Positions 1 to 64,000 of a stretch of 64,000 nucleotides of DNA are shown here, piece after piece. The notes beneath the pieces were generated by a model. The model was not told the DNA's origin and ran no database searches. It was given only the letters and a program-made list of their open reading frames with translations. This stretch comes from Utricularia gibba. Lineage: Eukaryota; Plantae; Magnoliophyta. The stretch covers positions 1,922,001 to 1,986,000 of the forward strand of contig CM007992.1 in assembly GCA_002189035.1 (NCBI GenBank). Direction: 5' to 3'. Within the stretch, counting starts at the first letter, position 1; each line of letters starts with the position of its first letter. Made by a program: the position numbers and the translations under genes.

Positions 1-319
1 ATCATCCCAATTATGGTTCTACTATGCATGGCAAGGAGGATCACCATTAGTCATAAATAAAAGAACAAATCAAGGATATTTTCCCAATTAGTTAGCTATA
101 ATAAGGAAAGTTTTTAGTTTTCTATGTCTTTCTTTATATTTAATTTTATTGCATTCTTAAATTCAAGCATCATGAAACAAAACAACTCTTCACCTTTATG
201 ATCAACTCTCCTTCTTCTTAGATTGAAATTCTTCTTCTACAAACACAAACCTCCTCTTCCTAGTACTCTTTCATTTATCATCAACTTTCCAATCTAATCA
301 TTGAGCTGTTGCAAAATGG

Positions 320-900
320 TCTTATCAAGGATACATTTTTTATCACCCTCTAATCTGAAAGAGTTTAGCAACCCACAAATATGAGAAAAATTAGTGCTTA
401 AAAAGGAATCCACGTAAGTCCATTTTCAAGAGAATGATTCTTTTGCAATTTATTTAGAATGAGAAGGAATTGAAAATGATAATCCTTAAAACCCATAAGC
501 TTTACAGCTTGATAAGTTAACAAAGGTTGCTCAACTAAGTAAGAGCACATAATTTGAAAAGTTTAAGGGAAAGTATTCAAATCCTCTACTCACTCCATAA
601 TTAGGAAGATATGACCAAGAAGATGTGACTTTAGAGCCCTTTATGAGATATTCCCATGTCAATAAAGTAGCTTCGGACATTACATGCTCTATGTGTTGTA
701 ACATATTCTTCTTATAAGATCTATGGAAAATTTTTTTAGCAAATTTTTAACTTCATCATTGGTATGTAATATAAGAGTTGGGTTAAATTTGATTAAATTA
801 AAATTAAATTGTTCAAAAAAAATCCTACAAAATATGGGCTATATCTTAAATTTGAGCCCAATGACCTGGCATAGACTGTCATGACCCATGCCTAGGACCC
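320..900 (-). mobile_element. Decayed CRM-like (Ty3) LTR remnant
   Basis: 330-545 aligns loosely with the better preserved LTR at 59690-59900 (shared TTAGCAACCCA, CAAGAGAATGA, GCTTGATAAGTTAA blocks, same orientation). Boundaries approximate. Confidence 0.4.
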
Positions 901-1779
901 AAAAGGCATGAAATCCCTACCAACATTTGGACTAAAGGTAACTTAGCTTTTATTTAATATAGAGGAACCACGTAAGGTAATTTTACAAATACACTGTCAC
1001 TTAACTACTTTAACATGCACATTTACTACAACCAACCTATACTATAGCCATTAAAAGGTCTCCCATAGCTTGGACAGTCATACTCCTAGTATTGTTGATC
1101 TCCTGACTTTTAGCTACTCCCTTTTATATTTGGAACAAGTTTAAAACATTAAGTGGTCGTGCTATTATGATTTGATTAAAACAAAGAGTGTTTGAGAATA
1201 GAATCTCAAGAACAAAAACGTAAGCATATTGTGAGTCACATAATCTATATTTGTCCAAATCCCTTAATCCCTTGGCTTAGACATCATGTTTAAGTCTTAG
1301 AAACTGGGTCATCAATTGTCTATGTTCATCAATAGTGATTAGAAAAGCCACCAACCAACCACCACCACTAAAATTACACTATATCATGGATACAACATGT
1401 TTCCTAGTCTTTCTTGTTTGATTTACCCATAAAGATGCCTCAAACGTATTTTATATAATTAACTTGAATTTCATGGTTAAAATCATGTTGCTAAGAGTGT
1501 GGGTTCACACCCCTCATCATTTTCTAAGGTGTTTTCAAATGGCATATAATCAAGGAACATTGAATGTTTCATATATTTCAAAAAAGTAAAACTCATTTGG
1601 AAAATAACCAACAGGGACACTTAATCCTTAAGTGAAATTGCTAAGGCTAATTCAAAAGGATTTAAGGTCTCTAAATGGATTTTTCAATACAAAATAACAA
1701 AAGAAAGGATGATTTCAAAAGAACATGTCAAAACAATGAAGAACAAGAAGAAAGATAAGTTTATCAAACAGGAAAGAAC

Positions 1780-2320
1780 CACTTCCAAAAATAAAAGATA
1801 AACACATGAGCAAATAGTTATATATGTTCTAGAGAAACATGCTTCTCAAATCAAATAATAGCACTCATTCCACTTACCTAATTCTCTACAGAAATAACCT
1901 TTTCTTATAGCTAAAATCAAGAACCTCCCCTTACTCTCTTGTTGTATATCCTTTTTTACTTCCTCTACAACTCTGCTTCATAAAGTTTCCCAAACTATTC
2001 TCTTCTCCACTACTTAAAAAATTACATGACTCAGCATCTCTCCCTATCCTAAGGTTACCATGTGGCATTTCCTCTAGACAGCACTTGCAACACACTCATT
2101 GGTTGCATCTAGAGAAACAATTTGGTTAGCTGTAGATGACATATTCCTAAACTCTCAAATGGGTAAATGGATTCAGAGATTGCCAACCATTACATATCTT
2201 TAATGATTGAATCAATTTCTCCATTGCATGATCCGTGAAGGGTGTTATTATAATACTAAATGTATTCTTTGAAATTTTTTATTTGGGCTAAGGTGAGAGA
2301 GCTCCAGAATAGTGTTGGAT
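1780..2320 (-). pseudogene. Highly degraded Ty3 integrase C-terminal remnant (possibly CRM-like)
   Basis: Minus-strand fragments YYNNTLHG, VSLDA and a degenerate LR..F...YN resemble chromovirus integrase C-termini. Many stops and frameshifts. Confidence 0.3.
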
Positions 2321-4079
2321 TTATGTAATAACATGTCATAAATGTAGCTATTTAGTAGCTGCTAGCTGTTTTTATGGATAAATGCTAGATGATTTATGTT
2401 TATGGATTTGTCATTGACTTGTAGCTTAGTTAAATGCATTATCTAGTATCAATGTGTTGGAAAATTTATCTTTTTCAACGATAACTTCTCCTTCCTCTTT
2501 TTCATCATCTGCTTCCCTGCGTTTGTACATAGTGTTTATCTTTACCTATTTAACATTAAAATGTTTCCAAAACTTTGTTATAGTTCTTCATATAATGCTG
2601 TTGTTCGACATACTATCTGGTTTACATGGAGAAAGTGTTGTATAGTCATCCTATTCTCAATGAACACAATTACTCTTAATGTGTCAAAACATTTGGTCAG
2701 AAATTTCTAAGTAGAGTCGGCATCACCTATGAATGCCACACCTACTCAATTGCATGTTGATAATTCGTAATTCTACAGTACATTTCAATTAGGAAAAAAG
2801 TGTGTTATCTGATAAAAACTAGCGTTTGAAATAGGAATTTCAATATTTTATTAGTGTTGGTGAACTTTGCAATTTTTTGGTCAAAGATTTGGACTAAATC
2901 AATGATTTACTTTTAAGTCTTGATCTAGTGTTTGCTCTCCTAAGTCCAGCAACATGTTCGAGCATGCGATATCTAAAACAATCTTTGATAAAACATGTCT
3001 ACACTAGGAAATGAGACAACACCAGTTGGAAGGATGGATGTCTATGTCTGGCAAAAGTAATAGAAAAAGAAGAAAAGGTACATATAAATCCCGATAAAGG
3101 AAGGAAGAAAAGACAAGAGAGGAGAAGAAAAAAATGCAATGATAGTGAAAAAAGGGGAAACATGAACCAGGAACCTCCTTGAGAGGGAAGCAAGATGAAC
3201 CAAGGAGGCAAAAACAACATTTTTCTTCCCAACTGAAAAACTCCCGTGAACACTATTCCCAATTGAGAGTAGAGCCACAAATAAAAAACAAACTGCTTAG
3301 CGTTTTTCTTAGATTTAATTCTACTTATATTTACTGGTAATTTCCTATTTGTTAGACTATGACTATGGAGAGGTTTTCAATGTGCTTTTATGCAACTATT
3401 CTCTTTGTCCTTTGCATGAGTTGCTAAATTAACGTGTCTCATTTGTTTCATGCTATTCGATTTAATGTAACTTAAGGTGTTGCATTAAGTTGCATTATCT
3501 ATTTACCGTTGGCTTTATTGTTGCTATTTATGTTATAGACTAGAATGCATGAATTTTCGCATTAAAAATATTAGACTTTTTGTGTTTGACCACAATTCCG
3601 TTATCTAATCTATTTTGAATTGTGTTTAATTACGAATTGAGTTTTATAAGTTTATTTAATAAGGGAATTCTAATAATTTGTGATGATTAGAGAATTTAAA
3701 CAAGTTTTTATGCTATAGACTAGAATACCTTAGGGATAGGCGTTATTATCATTAAAATATCAAGTGGAATTGCTTTACTTTCAGATGTTCTATATGTGCT
3801 TCATCTTGAGCCAAATCTTTTAAGGATTCATCATCTAATGTGAATGGCTTCTCTATGGTTTTTAAAGCTCAAGTATGCCAACTTTTTGATAAGAAAGCAG
3901 ACTGCTTATTCTCTATTCTAGTATAAGAACTTTGCTCTTGAATTTAATACATTTTCGACAAACACCAGCGATATTGCTTATTTATGGAATAGACAATTTG
4001 TTCATGTTACTCCTGATTATTTTAAAATGATGGTAAACACGAACTTGACAAATGACTTGCCAAGTTTTAATCCTACCTT

Positions 4080-5645
4080 TACAGAAATATGTCCCACTTG
4101 CAAATGGAAATTTACAGCAAAATCCATTATCTCCAGCTACTTTCAAGGCCAACAAAAATTGGAGTTTTTTTCATAGTGATTTGGTCCTCTTCTAAGATTT
4201 CTTTAAATGACAATATATATTTTCTCATCTTTATTGATGATTATAGTTGATTCTACTTGATATATTTTGTCAAGACCGAAGCATTTGTTATGTTTTGTGA
4301 TTTTAAAAGTTATTTTGAGAAGGAAAGTTTTGAGTCATTAAATGTTTTCGAAGTGATAATGATACTGAGTTTACAAACAATGTCTTTGATGCTTATTTGA
4401 AGGATCATAGCATAAAATACCCTTTGAGTGTGCCATATAATCCTCAATAGAATAATGTTTCTGAGAATAAAAAGTGTTATAAATCGAACACAAAGAAGAA
4501 GAAAAGATCAAAACCTCATACACGTAAAATATTGTACTAAATTATTTCACAATCCCCCATGATTTAAGAGGGTCTTCGAAAACTACTCTCTTGGTTTCGA
4601 AATCAGTCGAATATGCTTAAATCCTACTGAGCTTGGTACACACTTGCGAGAGGCTTTTGGCATCGGCTTGCACCCCCCCTTGCTTGTAGCCTTTTTGGGT
4701 TTCAGGTCCCTCCAGAAGCCTAACTCGATTTAATAAATTAGAAATCTGGTGCATGCGAGGCCTAGTTTACTCTCATACCCATCAAGATTAATGATTTGGT
4801 ATCTCATATAAATTAATTGAAAATCATTTTAATTAGTAATGTGAGATATCGATCCCTTCTATAATACCTTTATTCCAACAAAACGTAGAAGCATTTTGAA
4901 TATGACAAGGTTGTTGTTGAACAGTATTTGAAGGATCAACGGCTTTCACCTCTGTTTGGGAATAAGCTGCCATCAAGTTTTTTGAAAGTATTTGGAAGCA
5001 TCTATAATTGTTATGTTCAACTAATCTTGATCGCAGAGGATTTATTGGCATTATAGAGGCTATGGGATTTTTGATCCTTTAACTCAACAAATTTCTATAA
5101 GTCGTGATTGAAAATTCATGAGAGTGCAATTTGGAATTTCGAAAGCAATGAACGATTGACTGTTTTCCATCCAGTTGGAGTCGAGGATGAAATTGTTGTT
5201 GAGTCATCAAATAGTCATCAAGTTCTAGAAGTTGTTTCTCTCCCTGAAACAACTACTCAATCACAATTTGAGGATGATGTAGATCCTGAAATTATGACTT
5301 TCCGCATGCTCAAAGTTCTCGCAGGATGTTTGATGCTTTGGATAATCGTAATTTCAAATATATCTGAAGCTTTGTCTCCGCCTATCTAAAAGGCAGGCTT
5401 TAAAAGGAGGAGTGAAGGATGATCAATAAATATAAAACATGGGAGATATTGATGCTCCACAAGACAAAAGGTTTTTGGTCTCAAGTGGACATGATCAAGT
5501 AGAAGGAATTGATGAACTTAACAATTTCGCATGAGTTACAAGGTTTGACATTATTCATGTGCTACTTGCTATATGTACTATTTTTAAATGAATTGTGCAT
5601 CCACTTCATATTAAGACTACTTTCTTGAATGGTAAAATTGAACAG
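4080..5645 (+). pseudogene. Ty1/copia pol remnant (integrase to start of RT), interrupted by a solo LTR
   Basis: Translated fragments LEFFHSD, YFLIFIDDYS, IKCFRSDNDTEF, VPYNPQ, RSILNMTRLLL, YGIFDPLTQQISISRD, INKYKTWE, IKTTFLNG. Confidence 0.8.
4475..4880. mobile_element. 406-bp solo LTR inserted in copia integrase
   Basis: TGTTAT...CCAACA termini; flanks AAAAG/AAACG (4/5). Removal approximately rejoins the integrase VSE..K/RSILNM motif. Confidence 0.6.
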
Positions 5646-8149
5646 TAGCCTTATTAAAATCATTATATAATATCAGCATATGTGTTAGATAGTTTATTTT
5701 TTTTCATCTGCAACTTCTTCTTTATGTTTTTTTCATCATTTGTTTTTCACAATTTGCAAATTGTGCTTTTATTTTCCTGTTTTATGTGCAAAGTGTGGTT
5801 TTCGAAATTTGTTAATGTTCTTGAAATGGAAAAGATCCCAGCCGTTCTCCTAATAGGCAACCTGAAGTGCAGCTGCAAAGTTTTCTAGTGTAACTGGACA
5901 CGAACAAGCCACCAGACTTCAACTAATACTTTTACTCACTTGCAGAAGAGGAGGCGTTACAGCGCTCTTTCGGACTCCTACTGAAGAAATGTTGGCACTA
6001 TAAGCATTGCCATGGTGAAGGAAATGAAAATAGTATAGATGGTTTTGAGCGACTTTGGATCCCAAGCATTGGATATTCTTTTCTAAAAAACGGCTTCAGT
6101 TTCTTTCGAACTAGCAAATGCAATTAATGAGCCAGATCTACATGGCCCATTCCTCATCTGAGGAAGAAATAGTACCTGGATCTGCATTGACTCAAACTCT
6201 TTTTCCACATTGAGAGACAAATTGGATAATTTAAAAAAGTATTCACTGTCATATACAATTTACAAAGGTACCTACTATTGTTTTGCATATAAAACTACCT
6301 ATCTTTTATTAATTTTTTTAAAAAAACACATAATTTTTGTATAAACATTAATATTTTTCCTTATAAATCAATTTTTTTATTCATAAATCTTTTATTTCGT
6401 ATAACATATTACATTAATATAACACTATCCGTCTTTTATTTATATAATATTTACACATCTTTCTATAATGTAAATCATTCTCTAAATTCTAAAATTTATA
6501 TTTAATACAAAATCTAAATTAGTATTTATTTTAATTCAATAGAAAAACAAAGATTTATATATAAATTTCAAGGTTCACATATAATTACAAGATGATAAAA
6601 TTTAAATAAAAATCATGGCTGGTGATACTAATTGAAAATACTATCAAGTTAAATTATATAACTATTTTAAAATATATAAATAAGTTTTGTAAATTCCACC
6701 AAAAATGGTTATAACGATTTTATTTTTATGAGACGATTAGATCCATTGAACTAATATAGGTTTGATTAAAATTTTCAGAGTAACGAAAGATGCCTTTTTA
6801 TAAAAAAAATACAAATAAGTTACACAATTTTAATGTAACTTTAATCTACAATATTTTTAAAAAAATATAAAAAGGGTAATTTTCTAGTGGGACGCCACAG
6901 TGGTTATTTTTCTAAAGTGTGTCTATAACAGCATAGTATTCTAAATTACCTAAGAGGGAGATGGCATCCACCCAAGCGTGAAGAGGATTTAATAAACCTG
7001 CGATTAAGGAAAGTTTGAATACGAGTTCACATCAGGTGAATTGAAGGAAGATTCATCTTTGACTTTACTTGTTGGTGTTGGGGTGGTCTAGAAATGGATA
7101 CCGTGGATGGTTTGAAAATACCAATTAGGCCAAGCAAATGGTGAGAACAAATAACGAACTTTAGAATACGAAGTACATTGGAAACCTTGAGACATTCCTA
7201 CACTTGACAAAAGGTCTCCAACTCTCGAGATTTTTGTTTGCTTAACACCGACATGATGAAGAAGGATGAAAATGAAGGCGGCAATGTGTACTAACTACTA
7301 AATAAGGATTGTGATTATTTACTAGTCTAATAGTTTCTAAATGGATGAACTTTATTTTTGGTTCCATGCTTCACGACATTCTTCATTTAAATCAATGATT
7401 GCTTAAAACCTCCCTGTTTGACCTTATGTTGGAAAAACCAAAACCAATTATTCTGAAGTAAATTGGTGCAGGTGTCTACTTCAGCCTCCACTTGGTCATT
7501 GCTCCTACATGCCCTGTCACCAAGCACCCTTTACTAATGATCTAGTAGCTTCTATAGACATGTGAAACTTGGTCCGATTGCACCATGCTTCATTCAAAAG
7601 TGTCCAGATTCCCAATGCAATTGTAGGGAAAATCCCTACTCCAATCGCTTCATAAAAAAGTGCACGCAAATACACAAGTGGTGTGCCTTACAAAATGAGA
7701 ATACCAAAACCATCATGAAAACAAAATAGGAAATCCAACTCTTTGACAGGTTCTTACATGCAAAGCGCTCCATCTGAATTTGCGAAACTTTTGGATCTAC
7801 ATTGTCAAGAGTGTAATGCTCTATTAGACCTCTCCTCTAGACATTTGCCTCTTAAATGTCAACTCTGTTGGGGATTGCCATGGGATGATGTAAGGTGAGC
7901 TAATGGAAGGAATTCATGAAGCTGAATTATGAAGGATTAGGAAGAAAATCATGCTCTCAATTTTTGTTTTACCTTTATGTAGTTACATTTTGTCATATGA
8001 GTAAACATGACCACTAATATTAACCAAAATGATTGTCAAATGCTTGTAACTGGATCATCTTCTTCTTTTGCTCTCGAGCTCTTGAAGCACAAAATGCTTT
8101 GTTTGATTTCTTGAAGCAAGTTGCATTTTTTTAAAGCATCATAGTTAAA

Positions 8150-8880
8150 TGATATCAGAGTAAAGTTCTTGAACTTTTAAAAAAGATAAAATTTCAAAAT
8201 GTCTCAACGCAACCAATGTTCTCCAATTTTTAATGACACATCCAATGATTACGGACACTTCAACACCTAAATAGATTAAACAAGTAAATAACCTTCAAGA
8301 CCTTAAGCTAGAAGACTTGAATGCACTTTTGAAGCACTCATTAAATCTATGTTTGATAATTTATTCAATGACTAAAGAAATCTCGGATGTCCTCTATGCA
8401 TGATGGTGATGAGAAATCAAGGAAGTTTATGCTTGAGATCAGGCTGGATAAGCTTGAAGGAAACAAAATGCTAGATAGAGAATCAATGAAAGATTACTAT
8501 GAAAGAATCTCTACAATGGTAAATGAAATTAGGGTACTGAGAAAAAAACTTGATGATACTAAAATAATTGATGGAGCACTCATGAGTCTATCGAGATACT
8601 TAGTATTGGAAACAGTTTTTTGCTAGTGGGACAAAGATCTCTAGAAATATTGAATATTTACTATGCTCCTATAGTAGTTCAAAATCTTATCAGTATTGTT
8701 CAATTGATAAAGCAAGGCTTTGATATTGAATAAGTGCTGAACTTGAAGTCATGGAGATTAAGGATATATGCCTTTCTGATCTAGAATGTGCAACATGCCA
8801 AAAAGGAAAACAAGTAAAAAAGATCTTTCTACCTTTTGGGAATAGATCACATGAGAAATTAAATTTAATACATTTTCAAA
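8150..8880 (+). pseudogene. Ty1/copia 5' remnant: PBS-like site, gag, pre-integrase
   Basis: TGATATCAGAGT (degenerate tRNA-Met PBS) at 8150; gag-like KDYYERISTMVNEIR..KLDDTKII; VYYAP..QNLISIVQL; CATCQKGKQ. Confidence 0.65.
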
Positions 8881-9845
8881 CTAATTTGACTCGAAAGATA
8901 TTTCTTCATCATAGCATTTATAAATTGAACCATCATCTCTCAAATATTCAACATGTAAATAAATGTAGTAGTAGCAAATCCAAGTCAATGTACAATGAGG
9001 AATATGTTCTTTGTTATAAGTTTTATGCATACAATAAATTAAACTACGGTTTGGACAGAGTGTTTGTAAGTTTACATGCAATAAAAGTATATATTTGGAA
9101 TGCAAACTACAAAGGCAGCAAGTACATCAAAGAAACCTCAAGTCAAACTGAGTAAAAGTGCTCACTAATTCTCACCAAGCTCTTTTTTTGTGTTATTTAC
9201 ATCAACGTGTGCTAATAAAAATGATAAGCAATTCCTAGTGTACATCCTATAATAGTTAATACTATTTCAATGGTAATAATAAATGCATGACACCCATATT
9301 GAATTCATGCAACTTAAATACCAATTCAAAGTGTTCCCATGACTAATGAATATAGGAAATAAAAGTTTACATGATGAAGTAATGAATGCAATAAATAAAA
9401 GTCCAAAAAGAGTTTCCATTGGTTTTCTTCTTCAAAAAGGTCAGTAGCATAAAAAGTTCTTTCGTCTAACGTTTTTTTCTTCGTGTTTTTTTGAATACTT
9501 CGTCCGAAAGGTACACAGTACCAACAGTTACATTCTTATACTCTTTTTGTGCCTTCCTTATGCAAACTTTAGTTTCTTATTTCTATCCTCAACAACTTAC
9601 CAAATCATCAATCATCTCTCGTTGGAAGATCCGGGTTTCTTCCCCCATGATGTCTTCTCTCTCTTCTCACGTTCTCTTTCCCATTTAAACTTCCTACTAG
9701 GATTTGTTCTTCCAACTTTTACCCTATTCAAGCAATTCCCGAAAAATGAATAAATTGCACAGTTTAACTCCAAATGAGTTGGGCCTATACAAACTATAAA
9801 AACACACCATTGGACTTACTTTGGTATCACACTTTGCAAAAATTA

Positions 9846-11012
9846 TAGAGCTGGGCCCGGGAACATCCAGTACAAGTTACGGGTTGGACCCATGTTTTAG
9901 CTTAAATAGGTGTCTATGGCAGGTCAAAACCATGGATCAAAATTCAAAACTGACCTGCAAATTATTTCAACCCATTGATTCAATTATGAGCTTAATCCGT
10001 AGGTCAAATTATAGGCCCAACCCGTGGATCCAACTACATGCCTAACTTGTGGGTTTGGACCATTTGGTAAATCTTTCAACACCCCAAACAAATTTTAAGA
10101 TAAAATCAGTCAATTGTATTGTACATATATTGTAAATTTAAAGAACAATACAAATGACATAGAGAAATATAGAAAATTTATAGCATAAAAAATGAGAACT
10201 TGAAGGAGATAGAGCTTAGAATTAAGTACAAATAAAAGTTTTTTCATTACCAAATTAAAACATTACATTATCCAAATACAAAAAAAATAAATCAAAAAAC
10301 AAGATATCTAAAAATCTAACAACATTCAAAAAAGTAAGGAAACCTAATGATGAGACTTAAGAAGAAAGTAAAATATTCTATGTTTCATCATCACTTTCCC
10401 CATCTTCATCTTCATCCTCATTTGAAATTATGTTTTGAATTCTGTTGAAAACTTCAATCCAATCTTTCAAGCAAATGCATTCTTCCAAAGTGTCTGATGC
10501 TAAGCAAGATTGTTTCGTCATTAAAATTCTTCCACCTGCACTAAAAGCACTTTCTAAAGCAATGGTAAATGTCAAAGATGTGAAAATATCTTTGACAACT
10601 ATAGCCAAGATGGGGTAATGTGTAAAATTATTTTTCCACTATGTTAAAATATCACGCCATTTAATCTCCCCACTTTTTCTATGTTTCTTCTTGGAACCAT
10701 AGGGAACTCTATCTGCATTTTCAATGTAATTTGACAAAGTTTCATCCCACTCTTGAACATTTGGAGAACAATGAATAGAAGGAGTGGATGTTGGAGTATC
10801 CATTTTTTCATAAAGCAACGACCACTGGGTTTGAACTTTGAAAAAGAGAAGAGTTGGGTTTTGCAAATCTGATTTTGAAATTGCGGGTTGACCTGTAGTT
10901 CATTTTTCCAACCCGAACCGTAACAGTAACTTGGACGGTGATGGTTATGGGTCGAACCGAGATGGGTTGACCCATACAGTTTACAGGTCAACCCATCCAT
11001 AGCCCAGCTCTA
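9846..11012 (-). mobile_element. Non-autonomous hAT DNA transposon (1167 bp)
   Basis: TIRs TAGAGCTGGGC (9846-9856) and GCCCAGCTCTA (11002-11012); perfect 8-bp TSD AAAAATTA (9838-9845, 11013-11020); subterminal GGGTTGGACC/AACCCG-type repeats. Confidence 0.93.
10378..10780 (-). pseudogene. hAT transposase C-terminal dimerisation-domain fragment
   Basis: LSNYIE..RDILT then AIVVKDIF...LESAFSAGGRIL...SCL..DTLEECICLKDW with acidic tail. Confidence 0.85.
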
Positions 11013-11129
11013 AAAAATTATGCTGATTTAAATTTTCCTTATGCACAATTTGAGTTTCATGTATTTTGGGCCATTTTCCCCTCTAATTCAGATATTTCTA
11101 CTCTATTTTCATTAAATCATAAAATTAAA

Positions 11130-11600
11130 ATACCAAAAGAAAACACAGCATTTTATAAATTTAAGTGTTTCAAATCCCTAGTTGAAAAACAAAGTAGAAT
11201 GAACATCAAGATTTTAATGTCTGATAATGGAGGTGAAGACATTACCAATGTAATAAAAGTTTTTTTTATGAAGATTAGTATTTTACATGAACTTACTACT
11301 TTATTTTCGATAGAACAAAATCAAAGGTATTGCAATGACCATCTATTCGTTAATGCCATCTAATGCTATTCCTAGAAAAACAACATATGAATTATAGCAT
11401 AAAAAAGAAGTCTAATTATTCTCATTTACTAATATTTAGTAGCGATTGTCATATTTTAATTCCTACTTCACTTGGAATAGAATTGGGTACATGATCTAGT
11501 TGACTATAGACTTTATTTGAGATTAGAGTTGTTATCAATCAAGATGTAGTATTTGATGAAAGTAAATTAAATAATAAAATATTTGTTTTACCTACAGATA
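11130..11600 (+). pseudogene. Ty1/copia integrase remnant (likely continuation of the 8150-8880 element)
   Basis: AFYKFKCFKSLVEKQSRMNIKILMSDNGGE and VVINQDVVFDE motifs. Confidence 0.7.
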
Positions 11601-12074
11601 TGATGGATATAAGAGAAAAAGAGGAAGTCACTTATAAAATTGGAGAAGATGATGCAAATTACGAAAATGAAAATAGTGAGATGAGTTTTGTTACAAAATG
11701 AAAAAGAGGAAGTCACTTATTTCTCGATCAACTGCAATTCAGATTATAGCAGCAACTCATGCTACCAATCATTGTACATGATCCTGAGGTAACTTCAGCC
11801 TAGAAAAAACCATCTGTTGTGGCGAGCAAAGGTGATTGGGAGCTAGCTCTTCATGAGTTCGCAAGTGTTCTATTCAAATAGAAAGATAATATGGGCGGTG
11901 GGATGGATCCATTGTTGTTGAATGGCATGTTCGACCAGGGAATTATCTACATTGCACAATTCCCAAGGATTCATGGGAAATCATGCACCGGGTGTGCACC
12001 ACGGGCGTGATTCATGAGGTGCATGGAAAGTGCAACCTAATTAATGGGTATCTAGAAGGATCAATTTTATCTCT

Positions 12075-12450
12075 ATTTTAATTTCTTACCATCGCCTTAA
12101 ACGTCTTAAATTTTTGTAATACTTTAGACCTGTGTTTCAAGAAGAAAACCTATCAAAACTTAGTCAAATCATCTACAAAGATATAAAAGTACCTATTTCT
12201 AAATAGTGTTTCGATTTGCATTGGTCCAAAAACGTCACTATGAATAAGTTTCAGTTTGCATTGGTAGGTGACATGACTTCCCGATTTGACATATTTCATA
12301 TATCTCGAGTGTGGAGATATTTGGAAGGCCTTCAACAAGTGAGTTCCTTTGAATGCTATTCATAGATGTGTAATTGTGTTGTCCAAGTCTTTGATGCTTC
12401 TCGTTCAACGGCCCAAAAGTCATTATTCCCTCTATTGGAGCCCTCTTGAT
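12075..12450 (-). pseudogene. Ty1/copia pre-integrase/integrase remnant
   Basis: HQRLGQ, CQIGK, LKLIHSDVFGPM, YFYIFVDD, VFFLKHRSKVLQKFKTFKAMV. Confidence 0.75.
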
Positions 12451-13360
12451 AGTGAGGGTAGAGGGCAGGAATTCACCTCTAGACCTCGCATACTTTGGCC
12501 ATGCCCTAGGATTCACAGTATCCTTCGTATGCAGTTTTCTCCTTTCAAAATAATCCACCACCAACAACGTGTTTCAGGATCAACTTTCTGTAGTCATGAT
12601 GCAAATTGGACTCGCAACTAGGATCACGCACTAGGACCATTTGATACTTCCATGAGATATCCTTCACCTACTCATACAAACTCTCTCCACAAATTTTTCA
12701 TGAGTTTCACAATGCTCAGATGTTGTGCCAACTTATTCACGAGACTGCGCACAACATCTGAGCATTTTACCCTACTGTCAGATGCTTGGGATTTACATTT
12801 TACCCTACTAACACAGATTATTTGCAGTTTACATTTATTAAAAATAAATAACAACTTTATAATTTTATCAAATGGTGTATTAATTTTCCTTTTTTAAAAG
12901 AAATCTATTTATCAAAATAATAAAATGTGATACATTATTTTTGTCAAGAAAATTTTTAATACTATATTAATGATAAAAAAATGAAATAAAATTCATGAAA
13001 AAATATCAAACATATGATAAGATGGAATACCAAAAATAGATTATATAAAAAATTTATTGCTAGTATATATTCTATATCAATAGAAATTATTATATAAAAT
13101 AAATGATTTTTTTATTTCAAATTATCTTTTATTTATATTAAAATTAAATATATTTTAAAACTTAAATCCAAAACCAAAAAACTAAACCCTAAATATCAAA
13201 TCCTATTAAAATCGAAATCTTATATATTAAATTCAAAATATATTATTAATAATATTAATGTATTAAAAGAATACATCTAGCAATTTTGTTAAGAATATAA
13301 ATATGAAAATTATTAAGTTGAGGTAAAATGCAAAGAAATTCTAATTTTCTTGGGTATAGC

Positions 13361-14549
13361 TCATGGTAATTCTGCAAGTGTACAGAAACCATCAAAGTAA
13401 TAAAATAAGATCGTATCCACAGAAAATTGTTATTAGAATTTTCTTTCGAAACAAAGATTTGAAAAGACTAAAAAAAAAAGCAAGATTGGGTTTTAAAGAT
13501 AATAAAAAAAGTGGACTTGGATCTAAGATCCACCTTACTTGATACTCGTCCTTGCGTATGTACAAACCTTGAGTACTGACCTGCTTGCGTAAGCTTTGGG
13601 GGTGTTATGCTAAAGTAGACCTACTCGGTGACCGTTATAGCACCGTCCCTTGTCTTGTGGGATTATGGAATCAACCACGTCACCAGAGTCATTTCACCTC
13701 TTGTGATAACCCATGTTTTCCCCACACCCAAATCCAACCCCTACACCTCACACCTCGTAGACAGATTAGACAGAATGTGCCTTACCAACGATGTCCGATT
13801 GAGCCCTTCTCCTTAGGTGTTTGAGGCCAACCTTTGATTCTCCCCACTCCCTTAGGGCTATATGGTACTAAAGATCACGTTGGTAAAGAAAACATTGCGA
13901 AAAACAGAATCAGACCTCAAAATTAAATGCTAAAAAATATAGTAAAACAGTCATACGTGCAGAACTTGTGCAAGCAAGGCTTCACAGCAGATCCTCAGCC
14001 GTAAGCGATCACACGCGCATGCTTGACTCTAAACAACAAAAGTTGATGAAAAACGAAGGGAAAGGAATCCAAAACATGCTAGACTCGACTCTAAACCCTA
14101 GATTGACTCTTTGGTGGTCCACCACTTTGACTCTCCTTAGGTCTTCGCGTTTGGATCTTTATATAATAGTGGGGACTTGACGGGCTTTCTTGATGGGCTC
14201 ACATCAAATCTTATATGCGGATCTTCAAAGATTTGATACAAATCTTCTAGGATAAGATCCAAATTTTCTAAGATAAGATGCGAATCTTATCTTATCTGAG
14301 AATCTTTGACCGAATCTTCATCCAGATAGGCCGAATCTTTGCCTCCATCAAAGTAGCTCGAAAATCCCCCAAATTATGTCAAAATTATCCTGAAAAATTA
14401 CAAAACACACTTTCCTTCCAAAAAGATCAAAGTGGTATGAAAGATATAAAATTCTTCTAAAAACATAAGGAAAAAGAGAAAAAGAATGCAAAAATCATCT
14501 AATTGAGTACTAAAAAGCACAAACATAAGTGACATAAAATCACTTATCA
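13361..14549 (-). repeat. 3' LTR of Athila element (1189 bp)
   Basis: 13655-14549 aligns with 21347-22230 (roughly 5-8% divergent by eye). Bounded by the TSD and PPT; the outer TG is mutated to TC. Confidence 0.9.
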
Positions 14550-14563
14550 ACTCCCCCACACTT
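14550..14563 (-). other. Polypurine tract of Athila element
   Basis: Minus strand AAGTGTGGGGGAGT immediately before TGATAAGTG. A similar motif recurs at ~15748-15762. Confidence 0.8.
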
Positions 14564-16029
14564 AAATGTTTGCTTGTCCTAAAACAATTGTTCAAAGCAT
14601 TGTCCTCCAAAATAGTGGCTTGCAAATAGAGTTAAGGCAACAATATGCATAAGTTATTCAATGGCATACCATATACTAGCTCCCCTTCTACGTAGCTACT
14701 CCTCATAGGTGTCACTCAATACGCTCAAGAAGAGAAATCCATAAGAGAAGGGTAAAATGAAAAGGTTCACTCAATACCTGAATGTAGGTGAGTCAGTAAA
14801 CTTGCGCAAGTGATCCACTGGTTTCAGCAAGCTTGCGCAATCATGAGGTCTTTTTCACGGGTTGTAGCACGGCAGGAGCTTGGGACAGGTGGGACATTCG
14901 ACTAGAGGCTCCATTTGAGGGGTAATAAAGAGTGAGCATCCATCAAACAGTTCTGCTATGCTTGTCCTTTGATTTTCGTACTCCAAAAAACTCCTCTTTC
15001 CATTTTGTGGCTTGTTCCAACCTTTCAGCTTGTTTTCTCTCTTCTTCTCTTTTTCTCTTTTTTTTTTTTCAAAATCAACTCTCTCTTGAACAGGATGTTA
15101 TTGAAAATCCTTTCATAAATTGTTGAGATAAAGCTTGATCAGTGAATTGAAAATTGCTCTCAACTTTTCTTCTTTGTAATAGAGCTTCTGGTTCTGCAAC
15201 TTGCGCAAGCAAACGAACAAAACTATTTTCCAGATGCTCATTCCTTGGGTCAAGAGAAATTGATGTAGGCTATAATTGTCAAAACGGATTTGGCTTCTAT
15301 TGTGGTGATCCAAATAAAAGGTTTTAGGCCAAGCGGGGCTCACTAAGTGGATTCAAGGTGGGATATTAGGATAAAACAAGGCAAATCCTAGTGCCTCAAT
15401 CCTTTTGCACAAGACCTGTAGAATAACTCAGCAGTATGCACAAGAACAAGTCTATGATCATTTTGCATTCAAGTCACTCATAATGAAAAGAAAATGGTCT
15501 CCTCACCAAGAAACTAGGGCTATGTAGCTTGCGCAAGGGGCAGAAAGTAAACAGCATGCCAAGAAACAACATAGCAACATGCATACCAAAATTCTAATTT
15601 GCATCAACTATCTCGAAAAGATAATACCAAAAATAGATGCCTAGGTTCTAGCAAAACATAAAATGCAAGGAGTTGATTAATGAAATGTATGCCAAATTTC
15701 GATTTTTTTTTAGGTATAAAAAACAATCTAAAAAGTAAACTATTCTCTCCCACACTTAAATGACATCTTGTCCTCAAGATGGGCAGAAACACTTACCTTT
15801 CGTCAGGTGCCCTGGTGTATCTAATAGTGTAGAATTTTTCCTCAAAAGTATCCATTGCACCTGTGCTTATTGAAGAGAAAGAGGAAAAGAAAGACAATGC
15901 AAGAGAAAATTGGAAATAGAATAACTAAAAGGGAAATCACTTGTTTTTGTAATGGCAACAAGCAAAACATAGATGCTTTCTCATCAAGGTGTGGGGTGGT
16001 TAGAGAGGTCCATTGGAACATGCAATGTG

Positions 16030-19000
16030 TATATGGAAGATTTTACCCCTTCATGAAACCGTTTCAATTTTTGAATATTTACCGTAAATTCTCCATGATC
16101 AGGATGAGTGATGAGGACTGCTCCACTAGGGTAGATTTTCTTGATGGTGTATGGTCCATGCTATCTGGACTTGAGCTTTCCTAGAAATAAACAAAAACGA
16201 GAGTTAAATAACAAAATTGGGTCACCTTCTGCCAGGTCTTTCTTACGCAAGTGACTGTCATGCCAAGCCTTCGTTTGTTCCTTGTATAGGTTTGCATTTT
16301 CGTAGGCACTCATCCTTAGCTCGTCCAGCTCTTGGAGTTGAAAGATCCTTTGCTCTCCAGCAGCCTTGGGATCCAAATTTAATTCTTTGATAGTCCAATA
16401 TGCCTTATACTCTAATTCCACAGGCAAGTAACAAGCTTTCCCATAAACCAAACGATAAGGGGAGGCCCCCAAGGGAGTCTTATACGCTGTGCGATAAGCC
16501 CATAAAGCATCAGTTAATTTGGTTGCCCAATCCTTGCGGGTTTTGGCCACAGTACGCTCCAGAATCCTCTTCAACTCCGTGTTAGTTACCTCCACTTGTC
16601 CGCAGGTTTGTGGGTGATATGGGGTTGATGCTCTGTATCCTACTCCATACTTGCGCAAGAGCTTCCAGAATTCCCTTTCAATAAACTGTTTTCCTCCATC
16701 ACTTATGACGTATTTTGGGGCTCCAAACCTGGGTAGAATGATCTGTTTGAAGAGCTTAATTACGGCTCTTCCATCAGCTGCTGGAACCACAATAGCTTCT
16801 GCCCATTTGGAGACATAATCCACCGCCACAAGAATTTGAGTGTTGCCATAAGAAGATGGAAAAGGTCCTATAAAATCCAGCCCCCAAACATCGAAAATCT
16901 CCACCTCCAGGATATATGTCATGGGTCCTTCATCTCTCCTAGAAATAGAACCCACATGCTGACATGGTTCGCATGCTTGAACAAATGCCCTCACATCATG
17001 ATTCATGGTAGGCCAATAAAATCCAGATTGAAGAATTTTGAAAATTGTTTTTGATGCTGCTGCATGCCCTCCATATGATGAGGAATGGCAGTGCCAAATA
17101 ACGTCCCTTACCTCCTCTGGTGGTAAGCATCTTCTGTTAATTCCATCAGCACAACATTTGAAAAGCATAGGCTCTTCCTAGAAATAATGCTTCGCTTGTG
17201 CAAGGAAGCGCTTCTGTTGGTTGAAGTTCAGATTCTGGGGTAAGACTCCTCCAACAAGATAATTGACAAAATCAGCATACCATGGCAGATTGCCATCTTG
17301 GATAGTAAGGATACGTTATGTGGGGAAAGAATCATCAATTGGCAGCTCCCCCACACTTGTTTCAAGCTGTAGGTGTGACAAATGATCAGCCACTCCATTT
17401 TTCTTGCCCTTTTTGTCACGAATTTCCAGATCAAATTCTTGGAGAAGTAGTATCCATCTTATCAACCTGGGTTTCGATTCCTGCTTGCTCAAAAGATATT
17501 TCAAGGCAGCATGATCCGTATGAACAATTACCTTTGCACCCAGCAAGTAGGACCTGAATTTTTCAATGGCAAAAACTATTGCCAACAACTCCTTTTCTAT
17601 AGTTGTGTAGTTTCTTTGGGCTGCATTGAGAGTTTTGCTGGCATAATAAATCACATGAATTACCTTGTCTTTTTCTGTTCAAGAACAGCCCCTACAGCAC
17701 AATCACTTGCATCACACATCAATTCAAATGGCAAGGTCCAATCTGGTGGTTGAAGAATGGGTGCAGTAATAAGAGCTTGTTTCAGCATGTTGAATGCATG
17801 CACACATTCTGCATCAAAACAAAAATCCGCGTCTTGCACAAGCAGTGCTGTTAGTGGGTGAGAAATGTGAGAAAAATTAGCAATAAATCTCCTATAAAAT
17901 CCTACATGTCCCAAGAAGCTTCTGATCCCTTTTACCATAGTTGGTGCTGGTAATTTTTCAATCACCTCAATTTTTGTTGGATCCACTTGAATGCCTTTGG
18001 AAGAAATGTGATGTCCAAGCACAATGCCTTCTTCAATCATAAAATGACACTTCTCCCAATTGAGTACCAAGTTGCACTCAATACACCTCTCGAAAATGAT
18101 GCCTAAGTTCTGCAAACATGAATCGAAATCAGTCCCATAAACAGATATATCATCCATAAATACCTCCATGATCTTCTCCATGTGTTCTGAAAAAATGGCT
18201 GTCATGCAACGTTGAAAAGTTCCAGGAGCATTGCACAAACCAAATGGCATTCTCTTGTATGCAAAGGTGCCAAAAGGACAAGTAAATGTGGACTTGTGTT
18301 GATCTTCCAGATGAATTGGAATCTGAAAATATCCGGAATAACCATCAAGGTAACACTAGAAGGCTTGGTTACTTAACCTTTCCAGAATTTGATCAATAAA
18401 GGACAATGGGTAATGATCCTTTCTGGTGGCATCATTGAGTTTCTGAAAATCAATACACATCCTCCAGCTAGTGACCTTGCTCAAGGGGATGAGGTCTCCC
18501 TTCTCGTTTTGTGTCACTGTCATGCCTCCTTTCTTTGGTATGCAGTGCACTGGGCTAACCCATTGGCTATCTGAAATAAAGTAGATGATATCAGCATCTA
18601 GTAATTTCAAAATTTCGTTTTTAATCACCTCCTTCAGCATAGGATTCACCTGCCTTTGTGGTTGCACAATTGGTCTTGCCTCAGCTTCCAAATAAATCCG
18701 ATGGGTGCAGAATTGAGGGTCAAGCCCTTTCAAGTCATCCAAGGTGTACCCAATGGCTTGTCTGTGCTTGCGCAAGACATCCAGTAGCATTTGGGTGTGG
18801 TATTCATTCAATCCTGCATTAACAATCACGGGGTAAGTGTGATCATCCTCAAGAAATTTGTACCTCAATGATGGTGACAGCTTCTTCAACTCAATTTTTC
18901 CTCCAGCATCAAGTTCCTTCTTTGTTAGCCGAGCCATCATTGGTGTGTCATCTAGAGTGTCTTCTTTTTCATCCTGCAGAAGATTTACTTCCTGAATTTC

Positions 19001-19688
19001 GCGCAGAAAAATTGCTTGCGCATGCTCCTGCGTAACAGCATCTTCTGCTTCCCCCTTGTGCAAGCTCGTCGTAGTCAAATCGCTTCATTGCTTGATCAAC
19101 ATTGAACTCCAATTCCTCTTCTCCGAATCTGAGTGTGAATTTCCCTGCTCTAACATCAATTAAGGCTCCTGTGGTTGCCATAAATGGTCTCCCGAAAATG
19201 ATTGGCACCTCCACATCAAGTGCCATATCAAAAACAACAAAATCACAAGGAACAAAATAGTTTCCAATTTTTACCGGTACGTTTTCTATCACTCCTTCAG
19301 GATTCTTCATGGATTTATCAGCAAATACCAGCTGAATTTTCGTGGTTCTCAGCTCTTCAAGATTCAGTGCTTTGAATAAAGAATAAGGCATCAAGTTGAT
19401 ACTTGGCCTAAGATCATATAAGCACTTCTCAAAATTTCTTCTTCCAATGATACAAGGGACTGAAAAAGTTCCAGAATCTGCATGCTTTTGAATTAGCCCC
19501 TGTGTAAGAACCGTGCTGCATTGCTTGGATAATTCAATAACAGCATCATTCTCAATCTTCCTTCGATTGGCCAGAATATCCTTCAAGAATTTCGCATAAG
19601 TGAGCATTTGCAGCATCACATCAGTGAATAGGATGTTCACATGAAGAGTCTTTAGCATCTCCAGAAACATGGAATATTGTTGATCCAC
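16030..19688 (-). pseudogene. pol: Athila pol (protease, RT, RNase H, integrase) broken by stops and frameshifts
   Basis: CLYDLRPSINLMP (PR); WVSPVHCIPKKGG, MPFGLCNAPGTFQR, VFMDD (RT); [19 protein letters not shown] (RH); [33 protein letters not shown] (INT). Confidence 0.92.
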
Positions 19689-20533
19689 TGTTATTTGGCC
19701 TGTCTCTGTGGATAAGGGATTGGAGGATTATAAGAAGGTGGAGATATCTACACTGGAACATCCAGCAATTTGTCCGCTTGCGCAGGGGCTGTTGTTGTTG
19801 TACTTTGCATCCCACTCCTTGTTGCCACAGCTTTGCATTTAGCAGGATTTTTCTCTGGTTGACTTGGGAGCCTTGAAGCTTTGTGAGTTTGAGCGGCATT
19901 GTTCATCCTACTTTCCAAGATGCGAGTAGTCATACTTAGTAGCTCCACACCCTCACTTATCTCACTCACCTTTTTTAGCTTCTCCATCACTTCTTTATTA
20001 AATCCTTCTTGCTTTTCTATGAATTGACCCAGCATATCTCGTAAGAATGGGCGTTGGGGCTGCTGCTGGTTTGGATTCTGGTTCTGCCAAGTGTTGCCCC
20101 GATTTCCCCAGTTGTTCCCTTGCGTAGGCATAGAGGCTCCTTGCGCAAGTTTTCCCTGAAAGTCCACAAAGTTAACATTCTTACCTTCCTCTTTTGCCTC
20201 ACTCTTTGTCTTCTCTGAGGCTGCTTGGACTTGAGCAATGATAGGCTGGAGTTTGCTGATTTTATCGTCTAATTTTTGCAAGGTTTCGGAAATCTTTGAG
20301 ACGGTAGTGTCGCGTGGGTTGTCCCGAACTCCAGTTTTCGAATTCCTCGCTGATTGAGACCATTGTGCCTAGTCCAAGGGTCCCACACCCGCATTCAGCA
20401 GTCCCTTTGCTTCCGTAGTCAATCCATCATGAAAGCACATGATCATAGCAGTGGGGCTGAGTCCATGCTTGTCCGTGATTCGTGTAATTTCCTTAAATCT
20501 CTCCCAAGCTACTACTATTCCTTCCCCTTCATC

Positions 20534-21235
20534 CTATGAAAAATTAGTGATCTCAAACCTGGTGTTAGAATACTTTGTGGGTTCAAAGTATTTTTCCAAA
20601 AATGCATCCTCCAATTCTTCCCAAGTATAAATAGAGTTGGGTGTCAAAGAGTCTAACCATCTCCTTGCTGATCCCCATAACGAAAATGGAAATAAATGTA
20701 ACCTGATCGCGTCGTTGGAGACTCCTTGTTCCACCACCATGTCACAATACTTGTGAAAAATTGCAATGTGTTCTTCAGGATCCTCACCGGGTTCTCCACG
20801 AAATTGTCTTTGTTGCACCATGGTGATCAATGAAGGCTGGAGTTGGAACCTTCGCACGTTAATGGCTGGTGCTGAAATTGGACCAGGCTTCCTTGTGTGT
20901 CGAAAATTATCACCTAAAAGGACTTCATCCCAAGGATCAACAGCAAATCTGTTAGCATTCTGCTCCCTGCGCACATACCTATCTCTTCCTGCCCGATGGT
21001 TCTTCACTTGCGCAGGTGGCTCCCTGCGTACTAGTTCTGGTCCTTCCTCTTTGCTAGATGTTTCTTCAGCACACACATTCCTCCTGGGCATCTGCCTTCG
21101 TCTTTCATGGTTTTCCCTTTCAGGATTTCCTACAAATTCATGCCTTTCCTCGTGACGAGGAATTCGGTTGTTACGTTGGTTTGCTTCATCATAACCCCAA
21201 CGCTCTTCTCCTTCCCACCTTGGAGGAGAGTTCAC
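20534..21235 (-). pseudogene. gag: Athila gag N-terminal ORF fragment
   Basis: FQLQPSLITMVQQRQFRG...DAIRLHLFPFSLWGSARRWLDSL..SIYTWEELEDAFLEKYF; downstream frames are broken. Confidence 0.88.
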
Positions 21236-21346
21236 TCCTCACCTTGGAGTTCGTGGGTTGCTATTTTTCTCGTCCTAATATTGAGGTTCAAAAACCCTGT
21301 TTTCTTGCCATCCTTGTGCAAGCGTTCATTGCAAACGGTTTTCATT

Positions 21347-22230
21347 TTGTGGGATTATGGAATCAACCATGCCACCAAAGCCATTTCACCTCTTGTGATA
21401 ACCCATGTTTTCCCCACACCCAAATCTAACCCCTACACCTCACACCTCGCAGACAGATTAGACAGAACGTACCTTACCAACGATGTCCGATTGAGCCCTT
21501 CTCCTTAGGTGCTTGAGGCCAACCTTTAATTCTCCCACACTCCCTTAGGGCTATGGTACTAAAGATCACGTTGGTAAAGAAAACGTTGCGAAAAACAGAA
21601 TTAGACCTCAAACTAAATGCCGAAAAAGATCACACGCGCAGAACTTGCGCAAGCAAGGCTTCACAGCAAATCCTCAGCCGCAAGCGCTCACACGTGCATG
21701 CTTGACTCTAAACAACAAAAGTTGATGAAAAACGAAGGGAAAGGAATCCAAAACATGCTAGACTCAACTCTAAACCCTAGATTGACTCTCTGGTCATCCA
21801 CCACTTTGACTCCTCTTAGATCTTCGCTTTTGGATCTTTATATAAAGGTGGGGACTTTGCAGGCTTTCTTGATGGGCTCACATCACATCTTCTATGCAGA
21901 TCTTCTAAGATTTGATACAAATCTTCTAGGATAAGATCCAAATTTTCCAAGATAAGATGTGAATCTTATCTTATCCGAGAATCTTTGATCGAGTCTTCAT
22001 TCGGATAGACCAAATCTTTGCCTCCATCAAAAGAGCGCGAAAATCCCCCAAATGAAGTCATAATTATCCTGAAAAATCACAAAACATACTTTTCCTCCAA
22101 AAAGATCAAAGTGGTATGAAAGATATAAAATTCTTCGAAAAACATAAGGAAAGTGGGATATAAAGAATGCAAAACCCATCTAAGTAAGTCCTAAAAAGCA
22201 CAAACATAAGTGACACAAAATCACTTATCA
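21347..22230 (-). repeat. 5' LTR of Athila element, truncated on its PBS side
   Basis: Homology to the 3' LTR stops at TTGTGGG (21347 vs 13655). About 295 bp of LTR and the PBS are absent. Confidence 0.88.
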
Positions 22231-22339
22231 ATAGCAATGTATTTACAAAGGTAGCATAAATCCAAAGAAGATCTTACTACTCGAATTTCAATAGTAATGG
22301 GGAAGTCTCGCATTCACCAAAACCATCATTCAAGCTTTT

Positions 22340-23827
22340 TGTTAGTGTATGTGTTCTAGAGACAATCAACTCATTGACAAATCTTATCTTATGATATTTA
22401 CTTTGAATTGTGATCAAATTTATATCATTGATAAAATCCTCTACTTGATCTATGTGCTATAGAAATTATGATGAGATCATAATGTGAGATTCTTCAAGCA
22501 CTCATGATCAAGTTAAAACTCCCTGGCTAGAGTATTTGTGAAATGAGGATATCACAAATATGGATAAGCTGGCACACATTGAGTTCCCTAAATTGTTTAG
22601 GCAATGGTTCTCACAATTGATGTAATGAGATTACTAGAACCTATGTGTGGGTGTCGATTAGAGAATCGATTCACTAGATGACTCATCTTCGAGATGCTAC
22701 TATGGGAAGCTAACCAAGTGTCAGTAGCGAGATCTCGAATATGACAGCCGTGCAAGTAAGCTTAGACTTGAGGTCAACAAAGTTATCTTGATCTTAAGCT
22801 CACATTTTCGCTCATTACTAATGGAAGCCTAACCATGGCTTGCCTAGTATGGATGAGTAGGGATGTGACTCCTTAAGGTTGGAGATAGTTGATTGATCAA
22901 TAAATGATTCATCACTCATGTTAGCGATGAGATCATACCTCAAATAATTGCATCAAAGCCTAACAGTAAGTCCTGGGCTCAGGGTAATGACACTCGAATT
23001 GTTTGAATAGGTCATTGAGTGTTAGTGCTTGAATGCAATTATAAGTTCGATACATTAGAAAGACACACACCCATGTTCTAGTATCGAATGAGATATAAGT
23101 ATGATAAAAGCTGTTAATTGCATGGTGGCTAGTCATGGAAAGGCTCAATCAGATCACCTGATTATTCTTACATCTTGGGGATCATAATATGTTGCTAGAC
23201 ATCACTAATGATCGATAATGATGGATTTGATTAATTAAGAGTTAATTAATAAATCCATTATTACGGCCTTGATTGAAGAAACCTATAGGGTCACACACAA
23301 TAGTGGAGTCACTCATCAATATAAAATAGATTGACATAATTACATGAAATGTAATTGGTAAAGTGGATAAATTAAATTGAGAGTTATTTTGAGATTAATA
23401 TTGATTAAACTCAAAATATAGATAAGATTTGGAACATATACATATCTCCACAAGATAAGATCTTTACGGAGATATGATTTGATATGTTACCATATATCTA
23501 TAAAAAAGATTTAGATCTTAAGATATGCTCCAAGGGTCTTCGTGCTTTATGAGACTAATCCACAAGGAGGCGTTTTTCTTGACTAGCACCTGAGGAATTC
23601 GACCAGCATTCAAGAGCCTTGAGAAGGTTATCGACGGAGTGCTCCACGTGTGGATACCATAGAGGCTGTCTCCTATTGGCGGTTGGTGAACAACGAAGTC
23701 ATCTGAAAGGTATTTCACCATCCCTTAGTTTGATCTATACCGTATTCCAAGATCTGCGTTGGGGGTTTCTAAAAATTTTAAAATTCCGTTGCTTTTGAGA
23801 CATACGATGTCTACGAGAAACCCAACA
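22340..23827 (+). mobile_element. Angela/BARE-like copia solo LTR (1488 bp)
   Basis: TGTTAGTGTATGTG...CCCAACA; perfect TSD CTTTT (22335-22339, 23828-23832); start resembles BARE-type TGTTGGAATTATGCCCTAGAG. Confidence 0.88.
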
Positions 23828-24204
23828 CTTTTCGGCTCCATAGCCTCTCCACGCGAGGGACTGCTGTAGTACAAAGGAGCTCCAATCCCCAAATACTTAG
23901 TGATTAGCTGCCAAAGAATGTTATGACAAAAATGTTTATAGAGGGTGTACCTCACATACTTAAACCACTCATGATTGACGTGTCTTGAACAGTGCCCCCA
24001 ACATAAAGGTGGGGTCGAGGATCGAAATTCAACTAAGGTACTCACATTTGATACTCGAAATATAGGGCAATGTTTGTGTCAAATGCCTCCATTCCAGGAC
24101 GTGCATCAACCACCAAGCATGTGAATTATTGGATAATGGTGAATCAAGCACATCTCTAGATCATCAACTAACTCAGCATGGAAGAGGCAGAATAGTGCGG
24201 CAGT

Positions 24205-25090
24205 GACTTTAACTAAAATCATGCAACATTGATGGATCATACACCATGATCTGAACCTCTTTTACCTTTTCTCTGTGGTTTTCAGGACTTTTTTTTAGAA
24301 GTCTATGAATCTTGCTTCAGCAAGATTTTCTTCAGCATCTCTTGCATAATTTTTGTTCCATCTGCATTGTTCGTTGGCTTTTAGAGTCTTTTGTTGCTAC
24401 TGTTAATTATGCATTTCCATCAACCAATGAGTCGTTGTTTTTCACATCAATTGCTGCATTCAACAGCATTGAATTGATCATCCAGTGCTCAATCACATAG
24501 TCCCACATTTCTAACAATTGGTATTAAAGCAGGTTACTTGTATTCACTTAAATACATAGATGCTAATACCTGAAATGCTGTATGGAAATTTGATGGCTTT
24601 GACTATGCAGTATGGGCACTACATATGATGGTGTATCTTGGAGCCACAAAATTGTGGTTCTCCCATTCTTGTACCTGTCAACACAGCACTAGCATAGACT
24701 CGATTTGAAGAACTTGTTGGAAGGAGACCTCCAAAGTCATCATATTCTCTAGTCAAGACCGCTCTATCATGCCAAGGGTGATGACTCTTGATGTCTTTGT
24801 TTGATGTTTTCAGAAACTATCAAGTAGTATGCAGATGGCATTGCTAAAGTTTTGAATCAAATATGAGTTCTTGGAGTTCAGAAGGATGAATTTTGTGTGG
24901 GTAAAAAGATTCTTCATACATTGTTGCCGCAACTTGAACCAAAAGTCAGTGTCCTTGAGAACAATTGTGAGCATGTTACAAGCCCCTAGAGAATCTCTTG
25001 ACTTGTGATGCTTCTTCTTATGAAAGAGCCTTTGTTGATCTCAACCATCAATCTGCATCCCTGTATGGAAACAAAGGCATTGTGACATCT
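24205..25090 (+). mobile_element. Decayed copia 5' end (LTR, PBS-like, gag)
   Basis: CTAACA followed by ATTGGTATTAAAGC at ~24515; KFDGFDYAVWALHMMVYLGATKLW; KILHTLLPQLEPKVSVLE. Boundaries approximate. Confidence 0.55.
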
Positions 25091-26315
25091 TCAAAATAAT
25101 TCTTGGAGAAATCCTCTTCTTGCTTAGAGAGACTGGAAGTTCAGCGTGGGGCGTAGAAGAGTGTGTCTATTGGCCTGCTCATTCGGTGATGGTCATCCCA
25201 TGATGCAGTTGCGGGAAGTTCCACCACATGAAAGGAACAAAGTAAAGTGCAAAGTGGGAAGAGGAAATTCTGCAGAACCTTGTTATTACCTTAGCTCTAT
25301 TGGAGATCAGCCGTGAAGCCTTATCTAGATCCTCTGGTTATGGATACTGCAGAGCATGGATGAAAGAGCTGTTATGCAACTTGTGAAGGAGAAGTTCATA
25401 AATCTTATCTATTAGTCGGTTAATTTTAGATAAGCTTAATGTTAGGTGGTTATCTAAGTATGTTGGTTGAATGAATAAACATCTTCTCCTACTAATTCTT
25501 CATCTTCCTTGCTGAAATATCAAACCTTGTTCCTACAAAGTCGTACCAGAGAATTATGGACCTAGAAAAATGTCCAATAGTAGTCTTGTCCCAATTTCAC
25601 TCCTTACAAAAAAGAATTTTGAGAATTGATGCCTGCAAATACGAGTTTAATTTGGTGCATTTGAAGTCTTGGATGTTATCACCAATGACTTACCACCAAT
25701 GTAAATGTTACTACAGAGAAATGCGACAATAAAGCCTTGTCATTGATCTATAAGGCCTTGAATGATCAAATGTTTGAAAAGTTTGCAGCAGCAACCAATG
25801 TGTAACAAGCATGGGATGCTTTGATGGCTTCATTTCAAAGGGCTGATAAGGTTAGAAGGGTGAGATTACAAACACTACGAGGAGAATTTGAAGACAGTTA
25901 ACAATTATCCAATGAGGGAATTACTGATTATATTAATCAGAATTTAGGGGATAGCAAACTAGGTGAATTGCTTAGGAGAAAATATGAATGACACAAGGAT
26001 TGTTGGGAAAATTCTACACTCCTTGGATAAGAAATATGACCATATTGCTATTGCAATTGAAGAAGGAAATGATATTGATGTATTAACATTGGGTGAACTC
26101 AGTGGATCGCTTCAAGCATATGAGGAACGCTTGAAGCAACATGATGAGGTTTGTATACAACTTCTTCAAGTTAATACCATTAAAAATGGAAAGACCACTC
26201 GAGGTGGGGTAAAGGTTGAAGTAATGGCAGAGGTCATGGATCATATGTTCTTGTTGAAAATTGATCATGCCTCACCAATATGTCTGAATTTATGCTATGA
26301 TTCAGAGGAATGGTG

Positions 26316-27817
26316 TGTTGGGTTTTTCGTAGACATCGCATGTCAGAAAAACAGTGGAATTTAAAAATTTTTGAGAAACACTCAACGCAGATCTTGGAAT
26401 ACGGTATACATCAGACTAAGGGATGCTGAAATACCTTTCAGAGGACTCATTTGTTCACCAACTGCCAATAGTAGACGGCCTTTATGGTATGCACACGTGA
26501 AGTATTCCGTCGATAACCTTCTCAAGGCTGTCGAATGATGGTCGATCTCCTCAGGTGCTAGTAAAGAAAATCGCCCCCTAGTGGATCAATCTCAGAGAGC
26601 ATGAAGATCTTCGTAGATCACTATAGATTTAAATCTTTCTAATAGATATTTGGTAACATCTCATATCAAATCTCCATAAAGATTTTATCTTGTGGAGATA
26701 CATATATGTACCAAATATTATCTATATCAAATCTTTTATTTTGAGTTTAATCAATATTAATCTAAAAATAACTCTCTATTTAATTTTATCCACTTTACCA
26801 ATTACATCTCATGTAATTGTGTCATTCTATTTTATATCTATGAATGACTCTACTATTCTATATGACCCTATAGGCTTCTTCAATCAAGGCTGTAATGATA
26901 AATTTATTAATTAACTCTTAATTAATCAAATCAATCATTATCGATCATGAGTGATGTCTAGCAACATATCATGCTCCCCAAGATGTAAGAATAATCAGGT
27001 GATCTGATTGAGCCTTTCCATGACCAGCCACCATGCAATTAACAGCTTTCATCATACTTATATCTCATTCGATACCAGAACATGGGTGTGTGTCTTTCTG
27101 ATGTATCGAACTTATAATTGCATTCAAGCACTAACACTCAATGACCTACTCAAACAATTCGAGTGTCATTACCCTGGGCCCAGGACTTACTGTTAGGCTT
27201 TGATGCAATTACTTGAGATATGATCTCATAGCTAACATGGGTGATAAATCCTTTATTGATCAATCAACTATCTCCAATCTTAAGGAGTCACATCCCTACT
27301 CATCCATACTAGGCAAGCCATGGTTAGGCTCCCATTAGTAATGAGCAAAAATGTGAGCTTAAGATCAAGATAAATTTGTTGTCCTCAAGTCTAAGCTTAC
27401 TTGCACGTTTGTCATATTTGAGATCTTGCCACTGACACTTGGTTAGCTTCTCATAGTAGCATCTCGAATATGAGTTATCCAGTGAATCGATTCTCTAATC
27501 GACACCCACACATAGGTTCTAGTAATCTCATTACATCAATTGTGAGAACCATTGCCTAAACACTTTAGGGAACTCAATGTATGCCAGCTTATCCGTATTT
27601 GTGATATCCTCATTTCACAAATACTCTAGCCAGGAAGTTTTTAACTTGAACATAAGTGCTTGAAGAATCTCACATTATGATCTCATCATAATTTCTATAG
27701 CATATAGATCAAGTAGAGGATTTTATCAATGATATAAATTTGATCACAATTCAAAGTAAATATCAAAAGATAAGATTTACCAATGAGTTGATTGTCTTTA
27801 AAACACATACACTAACA
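26316..27817 (-). mobile_element. Angela/BARE-like copia solo LTR (1502 bp), inverted relative to 22340-23827
   Basis: Reverse complement of the first copy (~90% by eye); perfect TSD TGGTG (26311-26315, 27818-27822). Confidence 0.9.
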
Positions 27818-28052
27818 TGGTGATCTTAATTTTGATGATCTTTCTAAGCTGAGTAGAAGGGAAATGATTAGAAGCCTATCGTTTATTTCCTATACCAATT
27901 AATTATGTAAAGTATGTGTTGTGGGCCTATCAAGTCAAGTACACTTGGAAGAAATAATTATTTTCTATTATTTGTTTATTATTATTCTTGGAAGACATAG
28001 ATTTATCTAATGAAACAAAAACCAGAGGTTTTTGGCCTGTTTTAGTAGTTTG

Positions 28053-28355
28053 TGTTGGAGATCAACCTCAATCCAAATAAGCTTGAAGGTCACTTGAAGC
28101 ATGAAGCTTATGTCATGAAGTGATTTTTCGGTTAAAAATGTTGGACTCGGTTATTAGGCCTTTTATTTTTGTTTTTCTTGATTGTGGTCCATTTTTGTGT
28201 AACTTAGACATTGGTTATATATACCCTACCAGAAAATTGAGGCTAATTGACCTTTTTTCACTACTCTTATTGTTGAAGAGTTGGTTTTCATCTAATATGA
28301 GCTCTTGAGCATTATCTATTTCATTCCAATCACAAGACTTATTGTTGAAGAGTTG
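28053..28355 (+). mobile_element. Diverged solo LTR related to the young copia LTRs at 53603-64000
   Basis: Starts TGTTGGAGATCAACCTCAATCCAAA like 60522; TSD GTTTG (28048-28052, 28356-28360); removal restores integrase VFGLF..FEAMVE. Confidence 0.7.
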
Positions 28356-30541
28356 GTTTGAAGCCATGGTTGAATGTCAAAGTGACTTGAAAATCAAAAG
28401 CTCTTAGAAGTGATAGAGGTGGTGAGATTATTCCAAATAATTTTAATGAATTTGCAAAAAAATTGGTCTTCATGGATCTCTTACAACTGCAAGAACACCA
28501 CAGCAAAATGGAGTAGTGGAGCACAGAAATCATATTGTTTAGAATATGGGTCACTACTTATTATATACTAAGTACATGCCTCATGAGTTTTGAGGTTATG
28601 TAGTAACTATTGCAATATATTTGATGAATAGATCACCCATGAAGTTTGAATGGTCTTACGCCACAAGAAGCTTGGAGTGGTGTAAAGCCATGTGTATCTC
28701 ATCTTTGTGTGTTTGAATGTATTTGTTAGGTTCATTGTGCTGATACTTACGAAAAAAGCTTGATGACAAAGTAGTGAAGATGTCTTTTTTGGCCAAGACT
28801 AGAACTCCAAAGGTTATATAGTGTTTGATCTTGTTAAAAAGTAAGTAATTATTAATAGAGATGTCACTTTCGATGAGACATCTAGTTGGGATTGGAAAGC
28901 TTCACAAAAGTAAGTTGATTCACATATTTTACCTTGATGATGAGCAGCAACCACTACATGCTGATGACAACAATTTCCAGCAACAAGAACAAACAACCGC
29001 AAGAGCCATTGAATTCCAAGCCATTCTAGGGAGGAGAGGTAGAAGCATTACAAGGCGCTTTGATCACTTTGTAGTAGACTTACTTGATCCCTATGTACAG
29101 GAGGAGTAAATTTGGATTTCAATGATGTGGTCAAGAAACAAGAATTGAGGGATGCAATGGTTGAAGAAATCATTGCCATTGAGATGAATAATACGTAGGA
29201 ATTGGTTGGCAAGCCTTTGAAAAACCATCATTGAAGTTCAACAGGTGTATCGAGTTTGCACCGTTGAGAAGTTTGGTTTGGTGAGATCTGTGTAGCGGTT
29301 TCAGTATCACGAGATTTCTTAAACTTATAGCATAGACATTTACGAAAGGTTTGGCTTTGGAAGGAGACAATTTGGACAAAGGTAAGCGGGATGATGGGCT
29401 CTGAATTTATGTGTTGTATTCTACGTGAAAATCTGTGCCTCTATGTGTTTTATGACTTTTATGTGTTGATTGGCTATGTTTCATGAAGTATGATTAATGT
29501 GTCATTTCTTTATCCTTTATCTATGCTTCAAAAAGATATTATTGGTTTATAGATGGGAGCAAGATGTTTTAGGTTCATCTTGAAATCTGACAAGCCCCAG
29601 AAACTAATTTTTGAGTCCAATCCCTAAATTTCGTAACTTTTTACTGGGTGCTTGAATTTTTCTTATTTCTATTATTGAATAAAGCCCTACTCCCTAGCTT
29701 TCAAATAATTTTTATTTAATAATTTTAAGTAAGGAAAAGTTCATGAAATATGAAATGTTTTCATGTGTATCATGATGTGTTATGAGATTAAGATACAATG
29801 TTTTGAAGTAGAAAACTTATGGGGAGCTATAGATGCACACTCCTATATGTCAAGCATACTTGAGGCAACTCCTTATGAAGTTTTAGCCACCAAACGGTAT
29901 GAGGTTGAGAAATGGAAAAATGGCAAAGGGGCTGCAACCATATGGACTTGGTAAAGGGGGTGACACCCCTTTATTGATTTCATAAGGCCAAAGCCAAAAG
30001 AGACTTCTTGATCTTGACTTCTAAGGTTGCCAGACTAAAGTTATTAAGATCAAGGGGGTGCAACCATGCACGTAAATGGTCACATAGTTCTACATGGTCT
30101 TATTGATTAAATGAATTGCATTCAGTGCCTTGGCCGCTAATTATTCCAGGTAATGAATGGAAAGGACAGGACCAGGTGCTATGATCCAGGTTGTAGGAAA
30201 AAGAATCTCATTGCCAGTCATTTTGGAGTCTCTTGGTTGCGGGCCTAACTTGGTTGTTCGCAATAGAGCTCGCATCCAAACTAATTCTTATATTTCTAGG
30301 ATTGTCTTGTGAATTCTTGAGGCGTAAAGTTTGTATTGGGAGTCATGTCATGTCCACCATTTTGTATAATAGTTATGTGAATTTTTTTCTTTTTGGTTCA
30401 TCTCTTACTATATGATATAACCTAAATTAATCCAATATCCCTATCAGTTTAAAATGGTAGGATAATACGGCCTTATGTTTCTTTTCGGGAACATGGCATC
30501 AAGGTCTAAATTTATAAGGTGTAAATTTTGGGCCTTGACAG

Positions 30542-33500
30542 GTTACCATCGTTACAAAGATTACAATGTATTTATTCTAGTACTAGGAACATAGATGAAG
30601 ACAAATAGTTTCTTAAACATAGCAATTAACTAAAGTAATCCTATCCAAACACAACGTCTTGGTAATTGCATCAGGTGCTGATCTCCAGCATCTTCGTCCA
30701 TATTGGTCAGCATCTCTTATTTATTCTCCAGATTACTTCTTCATCCAACACTCCCCTCTAAGCTAGAGTGTCTCTCCGTCTCAAGAAGTCTACGAAATTG
30801 ATTAAACACACGTGTCTTCAAAGGTTTAGTGAAGACATCTACCACTTGATCTTCAATGTTTACATAGCACAACCGAACCTTCTGCTCTTGCACACATTCA
30901 CGCAAAAAATGAAACCTGGTATGAATATGCTTACTCATTTGATGAAACACCGGATTCTTGGCAGCAATAGCAGACTTATTATCAATCCCAATCTCAACTG
31001 GATTCATAATTGGAAATTTGAGACTCTCCAACACATACCTTAGTCAAAGTGCATGACAGACAGTAGAATTTACTGTCACATATTCTGTTTCACAGGAACT
31101 TAGTGTCACCACACTCTGCTTCTTGGAACTCTAGACAATAGCAGTTTCTCCCATTAAAAATGCAAATCCTGTAGTGCTTTTGGCATCCTCCACACAACCA
31201 GCCCAATCGCTGTCACTGAAGTCTTTAAGTTCAGTGTGATGATACCATAAGCCATAGTCCAACATCCCCTTCAAGTTCCTCAATATGCGTTTAGCAGGTT
31301 TCATATGAGTTTCCTTCGGATTTTCCATGAATCTGCATACCAAACAACCAGCAAACAATATATCTTGCATGGTACTTGCAATGTAACGTAATGAATCAGC
31401 CAAGCTTTTATAGGTTGTAGAAATCACAGTAGCAGATGATCCTCTATAAATTTAAGGCCAACTTCAGAAGGCATATCGACTGCATTGCACTCAACCATTG
31501 AATATTTTCTTAAGACTTCTTTAATAAAGCCTTTTTGTGAGATGAAGATTCCATCAGCCTTTTGAGCAACTTCAATTCCTAAATAACAAGTTAGCATTCC
31601 AAAATCAGTCATATCGAATGCCTTGCTCATCTCCTCTTTGAGGCATCTAATTTCATCCTCATTGCCCCCTATCACCAATAAGTCATCAACATATATTATC
31701 ACCACCAGTAATTTAGATATAAAGAGAGTGCTCATGAATGCATTGCACAAATTCTTTTTCCTTCAAGTAGGCATTAATTGTATTATTCCAAGCTCTGCTT
31801 AAGACCATACAATGCCTTGTGTAATTTCAACACTTTTCCTTCATCTCCTTCTTTGATGAATCCATTTGAGAATGTGGTTTTAACACCCGTTTGCTACATT
31901 CTCCACCTGAATTGAGCAGCCAATGAAACCTGAATTATGACAGTCTCCATCCTTGCAACAGGGGCAAAAACCTAATCATAATCAACTCCTTCTCATTGTT
32001 TATATCCTTTGGCCACCAATCGAGCTTTATACTAGTCTATTTCACCATTTGCTTTGTGTTTGATTTTGTAGAGCCACTTGACTCCAATCACAGCATTGTT
32101 TGAAGGTCTATCAACGATGCTCCATGATTGATTTTTCTCAATTGATTTTATCTCCTATTCCATTGCTTCCTGTCATACTGGTTCCTTAACAGCATCAAAA
32201 AAATCCACAGGTTCACTTTCTACAAAGAGACCAAAATGACTAAAATTGCCAACTTCCTAGTAAAATTCGTGACTCTATCCAGTCCTACACATAGTCTTTC
32301 AAGTGCCTTGGAATTCTCCTGGCTCATGTCTCTCTTATCGGTGCTAACTCCATATTTCCAGAATCAATAGGAGCTATATTAGGGACCCATAAATCATCAT
32401 CAAGCGAAGAATCATTAATGAAAGTGTATTGATTCTCAGCAGACTTCCAATCCCAGCTTTCGAACTCATTAAAAACCACATCTCTGCTAAGATAGATTTG
32501 TTGCTTCACTAGATGCAGAATTGTTGATGAAGATGAATTTCCATTTCTCTGATCATTATTGGACATATTAGAACATTTAAAACCCCTGCCATAGCCACGT
32601 CTTCTCCAATATCCATGGGATTTTGCTGCTTTTTCTCACCTCTTCCAGAACCTGCACCATTAAGGTATAGCAGCTTGGTGGACAAAGATTCATCACATCT
32701 TTAAGTCTCTCTTCATATGCTTATAATGATCCGGTTAAATCATCAACTGCCATTGTGGTTGAATCATTTGCTTCCTCAATGGAAACCACCATGAAGATGA
32801 ATTTTTTATCCAATGAACGAAGGACGTTCTCCACCATCCGCCCTTCAATGACCGTTTCACTGAAACGTTTCATCTTATTTGCAACACTTTGCACTCTAAT
32901 GACATAGTCATTATCACTTTCACCAAGCTTTTGTTTCAAGCCTTCAAACTCAGCCTTTAGAGTTTAAATTTCACCTGCTTCACCTTCTTTGTGCCTTGAA
33001 ATGCAGCAGTCAAAGGGTCCATGCATGCTTTGATGAAGTTGCCTCTGAAACCTTCTCAAAGTGCTTCTCGTTCAGTGCTTGGTGAATAATTGACAAGGCT
33101 TTCTTGTCCCTTCTCTAAGTTGCAGCATCAAACATCAGTGTAATGCCATTTTGCACTATTTCCCAAACTTCATAAGCACCAAATATGGTTTGCATTTGGA
33201 TTTTCAAATTGCCAAAATTCTCTTTTGACAACAATGGAATTGGGAATGAACCTTATCCTCCTAAGCTTCCATTGTTTGCCATCTTCCTTACAGAACCTCC
33301 TCTGATACCACTTTGTTGTAGAAAAAGAATTCAAAAATACAGAAATTCTTCTGTTTTATTCATCAAAAGGAGTTACCATCATTACAAAAATTACAAATAT
33401 TTATTCTTGTACTAGGAACACAGACGAAGAAAAACAGTTTCTTAAACATAGCAGTTAACTAAACTAATCCTATCCAAACACAATGTCTTGGTAACCGCAT

Positions 33501-33579
33501 CAGGTGCTGATCTCCAGCGTCCTCTTCCATATTGATCAGCATCTCTTATTTATTCTCTAGATTACTTCTTCATCCAAAA
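30542..33579 (-). mobile_element. Internally deleted Ty1/copia element (gag-RT-RH, no PR/INT core)
   Basis: LTRs 33314-33579 and truncated 30542-30750; PBS AGTGGTATCAGAG (33298-33312); PPT AGAGGGGAG at 30751; gag joined at ~32540 to IYLSRDVVFNE; RT and RNase H fragments. Confidence 0.87.
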
Positions 33580-33893
33580 TAAACAATAATGAATGGTATG
33601 CATTTTTTGATGTAGAAATTGATTAGCAACAATTGCAATTGGAACCTATTAACTGTTGCGCAAGGTTGTAGGTGTGGGTTGGGGGGGGGGGGTGGGAGAG
33701 ATGAGTTTCAAAGGATTGAGAACGCGTAATTGGCTGATGTAGGGGAAAGTTCCTCAACGAACACACGTTAGCCTTGGAGGAAACTTTTCTTTCCCAATAG
33801 TGTTCACTTTTACTCGGACAAAGTGGAGAAACGGAGAAGGGTTTGAGACAGACAATGAAGGTGATACAAAAAAGCGCATTTGGTTTAATGTTC

Positions 33894-34088
33894 AAGAGAA
33901 TTACACAAATACAATTCAAATAGAATTACTAATGCAGAACTACACCACTTTTCAAAACTATCACAAAATTAATCACATTTTTATTTAAAACAATTTAATA
34001 TTATCATTTTTACCCCTAAAACTTTTCTATAATTAATTATGTTATCATACTTATCTTAAAATTACAAATAAAGTTACTAATAATTATC
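33894..34088 (+). repeat. Left TIR of MULE
   Basis: GAGAATTACACAAATACAATT... is the reverse complement of 48122-48314. Confidence 0.85.
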
Positions 34089-34409
34089 TGTAGAGGTTAA
34101 ACAACACTAAATTCACGATTTGGGGCAGGAGGGATTGGAATTGAGAGTTACGGATTCAAGCGATCCATTGATTTTTTCAATCTTCCATCCAATCAGATTT
34201 GGGCAAGCTTTATCACTTCCCTAACTTGCACGGGAGAGAGCAACGTCCACCCATTCAGAATCACTTCTCCAAAAGGTGAATCCATTGTAGGTCTTCCACT
34301 TGCGTTTGAATATCCCATGGCTGGATAATTGTGGGTCCCATATTTTATATTTTAGTATTTCATTTTATTCATTATTGATGAATTTTTAGAGTTCCAAGTT
34401 TGATGAATC

Positions 34410-34742
34410 ATGTCAACTTCTATTGGAGTGACATTATATTGGGGTGATAAATTAATAATAGTTGGTAATCATACTTTTTATGATCAAGTTCCAAAGGATA
34501 TTACATTTTTTTCACGTAACATTAGCTTTGAACGAATGTTAACTCAATTACGAGAAATTATATGAGCATATGATTCATTATAGAAGATCTTTGTGCAATA
34601 TACAGTGATGGATAATGAAAATCATGCAAATCTTTCTTCTATATTTTAGACTGTGATCTTATGCTCACTTATCTCTTTGATATTCAATGGAATGCAAGTG
34701 GGATTAATATGTATATTGAAGAGGTTTAATTGGCAGCTAATG

Positions 34743-34781
<39 letters not shown>

Positions 34782-36780
34782 CTATTATAATATCTTTTTT
34801 TAATTATTGATATTAATCATATGCATTCAAACATTTCCACTGCAGATGAATCAATTAGGAGTGAATCAATTCATCAAGATGATATTGCAAATGCTAAAAC
34901 AGAAAATCAGCCCTCATGGAATCCGAGAAATTTTTTTACGTCTCATATTCCTCCAATATTAGCAAATTCTATTGGCCTTCCCTACCAGGTTGACGATTGT
35001 AACATTGAGAAGGAATTATTTGACACATCTGTCTACTTTGACTCTAAAGAAGCTTTTCAAATGGCTAGTCAAAGGTATTGTATAGAATTAAGTAAAGGAG
35101 CATGTTGTGAAATATAGAACAAAAAATGTATGAGAGGTGCATTGACCACAAGCAAATGAAATGCAGCCTTGCAATTGGAGAATTAGAGGTATATTTAAAA
35201 AAAATGCAGGTTTGGAAGGTTTCTAGGTACAAAACGTTGCATAAATATTATATTGGCGGCAAATTATCTTTGGAGCACAATAATCTGAGAATGAGATTTG
35301 TAGCTTCTAAGATATTTTGTGATACTAAGAGAGATCTTGCTATCACAATTGTTGAGGTTTGACGATTCAGCAAAAATCAATTCAAGTTTGGTATTAAGGC
35401 GAGTGAAGCCTAAATTGCCATGTTTCCTTCAAGTTATGCGAGCAAAAAATCTAGGTAGTATTTTTACACCAATTAGTTATTATATTATTCATTCAATTAT
35501 TATGATATTTTATTCATCTTGAACACTAGTTTTCATGATTCTACCATGTAGGTATTATTGTTGAATACATGGTAGAATCATAGAAGCATTGTCAATCAGT
35601 TATTACAGTTGATGTGACACATTTGCATTTAGATTATCAATACAAACATATTATTGCTACTCCTCTTGATGCCAGTGGTCATATTTTGCCATTAGCTTTT
35701 GCTTTTGTAGATGATGAATCAAAATATTCATGACATTGGTTTCTTGATCTCCTTAGCACACATATTGTTCAATGACAGTGAAAGACATGCCTCATATATG
35801 ATCGAGGCTCTAGTTTAATAGGGGCTCTACCCTATATTCCCGTATTTTATGAATTTGAAGGTTGTTATCGGTTTTGTATGCAGCATGTGATATCCAACTT
35901 CATGGATAAATTCAAGAATTCTCATTTGAAAAGCATGGTATGGTCAGCTACATATGCTGAAGATATAAGCATGTTTGACATTATCATAGAAAATATTTGG
36001 AAAATAAATGAAGAAGCACATAAGTGATTGAAGAAGATCAATCCAACACAATGGATATTTGCTCATGATGGTGATGCAAGGTATGCTCTTTTATATCCTT
36101 ATTTTTAGTTATTATAATAACTTATATCAATTATATAAGTATGGATATGCAACATCAAATTGATCAAAGATTATGAATAGTGTACTCAGAGGTGCTCGTC
36201 GCCTACCTCCTACAACTATTGCACATGCTACGCTTTTGCATTGTCTATGTTACTTTCAAGAACATTGAGGAGAAATAAATCGTTTGAAAAAGGAACGACA
36301 TCTATGGGTAGAAAAAAATTCACTTGAGATGTAGTCGGTGGGATAAAAAAGCTACAAAGTATTATGTTCGTCCATGCCACACAAATACTAGGGCAACATC
36401 TATAGCTGCTCCAAGTAAGCCAGGTCATGGCCCTCGGGCTAACAATGTTAGTCTGAAAAACCAATCATGTACATGTGGCAAATGGTTAGTATAAGATCCC
36501 TTGCTCACACTCAATGCAGGTAATCATTTGGAAATTATTTTATAAATATTTCATATTTCAAATTATTTATTGTTTTATCTTTTTTCAGGTTTGCAATTAC
36601 TTAAAAGTAAATCCATGTGAATATGTGTTAAATGATTTTAGTATTGAAATATTAGAAATTACATATTCTTATCAATTTGAGTGTCTATTAGAGGAATCAT
36701 GTTGGAAGGTTCCTTTTGATCTGACTCACAATCCCTATTTCTGTTTGCAAACAAAAGTTGGTAGAAAGAGAGCCAAATGA
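34410..36780 (+). pseudogene. mudrA: MuDR-type transposase remnant
   Basis: VTLYWGD N-terminus; FDSKEAFQ..RYCI; KHCQSVITVDVTHL..ATPLDASGHILPLAFAFVDDES..WFL; FCMQHVISNF; SWIM-like SCTCGKW...PCSH. Many stops. Confidence 0.85.
34746..34780. repeat. (AT)n microsatellite
   Basis: 35-bp uninterrupted AT dinucleotide run. Confidence 0.95.
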
Positions 36781-38221
36781 TGTCCATGTGAAATGGATCG
36801 AAGGTGTCGCAAGAAGGACAAGGAAAATATTATTGATGGAATATGATATATTTTATAGATTTTGCTTTTGTTTTTGTTTTGTTGGAATATCCTTTCTTAG
36901 TTTGTATAAAAACTCATCTTATATCAATCTGCTAAACATCAGACATGCTTTTGTCGTTTGTTGTTATCTTGGGATTATGAATACTTTTTTTTATAACCAA
37001 ATCTAATAATATATCAAACTATTATTTTGTACTACGTACTTAATACATCAAAGAAATCCAATTGTGTCCAAATAATAATTCATAGTAATTAAGAATAAAA
37101 AGTAAATAACATATTAATCTATAGGGGTGTTGGCATTTGTGACCTAAAATTTTGAAGTTTTAGCATTTTTGACCCATAACAAAATGATCGGTTCGACATA
37201 GTTGACCTGAATCACTACTGGTTCTGCATATGTGACCCAAAATATTTACAAAATAATATATTTGACCTGTAAAAATTTGATGCATGACATATTTGACCCA
37301 TAAAAAATTCAGTTTTGATACTTTTAATCCATAAAATATTATAACGGGGCATATTTGACCCAACGAAAAGTTATAAAGTTAACAACAGAGTCAGTTTGAC
37401 CCAATAAGTTTACTGTTGGTCCAAGTTTAGTGTTCAGTTGGTATATTCAACCCAATAATTTGGCATATTTGACTCGTACAGTTTAATAAATTGACATTGT
37501 TGACCCTTAAGGTTCGTTAAATCTGCATATTTAACCCATAAAGTGTGACAAATTAACATAATTAAATCAATAAGTTTAGCGAATTGACATAAATAACCTA
37601 TAAAGTTTTTCAAAATTTTAAACAAATTGAATACTTTTTCAAATAAATATTGATCAATAAGTGCCTTGTAAACATGGGCACAACAGTCAATCTGAATATC
37701 CATCATGTCAACCCACTACGATTCGAACATGTGATGTCGTTGCAAAGTGAACTTAAGATTATTATAGACATTTTTATAAATCAGATTTATTTCTAAACAT
37801 ACGATAATATGACAGATGCAACAATTACAAAAAAAATTTTTATAAACATATGATATATGTTTATTAAAATATAAATCATGTAAATATGTTATTTATTAAA
37901 CCATATAATAAATATGAAAGTTTTTTAGTTTTTAATTTTATTAGCATTCGATCCTTAGTTATACTTTGGATAGAGCATATATTTTTATTTTACTCATTTT
38001 AATTAGCATTCGATCCTTGATTATGATTCGAATTGAGTGCATATTTTGTATTTTAATATTGTTATTAGCATTCGACACTTAATTATGATTCGGATCGAGC
38101 GTGTATTTCTTATTGCAATAAACCATGGTTTACGCATAAACCATGCCCGTATGGCCTTGTCGCACTGCTGGGTGTGTATACGGGCGTGGTTTACGCATAA
38201 ACCACGCCCGTATGGCCTTGT

Positions 38222-38430
38222 TGTAACGACCCGCGACCTGTACCCTAGACGCTAGGCCATTACCGACACCATCCACGCCCTGGGTTCCCCTCATCAAAGG
38301 AGATGGGCTAGGAACATGTATTTGGGTGCATGCTCCCTCGCCATGCTACTTCTCCTGGACACCTCCTATCGCATCCCCTTGGTAGCAAAGTTTAATTTAT
38401 TAAAATAAGATGACCAAGGTTCAACACAAC
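38222..38430. mobile_element. Truncated Tekay/chromovirus-like LTR end
   Basis: Begins TGTAACGACCCG, loosely similar to the 46267 LTR. The other end was not found. Confidence 0.45.
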
Positions 38431-38815
38431 CAAAGGAAAACAAGGAAACTCCCAACTATCCTGTTATGGGTGAAAATCGGTCTTCGAGATGGGGCCGATT
38501 TTTGGGTTATAAATGCGATTGGGAATACCGTGCCTTTATGCTTATGGAAGGACATATTATATATTAATCCACCTAAAGGCTATAAAACTAGGTGTTCTAA
38601 AATGTAAAAAAAATTCAAGCAGTGCAGGGTCAAGCAAGTAATGACCCTAAAATATGATAGGAACAAACAAGTTAGGCTTTCATTGGTGTCCCTAACTTCT
38701 ACTTCAATTTGACTCAGCAAATGATCTCAGCAAAAATAAGCAACCAGATCCCTAGTGTAGGTGAATCCAAGTAGAAGAGAAATGACATGATAGAAAAATC
38801 AGGTATAAATGATAT

Positions 38816-38999
38816 TTAACAGAAGAACATAGAGTTTCTAACTTTTTTCTCAAATAGAGGCATCCGAGAAACAACCGGAGCCAAAGTTGTACTGCTGGAA
38901 CCACCCACCTTGGCTAAAGGATATTTTCCAATTTTGCTCAAACTTTATCAACTGACTCAGTTGTGCTGCCGCCAAGTTAGCATAAAAAACAGGACCCAC
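38816..38999 (-). pseudogene. Captured last exon of an AGO4/6/9-clade Argonaute, frameshifted
   Basis: VGPVFYANLAAAQLSQLIKFE...SFSQGG then, in a shifted frame, MPLFEKKVRNSMFFC* (stop 38816-38818); matches the AGO4-clade C-terminus (VAPICYAHLAAAQ..F.KFE...SSHGG...NSMFFC). Confidence 0.82.
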
Positions 39000-40354
39000 T
39001 ACATAATCATATTTATCAATTGAAATGTTCAACAATAGCAACCAGGTGAATAAGAAGCAAATGCAACCGATTTTCCAGTTTTGCTCAACAGATTGTTCAG
39101 CATCACTGATGCCAAGGAAAACTATCATTCACAAACCAACCGATTTTTTGCACAAAAGTTCAACAATAGCAACCAGGTGAATAGGAAGCAAATGCAATAA
39201 TGCAAAGATTGGTATTATAAAGAAAAGGGGAATGGGTCGGCACTTCTGCTGCTTTCTTGCTTGCCTCTACATCGGGAAAATTCTTTCCGTTTGTTGGTTA
39301 TTAGCGGCATCCCGAAAACAGAATGAAGCGAAAAAATTCACAAAAGCCATACCTTAAGAGCAACTTCACGCTGATAGGATACAAATCGGTTGAGGACAGT
39401 CAGTTTTTTGAAAGGCTACCAAGCGGGGTTTTCGATGAGACAATGCCTGTCAACAGATCGATATCTGTCAAAGGATCTGACAAGAGCGGTATGGCTCAGT
39501 TTGAAGAGTAACCGAGTAACGGCAGAATGGGCGGTGATTGTCTGAAAAGCAAAATCATAGCACAAGTGCAAAAAGGTCGGTCGGGCTGACCTCCCCTATA
39601 AATAAAAGTAATCATAATGGAGGGAGGATTGGATCCGAAGCCTCCCACTTGTACTTTTTATCACTACATCCCACTAGTAAAAATCTTCTTCGGCGAGCTC
39701 CGATAGCTCCGTGGTTTTTCAATCTTACGGTAGTTTCCAAGTAAAAATCCTCGCCTACCCTCCCCCTCTTATTCCCATTAACCAAACCGTACAAAATCAT
39801 GAAACACATAGGAAGGTACGGAATTTCCCGATCGCACCTTTCACCCGAAAATCCTTCACAAACATCGATTTTCACCCGTAACACACGCCTTTCTGTTGTG
39901 TGGGAATCACTTCTCCCAATCTCTCATTAGTTTGCCTTCACCCGTAAGAGGAGAAGAGGCTCATCCCCAATTCAATTTAGGGTCAAATATCAAAAATAAT
40001 TTTTTTTAATATTTTAATAATTAAATATTTTTTTAATAAAATATTATTATTATTGAACCGGGTTCAATTATGTAGGTTAAATATACCAAACCGGTAAACT
40101 ATTTGGATCAAATATGTCAAAATTGAAATTTTATCAAGTTAAATTTATTATTATTAAATGGGTGTATTCTACAGTAACAATTCATCAAGTTAAATCCATA
40201 GCTCAAATACATCAATTCATCAAACTTATGGGTCAAATATGCCCATTCACGAAACTTTATGGATCCGTTATGCCTCGTTATGAAAATTTCTAAATTCGTT
40301 ATATTCTAAATCTATAATTTTTAGGTCATATATATAATTGTCTCGTTCTAAAAG

Positions 40355-41230
40355 ATCAATCATTTTTTCTCTATCCACTGCAATATAACATTACCAACCA
40401 AATTTACAAATCGCATCAATGATCACTGAGGTCAAAACACCATCTGGATGCCCATAACAGAGAACTACAGAAATCTGTCGCACAAGCATAATGAAAAAAA
40501 AAGAAAATTAGGATCTTGACTCACCAAAGCGAATAGTAATCTACGTATTCCCGAAATCTAAAGAAAACAATATAAAAACGGCTTACTGGGAAGCCAGAGC
40601 GCTACAGAAACAACAAAGCAACCCAAATGCACGATGCATCGGACAAATCCCTACGCCCACGACTATCAAAGAACCTAAAATAATGAAGTGATTCGCTTCC
40701 CCCCCCCCCCCCCCCCCCTCCCAGTGGAGAATGAGTCGCTATGGCCGGCGGTAGTGTGGGCCCGCTACCTCGGAAAGTCAAGAGAGAGGACACCGAGATC
40801 CGCTACAGAGGAATTTCCCCGTCGCAATCCCCTCGGTATCCTATCGACCCTACGGAGCTTATTCCTCCTGTTTTGATTTAGGGGAAATAGGCAATTTGTG
40901 AAGATTTGATAGGAATTTTGAAAACTATTACAAGAAATACGTTCTCGCGGCAGCAGCACAAGAACTTCAGGAACTCAAAGACGCAGGACAAGAACAGGGG
41001 ATCAAAGTTCAGGAACACTAGAGACAACCAAATCCAGGGCTCAGACCAACCCCAAAGATTGTGTTCATCCATGGGAGGAAGGTAAGTAGAGAGGAGTAAA
41101 AGCCCACAACGATGCTTACCAGAAACCATTCAATTTCAAGAACTGCTCCTCCTAGAGCAAATTTATTTGCAACTGTTTCAAAAAGCGTACAAATTGCTGT
41201 TGCCATCCAAGAAAAGAACACACACTAAGA
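40355..41230 (-). other. Putative 5' leader (with 147-bp GT-AG intron) of the kinase gene, displaced from its CDS
   Basis: Donor G|GTGAGT at 40524 and acceptor TTGCAG at 40378. The exon runs into GTTCTAAAAG, which also precedes the kinase leader at 45021-45030. Confidence 0.55.
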
Positions 41231-41376
41231 ACGAAACACATGCCTGAGAGCATGTTTTGTATCTTATTCACATGACACAATACTTGTATAATACAAATCT
41301 ATGAACACAAAGGAGGATCAGCCGCGCCGGCAAGATGAGGGAGGATTGGATTCACTGTGGGAGGTGGTGAAATGGT

Positions 41377-41685
41377 CTAATAAGTAGGTTGATAGTAATA
41401 AAAATAGCGCGGAAGAAATCCCTGCTGCCATTGCTCCCGGACTTCGTCTATCTTGATGCTCGCCTCTGGTTCCTTAGCCGAGCCGAAGGAGACGATGTCG
41501 ACGGCGCAAAGCTTCCGCAACTGATCCACAACCACCACTGGGTCCACATCCCCGGTGATCGTCAGCTTCTTGGCGCTGGCATCAACAGCGATGGACTCCA
41601 CACCCGAGATACTGGAGACCTTCTTCATCCCTTTCCGCTTCATTTTCTCGTTTGAGTAGTCGAATTTCAGAACAATCTTCTTCAT
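41377..41685 (-). CDS. HMA-domain protein, HIPP39/RATX1-like (102 aa, no CxxC, no CaaX)
   Basis: MKKIVLK...KRKGMKKVSSISGVESIAVD..KKLTITGDVDPVVVVDQLRK...DIVSFGSAKEP matches the HIPP39-type HMA; uninterrupted ATG-TAG ORF. Confidence 0.75.
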   Translation of the reverse strand: MKKIVLKFDYSNEKMKRKGMKKVSSISGVESIAVDASAKKLTITGDVDPVVVVDQLRKLCAVDIVSFGSAKEPEASIKIDEVREQWQQGFLPRYFYYYQPTY

Positions 41686-41736
41686 TTCGTTAGGATCGGA
41701 ATTTTGAATCGGTGCCTGGAAAATGCTTTCCCGACG

Positions 41737-41900
41737 CTAATTTATAGCACAAAGTCGACTGAAGAAAGCGCACTACTGAATAGAGTCGTCTGCAAGTTTC
41801 CGCTACGCGTCTTGTTGAAGACCGTCAACCAGATAACATTCCCATGTACGCTTCGTGGAAGTAAGTCAAGCAGCCTCTCAGAAACTTCTTGGAGCCCACG
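41737..41900 (-). promoter_or_regulatory. Putative proximal promoter of HMA gene
   Basis: CTATAAAT ~55 nt upstream of the ATG; TTGACT (W-box, 41867-41872), TTGACG (~41823), CGCGT (~41805), AACGTGG (~41897). Confidence 0.45.
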
Positions 41901-42369
41901 TTTTAAATTTTTTTAATTATTTGAATTTCCTTAATTGAGTATATTCGAAATTATGTATTATGATCCATATTAATCATCACGATTTAAAAGATATTACATC
42001 AAGTATATTCGAAAGTATGTATTATGTTTTTATAGGTTGATTTTTTTATTTTAGTTTAGATTTAATATATTTACACAAAAAATAAATTAAGAACTCAATG
42101 CAAAGAAGAAGAATCACATGGTTCTATGGATAAGATTAAACGACAGCGTTTTACGAGCCCAATTTATTAGTGTTAAGATGGGCTTTATAATTATGGGTGT
42201 CATATCTTGATAAGGAATGGTTCCAGCCACACGTTCCCATAAGATGAGACCAAATCCATACACATCTACGTGCGCTCGTAGTGCTTGTGGTGCTTCCGGT
42301 CGATCATTTCCGGGGCCATCCAGCGGTAAGTACCAGGATCATCGGAAACAGTATCACAAGAGTTCTCCT

Positions 42370-43790
42370 TAGAGATGTTCATGGGTTGGTTCTATGCCAA
42401 CCCAGAACCGACCCAACTATAAAGACAAAGACCCGAAACCAACCCAGACCCGATTAAGAACCGATAGACCCAGAACCATGGTTCTTTATCGGTTATGGGT
42501 CGGTTCTAGGTCCTTACCGATTCCGGCTTTTACTAAAAACATTGAATTTAAAAGCTTTCAAACAATATAAAAATAATGTATTAAAAGTCACAGAAAACTG
42601 ACAAACACTAGGAAAAATGTTCATACAAATTAAAAGGACTACGTTTAGTTTTGATACAAAAGTAGAACTATGTCGCACACTTGAACACACATGTTTCTAA
42701 AAATCACATTGAAAACAAACGTTTACTGTAATTAATTTTAATACTCCCAGAATCGCTAATGTGGGTGACTAGAACAAGAAATGCAAAATTAGGCACCCGT
42801 ACCCAAAATTTAGGAATTGCGCAATTTTTGAAAGTATTCTTAATTTTCAGAAATATAAAAATTTTTGGGTGCATTAATTGGAATATAAAAATTTGAAAAT
42901 GAAATGATTTTATATATCCTAAATACTACAAAATAATTTTAATAAATAAAAAATATTCCTCTGTCTTTTAGATCATTTTTCAGACACCCATATTGCCTCG
43001 TATGGATGTTTAGAAAGAGTGATTTTCAGGCACCCACGTCTCTTATATGGGTGTTTGGGAAGGAGTATTTGAGACAGTTTTTCAGACACTCTCTTCCATC
43101 ATGTGGGTGCCTCGAGAGGGTGTTTGGAATGAGAGTTGGACGACATCTACAAAATAATGCATTGTGTGGGTGTCTGAGAAAAGTGATTTCCAGGCATCCA
43201 CATCTCTTATATGGGTGTCTGAGAAGGAGTATTTAAGATAGTTTTCTATACACCCACTTCCCTTATGTGAGTGCCTCGGGAGGATATTTGCGAGTCTATA
43301 ACAAAATTCCAAGCAACATGAAAAATCAAAAGACTACTCAAATCCACAAACTAGAGATGTTCAAAAGACCCACCCAGACCCAGAATCGATCGGAACTGAC
43401 CCAGTTTTTCGGGTCGGTTCCACCCAAATCTACATGGCTATCTTCGTCGCTGCAAAGCCCCCACTTATTTCTACAAATATGGGCCCCATTGTCATTTAAT
43501 TATTTAAGTAATAATAATAATAATAAGTGTTAATAAATAATATGATAAAAACATGCTGAGTAAATCAATAATTATTTACAACTCATGATCCAATATTCTT
43601 AGTGAAAAAATACTATTGGTTCTAAGTCGGGTCTGGATATTTTCCCGTAGACCCAAAATCGATCCAAAACCGACCGGTTCTTCATTTAATACCCAAAACC
43701 AACGCAGACCCAGAACCAGTCAGAACTGACCCGAAAAACTGGGTCGGTTCCGATCGGTTCTGGATCGGGTGGGTCTTTTGAACATCTCTA
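42370..43790. mobile_element. Non-autonomous hAT element inserted in kinase exon (1421 bp)
   Basis: TIRs TAGAGATGTTCA / TGAACATCTCTA; perfect 8-bp TSD GTTCTCCT (42362-42369, 43791-43798); ACCCAGAACC/GGGTCGGTT subterminal repeats; removal restores CEEN-SCD. Confidence 0.93.
42952..43289. repeat. MITE-like insert with two ~110-bp internal direct repeats
   Basis: Units at ~43015 and ~43180 (AGTGATTT.CAGGCA.CCAC.TCTCTTATATGGGTGT...); weak inverted ends AATATTCCTC/GAGGATATT; CAGACACCC motifs. Confidence 0.45.
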
Positions 43791-45030
43791 GTTCTCCTCG
43801 CAAGCAATACCAAAGTCTGCAACTTTGAGATGGAAATCCTCTGTTATGAGGATGTTTGAGTGGATATATTCCATCCCTCTGGCAATGTCCAGAGCCATGG
43901 TTAAAAGCTTCTGAAGAGGGAGGGGTTTTTCCTCAACCTTGGTCAAGTACGATCTCAGAGACCCTGAGGGCAGATACTCTGTTATGATGCCGAGGACTGG
44001 AGGTTTTTGGCATGCCGCCACAAACTGCGGTCATGGGTGCTTATCAGATGGCTCAATCAGTGAACTGGAGTGAGAAAGAAGCGAATGAACCAGTTACCTT
44101 CAACACATTTTGATGGCGGAGACGTGACAAGATGGTGACCTCCCTAGTAAATCGCTTCTCAAAGCGAGAACGCATTGATCCATTTTCATCGTCATCATCT
44201 GGGAATCTGATGATCTTTACTGCAACAGGTTCGCCTTTGTATTTCCCATGGTAGAGATGACTATGTGCGCCATGAGTAAATCTTAGTCCCAGAAATAACT
44301 GTGAAAGATCAACTTCAAACTGTTTGTCCAAAGTTGCTACTGCGCTCACCCTCCCACCACTTTGATCAAAATACTTGCTCCAGCCTGAAGACTCTTTCTG
44401 ACTCTTTGATCTGTCGTTCGGTTTCAGGAAAGGGGAATGAGAAAGAGACCTTGAATTTCTTGAAAACTTCACCTCCCGCGTGGAAGACCTGGTTTCACTG
44501 AAAGACTTGGTCACCCTTCTCTGAATCTTCCCTTCTGGGGCTTGGGGTCGAGAACCTTTTCTGGCTTGAGCGAGCTTCACTGAATGCGTCTGGAAGTGTT
44601 AATTCTGGGAGAGGCGACACTGCCCTCATCTTGTTATTTGCAGGGTTATTGTGAATCTCATCGACATTTGGCAGTGATCTCTGATATAGAAGAGCTACTT
44701 CCCTCCGTGTTTTTGTCACCTGAAGAGGTGAAGAAGAGGACAGCATTCAAGGAGCCATCCGATGGCAAAACGTGTGAGAGAACTTGGTTCTCCTGATCCA
44801 AGAAGCAGCCTCTTCCTCCATGGAAGATCAGTTCCAAAAGCCACTCTGACAAACAAGTAAGTTGATCACAATATTCTCCTATATGCACCAGACTCAAATC
44901 GCCTGATGTTTTCCAATCCCATCACCAAATTATAAGGAAAGATGAATCAACCCCTCCTCCATCAAACTTCAAGAAAGACCAGATGATAAAGCACCATCTG
45001 GATCCCTGCATACACTTGGAGTTCTAAAAG

Positions 45031-48000
45031 GGGGTTTTGGCATTTGTGACCTAAAATTTTGAAATTTTAGCATTTTTATCCATAACAGAATGACCGATTC
45101 GACATATTTGACATGAAACAGTACCAGTTTCGTATATATGACCCAAAATATTTAAAAAATGATATATTTGACCTGTAAAAAATTTGTTGCATAACATATT
45201 TGACCCATAAAAAATTCAGTTTTGATACTTTTGATCCATAAAATATTATAACGGGGTATATTTGATCTAACGAAAAGTTATAAAAGTTTACAACGGAGTT
45301 TGTTTGACCCAATAAGTTTACTGTTAATCCCGCGTTTAGTGTTCAGTTGGTATATTCAACCCAATAATTTGGCATATTGACCCGTACAGTTTAATAAATT
45401 GACATTGTTGACCATTAAGGTTTGTTAAATCCGCATATTTAACCCATAAAGTGTGACAAATTAACATAATTAACCCAATAAGTTTATCGAATTGACATAA
45501 ATAACCTATAAAGTTTTTCAAAATTTTAAACAAATTGAATACTTTTTCAAATAAATATTGATCAATAAGTGCCCTGTAGACATGGGCACAATAGTCAATC
45601 CAAATATCCATCATGTCAACCCACTACAATTCGAACATGTGATGTCGTTGCAAAGTGAATTTAAGATTATTATCAACATTTTTATAAATCAGATTTATTT
45701 CTAAACATACGATAACATGACAGATGCAACAATTACAAAAAAAATATTTTTATAAACATATGATATATGTTTATTAAAATATAAATAATATAAATATGTT
45801 ATTTATTAAACCATATAATAAATATGAAAGTTTTTTAGTTTTTAATTTTATTAGCATTCAATCCTTAATTATATTTTGGATGGAGCATATATTTTTATTT
45901 TAATCATTTTAATTAGCATTCGATCCTTGATTATGATTCGAATTGAGTGCATATTTTGTATTTTAATATTGTTATTAGCATTCGACACTTAGTTATGATT
46001 CGGATCGAGCGTGTATTTCTTATTGCAATATTTTTATTAGTATTCGATCCTTAAATATGATTCGGATCGAGCATATATTTTTTATTTTAATATTTTTATT
46101 AATATTCGATCCTTATGTATACTTTGGATCGATTGAATATTCATTTATTTTAAATCTTATTTAGCTTCGACCCTTAGAAGCAATTTAGATGGTGTATACA
46201 TGACAATGCCACATGGACGTGGTTTACGCATAAACCACGCCCGTGTGGCGTTGTCGTGCTGCTGGGTGTAACGATCCTCCACGACACCCTAGGCGAGAGG
46301 ACCTTTACCACGCGCACTTGTGGTAGGGTTGCACAGCACACTCTGCCTAAGGGGCTTCCCGTGCTGCGCGTCCAACGCGTGCTCAGTACCACCTCACCCG
46401 TATGCTCCTTGCCTTGCTCGCTCGCACACGGGTCATGGGCTGAGGGAGCTATAGTAATGCAAAAGAACCTGACTTTATTCATGACGATAGAATACTAGTC
46501 CAAGAGGAGGAGAGAAATAGTGCAAGAATCATAGGAAAAACATGCAGGAAATGAAGTTGCGCTCTAGCCCGCCTTACTGCTCCCGACTTCACTACTTGGC
46601 TGCTCCACCCTCGCCATCCGCCCCTCCTATCCCGTCCAATGCCTCATCCCCGGAAGTACCTACATGACCAGTAAGGGGTTAGTCCTATGCAACATGAGTC
46701 CTATGCGCAATGACGAAGAATTTGAGAAAACAGTGCTTGGTGCGATCACGGTGCAGTCTCGAGGTTCCCCCTTTTTATCCTCGACGGTCGATGCCCCTTG
46801 ATTGAACCCTGAGGTTCCTCTTTGGTTGGATTTTCAGCCCTGTATGCCCGAAGGCTGATATGCCCGAAGGCCCTTGAGTGGCATGAGTCCCACGCAAGCG
46901 CGTTGCCTTTGGGTTGGGGTGGCCATCTCCCCTTCCCTCCCCTTGATTGCATCGATCTCTATGACCCTTGACTCATGTTCTATGCCTCTGTTACATTCAG
47001 TACCATGACCTATGCCCTTGACACATTGAACACCCAAGTTAGTCATTAAACCGTATGGAAATCTCCTTACCGGATCGAAGCGTCTCCTTCCCCCACTCTT
47101 ATGGACGTTCGTCTAGCCTTTTGTTGTCTTGAGCCCTTCAGCCTTGCGCCTTCGTGGTGTGGAGAGTGGGGGAGGAAGGAGAGCTTCGATCCTTCCCCTT
47201 ATATAGAGGCTAACCTCCCCCCTTGTATGGGTGTTTCCCCTATCTTCGCAGATTTGGTCCCTTGGATTGAGGGACTTTCCCCATTGACCATAACTTCCTT
47301 ATTTGATCCCCCTAGATTTCGGCAACTTCCCTTGACTGAATCCTTGTCATATCCTGCTCAATCTTGCCATATTCCGTCTACTGGTCCCATCCGCTCATGT
47401 TGTGACCAAGTCTCGTGCGCAATCTTGCACGCTAGTTTCCTTGTGATCTCTCGACCCAGGGCTTCCATGTGGACCTAAGTCAAGTAAGGATGAGGGATAG
47501 CATTGGTACCTTGTTTTTGATATCGTTACAAACTCCCCCACTTAAAGAAGTTTCGTCCCCAAAACTTCATCTTCCATGAATGTCAGGTACCCTGCTTTCA
47601 TGGCTGTTTCCTTCTCCCACGTAGATTCTTCTATTCCACGCCCCATCCATTGCACCTTTACCCACCATGTCGGTCTTCGATTCACCATGGTGATCTTGCA
47701 GTCCAGTACCCTTAGTGGCTTGTTCTGGTACGTTAGGTTCTCTCTGAGCACGACGTCATCTGCCCTGATTTCCATATCTGGCGAGGGAACATGTCTCCTG
47801 AGTTGTGAGATGTGGAACAAATATTCCAAATCGGTAAACTATTTGGGTCAAATATTCCAAAATTGAAATTTTATCAGGTTAAATTTATTATTATTAAATG
47901 GGTGTGTTCTATAGTAACAAAAATCCGTAGGTCAAATACGTCAATTCATCAAACTTATGGGTCAAATATACCCATTCACGAAACATTATGGGTCCATTAT

Positions 48001-48073
48001 GCCCTTTTATGAAAATTTATAGGTCCCTTATATTCTAAATCCATAATTTTTAGGTCATATATATAATTGTCTC
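45031..48073 (+). mobile_element. Non-autonomous MULE-like element E, copy B
   Basis: Same termini as copy A; flanks GTTCTAAAAG (left) and TTAATGTATA (right); centre replaced by a Tekay fragment. Confidence 0.82.
46267..47820 (-). mobile_element. Tekay-like chromovirus: 3' LTR (46267-47530), PPT and chromodomain end of integrase, truncated
   Basis: TGTAACG...CGTTACA LTR; AAGTGGGGGAGTT PPT; FHISQLRRHV...LTYQNKPLRVLD...VKVQW...EESTWEKE. Confidence 0.85.
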
Positions 48074-48121
48074 TTAATGTATATAGTTATAAAGATGATA
48101 AAATAAAGTAAAGATATAAAG

Positions 48122-48316
48122 GATGATTATTAGTTACTTTATTTGTAATTTTCAGATAAGTATGGTAATATAAATAATTATAGAAAAATTTTGGGAGTAA
48201 AAATGATAATATTAAATTATTTTAAATAAAGACCTGATTAGTTTTGTGATAGTTTTGAAAAGTAGTGTAGTTTTGAATTGGTAATTCAATTTTAATTGTA
48301 TTTGTGTAATTCTCTA
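48122..48316 (-). repeat. Right TIR of MULE
   Basis: Reverse complement of 33894-34088 with roughly 22 mismatches. Confidence 0.85.
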
Positions 48317-48660
48317 GTTTCATGTTCTTTTTTGGGAGGGCTGCTTTCAGTTGGGGTTCCAAGAAGCAAGCAAGTGTGGCTTTGTGCACATGTGAACTGG
48401 AGTTCATGATAGCAAATATGTGTCAGAGAGTTTGGTTGAGAAATCTTATACTTAGCATTGGCTTTCCGGAAGCAGGTGCCATGAGAATTTTAATTGACAA
48501 CAAATCAACCCTTGAACTTAGTAAGAATCTGGTCATCCATGTAGAAGCAAACACATTGACGCAAGCAAGCTATCACTACATCAGAGACTGTGCTGCTGAG
48601 AGGGAGGTTAAGCTTGAATATGCGAATTTATAGGAATAAAAGTGGTTAACCTTAAAAGGG
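48317..48660 (+). pseudogene. Copia RT-end/RNase H remnant (host of the MULE)
   Basis: MFFFGRAAFSWGSKKQASVALCTCELEF...ILIDNKSTLELSKN...YHYIRDC. The left MULE flank supplies KSAFGLMF. Confidence 0.75.
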
Positions 48661-48959
48661 AGTGTTGATAGCAAGACTTGAAACCATTCTGGAAGTTATT
48701 TCGACAATTTACAAAGTAGTTATCATGATTATATTTACAAAACCAGAGTTCCTGATAAGTTTTCTCCTCTTCATTTTGTTCATTCGTCTACCAAGAGTAT
48801 TGCGCAATTTGAAAAGACCTGCCACGTTGTGTCTGTGTATGGCACTCAAAATGCAACCCACGGTTTTTTGTTGATTTAGACTGGGCTGGTTATATAGATT
48901 CACGAAGATCTACAACAAGACTCATATCTATGTTTGATGAAGGTGGAGTGACTTTGATC

Positions 48960-49300
48960 TTGTTTACGAGAGTGTATTGTGTTGTCCTTCACAGAGTTTG
49001 AGTATCTGCCTTGTCTGAAGTTGGAAAAGAAGCGGTGTGTCTCAAGAGGTTTCTGGAGAAACTTGGGTTCTCAAGCCAGAATGTGAGAATATTTTGTGAT
49101 AATAAGAGCGTCATTGCCCTATGCAAACATAGTATTTATCATTTAAGAATGAAGAAACTTGATATCAGATAGCATTGGATCAGAGATGTGATAAAGCGTG
49201 GGACTATAGCTCTATGAAGATGAAGACAACTCATAATGTCGCAGACTTAAGTGACAAAGCCGCTTGCCTCTTCTAGGGATATGCGACTAGTAAAAAAGTT
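48960..49300 (+). pseudogene. Second copia RNase H remnant
   Basis: LSFTEFEY, KEAVCLKRFLEKLG, IFCDNKSVIAL, KLDIR*HWIRDVI. Confidence 0.7.
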
Positions 49301-50329
49301 AGGTCTTGTTGTGAAGGGCTGATGCTGGGAGTGGTTGTTAGAGAAATCGAGTTATCACTTGGACAGGCTGCAAATTCAGTGTAAGGCTCGGAAATGAGTC
49401 TTTGGACCTGGTGATTCGGTGCAGTTGCAGGACGTTCCACTGCATAATAGGAAATGAGCGAACTTCAGAGTGGCGAGAGGGAATAGTCTGAATGCGAGAG
49501 AAATCAGTGCAAATCTGAGCATCACATGCGTGTAGTGGAGTGTGCGTTGTATGCATTCTGTAACTCTGCTGTGAATTTCCAGTTGGGTGTGATAAGCCTA
49601 GGAGTTTTTTCCTAGTTTTCTGGGTTTTACTTGATACATTGCTATCTTTTACATTTGACAATAAGTTACACAGGCACTTAGAATTCAACCCTGGACAGAG
49701 AAGAAGAAAAAAGACAATAAGCCAATTAGCAAAAGCATGGCAAGTTCCCTCCGTGCACCTTCTGTCAGAAGATCACAAAACAAGGAAATACTGTTGAAAA
49801 GTCCTGATGCTGTCTGTAAGTTGTGCAGCCATCTGCTACTCCTAGGCTGAATCCATTGTGATTATTGATGTTATAACAAATTAACAATTCATATTCGAAT
49901 TATATTCAACTCAGTTAAAATCATTTATTTTTGTTTTAATAATTTAAAGAAATGAACACAAACAAAATGTATATTTAATTATTATATTGAACAAACACAA
50001 ACATGATTAATATTCGATTATGTTCGATTATAATATATAATATTATATTAAAATTATGTATTTTAAATTGATATAAAATTATAATATAAAATATGTTATA
50101 GTAATCAATATACAAACATAATATAATTATTTATGTAATATATATAATATTATAAATTATTTTTTGTATTAGTAGTTAAATCATAATATAGTTATTTTTT
50201 ATAGGGTGCCAGATTTAGAAATGAACCTCCTCATTGTTCTGCAATTGTATTGAAGTTTGACAGTGTTTTTTTAAATGGATTCGTGCCGCATTTATACTCC
50301 TGAGGAAGTGATCTACTGAATATCCTCTA

Positions 50330-51400
50330 GTAATTGGACTTATGCTCTGACATGGAACCATCTACCATGTTCTCAGCGAGCTTCAACGCATCATGCTTCT
50401 ACAGCGATCAGACATCAGTGGCATAAGGTGTTAGACCATGCAAATCTCAGTGCTATTTGCTCAATGTCTCACCACGCATCTGTGAAAGGAATACTGCTCC
50501 TTGTAAGCAAGTCTTTGGATCTGCCGTGTGCCCTTTGTGCTAAGGGGAAGTTGACACAACAACCATTGCCATATTATATGCCATTTGCTTTTGAGAAGTT
50601 CACGATCTTCAAGACCCTAGCAGAAAAGTAACGAGAACTGCCCTCAAGTGTCTCCAAACTCATAATGGAGGTGAGTTCTACTTCACATCTTTCGAAGCTT
50701 TTTATCCTCAACAACGAGGAATCACACATCATGAAACTATGACAGACACTCCTGCTCAAAACAGTGTAGCAAAATGGGAAAATCAGGACACTATGTATGG
50801 TCCGCTGTCTGCTGCTCGAGAAACAGCTACCAAAGATTTTGTGGGCAGAAGTAGTTGAAATTGTTCGGATCAGTGGTGTATTATCAGTCACCACCAATTC
50901 ACAGAGGCACCGCTGGGCAGCTTGCACTTCAGTGACAAAAACAATATAGAATTTAGAATCCTATGACGAAACAGCTCCTGATAGCCAGGAGCTTGCAAGT
51001 TGATGAAACTGACTTCTGAAATTGGACTGAAGGCTGTCAACAAGCAAACATAGAAATCCTGTGAACGCGAGTGATTTTGACATCCTAACGATTTTGACAT
51101 CCTCACTCTATATGAAGATGATTTTGAAACGCCATTCACTGATTCAAATACGGAACTAGCACCTGAGTTGGTGGATGCTAAAATTAGTTAGAGACGGGTC
51201 TAGGTATACAACCGGTGGCTGTACCACTGTCTCTCCGGCAACCTCTGAGCCACTACTTCACTCACTGCCTATCCGGACCAGAATATCGTCAGACGTGTAT
51301 GAGTGTGCTAATCAGGCAGTTTCGGAAAAAGACCCAAGCACAGTTTCTGAAGTTCTCTTAGTTCCATTGACTTCAAGCAATGTAGGATGAGCTAGAAATG
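50330..51400 (+). pseudogene. Decayed copia pre-integrase/integrase/RT-start remnant
   Basis: LDHANL, CALCAKGK, AFEKFTIFK, LQTHNGGEF, RCLLLEKQLPKILWAEVV, KDPSTVSEVL. Confidence 0.65.
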
Positions 51401-51744
51401 ATCAATAAGTTTGGAAACTGAAGGCTCGTTGTGTTGGAGTAATTGGGTATTCTTGGTGTTGATCGTATCTGATATGTTTGTGTTGTAGGTTTTGGTCGAT
51501 GAAGAAACAGATAGGTTGGGGACGTAAGGACAAATTCTGCACAGTGCGTATTCGAGGAAATGCTCCAAAGGAAGGATAACAAAGAAAAGGAATACAGAAA
51601 TTAATGCATTCTATATCAGTGTATTAGCGGATACATGATTGAGATATTGATCCTAATAACTTTTAGTAACTACAACAATTTCTGAATCTTATCCATAGTA
51701 GCCGTCTAGTAGTTTATCCTAGTTAAGTCAATTTTATCATTTAA

Positions 51745-52010
51745 CTCCTCCCTTAAGTTTGACTTCTTCACTCTAAGTAGAAACCAAAGCTTCTAAAAAA
51801 CTGTTGCCTTCAATGGTTTAGTGAAAATATTTATTATTTGGTCTTCACTCTTCACATACAGCAACTCAATCTTCTTCTTCACAACACATTCAGTTATATA
51901 ATAATACCTTGTCTCAATATGCATGCTTCTTCCATCCATGACCGGATTCCTTCCAAGAGGAATTGTAGACTTGCTATCAATCATTATCTTAGTTGGTTCA
52001 ATTGTAGATT
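51745..52010 (-). pseudogene. Copia RNase H 3' end with PPT
   Basis: IDSKSTI.L.RNPV..GRSMHIETRYYYI...ELLYVKSEDQ..NIFTKPL; AAGGGAGGAG PPT. Confidence 0.7.
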
Positions 52011-52139
52011 GTCACGCCCCTAATGTAACATACTATTGCTACTTAACGTGGCTGACTAACTTTTACCATCCACATAATGAAGAACCGAATCAGTGGAGAA
52101 ATAAAGGAAGGTGGTAGAAACAAGGAAACTGATTCTGAG

Positions 52140-53602
52140 ACATGAAGAGATTGAAGGTAATCCAAGCTACTTAACCCGTAGATTATGCTAGACATCAATA
52201 TGTGTTATGCTATATGGAGAAGGCACACGAGAATATGAAAAAAGGGATCAGCTGAGCTATGGAAAAATAATCAATCAAGTTTTTTAGTATCTTTATATAC
52301 CTATTTATTTGCAACTTTTGTACACTTTTCATTATGACAAACACTAGTGATCTAAGTCTCCCTCGTTCATCTTGCTGTTTAGATTCCCCACCTCTTCCAC
52401 AACCTTCTTCCTTTTAGTATCAGAGCAGCCCGTTGTTCATACAACTGGGTTCTTCTTCCTTGCACGCTTCCGCACACTGCTTCTCAATGGCATCCTTCAC
52501 CAATATCAACGTCGCCAACTTCATTACGGTAAAACTGAACAGCACAAACTACCCTCTATGGAAGGAGATGGCTTTGGGGCTTGCAGAAAATCAGGGAATC
52601 GATGGCCACCTCACTGGAGAGACCGCTGCACCCCTTCAATTCACTCCAATTCCTGTTGGGCAAGAACCCACAATAGCACCGCAACAGACGGAGCAATACA
52701 CCAAGTGGTGGACTGAAGATCGACTTCTGCGCAGCTGGCTTATGGGAACAATTTCTGAAGATTCATGGCCCTTAATCATGGGTTGCGAAACCTTAGCCGC
52801 TGTTTGGACAGCTCTTCAGGATGCTTATGCTCAAAATACAGAAGAGCGTCGCTACACCCTTTGATATCAACTCACGCAAAACAGGAAAAAATTTGACCAG
52901 CCTCTTAATGAGTATTTATTGAAGTTTAAATCCTTGTGTGACAATCTTGCAACAATTGGCGCTCCCATACCAGACGATGAAAAGGTCTATTGCCTCCTCA
53001 CTGGTCTCGGACCCAACTATGACGCATTCTCCACCACCATGCTCAAGGAACCACGTCCCTCCTTTAGCACAACCGTATACCTCCAAAATCACCTACCATC
53101 TCTTTCACTAAAAAGGGAGTCCCCTTTTTCAATACTTTATGACCTTAATCCTGATTATTCTATACTACGTGTCTTTGGCTCCAAATGTTTTCCATATTTA
53201 TGGGATTCCAAAAAAAATAAATTCTCACCAAAAACTTCTTTATGTGTGTTTATAGGTTACAGCGACAATCATAAAGGTTATCGGTGCTATGATCCATCAA
53301 CAAGAAAACTTCACATTTCCCGTCATGTCATATTCGATGAAACATCCTTCCCTTATCGCTCACGTGACAAATCACCGCCGCATCCTGATCTTGTATCCAA
53401 CCTCTTCGAAATTTGGACCCAAGACACACAAGAGAAGCAGGGCACCTTAATGCCTTCGTCTACTTGTCACCACCCACTCGGCGGAGACCACTCCCTACCT
53501 AGCGAAGGGCACTTGGCTGCACCAATAAATGCTGAAACTCCAGCATTTATTGAACATCATGTCCCTGTGAACACCCCTTTACGTGAAGCTAATATAGAAC
53601 TT
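52140..53602 (+). mobile_element. Ale/Retrofit-like copia, 5' part (LTR end, PBS, gag, deleted INT core, INT C-terminus)
   Basis: TAGTATCAGAGC at ~52415; ITVKLNSTNYPLWKE; DRLLRSWL..TISE; VYCLLTGLGPNY; LRVFGSKCFPYL..CVFIGYS..KGYRCYDP..ISRHVIFDE. Left boundary approximate. Confidence 0.78.
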
Positions 53603-56600
53603 TGTTGTTGCAAGAAAAATAGAGTCTTGGGAAGTAACAAAAAGGTAATGCTTATGAGATCACCTTGGATGAAAAACGACTCATGAACAATAATAATGAC
53701 CGAAAACCTAATGACACGCATTCCTAGTAGGGTTTATATATACCCAATACCTAGGTTACCCAACAGTGGGCCACAATCATTGAAAACACACAAAAAGCCC
53801 AACAACTCAAATCCAACACTTCCATGCTCGAACCCAATACCTTTTTTATCTGAAATATGACATTATGACACATGTTTAGTTCTTCCAATCACCTTCAAGG
53901 TTTGGATTGAGGCTGATCTCCAACATTCCCCCCAGACCGAGATCTCCCAATTTGAGAAAGTCTTCCATAGTCATGAGATTCATGTTCTTCCTTGCTAGCT
54001 CAAAGTGAACTCTGTTCAAACCTTTGGTGAGCCCATCAGCAAGCTGATTCCCACTCTCAACATATTGCACTTTAATCTTCTTCTCCTTGATGTAATTCCT
54101 TATGACATGATACCTGATTCTTATGTGTTTGGCTTTGCTGAAGTTCGTCGGATCCTTGGCAATGGAGATTGCAGCTCGATTATCCATAAGCAGATGTGTA
54201 GCTTCCTGTTGTATGAATCCAAGTTCGTTTAGCATCTGCCTGAACCAAACACAATAGTTCGAAGCATGTGCTGCTGAGATGTATTCTGCTTCAGCTGTTG
54301 ATTGTGCTACCACTTTTTGTTTCTTAGAAAACCAGACTACAGGGCACTTATTTAAGAAGAAGAGTGCACCAGATGTACTCTTGCTATCTTCAGCCATACC
54401 ATAATCACTATCTGAGTAGGCTCTAAGTTTCAAGACTGGTTTTTCACCTTCATAGGGATAGAACAATCCGAAATCAGTAGATGATTTTATGTACCTGAAA
54501 GCTCTTTTCACAGCTGCCATGTGAGTTGTTGTTGGTTTGTTGAGGAAGCGAGATAAGACGTTTACACAAAAACACAAGTCAGGCCTTGTATGCTGGAGAT
54601 AAATGAGGCTTCCAATCATACTTCTATAAGTAGTGGCATCCACATTCTTTCCCTGATTGTTCTCTCCAATCACTTGTTTGTAATCCAAAGGCGTTTTTGA
54701 AGGATTGACATCTTTGAACCCAAACCTTTCAAGAAGTTCATTACAGTACTTTTTCTGAGATATGAATGTTCCAACACCTTCAAGCTGATGAATTTCCATG
54801 CCTAGATAGTAAGACATCATTCCAAGGTCAGTCATTTTGAATTCATTTTTGAGCAGAGCTTTGAATTCCTCAATCTTCCTTTCATTACCTGAGGTAATCA
54901 TAAGATCATCCACATATAAGCTAATAAATAAACGATCATCTTCTTTTCCTTTAACATATAGTGAGTAATCACTATATGTTTTTCTGAAACCAATACCCTG
55001 AAGAAAGTTATCCATGCGTTCATTCCATGCTCTAGGAGCTTGCTTCAACCCATAGAGAGATTTCTTTAGCTTCAATACCTTGTCTTCATGACCTGACACT
55101 TCGAAGCCCTTTGGTTGTTCAACAAAAACAACCTCCTCCAACACACCATTCAAGAACGCAGTCTTAACATCCATGTGATGCACTTTCCATCCATGAGCAG
55201 CTGAAATGGCAAGAAGTACTTTAATCGTGTCAAATCTTGCTACTGGTGCAAAAACCTCATGAAAATTTATTCCTTTGATCTGACTATATCCCTTGGCTAC
55301 TAATCTAGCCTTATATTTGTTGATAGAACCATCTGCATTCATCTTGGTTTTGAATAACCACTTGAGGCCAATAGGTTTGAAACCTCTATCCTTGGGTTTA
55401 TCAACTAACTCCCATGTTTCATTTTCAAGTATAGAGTTCATTTCTTCCTTCATGGCCTCTCTCCATTTCGGATTTTGTACAGCCACTTCAAATGATGTTG
55501 GATCTCCTGTCAATAATGCAGCCAAAATATCAGCTACAGCATCTTGGACATCATCATTCAACTTGGAGAAACTTATTGTAGGAGCCTTGTTTCTTTTGCT
55601 TCGTCTAATGTCAGTAACATGACTATCTTCATTATCTATAGAATCTCTGATGTTTTTGCGTTTCCTCCTTTGCCAATCACGATCAGATGGGTAATAATCT
55701 TCATCATCAGTATCAGGTTCCTCTCCATCAGATTCATCTGTTGATGAGTCTTCTGCATTCGTGCCTTGCTCCTCTTCTGGGATTTCGAAATTCCCATCTG
55801 AATGTAGATCATTGGCCTTCTCCTCCTCTGGAGCTGGAAAATTCTCATCTGAATGCTGATCATTTACTTGATTTGAATCTTCATGAACGAGTTCTGAAGT
55901 TTCTTGGTTTGTTGAATTCCTGGAAGAGAAGTTTTGAGACATGTGTGTCCAGAGGTCTCCTTTCACATGGGTGCTATGCCTTCCATCACTTTTATGAGCT
56001 TCTACATCATTCAGAGAAATGCAATCATCAATTAAAGTATACCTTGCACCTTCATCAAAAGTGACATCATGGCTGAAAATAAATTTCTTCTGTTGAGGTA
56101 AATAAACTTTATATCCCTTGGTAGTGTTGCTATAACCAACAAATACACCAGATGCAGATTTCTTATCAAGTTTTCCTCGTTTTTGGTCTGGTACATGAGT
56201 AAAACACAGACTACCAAAGATTCTGAGATGATCAACCTTTTTAATATAACCATGCCATTTTTCATGCGCGGTTTTTCCACTAATCGCCCTTGAGGGAAGC
56301 AAGTTCAATAGATATACAGATGTAGATACCGCTTCAGCCCAGAAATTTACAGGAAGATCTTTCTCAAACAATAGACATCTTGACATATCAAGGATTGTTC
56401 TGTTTCTCCTTTCACATACACCATTCTGTTGTGGAGAATATGGTACGGTGAATTGATGCATGATTCCCTCATTTTCACAGAACATTCTCATGCTATTATT
56501 GTAGAATTCGCCTCCATTGTCTGATCTAATCATCTTCAAAGAGCATCCACTCTGATTCTCAATCATCACTTTGAATTTTCGAAAGATATGATGAACTTCT

Positions 56601-58906
56601 GACTTGCTTTTAAGAAAGTAAACCCAACAATAACGTGAATAATCATCAATGAATGTAACAAAATATCTACTCCCCCCTAATGAACATTCCTTAAATGGTC
56701 CACAAACATCTGTATGCACAAGCTCTAATTTCTCCTTTGCTACTGAATCACTGGAATAAAATGGCTTTCTACATTGCTTACCTTGATGGCACACTTCACA
56801 TATGGCATTAGCAAACTTGATGTCTTTCAATTCCAGTACTTCCTTATTCTTCTGCAATATTTTCAAATTGTTGAAGCTATAGTGCCCAAAACGTTTGTGC
56901 CAAAGGCTGCTTTGATCCTGAAGTGAGAAAATACAACTTTTATGATCACTGACCATGATTTGGTAGAGGTTGTAGGTGGTCAACACAGCATGGAATTCAA
57001 TCTTCGTTTTTGGATCAGCAACCTTAACTTTAGTGGTTATACCACCAGCATCCTTCATCAGCTCAATGTCAAAACCTTGCCTGCTCAATTGGCCAAAGCT
57101 CAACAGGTTCTGTTTGAGGTTTGGTGAATAATAAACATCATCAACTTGAACAATTCCTTCTTTTAGCAAGAGTAAAATGCTTCCTTTGCCCACAATGCCA
57201 ATATTTTCACCAGTGCACGTGCTTACCTCCTTCCCAATCCTTTCAAGCTTGAGAAATGACCTTGTATCACAACATACATAATAGGAGGCACCAGAGTCCA
57301 AGTACCAACCTTTAGCATCTGAGGCTACTGTCATTAGAGCACACTCATACTCAAAAGGATTTTCAAAAGATATTTCTGGCTCATCTTCAAAGTAGGTAAA
57401 GGATGCATGTGATTTCTCTTCCCTGGAAGTAGTCTTCTTGTTATGTTCAACTTTTATTGGATTGGACATTCCACATACCTTATTAAGATGGCCTCTTTGA
57501 TTGCATTTCGTGCACAAAGCACCAGGCTTCCACCAACAAAACTCACTCCTGTGATTCTGTTTGTTGCAATGCTTGCAAGCATTTGTGCTTAAAGTCCAAC
57601 AATCTTCACTCTTATGGTTGGATTTGTCACAATGCCTGCACTTCTGATTGCCCATCGTTGATGTTTGGATTGACGTTGGTGATTGTTTGATGGCTGTTGA
57701 CTTGACATCTTTGACATTGTTAATTGCACCTGAGGTTACATTCATATTCTGCATTTTGGTGAGGAGAGCAGCTTCACCATAAGTTTTCTCAACTTCATAA
57801 CCATCTCTTAGTTCCAATCTCTTTTCTGTAGATTGCAACTCAATCATGAACTCTCTAAATGTTGGCTCTGGTGTAACAGGATATTCAGGATACAGCTGAT
57901 GGAGCTTTCCTTCAATAATGTCAAAGATTTTTCTTTCTGTCTCAAGTGCACATAACTTTGGCTCGAATCTTGCAGGTAGGCTCATGATTGCCTTGCTAAT
58001 CACCTTTTGATCCTCAAGTTTTTCCCCCAATCCTCGAATCTCCTTCACAAGCTTCGCAGTACGTTCATAATAGACTTGTATGGTTTCATTGTCTAACATT
58101 TTGTTCCTCTCAAAGTCCTCCAGCTTGTTTTTGCATAATATCTCTCTGAGTTTGGCATCGCCTTCATAATGGGATTTGAGAGTATCCCATATTTCTTTTG
58201 CTGATTGACACTCTGCAATATCATCAAATAGATGTTCAGAGATGGCTTGATACAAGGCATCCATTGCTTCATCTTTTCTCTGTTGAAGATACTCAGCTTC
58301 CTCTTGCTGTTCTGATGTGGATTTGCTTGTTATTGTAATAGCCGGAATCTCCCTTTCAACAACATCCCAAATCTTTCTGACCCGAAGGTAGCTGCGCATC
58401 TTTTTGACCCAGCTTCCATACTCTGAACCATCAAATATTGGAGGTCCTCTACCAGATGCCATCATAGCCACCGCTTGACAAGCTTTGGGTTGATACTTGG
58501 TAGTCCACCAGGTAAAAAACGCTGAACGGTATATAAAATACTGAAACGAACACAGGTTTGAGAACCTTACTGCTCTGATACCATGTTATTGCAAGAAAAA
58601 TAGAGTCTTGGGAAGTAACAAAAAGGTAATGCTTATGAGATCACCTTGGATGAAAAACGACTCATGAACAATAATAATGACCGAAAACCTAATGACACGC
58701 ATTCCTAGTAGGGTTTATATATACCCAATACCTAGGTTACCCAACAGTGGACCACAATCATTGAAAACACACAAAAAGCCCAACAACTCAAATCCAACAC
58801 TTCCATGCTCGAACCCAATACCTTTTTTATCTGAAATATGACATTATGACACATGTTTAGTTCTTCCAATCACCTTCAAGGTTTGGATTGAGGCTGATCT
58901 CCAACA
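53603..58906 (-). mobile_element. Young full-length Ty1/copia element, copy 1 (5304 bp)
   Basis: 323-bp LTRs 58584-58906 and 53603-53925 (2 differences seen); PBS TGGTATCAGAGCA (58571-58583); PPT GGGGGGAA; intact ORF. Confidence 0.97.
53876..58465 (-). CDS. gag-pol: Intact copia gag-pol polyprotein (~1529 aa from first ATG)
   Basis: Single ORF: gag, CCHC knuckles, WYLDSGAS protease, WHKRFGH pre-integrase, HTDVCGP/SDNGGEF integrase, MDVKTAFLNG/LYVDD RT, ADGLTKGL RNase H. Confidence 0.95.
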   Translation of the reverse strand: MMASGRGPPIFDGSEYGSWVKKMRSYLRVRKIWDVVEREIPAITITSKSTSEQQEEAEYLQQRKDEAMDALYQAISEHLFDDIAECQSAKEIWDTLKSHYEGDAKLREILCKNKLEDFERNKMLDNETIQVYYERTAKLVKEIRGLGEKLEDQKVISKAIMSLPARFEPKLCALETERKIFDIIEGKLHQLYPEYPVTPEPTFREFMIELQSTEKRLELRDGYEVEKTYGEAALLTKMQNMNVTSGAINNVKDVKSTAIKQSPTSIQTSTMGNQKCRHCDKSNHKSEDCWTLSTNACKHCNKQNHRSEFCWWKPGALCTKCNQRGHLNKVCGMSNPIKVEHNKKTTSREEKSHASFTYFEDEPEISFENPFEYECALMTVASDAKGWYLDSGASYYVCCDTRSFLKLERIGKEVSTCTGENIGIVGKGSILLLLKEGIVQVDDVYYSPNLKQNLLSFGQLSRQGFDIELMKDAGGITTKVKVADPKTKIEFHAVLTTYNLYQIMVSDHKSCIFSLQDQSSLWHKRFGHYSFNNLKILQKNKEVLELKDIKFANAICEVCHQGKQCRKPFYSSDSVAKEKLELVHTDVCGPFKECSLGGSRYFVTFIDDYSRYCWVYFLKSKSEVHHIFRKFKVMIENQSGCSLKMIRSDNGGEFYNNSMRMFCENEGIMHQFTVPYSPQQNGVCERRNRTILDMSRCLLFEKDLPVNFWAEAVSTSVYLLNLLPSRAISGKTAHEKWHGYIKKVDHLRIFGSLCFTHVPDQKRGKLDKKSASGVFVGYSNTTKGYKVYLPQQKKFIFSHDVTFDEGARYTLIDDCISLNDVEAHKSDGRHSTHVKGDLWTHMSQNFSSRNSTNQETSELVHEDSNQVNDQHSDENFPAPEEEKANDLHSDGNFEIPEEEQGTNAEDSSTDESDGEEPDTDDEDYYPSDRDWQRRKRKNIRDSIDNEDSHVTDIRRSKRNKAPTISFSKLNDDVQDAVADILAALLTGDPTSFEVAVQNPKWREAMKEEMNSILENETWELVDKPKDRGFKPIGLKWLFKTKMNADGSINKYKARLVAKGYSQIKGINFHEVFAPVARFDTIKVLLAISAAHGWKVHHMDVKTAFLNGVLEEVVFVEQPKGFEVSGHEDKVLKLKKSLYGLKQAPRAWNERMDNFLQGIGFRKTYSDYSLYVKGKEDDRLFISLYVDDLMITSGNERKIEEFKALLKNEFKMTDLGMMSYYLGMEIHQLEGVGTFISQKKYCNELLERFGFKDVNPSKTPLDYKQVIGENNQGKNVDATTYRSMIGSLIYLQHTRPDLCFCVNVLSRFLNKPTTTHMAAVKRAFRYIKSSTDFGLFYPYEGEKPVLKLRAYSDSDYGMAEDSKSTSGALFFLNKCPVVWFSKKQKVVAQSTAEAEYISAAHASNYCVWFRQMLNELGFIQQEATHLLMDNRAAISIAKDPTNFSKAKHIRIRYHVIRNYIKEKKIKVQYVESGNQLADGLTKGLNRVHFELARKNMNLMTMEDFLKLGDLGLGGMLEISLNPNLEGDWKN

Positions 58907-59685
58907 GTTTTTCCACCCTATTCTTCCTTGTGTGATGGTCCAGCAGGGCTCGTCCTTCTGGTCTTAGTGCCTCAACTCTGTTTAGAGTCCCTAAAATTCT
59001 TTTTTCAAAACCTAAATTTGGTGCCCTTGTTGGTCGGTTTCCAAACAAGCGTTTCCTTTCAAGGTGTATAAAGTGCTCAATGTTCATTGTTATGTGCTAT
59101 GTGTATACATTACGAAATGGAGAGGAGTGTGGCTCGAGTGTGGACCCACACTCCTAGCAACATGGTAAACTTGCATCCTTTTGCCACCAATCGTGCCTTC
59201 AGTCGATTGAGAGATCCGTTGGGGTTAAGATTTGCTTTGTATACCCACTTGCATCCAATTATATGTTGTGCAGTGTTGCGAGGTACAAGAGACCATGTTT
59301 TGTTGCGATGTAGGGCGTCCAACTCCTCAAGCATAGCTGCTTTCCATCCTGGGTGATTGAGCGCCTCTTTGATCCCTTTTGGCTCCAAGGGGATTGTACT
59401 GTAATGCTCCATGTAAAGTGTATACTTGGGGTTTGGTTTGATTATTCCTCGTTGTGATCGAGTGGTCATGGCATGTGAACGCTGTGGAGAAGACACATTA
59501 GTTACAACAGGAGCATCAGGAAATTCTGGTACCTCAAGGTTGTCGTACGGTTCTTGGCGACCCGCTATTGTTCCTTGTGTGGCATGCTGTGGTGAGGGCA
59601 GCGGTTCTAGAACAAGTGATGAAGGAGATGGAACGGGGTGAATGTGCTATGAGAAAGGGGTACTAGTCTCTCTGATTTCAGTTTC

Positions 59686-60292
59686 TGATGTGACCTTTTA
59701 ATCTATTGAGATTAGCAACCCATAAACAAGAGGTGATTTTGAAATTTAGAAAGGAACCCACTCAAGTCTACTCTCAAGAGAATGAATCTCTTGCAACCAA
59801 ACTTCAAAACAAAGAAAATTAAGAGCCACACTTCAGAAAAAACAAGGGATTGGAAGTGATAATCCTAGGAAGCTACAAGCTCAAAGCTTGATAAGTTAAG
59901 AGTGTACAAGCACTCGAAGAAGAGGAGAATCCTCACAACATACATCAAATGACTAAAAGTCCCTCAAAGACTATATCTCTAGAGTATTTATACTCTAGAA
60001 TTGGGCTCCAACATTACAAAGCCCAAACTAAATAAGATAGGAAAGCCTACAAGGCCAATAACACCCATGGAAGAATGGATGATGTTTTGGGCTTTAAGTT
60101 GGATTGAGACTCCAATAGTTGAACTCCTTTGATGGTAATATGTCAGGCTCAATGTTGTTTCCAATTGTGTTGAGTAGACTCTTACTTCTTATAATTGGTC
60201 CTGGTGAAATGATATTTGTCTCTAATGTGTTCAATTGGTCAAACTCCTCATCATCCTTTAAATACACTTCCTTATCTTCTTGGGACTCATCA
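59686..60292 (-). mobile_element. CRM-like solo LTR (607 bp)
   Basis: TGAT...ATCA termini; TSD GTTTC/GTTTT (4/5); encodes GPIIRSKS resembling the CRM GPITRARAK motif inside the LTR; removal restores the Ale frame MKT-EIRE. Confidence 0.72.
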
Positions 60293-60316
60293 GTTTTCAT
60301 GCTCACGGGTGCATCA

Positions 60317-60502
60317 CCGTCATCACCATGAGTTGTGGCTTGAGCTGTGTTAAGTTCAGATCCATCGAAGGTTCCTTCACCAAATGAAGTAGCAGTCATC
60401 ATTGTCGTCCCATCATCACCATCGGTTGTGGCTTGAGCGGCGTTGAGTTCAGAGCCATCGAAGGTGCCTTCACCAAATGAAGTAGCAGTCATCATTGTCG
60501 TC
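60317..60502. repeat. 93-bp tandem duplication (2 copies) in Ale linker
   Basis: Encodes TTMMTATSFGEGTFDGSELN(A/T)AQATT(D/H)GDDG twice. Confidence 0.9.
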
Positions 60503-60521
60503 CCTGAAACATTGGGAAGTT

Positions 60522-63500
60522 TGTTGGAGATCAGCCTCAATCCAAACCTTGAAGGTGATTGGAAGAACTAAACATGTGTCATAATGTCATATTTCAGATA
60601 AAAAAGGTATTGGGTTCGAGCATGGAAGTGTTGGATTTGAGTTGTTGGGCTTTTTGTGTGTTTTCAATGATTGTGGCCCACTGTTGGGTAACCTAGGTAT
60701 TGGGTATATATAAACCCTACTAGGAATGCGTGTCATTAGGTTTTCGGTCATTATTATTGTTCATGAGTCGTTTTTCATCCAAGGTGATCTCATAAGCATT
60801 ACCTTTTTGTTACTTCCCAAGACTCTATTTTTCTTGCAATAACATGGTATCAGAGCAGTAAGGTTCTCAAACCTGTGTTCGTTTCAGTATTTTATATACC
60901 GTTCAGCGTTTTTTACCTGGTGGACTACCAAGTATCAACCCAAAGCTTGTCAAGCGGTGGCTATGATGGCATCTGGTAGAGGACCTCCAATATTTGATGG
61001 TTCAGAGTATGGAAGCTGGGTCAAAAAGATGCGCAGCTACCTTCGGGTCAGAAAGATTTGGGATGTTGTTGAAAGGGAGATTCCGGCTATTACAATAACA
61101 AGCAAATCCACATCAGAACAGCAAGAGGAAGCTGAGTATCTTCAACAGAGAAAAGATGAAGCAATGGATGCCTTGTATCAAGCCATCTCTGAACATCTAT
61201 TTGATGATATTGCAGAGTGTCAATCAGCAAAAGAAATATGGAATACTCTCAAATCCCATTATGAAGGCGATGCCAAACTCAGAGAGATATTATGCAAAAA
61301 CAAGCTGGAGGACTTTGAGAGCAACAAAATGTTAGACAATGAAACCATACAAGTCTATTATGAACGTACTGCGAAGCTTGTGAAGGAGATTCGAGGATTG
61401 GGGGAAAAACTTGAGGATCAAAAGGTGATTAGCAAGGCAATCATGAGCCTACCTGCAAGATTCGAGCCAAAGTTATGTGCATTTGAGACAGAAAGAAAAA
61501 TCTTTGACATTATTGAAGGAAAGCTCCATCAGCTGTATCCTGAATATCCTGTTTTACCAGAGCCAACATTTAGAGAGTTCATGATTCAGTTGCAATCTAC
61601 AGAAAAGAGATTGGAACTAAGAGATGGTTATGAAGTTGAGAAAACTTATGGTGAAGCTGCTCTCCTCACCAAAATGCAGAATATGAATGTAACCTCAGGT
61701 GCAATTAACAATGTCAAAGATGTCAAGTCAACAGCCATCAAACAATCACCAACGTCAATCCAAACATCAACGATGGGCAATCAGAAGTGCAGGCATTGTG
61801 ACAAATCCAACCATAAGAGTGAAGATTGTTGGACTTTAAGCACAAATGCTTGCAAGCATTGCAACAAACAGAATCACAGGAGTGAGTTTTGTTGGTGGAA
61901 GCCTGATGCTTTGTGCACGAAATGCAATCAAAGAGGCCATCTTGATAAGGTATGTGGAATGTCCAATTCAATAAAAGTTGAACATAACAAGAAGACTACT
62001 TCCAGGGAAGAGAAATCACATGCATCCTTTACCTACTTTGAAGATGAGCCAGAAATATCTTTTGAAAATCCTTTTGAGTATGAGTGTGCTCTAATGACAG
62101 TAGCCTCAGATGCTAAAGATTGGTACTTGGACTCTGGTGCCTCCTATCATGTATGTTGTGATACAAGGTCATTTCTCAAGCTTGAAAGGATTGGGAAGGA
62201 GGTAAGCACGTGCACTGGTGAAAATATTGGCACTGTGGGCAAAGGAAGCATTTTACTCTTGCTAAAAGAAGGAATTGTTCAAGTTGATGATGTTTATTAT
62301 TCACCAAACCTCAAACAGAACCTGTTGAGCTTTGGCCAATTGAGCAGGCAAGGTTTTGACATTGAGCTGATGAAGGATGCTGGTGGTATAACCACTAAAG
62401 TTAAGGTTGCTGATCCAAAAACGAAGATTGAATTCCATGCTGTGTTGACCACCTACAACCTCTACCAAATCATGGTCAGTGATCATAAAAGTTGTATTTT
62501 CTCACTTCAGGATCAAAGCAGCCTTTGGCACAAACGTTTTGGGCACTATAGCTTCAACAATTTGAAAATATTGCAGAAGAATAAGGAAGTACTGGAATTG
62601 AAAGACATCAAGTTTGCTAATGCCATATGTGAAGTGTGCCATCAAGGTAAGCAATGTAGAAAGCCGTTTTATTCCAGTGATTCAGTAGCAAAGGAGAAAT
62701 TAGAGCTTGTGCATACAGATGTTTGTGGACCATTTAAGGAATGTTCATTAGGGGGAGTAGATATTTTGTTACATTCATTGATGATTATTCACGTTATTGT
62801 TGGGTTTACTTTCTTAAAAGCAAGTCAGAAGTTCATCATATCTTTCGAAAATTCAAAGTGATGATTGAGAATCAGAGTGGATGCTCTTTGAAGATGATTA
62901 GATCAGACAATGGAGGCGAATTCTACAATAATAGCATGAGAATGTTCTGTGAAAATGAGGGAATCATGCATCAATTCACCGTACCATATTCTCCACAACA
63001 GAATGGTGTATGTGAAAGGAGAAACAGAACAATCCTTGATATGTCAAGATGTCTATTGTTTGAGAAAGATCTTCCTGTAAATTTCTGGGCTGAAGCGGTA
63101 TCTACATCTGTATATCTATTGAACTTGCTTCCCTCAAGGGCGATTAGTGGAAAAACCGCGCATGAAAAATGGCATGGTTATATTAAAAAGGTTGATCATT
63201 TCAGAATCTTTGGTAGTCTGTGTTTTACTCATGTACCAGACCAAAAACGAGGAAAACTTGATAAGAAATCTGCATCTGGTGTATTTGTTGGTTATAGCAA
63301 CACTACCAAGGGATATAAAGTTTATTTACCTCAACAGAAGAAATTTATTTTCAGCCATGATGTCACTTTTGATGAAGGTGCAAGGTATACTTTAATTGAT
63401 GATTGCATTTCTCTGAATGATGTAGAAGCTCATAAAAGTGATGGAAGGCATAGCACCCATGGGAAAGGAGACCTCTGGACACACATGTCTCAAAACTTCT

Positions 63501-64000
63501 CTTAAATAAGTGCCCTGTAGTCTGGTTTTCGAAGAAACAAAAAGTGGTAGCACAATCAACAGCTGAAGCAGAATACATCTCAGCAGCACATGCTTCGAAC
63601 TATTGTGTTTGGTTCAGGCAGATGCTAAACGAACTTGGATTCATACAACAGGAAGCTACACATCTGCTTATGGATAATCGAGCTGCAATCTCCATTGCCA
63701 AGGATCCGACGAACTTCAGCAAAGCCAAACACATAAGAATCAGGTATCATGTCATAAGTAATTACATCAAGGAGAAGAAGATTAAAGTGCAATATGTTGA
63801 GAGTGGGAATCAGCTTGCTGATGGGCTCACCAAAGGTTTGAACAGAGTTCACTTTGAGCTAGCAAGGAAGAACATGAATCTCATGATTATGGAAGACTTT
63901 CTCAAATTGGGAGATCTCGGTCTGGGAAGGAATGTTGGAGATCAGCCTCAATCCAAACCTTGAAGGTGATTGGAAGAACTAAACATGTGTCATAATGTCA
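60522..64000 (+). mobile_element. Young Ty1/copia element, copy 2, internally deleted; 3' LTR runs off window
   Basis: 5' LTR 60522-60844; PBS 60845-60857; 3' LTR starts 63933; ~99% identical to copy 1 in opposite orientation. Confidence 0.96.
60963..63963 (+). pseudogene. gag-pol: Disrupted gag-pol of copy 2
   Basis: 1-bp loss in the G run near 62751 shifts the frame in integrase; a 1570-bp deletion at ~63503 removes RT; the RNase H end is retained. Confidence 0.92.

Follow-up and report, generated by a model that had tools for sequence, protein, structure and literature searches.

Introduction

In maize, reversed-ends transposition of Ac/fAc elements, accompanied by re-replication, gives rise to Composite Insertions (Zhang, Zuo, Wang and Peterson, 2014; PMC4270019). 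These insertions have transposon termini at their outer edges, flanked by a target-site duplication (TSD), their interior consists of the elements and donor-flanking DNA with one internal junction, and a few to 20 kb of host DNA is duplicated at the new site. Among Mutator-like elements (MULEs), hybrid-end reactions that yield a spacer circle as by-product have been suggested for close copies of VANDAL21 in the soma of Arabidopsis met1 (PMC12312487). In bacteria, the replicative cointegrate (Shapiro intermediate) has the order donor-element-target-element-donor.

Mutator-like elements produce TSDs of 9-11 bp and usually carry terminal inverted repeats (TIRs) of 100 bp or more with a Mu-like terminus. 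Pack-MULEs, reportedly described by Jiang et al. in 2004, are non-autonomous Mutator-like elements that contain host gene fragments. The way in which they acquire these fragments is unsettled, and gap repair with template switching, replication-fork switching and alternative transposition have been proposed. For LTR retrotransposons without matching TSDs, inter-element homologous recombination is well known. Here we describe a locus in Utricularia gibba and compare it with these systems.

Results

Two elements with swapped flanks

The window analysed, a stretch of 64,000 nucleotides, holds two putative Mutator-like elements, E1 and E2, which have sharply defined ends and lie 4.7 kb apart (Table 1). 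In a pairwise comparison of the flanking 10-mers, the outer pair matched at 9/10 positions and the inner pair at 10/10, while the remaining four pairings reached 3/10 each; these include each element's own two flanks, which rules out two independent ordinary insertions. Random 10-mer pairs from the window match at 9/10 or better with P=8.6e-5 and at 10/10 with P=1.6e-5, so that both matches together would be expected by chance at about 1e-9, and none of the flank 10-mers occurs again within the window; together these results rule out a chance origin. The overall order is A-E1-B-c2~c1-B-E2-A, where c1 and c2 are parts of the cargo. A/A' and B/B pair reciprocally across E1 and E2, and each element is bordered on one side by a donor flank and on the other by a new target duplication, as in the cointegrate pattern. 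An earlier note on this DNA had described swapped, nested TSDs, and the sharp termini together with the outer and inner matches bear this out. Its proposal that both flanks of a donor insertion site moved to a new place can be derived from this geometry.

Two other arrangements were tried and rejected. E1 and E2 are not the LTRs of a retrotransposon, as their ends are not TG...CA, the interiors of the supposed LTRs differ and the duplication is 10 bp, and the cargo is not a transposon that entered between tandem elements and made a 10-bp TSD, as it has no terminal repeats.

Table 1. Positions of the features within the window.
Feature	Position	Strand	Details
Left arm of inverted repeat of host unit H	33895-34088	+	194 bp; blastn 89.7% reverse match to 48122-48315
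Outer flank A, TTAATCTATA	37114-37123	+	Left of E1; 9/10 vs 48074-48083
E1	37124-40344	+	Putative non-autonomous Mutator-like element
E1 shared left arm	37124-38264		62-bp tandem array, 3.1 copies
E1 private interior	38265-40069		Captured DNA other than that of E2
E1 shared right arm	40070-40344
Inner flank B, GTTCTAAAAG	40345-40354	+	Right of E1
Cargo part c2	40355-42195	-	Putative kinase leader, spacer and HIPP-like ORF
Putative kinase 5' leader in c2	about 40770-40355	-	GT...AG intron
HIPP-like ORF in c2	41377-41685	-	Intact, intronless, with upstream region; HMA domain E=2.4e-6
Cargo part c1	42196-45020	-	Raf-like/STY-type kinase pseudogene fragment; PK_Tyr_Ser-Thr E=3e-13
hAT-like non-autonomous insertion	42370-43790	.	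Within kinase exon; TIR TAGAGATGTTCA...
Inner flank B, GTTCTAAAAG	45021-45030	+	Left of E2
E2	45031-48073	+	Putative second family member
E2 shared left arm	45031-46267		62-bp array, 5.6 copies
E2 interior			Reverse-oriented 3' end of gypsy/chromovirus: LTR, polypurine tract, integrase chromodomain ORF
Gypsy LTR in E2	46268-47529		Reverse-oriented; TGTAACG...CGTTACA
Integrase chromodomain ORF in E2	47542-47829		Pfam Chromo, weak, E=0.0095
E2 shared right arm	about 47815-48073
Outer flank A', TTAATGTATA	48074-48083	+	Right of E2
Right arm of inverted repeat of host unit H	48122-48315	-	48 bp beyond right end of E2

Element ends and family membership

Counted from the left end of either element, the core TGACCTAAAA begins at nucleotide 17, while on the right its reverse complement stops 16 nt before the terminus, and since this register is the same at both ends in both elements, the termini of E1 and E2 are independently fixed. 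The TIR built around this core is short and imperfect (about 21/40 matches), and no long TIR was found in E1 or E2. Subterminal TTTGACC repeats have opposite orientation at the two ends, and the right terminus reads GAGACAATT in reverse complement. We take this type of right terminus and the 10-bp TSD to fit Mutator-like elements, the two duplication pairs being swapped between the elements rather than present as one pair per element. The ORF listing showed no long ORFs within E1 or E2, and their interiors lack a transposase and are built of captured host or foreign fragments; neither further family copies nor an autonomous partner were found in the window. Judged from these sequence features, the best explanation is that E1 and E2 are non-autonomous, Pack-MULE-type Mutator-like members of one family.

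E1 and E2 share their arms only

Homology between E1 and E2 is confined to the left approximately 1.0-1.14 kb (93.6%) and the right approximately 270 bp (87-90%), and the interiors, 1.8 kb in E1 and 1.5 kb in E2, are unrelated. The two elements are thus not direct copies of a single element, as the earlier note had assumed. Divergence between the arms is uneven (chi-square p=4e-4): it amounts to 10.4% both in the first 300 bp and in the right arm, and to 4.0% at 300-800. The longest run identical in both elements within the left arm is 89 bp, and no tract of raised identity that could indicate a crossover point was seen in this arm. The junction of the left arm with the start of the gypsy LTR is common to both elements, E1 keeping about 45 bp of the LTR. 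Near 38850-39128 the interior of E1 also contains, on its minus strand, a putative C-terminal piece of an Argonaute-like gene, recognised by a motif in the translation; this ORF gave no match in Pfam or PDB sequence searches. In view of the unrelated interiors and the uneven arm divergence, the locus can be accounted for only by a minimum of two different family members or by an additional replacement event.

Cargo and host unit

As the earlier note had indicated, the cargo contains a kinase fragment and a later hAT-like insertion; a plausible leader of the kinase lies at the opposite cargo end. The hAT-like insertion is flanked by the 8-bp TSD GTTCTCCT (42362-42369 and 43791-43798) and is a later event that broke the kinase pseudogene; without it the cargo measures about 3.24 kb. 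In c1 the kinase ATG at 44821 is followed by a stop after 24 codons, more frameshifts and one 64-bp intron, and the catalytic loop is partly missing. The coding region reaches kinase subdomain IX at about 42200, and because coding similarity stops there, the join (J) of c1 and c2 probably lies near 42195. The closest protein matches of the kinase fragments are 56-70% identical, the best match of the HIPP-like ORF is a HIPP39-like protein of Olea (64%), and protein searches returned no same-species proteins for either the HIPP or the kinase. At the Populus HIPP loci and the one kinase locus examined, the two genes are not adjacent, and hence the cargo could be a mosaic rather than one native segment.

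The whole composite is enclosed by a host unit, H (33895-48315), which is delimited by the inverted repeat listed in Table 1. No matching TSD pair was seen around H, its termini differ from those of E1 and E2, and its ORFs had no Pfam match, including to transposases.

Discussion

We favour, at somewhat less than even confidence, that the composite was formed by homology-driven joining of two different family members, which formally equals the integration of a circle. An element Ea would have inserted normally at site A inside H, and an element Eb into the 5' leader (site B) of a kinase gene adjoining a HIPP gene, each with its own 10-bp TSD. These two starting insertions (A-E-A and B-E-B) are hypothetical; that they were ordinary insertions and that c1-B-c2 was contiguous at the native locus is what we infer, and the same holds for where J lies and how the joining took place. 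Homology within the approximately 1.1-kb left arm or the 270-bp right arm would then have driven a single event that put Eb into Ea, together with flanking DNA of Eb, about 1.8 kb from the right and about 1.4 kb from the left. This event may have been a crossover with an extrachromosomal circle bearing Eb and its flanks, or transposon gap repair or break-induced replication in which synthesis changed over to the ectopic copy, continued past the two ends of that copy and was completed through end joining at J, or an equivalent template-switching replication. In each case the product would be a formal cointegrate in which E1 and E2 are reciprocal hybrids. Recombination of two distinct members should yield elements that share their arms only and have unrelated interiors, whereas copying of one element should not, and the uneven arm divergence fits differences already present between family members. 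If the structure were deleted through arm-to-arm recombination, an ordinary A-E-A insertion and a circle with an ordinary B-E-B insertion would be left, so that only one rare event beyond ordinary transposition would be required. Against this reading, to our knowledge both circle integration and two-sided run-off repair are rare and poorly documented in plants; the missing tract of raised identity in the left arm and the separate HIPP and kinase genes at the loci examined also speak against it.

The joining of two family members resembles inter-element homologous recombination in that the non-matching duplications pair reciprocally with those of another family member and in that the elements are homologous in their shared parts only (94% over 1.1 kb and approximately 90% over 270 bp). 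In contrast to such recombination, both reciprocal products are found at this locus, 4.7 kb apart around a closed segment, so that the partner must have been circular or copied and a simple exchange between two chromosomal loci would not suffice. With the bacterial cointegrate the locus shares an identical flank pattern; however, the two copies in a cointegrate are identical, whereas E1 and E2 differ over the whole interior and by 4-10% in their arms, and the target would here have to be a 3.2-kb circle. Moreover, we know of no replicative strand transfer by plant MULEs. The locus also resembles the Ac/fAc Composite Insertions in its outer termini, which are flanked by a TSD of the length typical of the superfamily (10-bp pair, 9/10), in an interior that would consist of the elements and donor-flanking DNA with one internal junction, and in the size of the host DNA moved. 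Unlike these hAT insertions with their 8-bp TSDs, which were seen de novo, the present event is Mutator-like with 10-bp TSDs, old and fixed, and its inner flanks form a perfect TSD pair, indicating a single donor target site. The VANDAL21 events differ in being somatic, head-to-head and not resolved to TSDs. Like Pack-MULEs, E1 and E2 are probably non-autonomous Mutator-like elements with host gene fragments, but Pack-MULEs hold captured DNA between one pair of TIRs, whereas here it lies between two complete elements with a TSD pair kept.

The main rival to homology-driven joining is alternative (hybrid-end) transposition of two linked elements, which we regard as unlikely. Here E1 and E2 would have flanked a native HIPP-kinase segment in direct orientation and moved to site A as a macrotransposon, the left end of E1 acting together with the right end of E2. 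The facing ends (E1 right, E2 left) would then have been excised in a reversed-ends reaction that circularised the spacer, and their re-insertion into this circle at B would have permuted the spacer and made the inner TSD; in a variant, an Ac/fAc-style composite insertion with re-replication would have started from a donor with E2 and E1 side by side inside one B duplication. Both 10-bp pairs would thus be duplications made by transposase acting on hybrid end pairs, recombination would be unnecessary, and two different elements are allowed for. Spacer circles and TSD-flanked composite insertions have a precedent in maize Ac/fAc (PMC4270019), and for the Mutator-like VANDAL21 of Arabidopsis there is a proposal of alternative transposition in which the spacer circle was detected (PMC12312487). 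On the other hand, this route takes two rare events, macrotransposition and re-insertion into the element's own circle, or an already composite donor, and it presupposes that E1 and E2 were once neighbours at the native locus.

The earlier note had instead proposed that a single element sitting in a host gene, which would be site B in the leader of the kinase, gave rise to a copy at site A that included both flanks, through replicative cointegration with a circle or through sister-chromatid transposition with re-replication and end joining. This account fits the geometry exactly and can draw on the maize composite insertions (PMC4270019). Replicative cointegration as well as sister-chromatid or reversed-end transposition of one element predict identical copies, however, and this is at odds with the unrelated interiors and the uneven arm divergence, so that the interiors would have had to diverge afterwards by independent deletions of a larger ancestor or by gene conversion with other family members as donors. 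The shared junction of left arm and gypsy LTR makes a common gypsy-bearing ancestor plausible, but as the interiors share only about 45 bp, either two complementary deletions meeting at one point or conversion of the whole interior would be needed. Duplicates of the same age should also be uniformly diverged rather than by 4% in one part and 10% in others, and the outermost parts are the most diverged, opposite to the trace of internal conversion. We therefore consider copying of a single element improbable. Least probable of all, and very much so, is an assembly artefact in which a wrong join within the repeated arms links two loci. The arms are indeed 1 kb repeats, but they differ by 4-10% and are easily separated by modern assemblers, and neither the continuity of c2 with c1 nor the B/B pair at the inner flanks can arise from a switch inside the arms, so that E-B-cargo-B-E would still be required. 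In addition, contigs from several independent runs contain 20-50% of the sampled words of 39900-45899, a figure that speaks to presence only.

At this locus two complete family members bracket the two flanks of one target site, and neither TSD pair has been lost; it is therefore a rare fossil from which the sequence of events can be reconstructed, and it yields clear, checkable predictions on the donor locus. Should the native locus not fit these, a well-defined recombinant transposon pair of modest interest would remain. It is doubtful, though a serious possibility, that the locus represents a germline-fixed natural composite (cointegrate-like) insertion of the Mutator family that carried both flanks of a donor MULE into another transposon. 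If so, the transported flanks include an open HIPP gene with its putative promoter and the 5' half of a kinase gene. The composite now lies between an intact left and an intact right MULE end, and were its two inner ends lost, it would become a classical multi-fragment Pack-MULE. The locus would then preserve an intermediate on a route by which Pack-MULEs form through flank capture, would be the first natural composite insertion outside Ac/Ds, and would extend composite-insertion or cointegrate-type rearrangement from the hAT elements of maize to the Mutator superfamily in a natural genome.

Flanks and termini of the two elements

The direct repeats E1 and E2, whose limits were set by a repeat scan and by direct reading, enclose a stretch of cargo DNA and share their flanks crosswise. 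The outer 10-mers (A), TTAATCTATA to the left of E1 and TTAATGTATA to the right of E2, are identical at 9/10 positions, and the inner 10-mers (B), to the right of E1 and to the left of E2, are both GTTCTAAAAG; each of the remaining four pairings, including the two flanks of each single element, reaches 3/10. This confirms the swapped flank pairs described in the earlier note. For random 10-mer pairs drawn from the window, P(>=9/10) was 8.6e-5 and P(10/10) 1.6e-5, the joint chance of both matches at fixed registers is ~1e-9, and neither flank 10-mer occurs again in the window.

Two independent kinds of evidence place the termini, namely the exact points at which E1/E2 homology starts and stops, and a short imperfect terminal inverted repeat common to both elements, whose core TGACCTAAAA starts at nucleotide 17 from the left end while its reverse complement stops 16 nt from the right end. 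The right end, read as its reverse complement, is GAGACAATT..., and subterminal TTTGACC repeats point in opposite directions at the left and right ends. Since the 10-bp pairs lie exactly at the element termini, both are taken as transposase-type target duplications. A 10-bp duplication together with such a terminus points, as is known of the family, to a Mutator-like element; neither a long terminal inverted repeat nor a transposase partner was found for E1/E2.

Features of the composite and its surroundings
Feature	Position	Strand	Details
Inverted repeats bounding the host unit	33895-34088 and 48122-48315		194 bp; 90%
E1	37124-40344		direct repeat
62-bp tandem array, E1 left arm	37922-38114		3.1 copies
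Cargo	40355-45020		read on minus strand
HIPP-like ORF	41377-41685	minus	intact, intronless, 102 codons; HMA E=2.4e-6; best relative 64%
hAT-like element	42370-43790		non-autonomous, 1421 bp; splits kinase exon; perfect 8-bp duplication GTTCTCCT
E2	45031-48073		direct repeat
62-bp tandem array, E2 left arm	45831-46176		5.6 copies
Gypsy LTR, E2	46268-47529		TGTAACG to CGTTACA
Integrase chromodomain ORF, E2	47542-47829		weak Chromo match

Shared arms and unrelated interiors

The same note took E1 and E2 for two copies of one element, a view that did not hold, as blastn and global alignment restrict the homology to a left arm of 1.0-1.14 kb (93.6%) and a right arm of ~270 bp (87-90%), and the intervening DNA, 1.8 kb in E1 and 1.5 kb in E2, aligns at background level. 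Divergence within the arms is heterogeneous (chi-square p=4e-4): the first 300 bp and the right arm each differ by 10.4%, as against 4.0% for positions 300-800. Behind the 62-bp array of E1 comes a local palindromic duplication (38126-38236). The E2 interior consists of the 3' end of a gypsy/chromovirus in reverse orientation, including a polypurine tract, while E1 retains only ~45 bp from the beginning of this LTR, at the same junction (38222-38264), with unrelated DNA beyond. By its residue motif, an ORF in the E1 interior resembles an AGO4-type Argonaute C-terminus, a reading that Pfam and PDB searches did not confirm.

Cargo and host unit

From its end at 45020 downward, the cargo holds a 199 bp leader and the ATG (44821) of a Raf-like/STY-type kinase, whose reading halts after 24 codons and continues in other frames. 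The kinase stretch is a pseudogene fragment that reaches as far as subdomain IX (near 42200), with one 64-bp intron retained and the catalytic loop partly missing. The hAT-like element interrupted its exon later, as had been proposed. This element repeats its terminal ~70 bp once more internally, in inverted form (43349-43420 vs 43723-43793, 93%), suggesting that it was rearranged internally or contains a nested copy.

Kinase similarity ends at ~42195, with AT-rich DNA below. The HIPP-like ORF has its own upstream region; its closest relatives contain introns, and their C-terminus is longer and includes a prenylation motif region, so that the cargo version may be a truncated or retro-type copy. 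Below it lie a ~0.5 kb spacer and a 5'-leader-like stretch, whose GT...AG intron stops 23 bp short of GTTCTAAAAG. If the cargo is closed into a circle, HIPP, leader, GTTCTAAAAG and kinase coding sequence plausibly form a sensible native order that needs only one novel join, J, near 42195. A direct match of ~17/20 (CACCATCTGGAT...) lies near both cargo ends (40437-40458 and 44988-45009); in the predicted native order its copies would be separated by ~125 bp, and they could reflect either a minor tandem duplication native to the target-site region or mere coincidence. Protein searches with the cargo ORFs returned no kinase or HIPP from the same species, and the absence of HIPP-kinase adjacency in Populus and at one other kinase locus neither supports nor excludes such a neighbourhood in this plant.

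The entire composite sits inside a 14.4-kb unit, 48 bp from its right inverted-repeat arm. The label MULE given to this host unit was not substantiated, its ORFs having no Pfam match, to a transposase or otherwise, and no target duplication being seen. An ORF with a SWIM-like CxC motif lies at 36324-36494 within it. Further along the window, an intact copia element (53603-58915; 1531-aa ORF, 332-bp LTRs) faces a second, inverted copy (60513-64000; 99% identical, 1.6-kb internal deletion) that continues past the window edge. In a brief comparison, the three visible 5-bp copia flanks, AACTT, CCCTA and AACAT, did not pair as target duplications exchanged by an inversion should.

History of the composite

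Any model must join A to the outer ends, left for E1 and right for E2, and B to the inner ends, right for E1 and left for E2. Whatever the route, we infer that A originated at a site in the host unit and B at one whose flanking sides today form the cargo ends. The most economical history, to which we give nearly an even chance, comprises two ordinary insertions of different family members, one at A and one at B, and one homology-driven joining within a shared arm. The joining could have taken place when a circle with the B element and its flanking DNA integrated or, equally possibly, through gap repair, break-induced or template-switching replication, where copying of the ectopic element would have continued past both of its ends until J was closed by end joining. 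Recombination between the arms in the reverse direction would give back a plain A-E-A insertion, along with a circle that holds a plain B-E-B insertion.

The main rival, which we consider unlikely, is alternative transposition with hybrid end pairs, in which macrotransposition of E1-spacer-E2 into A would be followed by a reversed-ends reaction that circularised the spacer, with re-insertion into this circle at B. For Ac/fAc, spacer circles have been documented (PMC4270019), and they were detected for the Mutator-like VANDAL21 of Arabidopsis (PMC12312487). Two rare events are required by this route. The earlier note had instead proposed a single element acting through a replicative cointegrate or through sister-chromatid transposition with re-replication, the latter known from composite insertions in maize (PMC4270019). 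One element would indeed attach the ends to A and B as required; however, such models predict initially identical copies, an expectation at odds with the unrelated interiors and the unevenly diverged arms, and they are improbable. They would need, in addition, either a larger ancestor that lost complementary segments in two deletions or gene conversion of a whole interior, and although the 45-bp LTR junction present in both elements shows a common family ancestor, it does not rescue the coincidence required. Assembly error is very improbable, as the arms differ by 4-10% and the inner structure and J lie beyond its reach.

The composite works like a cointegrate or composite insertion, but E1 and E2 are not identical, whereas identical copies define a replicative cointegrate; it shows the testable features of a product of inter-element recombination. 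It is a transposon-mediated rearrangement of known kinds, here in the Mutator superfamily and with unusually clean scars kept. If confirmed by the donor locus, it would be an intermediate of flank capture caught on the way to a Pack-MULE.

Follow-up and report, generated by a model that had tools for sequence, protein, structure and literature searches.

A circularly permuted copy of two host genes between two related transposons in Utricularia gibba

Layout of the locus

The DNA analysed, referred to here as the window, is a stretch of 64,000 nt from Utricularia gibba (GCA_002189035.1, CM007992.1, forward strand, 1,922,001-1,986,000). Assembled contigs from four public runs of the same species, namely X1 and X5 (DNA) and X4 and X8 (RNA), were aligned to it. 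About 4.7 kb of host sequence from two genes (a 4.68-kb stretch) sits here between two related transposons, with its halves swapped. On the minus strand, the leader, ATG and coding sequence of a kinase (45020-42192) come first, followed by an HMA ORF (41685-41377) and then by non-coding sequence as far as 40355. The 4.68-kb stretch is flanked by two complete element copies, termed B and A, and is not enclosed by one pair of terminal repeats. The sequence facts given in an earlier note on this DNA were all confirmed at their coordinates. The features are as follows.

37114-37123: left outer 10-bp direct repeat, TTAATCTATA, adjoining the left end of B
37124-40344, plus strand: element copy B, a non-autonomous TIR element with a 10-bp TSD; L arm 37124-38236, interior 38237-40078, R arm 40079-40344
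40345-40354: inner 10-mer GTTCTAAAAG, B side, adjoining the right end of B; the native locus has one copy
40355-41376, minus strand: region downstream of HMA and upstream of the kinase (X4 records 8 and 9; X8 records 16 and 17)
41377-41685, minus strand: intact, intronless HMA-domain ORF of 102 aa (Pfam HMA)
42031-42191, minus strand: AT-rich stretch with the HMA-side breakpoint; the X5 DNA contigs reach about 42030 and have nothing in 42031-42191
42192-45020, minus strand: truncated and decayed copy of a Raf-like kinase gene, from the rest of the leader to part of exon 2; ATG at about 44809, exon 1, 73-nt intron 44097-44025, partial exon 2 ending at 42192
42370-43790: hAT-like insertion of 1,421 bp in the kinase exon, with ends TAGAGATG...CATCTCTA and an 8-bp TSD, GTTCTCCT
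45021-45030: inner 10-mer GTTCTAAAAG, A side, adjoining the left end of A
45031-48073, plus strand: element copy A; L arm 45031-46269, interior 46270-47818, R arm 47819-48073
48074-48083: right outer 10-bp direct repeat, TTAATGTATA, adjoining the right end of A

The inner 10-mer occurs exactly twice in the 64-kb window, each time touching the end of a repeated element, and the two copies match at 10/10 positions. The outer repeats match at 9/10, and their pattern, TTAATSTATA, is found nowhere else in the window.

The HMA and kinase gene copies

The 102-aa ORF matches Pfam HMA at 28.3 bits (cut-off 24.8), and its closest relatives in the protein databases are 64% identical. It is without a CxxC motif and without a C-terminal CaaX; it has one Cys, and the C-terminus reads QPTY. 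The predicted product is an HMA-fold protein and not a canonical HIPP. In run X4, a window-type HMA RNA contig is present at a depth of 758. Variants that distinguish the native HMA gene from the copied one lie at 41408, 41445 and 41481. The HMA copy remains open and appears to be transcribed.

In the kinase copy, Pfam recognises pieces of a kinase domain. The best matches of these pieces in the protein databases are 60-70% identical, and the nearest named relatives are Raf-like/HT1-type; the narrower label 'RAF36-like' of the earlier note is putative. The reading frames are broken, and the gene is truncated exactly at 42192. Compared with the native gene, 30 nt at about 43856 (the GVIHRDLKP loop) and 36 nt at 44516 are missing. 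As the 30 nt coding for GVIHRDLKP are present in native contigs and deleted here, the copy is, to judge from its sequence, a pseudogene and a dead kinase of the Raf-like (group C, HT1/STY-type) kind. The hAT-like insertion is also specific to the copy, with DNA and RNA contigs passing directly from 42360 to 43790 and skipping 1429 nt.

The non-coding region that separates the two genes had been read in the earlier note as kinase leader over the whole of 41230-40355. The native mRNA contig bears this out for 40684-40355, which is kinase 5' leader. The rest of the claim does not stand, as the interval also includes HMA 3'UTR. A single abundant HMA RNA contig covers 41631-40726, and therefore part of this 'leader-like' region is the 3'UTR of the HMA gene, which extends over 41376-40726. 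The poly-G run at 40699-40718 is longer than the native one, and the contigs leave out 14 letters at 40699/40706. A 147-nt GT-AG intron had further been proposed at 40524-40378. The GT (40524-40523) and the AG (40379-40378) are indeed in place; the splicing is not observed, since both RNA contigs that cover the interval (X4 record 8 and X8 record 16) retain it. As a used intron, the interval is thus ruled out.

The native locus and the permutation

The earlier note had claimed that the cargo is circularly permuted, and it had predicted a joint made of the leader exon, a single CTTTTAGAAC, and then TCCAAGTG and onward to the ATG. This joint was found in the same species, both as DNA and as RNA. 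In each of the runs X1, X5, X4 and X8, one contig passes from 45020 to 40345 (back by 4676, with 10 shared letters). The carriers of the joint include a spliced mRNA contig of 1,723 nt, which leads from 40684 across the 10-mer and on into the kinase CDS. As these contigs join 45020 to 40345 via a single GTTCTAAAAG, the species has an intact locus made up of the HMA gene, the intergenic/leader region and the kinase CDS. The stretch 40355-45020 is a DNA-level copy, circularly permuted relative to the native order of HMA gene, about 1.25 kb of 3'UTR/leader, and Raf-like kinase. The opening of this copy lies in the kinase 5' leader, at a 10-bp site, and the copy is closed by an end-joining junction that links kinase exon 2 (42192) to sequence upstream of HMA.

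The divergence of the cargo from the native gene is about 3.4%. The DNA contig X5 record 10 contains the 73-nt intron, which is missing from the X4 mRNA contig. Since the copy has kept this intron, it is DNA-derived, and a retrocopy is ruled out. Also ruled out is the possibility that the order in the window is the ancestral one: the copy is truncated and decayed, whereas the joined form is spliced and intact.

The HMA gene had been placed upstream of the kinase in the native order, and this is strongly suggested by variant-bearing contigs that link the HMA CDS to the kinase leader piecewise. The contigs taken as native-type that make up this chain are X5 records 12, 11 and 10 and X8 records 19, 18, 17 and 16. 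The linkage stops short of proof, as the whole distance is spanned by no single contig. Cross-species synteny speaks neither for nor against the native order, since the genes compared are only distantly similar, at 55-70% identity, and are unlikely to be orthologues. The kinase is absent within 10 kb on either side of the Populus HMA locus and the Olea HMA loci, and HMA is absent within 10 kb on either side of the Platanthera and Asparagus kinase loci.

The two broken ends had been thought to join in AT-rich sequence at about 41950-42190. The kinase-side break can now be placed exactly, at 42192|42191, where native contigs run on with 13 letters that encode IQAAY and are kinase coding sequence. 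The adjoining 42031-42191 is either further HMA upstream sequence or filler. The junction is supported in real DNA by X1 record 3, a contig of 772 nt that spans 41451-42221 and crosses the junction with 1 mismatch. Run X5 is a candidate for an accession without the copy.

The independent X1 record also bears on the proposal that the arrangement is an assembly artefact, in which the native allele and the repeated elements were stitched together. The surroundings of A and B would lend themselves to such an error, being a nest of transposons in which repeats of about 1 kb are 94% identical, and among the matches listed, no contig bridges 40344/40345 or 45030/45031. Besides the junction-crossing record, however, window-type and native-type variants occur together in X1 at several sites, and the copy has lesions of its own: two deletions (30 and 36 nt), the hAT-like insertion and an expanded poly-G run. 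Such an artefact is hardly credible.

The flanking elements are mosaics

No transposase ORF is present in A or B, and they are therefore non-autonomous. Their 10-bp TSD is observed twice; their TIRs are weak, and the ends share no more than a G.G start and a core of 10 nt, TGACCTAAAA. Both are putatively Mutator-like, a superfamily assignment made from TSD length alone. The label 'MULE' for the outer 14.4-kb element comes solely from its 194-bp TIRs and 11-bp TSD, as Pfam gave no match on the decayed ORFs of this element.

The interior of B, which is unrelated to that of A, contains a nested TIR element at about 38461-39885. The interior of A is the 3' end of a gypsy-type retroelement, with a chromodomain-like ORF (a weak Chromo match, E=0.0095), a polypurine tract and an LTR of about 1.26 kb. 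When aligned with each other, the two interiors (1.5-1.8 kb) score no better than shuffled sequence. Had A and B been born as twins, a later replacement could also have produced such differences.

The arms that the two copies share fall into classes of divergence, of which two parts of the L arm are listed here.

37124-37423, plus strand: outer L arm of B, high-divergence class, 31/299 = 10.4% against A
37424-38120, plus strand (45334-46030 in A): low-divergence tract, 26/696 = 3.7%; candidate crossover or co-copied tract

By maximum likelihood, the change point between the classes lies at about 37424. The R arms of A and B are 9.4% diverged and belong to the same class as the outer L arm (p=0.78). 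The 0.7-kb tract stands apart in divergence, with p=8e-5 against the outer L arm and p=9e-4 against the R arm, and no difference was observed between the tract and the cargo compared with its native gene (3.7% against 3.4%; p=0.71). All the classes are similar in GC content and in their share of transversions. A and B thus appear to be mosaics and not twins, which is a new finding of this analysis. Subterminal regions that evolve about 3 times faster than the inner arm might give the same pattern from identical twins, although this leaves the unrelated interiors unexplained. The agreement between the tract and the cargo could also be a coincidence, if the two parent elements were merely most similar in the tract.

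Origin of the composite

We consider it about evenly balanced whether the composite arose from a resident element that underwent homologous recombination or repair with another element, now lost, which was formerly in the kinase leader. The lost element, E', would have belonged to the same 10-bp-TSD family, and its insertion into the leader would have duplicated GTTCTAAAAG. As no element is seen in the native kinase leader in any of the four runs (X1, X4, X5 and X8), E' is only inferred. The resident element, E, would have been a member of the family about 10% diverged, with another interior, at the present site and with TTAATSTATA flanks. A single event of homologous recombination or break repair could then have joined E and E'. 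This may have been the ends-in (Campbell-type) integration of a donor fragment that had been circularised or, as an equal option, a two-ended repair synthesis that left E' into both of its flanks and was completed by end-joining. Two-sided invasion is awkward, since there is only poor homology on the right side of the tract. The crossover, or the co-copied homology, would lie within the 0.7-kb tract 37424-38120. Chimera B would then take its outer L arm from E and, beyond the tract, its interior and R arm from E'. In chimera A the sources would be exchanged, with E' supplying the outer L arm and E the interior and R arm, again with the tract between them. The donor flanks would thereby end up between A and B with their order swapped. 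Later, the kinase copy would have degenerated; the HMA copy kept its open frame and is apparently transcribed.

Ends-in (insertion-type, Campbell-like) homologous integration is classical for cut plasmids in yeast. There, as at this locus, the homology is present twice in direct orientation, once on each side of the insert. Each repeat combines donor and resident sequence, and the donor, circular or permuted, is cut open inside the homology. The direct duplication and the hybrid repeats are seen here in the change point at about 37424 and in the outer L and R arms, which are of one class. In contrast to the yeast case, the homology is a diverged transposon pair in a plant genome, and the circular intermediate is hypothetical. 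To our knowledge, there is no documented plant case with exactly such a product.

The main rival, which we regard as unlikely, is a composite insertion at TTAATSTATA by alternative transposition of the maize Ac/fAc type. In this process, left and right ends from sister chromatids, or the reversed ends of two neighbouring elements, are inserted together; the element and its flanks are re-replicated, the forks are aborted, and the broken ends would have been joined at 42192. Such a course predicts the topology seen, with direct-oriented copies outside, swapped flanks inside, one junction and an outer TSD of family length. Alternative transposition and its products are documented, with a junction microhomology of 0-4 bp (PMC4270019), and Mutator-like VANDAL21 elements have been proposed to undergo it as well (PMC12312487). 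However, the sister-chromatid form needs copies that are identical at birth, and the interiors of A and B are unrelated; the arms, too, show two divergence classes, only one of which fits the age of the cargo. In the two-element form, the donor would be two different elements within a single TSD, and would be as complex as the product.

Twin elements at birth are also predicted by a tandem duplication that extends from upstream of HMA to the middle of the kinase and includes one leader element, followed by macrotransposition via the outermost ends. Macrotransposition by direct-oriented elements was reportedly described in maize by Huang and Dooner in 2008. The final order would be the same, the inner 10-mers would be identical and the outer TSD would be new, but two rare events are required, and no tandemly duplicated native form is seen among the aligned contigs, which cannot prove absence. 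We take this to be quite improbable.

The inner 10-mer could instead be a terminal redundancy, if an eccDNA of the locus was copied over a little more than a full turn and ended up as filler between two elements that already lay side by side. Copying a circle past one turn would be expected to yield both a permuted order and a short terminal direct repeat, and the capture of filler at breaks in TIR elements has been described (PMC8277862). A redundancy of exactly the TSD length of the family, bounded exactly by the last base of each element, is nevertheless not predicted, and this explanation is highly improbable.

Comparison with known systems

One close likeness is to the maize Ac/fAc composite insertions that arise from alternative transposition (Zhang, Zuo, Wang, Peterson 2014, eLife; PMC4270019). 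These share with the present locus the direct-oriented end copies, the swapped donor flanks inside, the single repair junction and the TSD at the new site. The element here differs in having a 10-bp TSD (Mutator-like, not hAT). The same TSD is found at both inner borders, which implies one donor insertion. Further, the copies are mosaic with unrelated interiors, and not twins as the one-element form needs. The event is also old (about 3.4% divergence) and natural, and does not come from a genetic screen.

A break-initiated and transposition-independent route to cargo-bearing TIR elements has been published as 'gap filling', proposed for the origin of Pack-TIR and Pack-MULE elements (Tan et al. 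2021, Nat Commun; PMC8277862). As in that route, a break in a TIR element would here be repaired from a foreign template, and host gene fragments would come to lie inside the ends with no transposition. The filler in our case would, however, enter by homology with a second element and bring along the ends and the TSD of that element, so that the borders are base-exact and without microhomology. Unlike in Pack-MULEs, the cargo lies between two whole elements and not inside one long-TIR pair, although the TSD length (9-11 bp) fits. Macrotransposons, in which two direct-oriented hAT elements reportedly move the DNA between them (Huang and Dooner 2008), likewise have direct-oriented elements of the same family around host genes, with one outer TSD; their host DNA is collinear with its source, whereas here it is circularly permuted with respect to the native contigs.

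A broken or recombining resident TIR element may capture, in one step, both flanks of a diverged member that sits in a 5' UTR. We propose this route tentatively, as having somewhat less than an even chance of being right. The capture of both flanks of a diverged member through element repair or recombination was not found in the literature searched. If the route is true, a single step would yield a permuted host segment, a pair of chimeric elements and TSD borders exact to the base, and the outer ends of the chimeras could still mobilise the whole unit. If it is general, it would link the 5' UTR preference of Mutator-like elements to the origin of cargo-bearing elements, and deleterious insertion alleles that no longer exist would be preserved as 'fossils'.

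Transposons are already broadly known to duplicate and rearrange host genes, and the locus adds a record of this general kind. It is a natural, read-verified transposon duplication of about 4.7 kb of host DNA, in which one whole gene is still open and seemingly transcribed. The swapped flanks, the swapped TSDs and the mosaic elements still record the route of the duplication. Such records are rare outside maize genetic stocks, and they can distinguish recombination-based from transposition-based duplication. The copy also keeps indirect evidence of an insertion allele in the kinase 5' UTR that is gone from the sampled population.

Structure of the composite and its flanking repeats

The window sequence is plant DNA situated within a transposon nest. 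Two related elements with terminal inverted repeats (TIRs), B on the left and A on the right, enclose a cargo consisting of an HMA-domain gene and the front of a Raf-like kinase gene. Common to both are a left (L) arm, about 1.0-1.1 kb long, and a right (R) arm, about 0.26 kb long, and the homology of A and B ends at exact bases. The features are as follows.

33895-48315: outer element, 14.4 kb; its inverted ends (33895-34088 and 48122-48315; 194 bp each) are 90% identical
37124-40344: element B, about 3 kb, in direct orientation relative to A; 10-mer TTAATCTATA adjoins its left end
40345-40354: inner 10-mer GTTCTAAAAG, adjoining the right end of B
45021-45030: second copy of the inner 10-mer, adjoining the left end of A
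45031-48073: element A, about 3 kb, in direct orientation relative to B; 10-mer TTAATGTATA adjoins its right end

On the minus strand, the cargo (40355-45020) reads in this order.

From 45020, minus: remainder of the kinase 5' leader, then ATG near 44809, then kinase exon 1
44097-44025, minus: kinase GT-AG intron, 73 nt
To 42192, minus: partial kinase exon 2, whose end is broken
Next, minus: AT-rich DNA between the kinase break and the HMA gene
41685-41377, minus: HMA-domain gene, open, intronless, 102 aa
To the second 10-mer, minus: about 1 kb of non-coding DNA

The inner and outer 10-mers are each confined to their two element-end sites in the 64-kb window. As the pairs are swapped between A and B, neither element has a target site duplication (TSD) of its own. 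The composite lies entirely within the 14.4-kb element, which is flanked by an 11-bp repeat, GTTTAATGTTC / GTTTCATGTTC, matching at 10 of 11 positions. Probably, this host is an old autonomous Mutator-like element. Its decayed plus-strand ORFs include a CxC...C stretch that is SWIM-like by eye; a Pfam search of these ORFs gave no match.

The native locus in public reads

Logan contigs from four public runs of the same species (X1 and X5, DNA; X4 and X8, RNA) were placed on 40150-45250. All four runs hold one contig each in which 45020 is joined to 40345, with ten letters common to both sides. Thus, the kinase leader passes through the 10-mer once, just as had been predicted from the sequence, and the copy, truncated at 42192, is almost certainly circularly permuted relative to the native locus, as the earlier note had proposed.

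Of these four contigs, the one from X4 (record 8) is a spliced mRNA of 1,723 nt. It lacks 42361-43789 as well as the 73-nt intron, which a DNA contig (X5 record 10) keeps; it has 36 additional nt at 44516, and another 30 whose reverse complement codes for GVIHRDLKP, the catalytic loop. It follows that the joined form represents the native gene, intact and expressed, and that the window holds a decayed copy, differing from it at 56 of 1,657 positions (3.4%). At 40699-40718 the copy carries a homopolymer of 20 C (plus strand), which exceeds that of native-type contigs from X5 and X8 by 14 nt; contig ends tend to fall at this run. The kinase exon of the copy also carries a hAT-like non-autonomous element of 1,421 bp (42370-43790), with TAGAGATG ends and an 8-bp TSD, GTTCTCCT, which native contigs, both DNA and RNA, lack. 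A perfect 27-nt inverted repeat bounds its right 445 bp (43349-43793), and two 137-nt units at a spacing of 164 nt (42990-43290) occur in many copies across the genome.

In DNA as in RNA, native contigs run beyond 42192 by 13 letters (IQAAY on the coding strand), which places the kinase-side break exactly at 42192|42191, within an exon. On the HMA side, the break falls at some point within 42031-42191, an interval in which X5 DNA, reaching about 42030, has no coverage. The internal junction of the copy is real, and X1 record 3 (772 nt, 1 mismatch) crosses it; misassembly is scarcely credible. A chain of variant-bearing contigs taken as native-type (X5 records 12, 11 and 10; X8 records 19 to 16), together with X1, in which the two HMA variants at 41408 are equally deep, strongly supports a native HMA gene upstream of the kinase leader, with no single contig spanning the two. 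Synteny in Populus, Olea, Platanthera and Asparagus was uninformative.

Among the X5 contigs placed here, those of the kinase are of native type only and none covers 42031-42191, so the composite may be absent from this plant, though contigs cannot prove absence. A second X5 contig at 42192-42360, about 85% identical (26 differences in 169), also skips the hAT-like insertion and is probably from a paralogous Raf-like kinase gene.

The coordinates of the earlier note were right, also for the GT (40524) and the AG (40378). The 147-nt intron it proposed there (40378-40524) is, however, unspliced in both RNA contigs covering the interval. Its 'leader-like' region stands in part: the spliced kinase mRNA extends into 40345-40684. 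Much of the region is HMA 3'UTR, because a single X4 contig (record 9; 906 nt, depth 758) extends over 41631-40726 without a break.

Mosaic elements and the origin of the composite

The flanking elements are mosaics and not twins.

Divergence between A and B by segment
L arm, outer 300 bp: 10.4%
L arm, next 697 bp (inner tract): 3.7%
Just beyond the tract, about 38121-38263: alignable in patches only
Interiors, B 38237-40078 and A 46270-47818: unrelated, with local alignments scoring the same as shuffled controls
R arm: 9.4%

The outer L arm does not differ from the R arm (p=0.78), whereas the inner tract differs from both (p=8e-5 and p=9e-4, respectively) and not from the cargo-native divergence (p=0.71). 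GC content (0.24-0.29) and transversion share (about 27-29%) are alike across the classes, which thus look like two ages rather than two mutation regimes. The interiors hold the following.

38461-39885, in B: nested TIR element, ends TGTTATGGGTGAAAATCG and near-complement; Pfam on one of its ORFs gave no support for an Argonaute terminal exon
46270-47829, in A: 3' end of a gypsy-type retroelement, with a chromodomain-like ORF (weak Pfam match), a polypurine tract and a roughly 1.26-kb LTR (ends TGTAACGA...TCGTTACA)

The B interior opens with a related LTR terminus of about 27 nt at the same L-arm junction as in A, and is then wholly divergent.

In every model, an element of this family would once have sat in the kinase leader, creating the GTTCTAAAAG duplication. 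That site is empty in all four sampled plants, so the insertion allele is lost or rare, as is plausible for 3 kb inserted into a 5' UTR. In outline, this kind of structure is already familiar from composite insertions in maize; the present one differs from these in its Mutator-like TSD length, single shared inner TSD and mosaic elements. The maize-type route, alternative transposition (sister-chromatid or reversed-ends) with re-replication (PMC4270019), yields the right topology but predicts twin elements at birth, and is rather unlikely here. Tandem duplication followed by macrotransposition shares both this merit and this difficulty, and is more doubtful still; a circle copied for more than one turn is very improbable.

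The mosaic elements point to recombination, and homologous recombination or break repair has about an even chance of being the correct reading. A single such event would have involved a resident element, E, owner of the outer TSD, and an approximately 10% diverged element in the leader, E', owner of the inner TSD. B would then combine the outer arm of E with the tract and the remainder of E', with A as the reciprocal; such a mosaic is the expected remnant of one event. It may equally have been an ends-in integration, with a circularised fragment of the donor, or two-ended repair synthesis running out into both flanks and end-joined at 42192. Break-initiated, transposition-independent capture of cargo by TIR elements has been published (PMC8277862).

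Transcription of the copied HMA gene

The 906-nt RNA contig of X4 lies in the minus-strand HMA stretch (41377-41712 and 40726-41376), departs from the window at only 4 positions and agrees with it at 41408, 41445 and 41481. At these three sites X8 RNA has different letters throughout, and X5 DNA does so at 41408 and 41481. It seems, then, that the copied HMA gene is the transcribed one in X4; the kinase contig of that run has a depth of 7. Two X8 RNA contigs skip 120 nt (41252-41371) directly downstream of the HMA stop codon; the skip lacks GT-AG ends and is either a native/copy indel or a non-canonical 3'UTR intron.

Follow-up and report, generated by a model that had tools for sequence, protein, structure and literature searches.

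Layout of the locus

The stretch of DNA analysed here, called the window below, comprises 64,000 nt of Utricularia gibba (assembly GCA_002189035.1, contig CM007992.1, positions 1,922,001-1,986,000 of the forward strand) and is a dense transposon nest with copia fragments in both orientations and 0 N across its 64 kb. Within this nest, two young related copia copies lie head to head and are separated by a 1615-bp spacer. The layout was obtained by a repeat search, direct reading of the sequence and a script, and all coordinates are window positions:

52415-53602, plus strand: left part of an older copia host, from profile search and sequence comparison
53598-53602, plus strand: AACTT, left flank of copy 1, read as the target-site duplication of insertion A
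53603-58906, minus strand: copy 1, a 5304-bp copia element
58907-58911, plus strand: GTTTT, right flank of copy 1 (AAAAC on the opposite strand), read as one of the two duplicates from insertion B
58907-60521, minus strand: the spacer, 1615 bp, next part of the host
60517-60521, plus strand: AAGTT, left flank of copy 2, read as the second copy of duplication A
60522-64000, plus strand: copy 2, another copia element of that family, truncated where the window stops

The repeat search matched the two copies to each other in inverted orientation over 2243, 753 and 427 nt, with 99-100% identity.

The two young copies

Copy 1 carries the following features:

53603-53925, minus strand: 3' LTR, 323 bp
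53926-53938, minus strand: polypurine tract, G-rich, just inside this range beside the 3' LTR
53876-58471, minus strand: open gag-pol reading frame, 1531 aa
58572-58583, minus strand: primer-binding site (PBS), TGGTATCAGAGC
58584-58906, minus strand: 5' LTR, 323 bp

The young copies are Ty1/copia elements, as seen from their TG...CA LTRs, PBS, polypurine tract and integrase placed ahead of RVT_2. Their 323-bp LTRs have the ends TGTTGG...AACA, and we take their PBS, TGGTATCAGAGC, to be a match to initiator tRNA-Met (tRNA-iMet). The Pfam domains of copy 1 run in the order Retrotran_gag_2, Pol_BBD, gag_pre-integrs, rve, SH3_retrovirus and RVT_2. A word search with the copy 1 polyprotein returned distant relatives only (at most 42% identity in the longest alignments), which implies that the searched collection holds no gene model of this locus, and an exact-product look-up of the polyprotein from its ATG start returned no record. 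In terms of its borders, copy 1 lacks a duplication of its own: in element orientation it is flanked by AAAAC on one side vs AAGTT on the other.

The visible part of copy 2 has a corresponding set of features:

60522-60844, plus strand: 5' LTR
60845-60856, plus strand: PBS
from 63933, plus strand: 3' LTR, its first 68 bp inside the window and its expected end at 64255

The two copies had been described in an earlier note on this DNA as near-identical, a description that suits their sequence, with 99.4% identity over the aligned parts (about 20 substitutions in 3479 bp, or 0.6%), but not their structure. Copy 2 has an internal deletion of 1570 bp with its junction at 63499/63500, equivalent to copy 1 coordinates 54358-55927, which removes the reverse transcriptase along with a portion of RNase H, and it also has a 1-bp gap at 62750, where shortening of a G run from G6 to G5 causes a frameshift. 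Exact-product look-ups of its 634-aa and 254-aa reading frames returned no record. As for the LTRs, the 3' LTR of copy 1 has one difference from the 5' LTR of copy 2 and the two LTRs of copy 1 have two between them. The 5' LTR of copy 1 has a T at LTR position 156. There are two LTR differences in total, each a singleton among the three LTRs, and these letters may slightly favour the cross pairing of the copies over their own pairing, although a count of 1 vs 2 is not significant.

The older host element

The sequence on either side of copy 1 belongs to the older copia host, a putative member of the Ale lineage according to the earlier note, for which these parts were recognised:

52415-52426, plus strand: PBS-like TAGTATCAGAGC
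52679-52861, plus strand: gag fragment (Pfam Retrotran_gag_2, E 1.7e-05, below the curated cut-off)
53147-53356, plus strand: integrase SH3-like domain (SH3_retrovirus, E 1.6e-29)
up to 53602, plus strand: linker reading frame ending ...REANIEL (ORF 52919-53686)
60516 to 60097, minus strand: linker reading frame in the spacer, PNVSGTT... (ORF 60094-60540)
60317-60502, minus strand: 93-bp tandem duplication within the spacer linker frame
about 59650-60095: high-copy repeat of about 450 bp, inserted in the spacer
59304 to 59173, minus strand: start of the host reverse transcriptase

Deletion has left the host a remnant in which the integrase SH3 region comes almost directly after gag. Its similarity to copy 1 is 38% identity over copy 1 residues 712-807. 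Of its reverse transcriptase, 44 residues are recognisable, and similarity to this domain was not detected over the last 240 bp at the spacer end (58907-59149). A second copy of the host family was not found within the window, and a word search with the 140-aa spacer reading frame gave no match to a relative that crosses the rejoined host site.

Four public runs were also consulted in the form of Logan contigs, which are too short to cross a copy of 3.7-5.3 kb. Many letters common to both young copies depart from the family majority in these four runs, among the letters listed. The spacer sequence was found in two of the runs, X1 and X4, and the X1 version has a 16-nt indel at 59015. X4 contributes a loose end at 58938, where 30 letters look like a host-family paralogue heading towards the site of insertion B.

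Exchanged flanks and reading phase

On the plus strand, the three visible flanks are just as the earlier note gave them, with AACTT at 53598-53602, GTTTT at 58907-58911 and AAGTT at 60517-60521. The first and the last of these, at the left of copy 1 and the left of copy 2, are reverse complements of each other. In element orientation, the 3' flank of copy 1 and the 5' flank of copy 2 agree at 5/5 bases, for which the chance is about 0.0014-0.0019, calculated for a perfect 5-mer match at one given position with this base composition. At each of the three visible junctions the boundary coincides exactly with an LTR terminus (TGTTGGAG... or ...AACA), as it does in integration.

The host sequence changes strand at the same positions. 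Its domains confirm the reported switch in orientation, from the plus strand until 53602 to the minus strand inside the spacer. The further claim that flipping the spacer restores the host reading frame also stands, with a codon of the plus-strand frame ending at 53602 and a codon of the minus-strand frame starting at 60516, in phase. This check was made on the two host reading-frame pieces apart, without a joined sequence. Over the first 420 nt of the linker, the in-phase frame has 0 stops and the other two have 10 and 19. With the spacer flipped, the host domains follow one another as SH3, linker and start of reverse transcriptase, which is the correct copia order.

A probable inversion of the spacer and its alternatives

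Considering the flanks and the host together, we think it probable that two independent insertions were followed by homologous recombination between the copies that inverted the spacer. Two sister members of one young copia family would have inserted independently into an old, degraded copia element, in opposite orientation and at sites about 1.6 kb apart, with 5-bp duplications AACTT at site A and AAAAC at site B. A later homologous recombination between the inverted copies, with one crossover somewhere within the elements, would then have flipped the 5' parts of both copies together with the spacer. The outcome would be two chimeric copies with their inner flanks swapped and the next 1.6 kb of the host on the opposite strand, and such an inversion would explain why copy 1 is missing a duplication of its own. 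Inversion through recombination of inverted repeats is a well-known mechanism and an ordinary event, and the copies supply 3.5 kb of inverted homology at more than 99% identity. The earlier note had proposed this history of two opposite insertions and a spacer-flipping recombination, and everything visible in the window fits it (junctions at LTR ends, an exchanged duplication and a rejoinable host). Its remaining element is a predicted fourth flank, AAAAC, which would adjoin the 3' LTR of copy 2 at about 64256-64260, beyond the window. Whether or not AAAAC was appended to the LTR end, metagenome scans returned 0 matches, as did a viral-contig scan for the bases past copy 2. As in the earlier note, template switching between the copies is an alternative to recombination as the route to the same arrangement. 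An inverted-duplication model was considered and rejected, because a random break would have to coincide precisely with the LTR terminus at 58906.

The arrangement itself is known from the assembly alone, and recombination inside the repeats leaves no new junction sequence, so that an inversion and an assembly flip look alike to short reads. It is therefore necessary to weigh the case in which the true spacer lies in host orientation, each copy has a perfect duplication and reads were misjoined through the inverted repeats. A flip within the repeats gives every junction sequence observed, the G6-to-G5 frameshift of copy 2 fits a noisy long-read assembly, and none of the records listed for the four public runs bridges a junction or a copy. 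We nevertheless consider such an error unlikely. That 64 kb of nested repeats contain 0 N suggests long reads, which would normally span 5.3 kb, flip errors arise chiefly where repeats exceed the read length, and the 1570-bp deletion and roughly 20 substitutions that distinguish the copies would serve the assembler as anchors. A different possibility is that the inversion is real and not fixed, with both orientations present among individuals or accessions, the assembly capturing one isomer and repeats of 3.5-5.3 kb continuing to recombine. All the evidence for an inversion applies equally to a polymorphic or recurrent exchange of this kind, the high identity and short spacer would favour repeated events, and the 16-nt indel at 59015 in X1 indicates that accessions differ at the locus. 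On balance, we rate it as very unlikely.

The spacer could also have had no inversion in its history and instead be a different old copia element on the minus strand, whose 5-bp match to the other flank arose by chance. The nest does hold copia fragments in both orientations, and our searches found no relative crossing the rejoined site. However, four coincidences would have to occur jointly, namely the agreement of 5/5 bases (about 0.002), a frame that is both open and in phase (1/3), the expected following domain in the proper orientation, and the lack in copy 1 of its own duplication. We regard this explanation as scarcely credible and continue with the probable history of two insertions followed by recombination.

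Relation to known systems

The closest precedent that we cite comes from Drosophila buzzatii, in which the inversions 2z3, 2j and 2q7 were attributed to ectopic recombination between oppositely oriented copies of the transposon Galileo, and duplications exchanged around such copies are the accepted signature of the mechanism (PMC2775673). The Galileo work showed the non-inverted parental arrangement, the fourth flank and the chimerism of the copies (PMC2775673). The locus described here is alike in that homologous copies in opposite orientation bound a segment and one duplication matches, as its reverse complement, the sequence flanking the other copy. It differs in that Galileo belongs to the cut-and-paste transposons and our copies are LTR retrotransposons, and in that a chromosomal segment with genes was inverted there, compared with 1.6 kb of dead transposon here. 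The evidence also differs, being an assembled sequence with three flanks in our case, whereas parental arrangement and chimerism are known for Galileo.

In plants, Devos and also Ma and Bennetzen reportedly described recombination of LTR retrotransposons in Arabidopsis and rice, with solo LTRs, recombinant elements and non-matching duplications as its products. When a complete element lacks matching 5-bp duplications, this is a standard mark of inter-element recombination. Unmatched duplications are present here too, and the family concerned is young and sits within a nest. The contrast lies in the outcome, since recombination between direct copies deletes DNA and the inverted copies at this locus would have given an inversion without loss.

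If the history proposed above is real, the locus offers a clean, small case of young retrotransposon pairs reshuffling plant DNA without loss, along with a rough clock from the LTRs. Between LTRs there are 1-2 differences in 323 sites, which would make the event recent. The inversion would be confined to dead transposon sequence in the nest, and an effect on a gene is not evident. In practice it is useful as an assembly check, and for annotation it is a reminder that a complete element with unmatched duplications may be a normal insertion that recombined afterwards.

A head-to-head pair also brings to mind Mu killer of maize, an inverted transposon duplication that yields hairpin RNA. The likeness is a long, near-perfect inverted repeat from a young, apparently coding-competent family, and the difference is that both 5' LTRs here face outward, so that a hairpin would depend on transcription reading in from beyond the pair. 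That the pair is a candidate hairpin locus, silencing the young copia family through small RNAs in the manner of Mu killer, is in our analysis a highly doubtful proposition. Read-through would have to enter on the plus strand from left of 52415, where the host's own 5' LTR region lies, or else come out of neighbouring elements. The resulting transcript would pass through copy 1 in antisense, the spacer and then copy 2 in sense, and it could fold into a hairpin of about 3.5 kb.

Two Young Copies in an Older Host

Two young sister copia elements lie head to head on either side of a 1615-bp spacer (58907-60521), which belongs to an older, degraded copia element, the host, into which both copies would have inserted. 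A repeat search over 50000-64000 returned one element in two inverted copies, whose matching arms measure 2243, 753, and 427 nt and are 99-100% identical, together with direct 300-nt repeats 4981 bp apart. The ends inside the window were read directly.

Features of the host left of copy 1 and of the two young copies
52415-52426, plus strand: PBS-like site, host
52679-52861, plus strand: gag fragment, host
53147-53356, plus strand: integrase SH3-like domain, host (E 1.6e-29)
codon ends at 53602, plus strand: linker ORF, host (...REANIEL)
53603-58906, minus strand: copy 1, 5304 bp
53603-53925: copy 1 3' LTR
58572-58583: copy 1 PBS, TGGTATCAGAGC
58584-58906: copy 1 5' LTR
60522 to window end, plus strand: copy 2
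60522-60844: copy 2 5' LTR
60845-60856: copy 2 PBS, TGGTATCAGAGC
from 63933: copy 2 3' LTR, 68 bp inside the window, expected end 64255

LTR length is 323 bp, with termini TGTTGGAG...AACA, and a G-rich tract stands just before both 3' LTRs. Copy 1 carries a single open frame of 1531 aa (53876-58471, minus), a wholly open gag-pol that extends 49 nt into its own 3' LTR and has its domains in copia order: gag, Pol beta-barrel (protease region), pre-integrase, integrase core, SH3-like, and RVT_2. The earlier note called the pair near-identical, which holds for the aligned sequence (99.4% identity, ~20 substitutions in 3479 bp) but not for content. Copy 2 lacks 1570 bp equivalent to 54358-55927 of copy 1 (linker, reverse transcriptase, and part of RNase H), with short imperfect microhomology at the deletion edges, and one G at 62750 (G6 to G5; 62745-62750 in copy 2 versus 56677-56682 in copy 1). 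The missing G, its sole frameshift besides the large deletion, may be an artefact. Measured against the family majority in public-run contigs, at least 8 substitutions and this 1-bp gap are private to copy 2. Because a search of the protein collection with the copy 1 polyprotein gave no long alignment above 42% identity, the family seems unannotated; its depth in the public sequencing run X1 is roughly 10-40 times that of unique sequence. In the host, gag passes almost directly into the C-terminal integrase SH3 region (52864-53147), which shows that this element too has undergone deletion; its protease and integrase core were lost either earlier than the young insertions or independently of them.

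Exchanged Flanks and the Orientation of the Spacer

On the plus strand, AACTT precedes copy 1, GTTTT follows it, and AAGTT precedes copy 2. Copy 1 therefore lacks a duplication of its own, and the exchange of flanks described in the earlier note was borne out by direct reading: the left flank of copy 1 is the exact reverse complement of the left flank of copy 2. With the local base composition, the probability that a 5-mer matches at a given position is 0.0014-0.0019, and we consider coincidence a very remote explanation of the arrangement. The spacer itself has its coding sense on the minus strand, where a codon begins at 60516 (PNVSGTT...), directly after the 5-bp AAGTT, in the only open frame of the three (0 stops versus 10 and 19). 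The start of a reverse transcriptase follows at 59304 to 59173, with 39% identity to residues 990-1071 of copy 1; no recognisable reverse transcriptase was found in the final 240 bp of the spacer (58907-59149). Flipping the spacer thus restores phase, orientation, and domain order, and it rejoins the REANIEL frame ending at 53602 to PNVSGTT as previously proposed.

These observations fit a history in which the two sister copies would have inserted ~1.6 kb apart in opposite orientation, one at AACTT and the other at AAAAC, after which one homologous exchange within the elements would have flipped the spacer along with the 5' portion of each copy. AAAAC would then be expected after copy 2, about 256 bp past the window end; exact-product look-ups and scans of metagenomes and viral contigs returned no DNA from that stretch. 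All three visible junctions fall exactly at LTR termini, which favours two true integrations over a random break or fold-back duplication. We regard a real inversion by recombination as the probable origin of the spacer arrangement. Two opposite insertions followed by inversion, the order suggested in the earlier note, is the most economical reading of flanks, phase, domain order, and junctions, but it is not proven.

The main competing account, that the assembly has flipped the spacer, is unlikely. A crossover inside the repeats makes no new junction, and all four LTR-flank junctions are identical in either orientation, so that only molecules spanning a whole copy separate inversion from an assembly flip. 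A search for public runs returned eight from one organism, all of short contigs, four of which were compared over 58850-64000; none of the contigs listed for these four bridges a junction or a copy. The spacer sequence is present in X1 and in a second run, X4, without differences in the latter. Segregation of both spacer orientations appears less probable still than an assembly flip. Protein word searches of the protein collection returned no gene model of the locus and no relative spanning the rejoined host site.

Further features of the spacer were recorded. The host coding sequence is broken at about 59650-60095 by a high-copy repeat of ~450 bp, over which contigs are 50-100 times as deep as in the unique spacer alongside (runs X4 to X6). 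The repeat is 74-79% similar to window 345-520, and neither clear terminal repeats nor a duplication was found for it. The host linker between integrase and reverse transcriptase holds a 93-bp tandem duplication (60317-60502; two units, 91% identical, in frame) that repeats a 31-aa block, TTMMTATSFGEGTFDGSELN..., and the X1 and X4 contigs both end at its unit boundary, 60403. In X1, a contig otherwise 99% identical carries 16 additional nt (ATTGTTTCTTCAAAGG) after 59015, which means either that the run comes from another accession or haplotype or that these bases are missing from the assembly.

Comparison with Known Cases and Age of the Copies

Plant genomes commonly contain recombinant LTR retrotransposons whose flanking duplications do not match, and the Utricularia gibba pair would be one more case. 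The proposed inversion is small and lies entirely within dead transposon sequence. Inversion by ectopic recombination between transposon copies is recognised by accepted signs that were established on Galileo in Drosophila buzzatii: copies that face opposite ways, duplications that have been exchanged, and chimerism of the copies (PMC2775673).

The LTR letters are compatible with chimerism of the copies without proving it. LTR position 156 is T in the copy 1 5' LTR and C in both the copy 1 3' LTR and the copy 2 5' LTR. Position 319 (window 60840, 58588, 53607), five bases from the LTR end, is C in the copy 1 3' LTR and T in both 5' LTRs. The cross pair predicted by the inversion model (copy 1 3' LTR and copy 2 5' LTR) thus differs at 1 site and copy 1's own pair at 2. 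Since most family members have C at position 319 in four public runs, the shared T is a rare derived letter that marks the copies as close sisters; no history accounts for this position without one or more additional mutations or a conversion. With a substitution rate commonly used for rice LTRs, 1-2 differences per 323 bp suggest, as a very rough estimate, that the copies are about 0.1-0.2 million years old.
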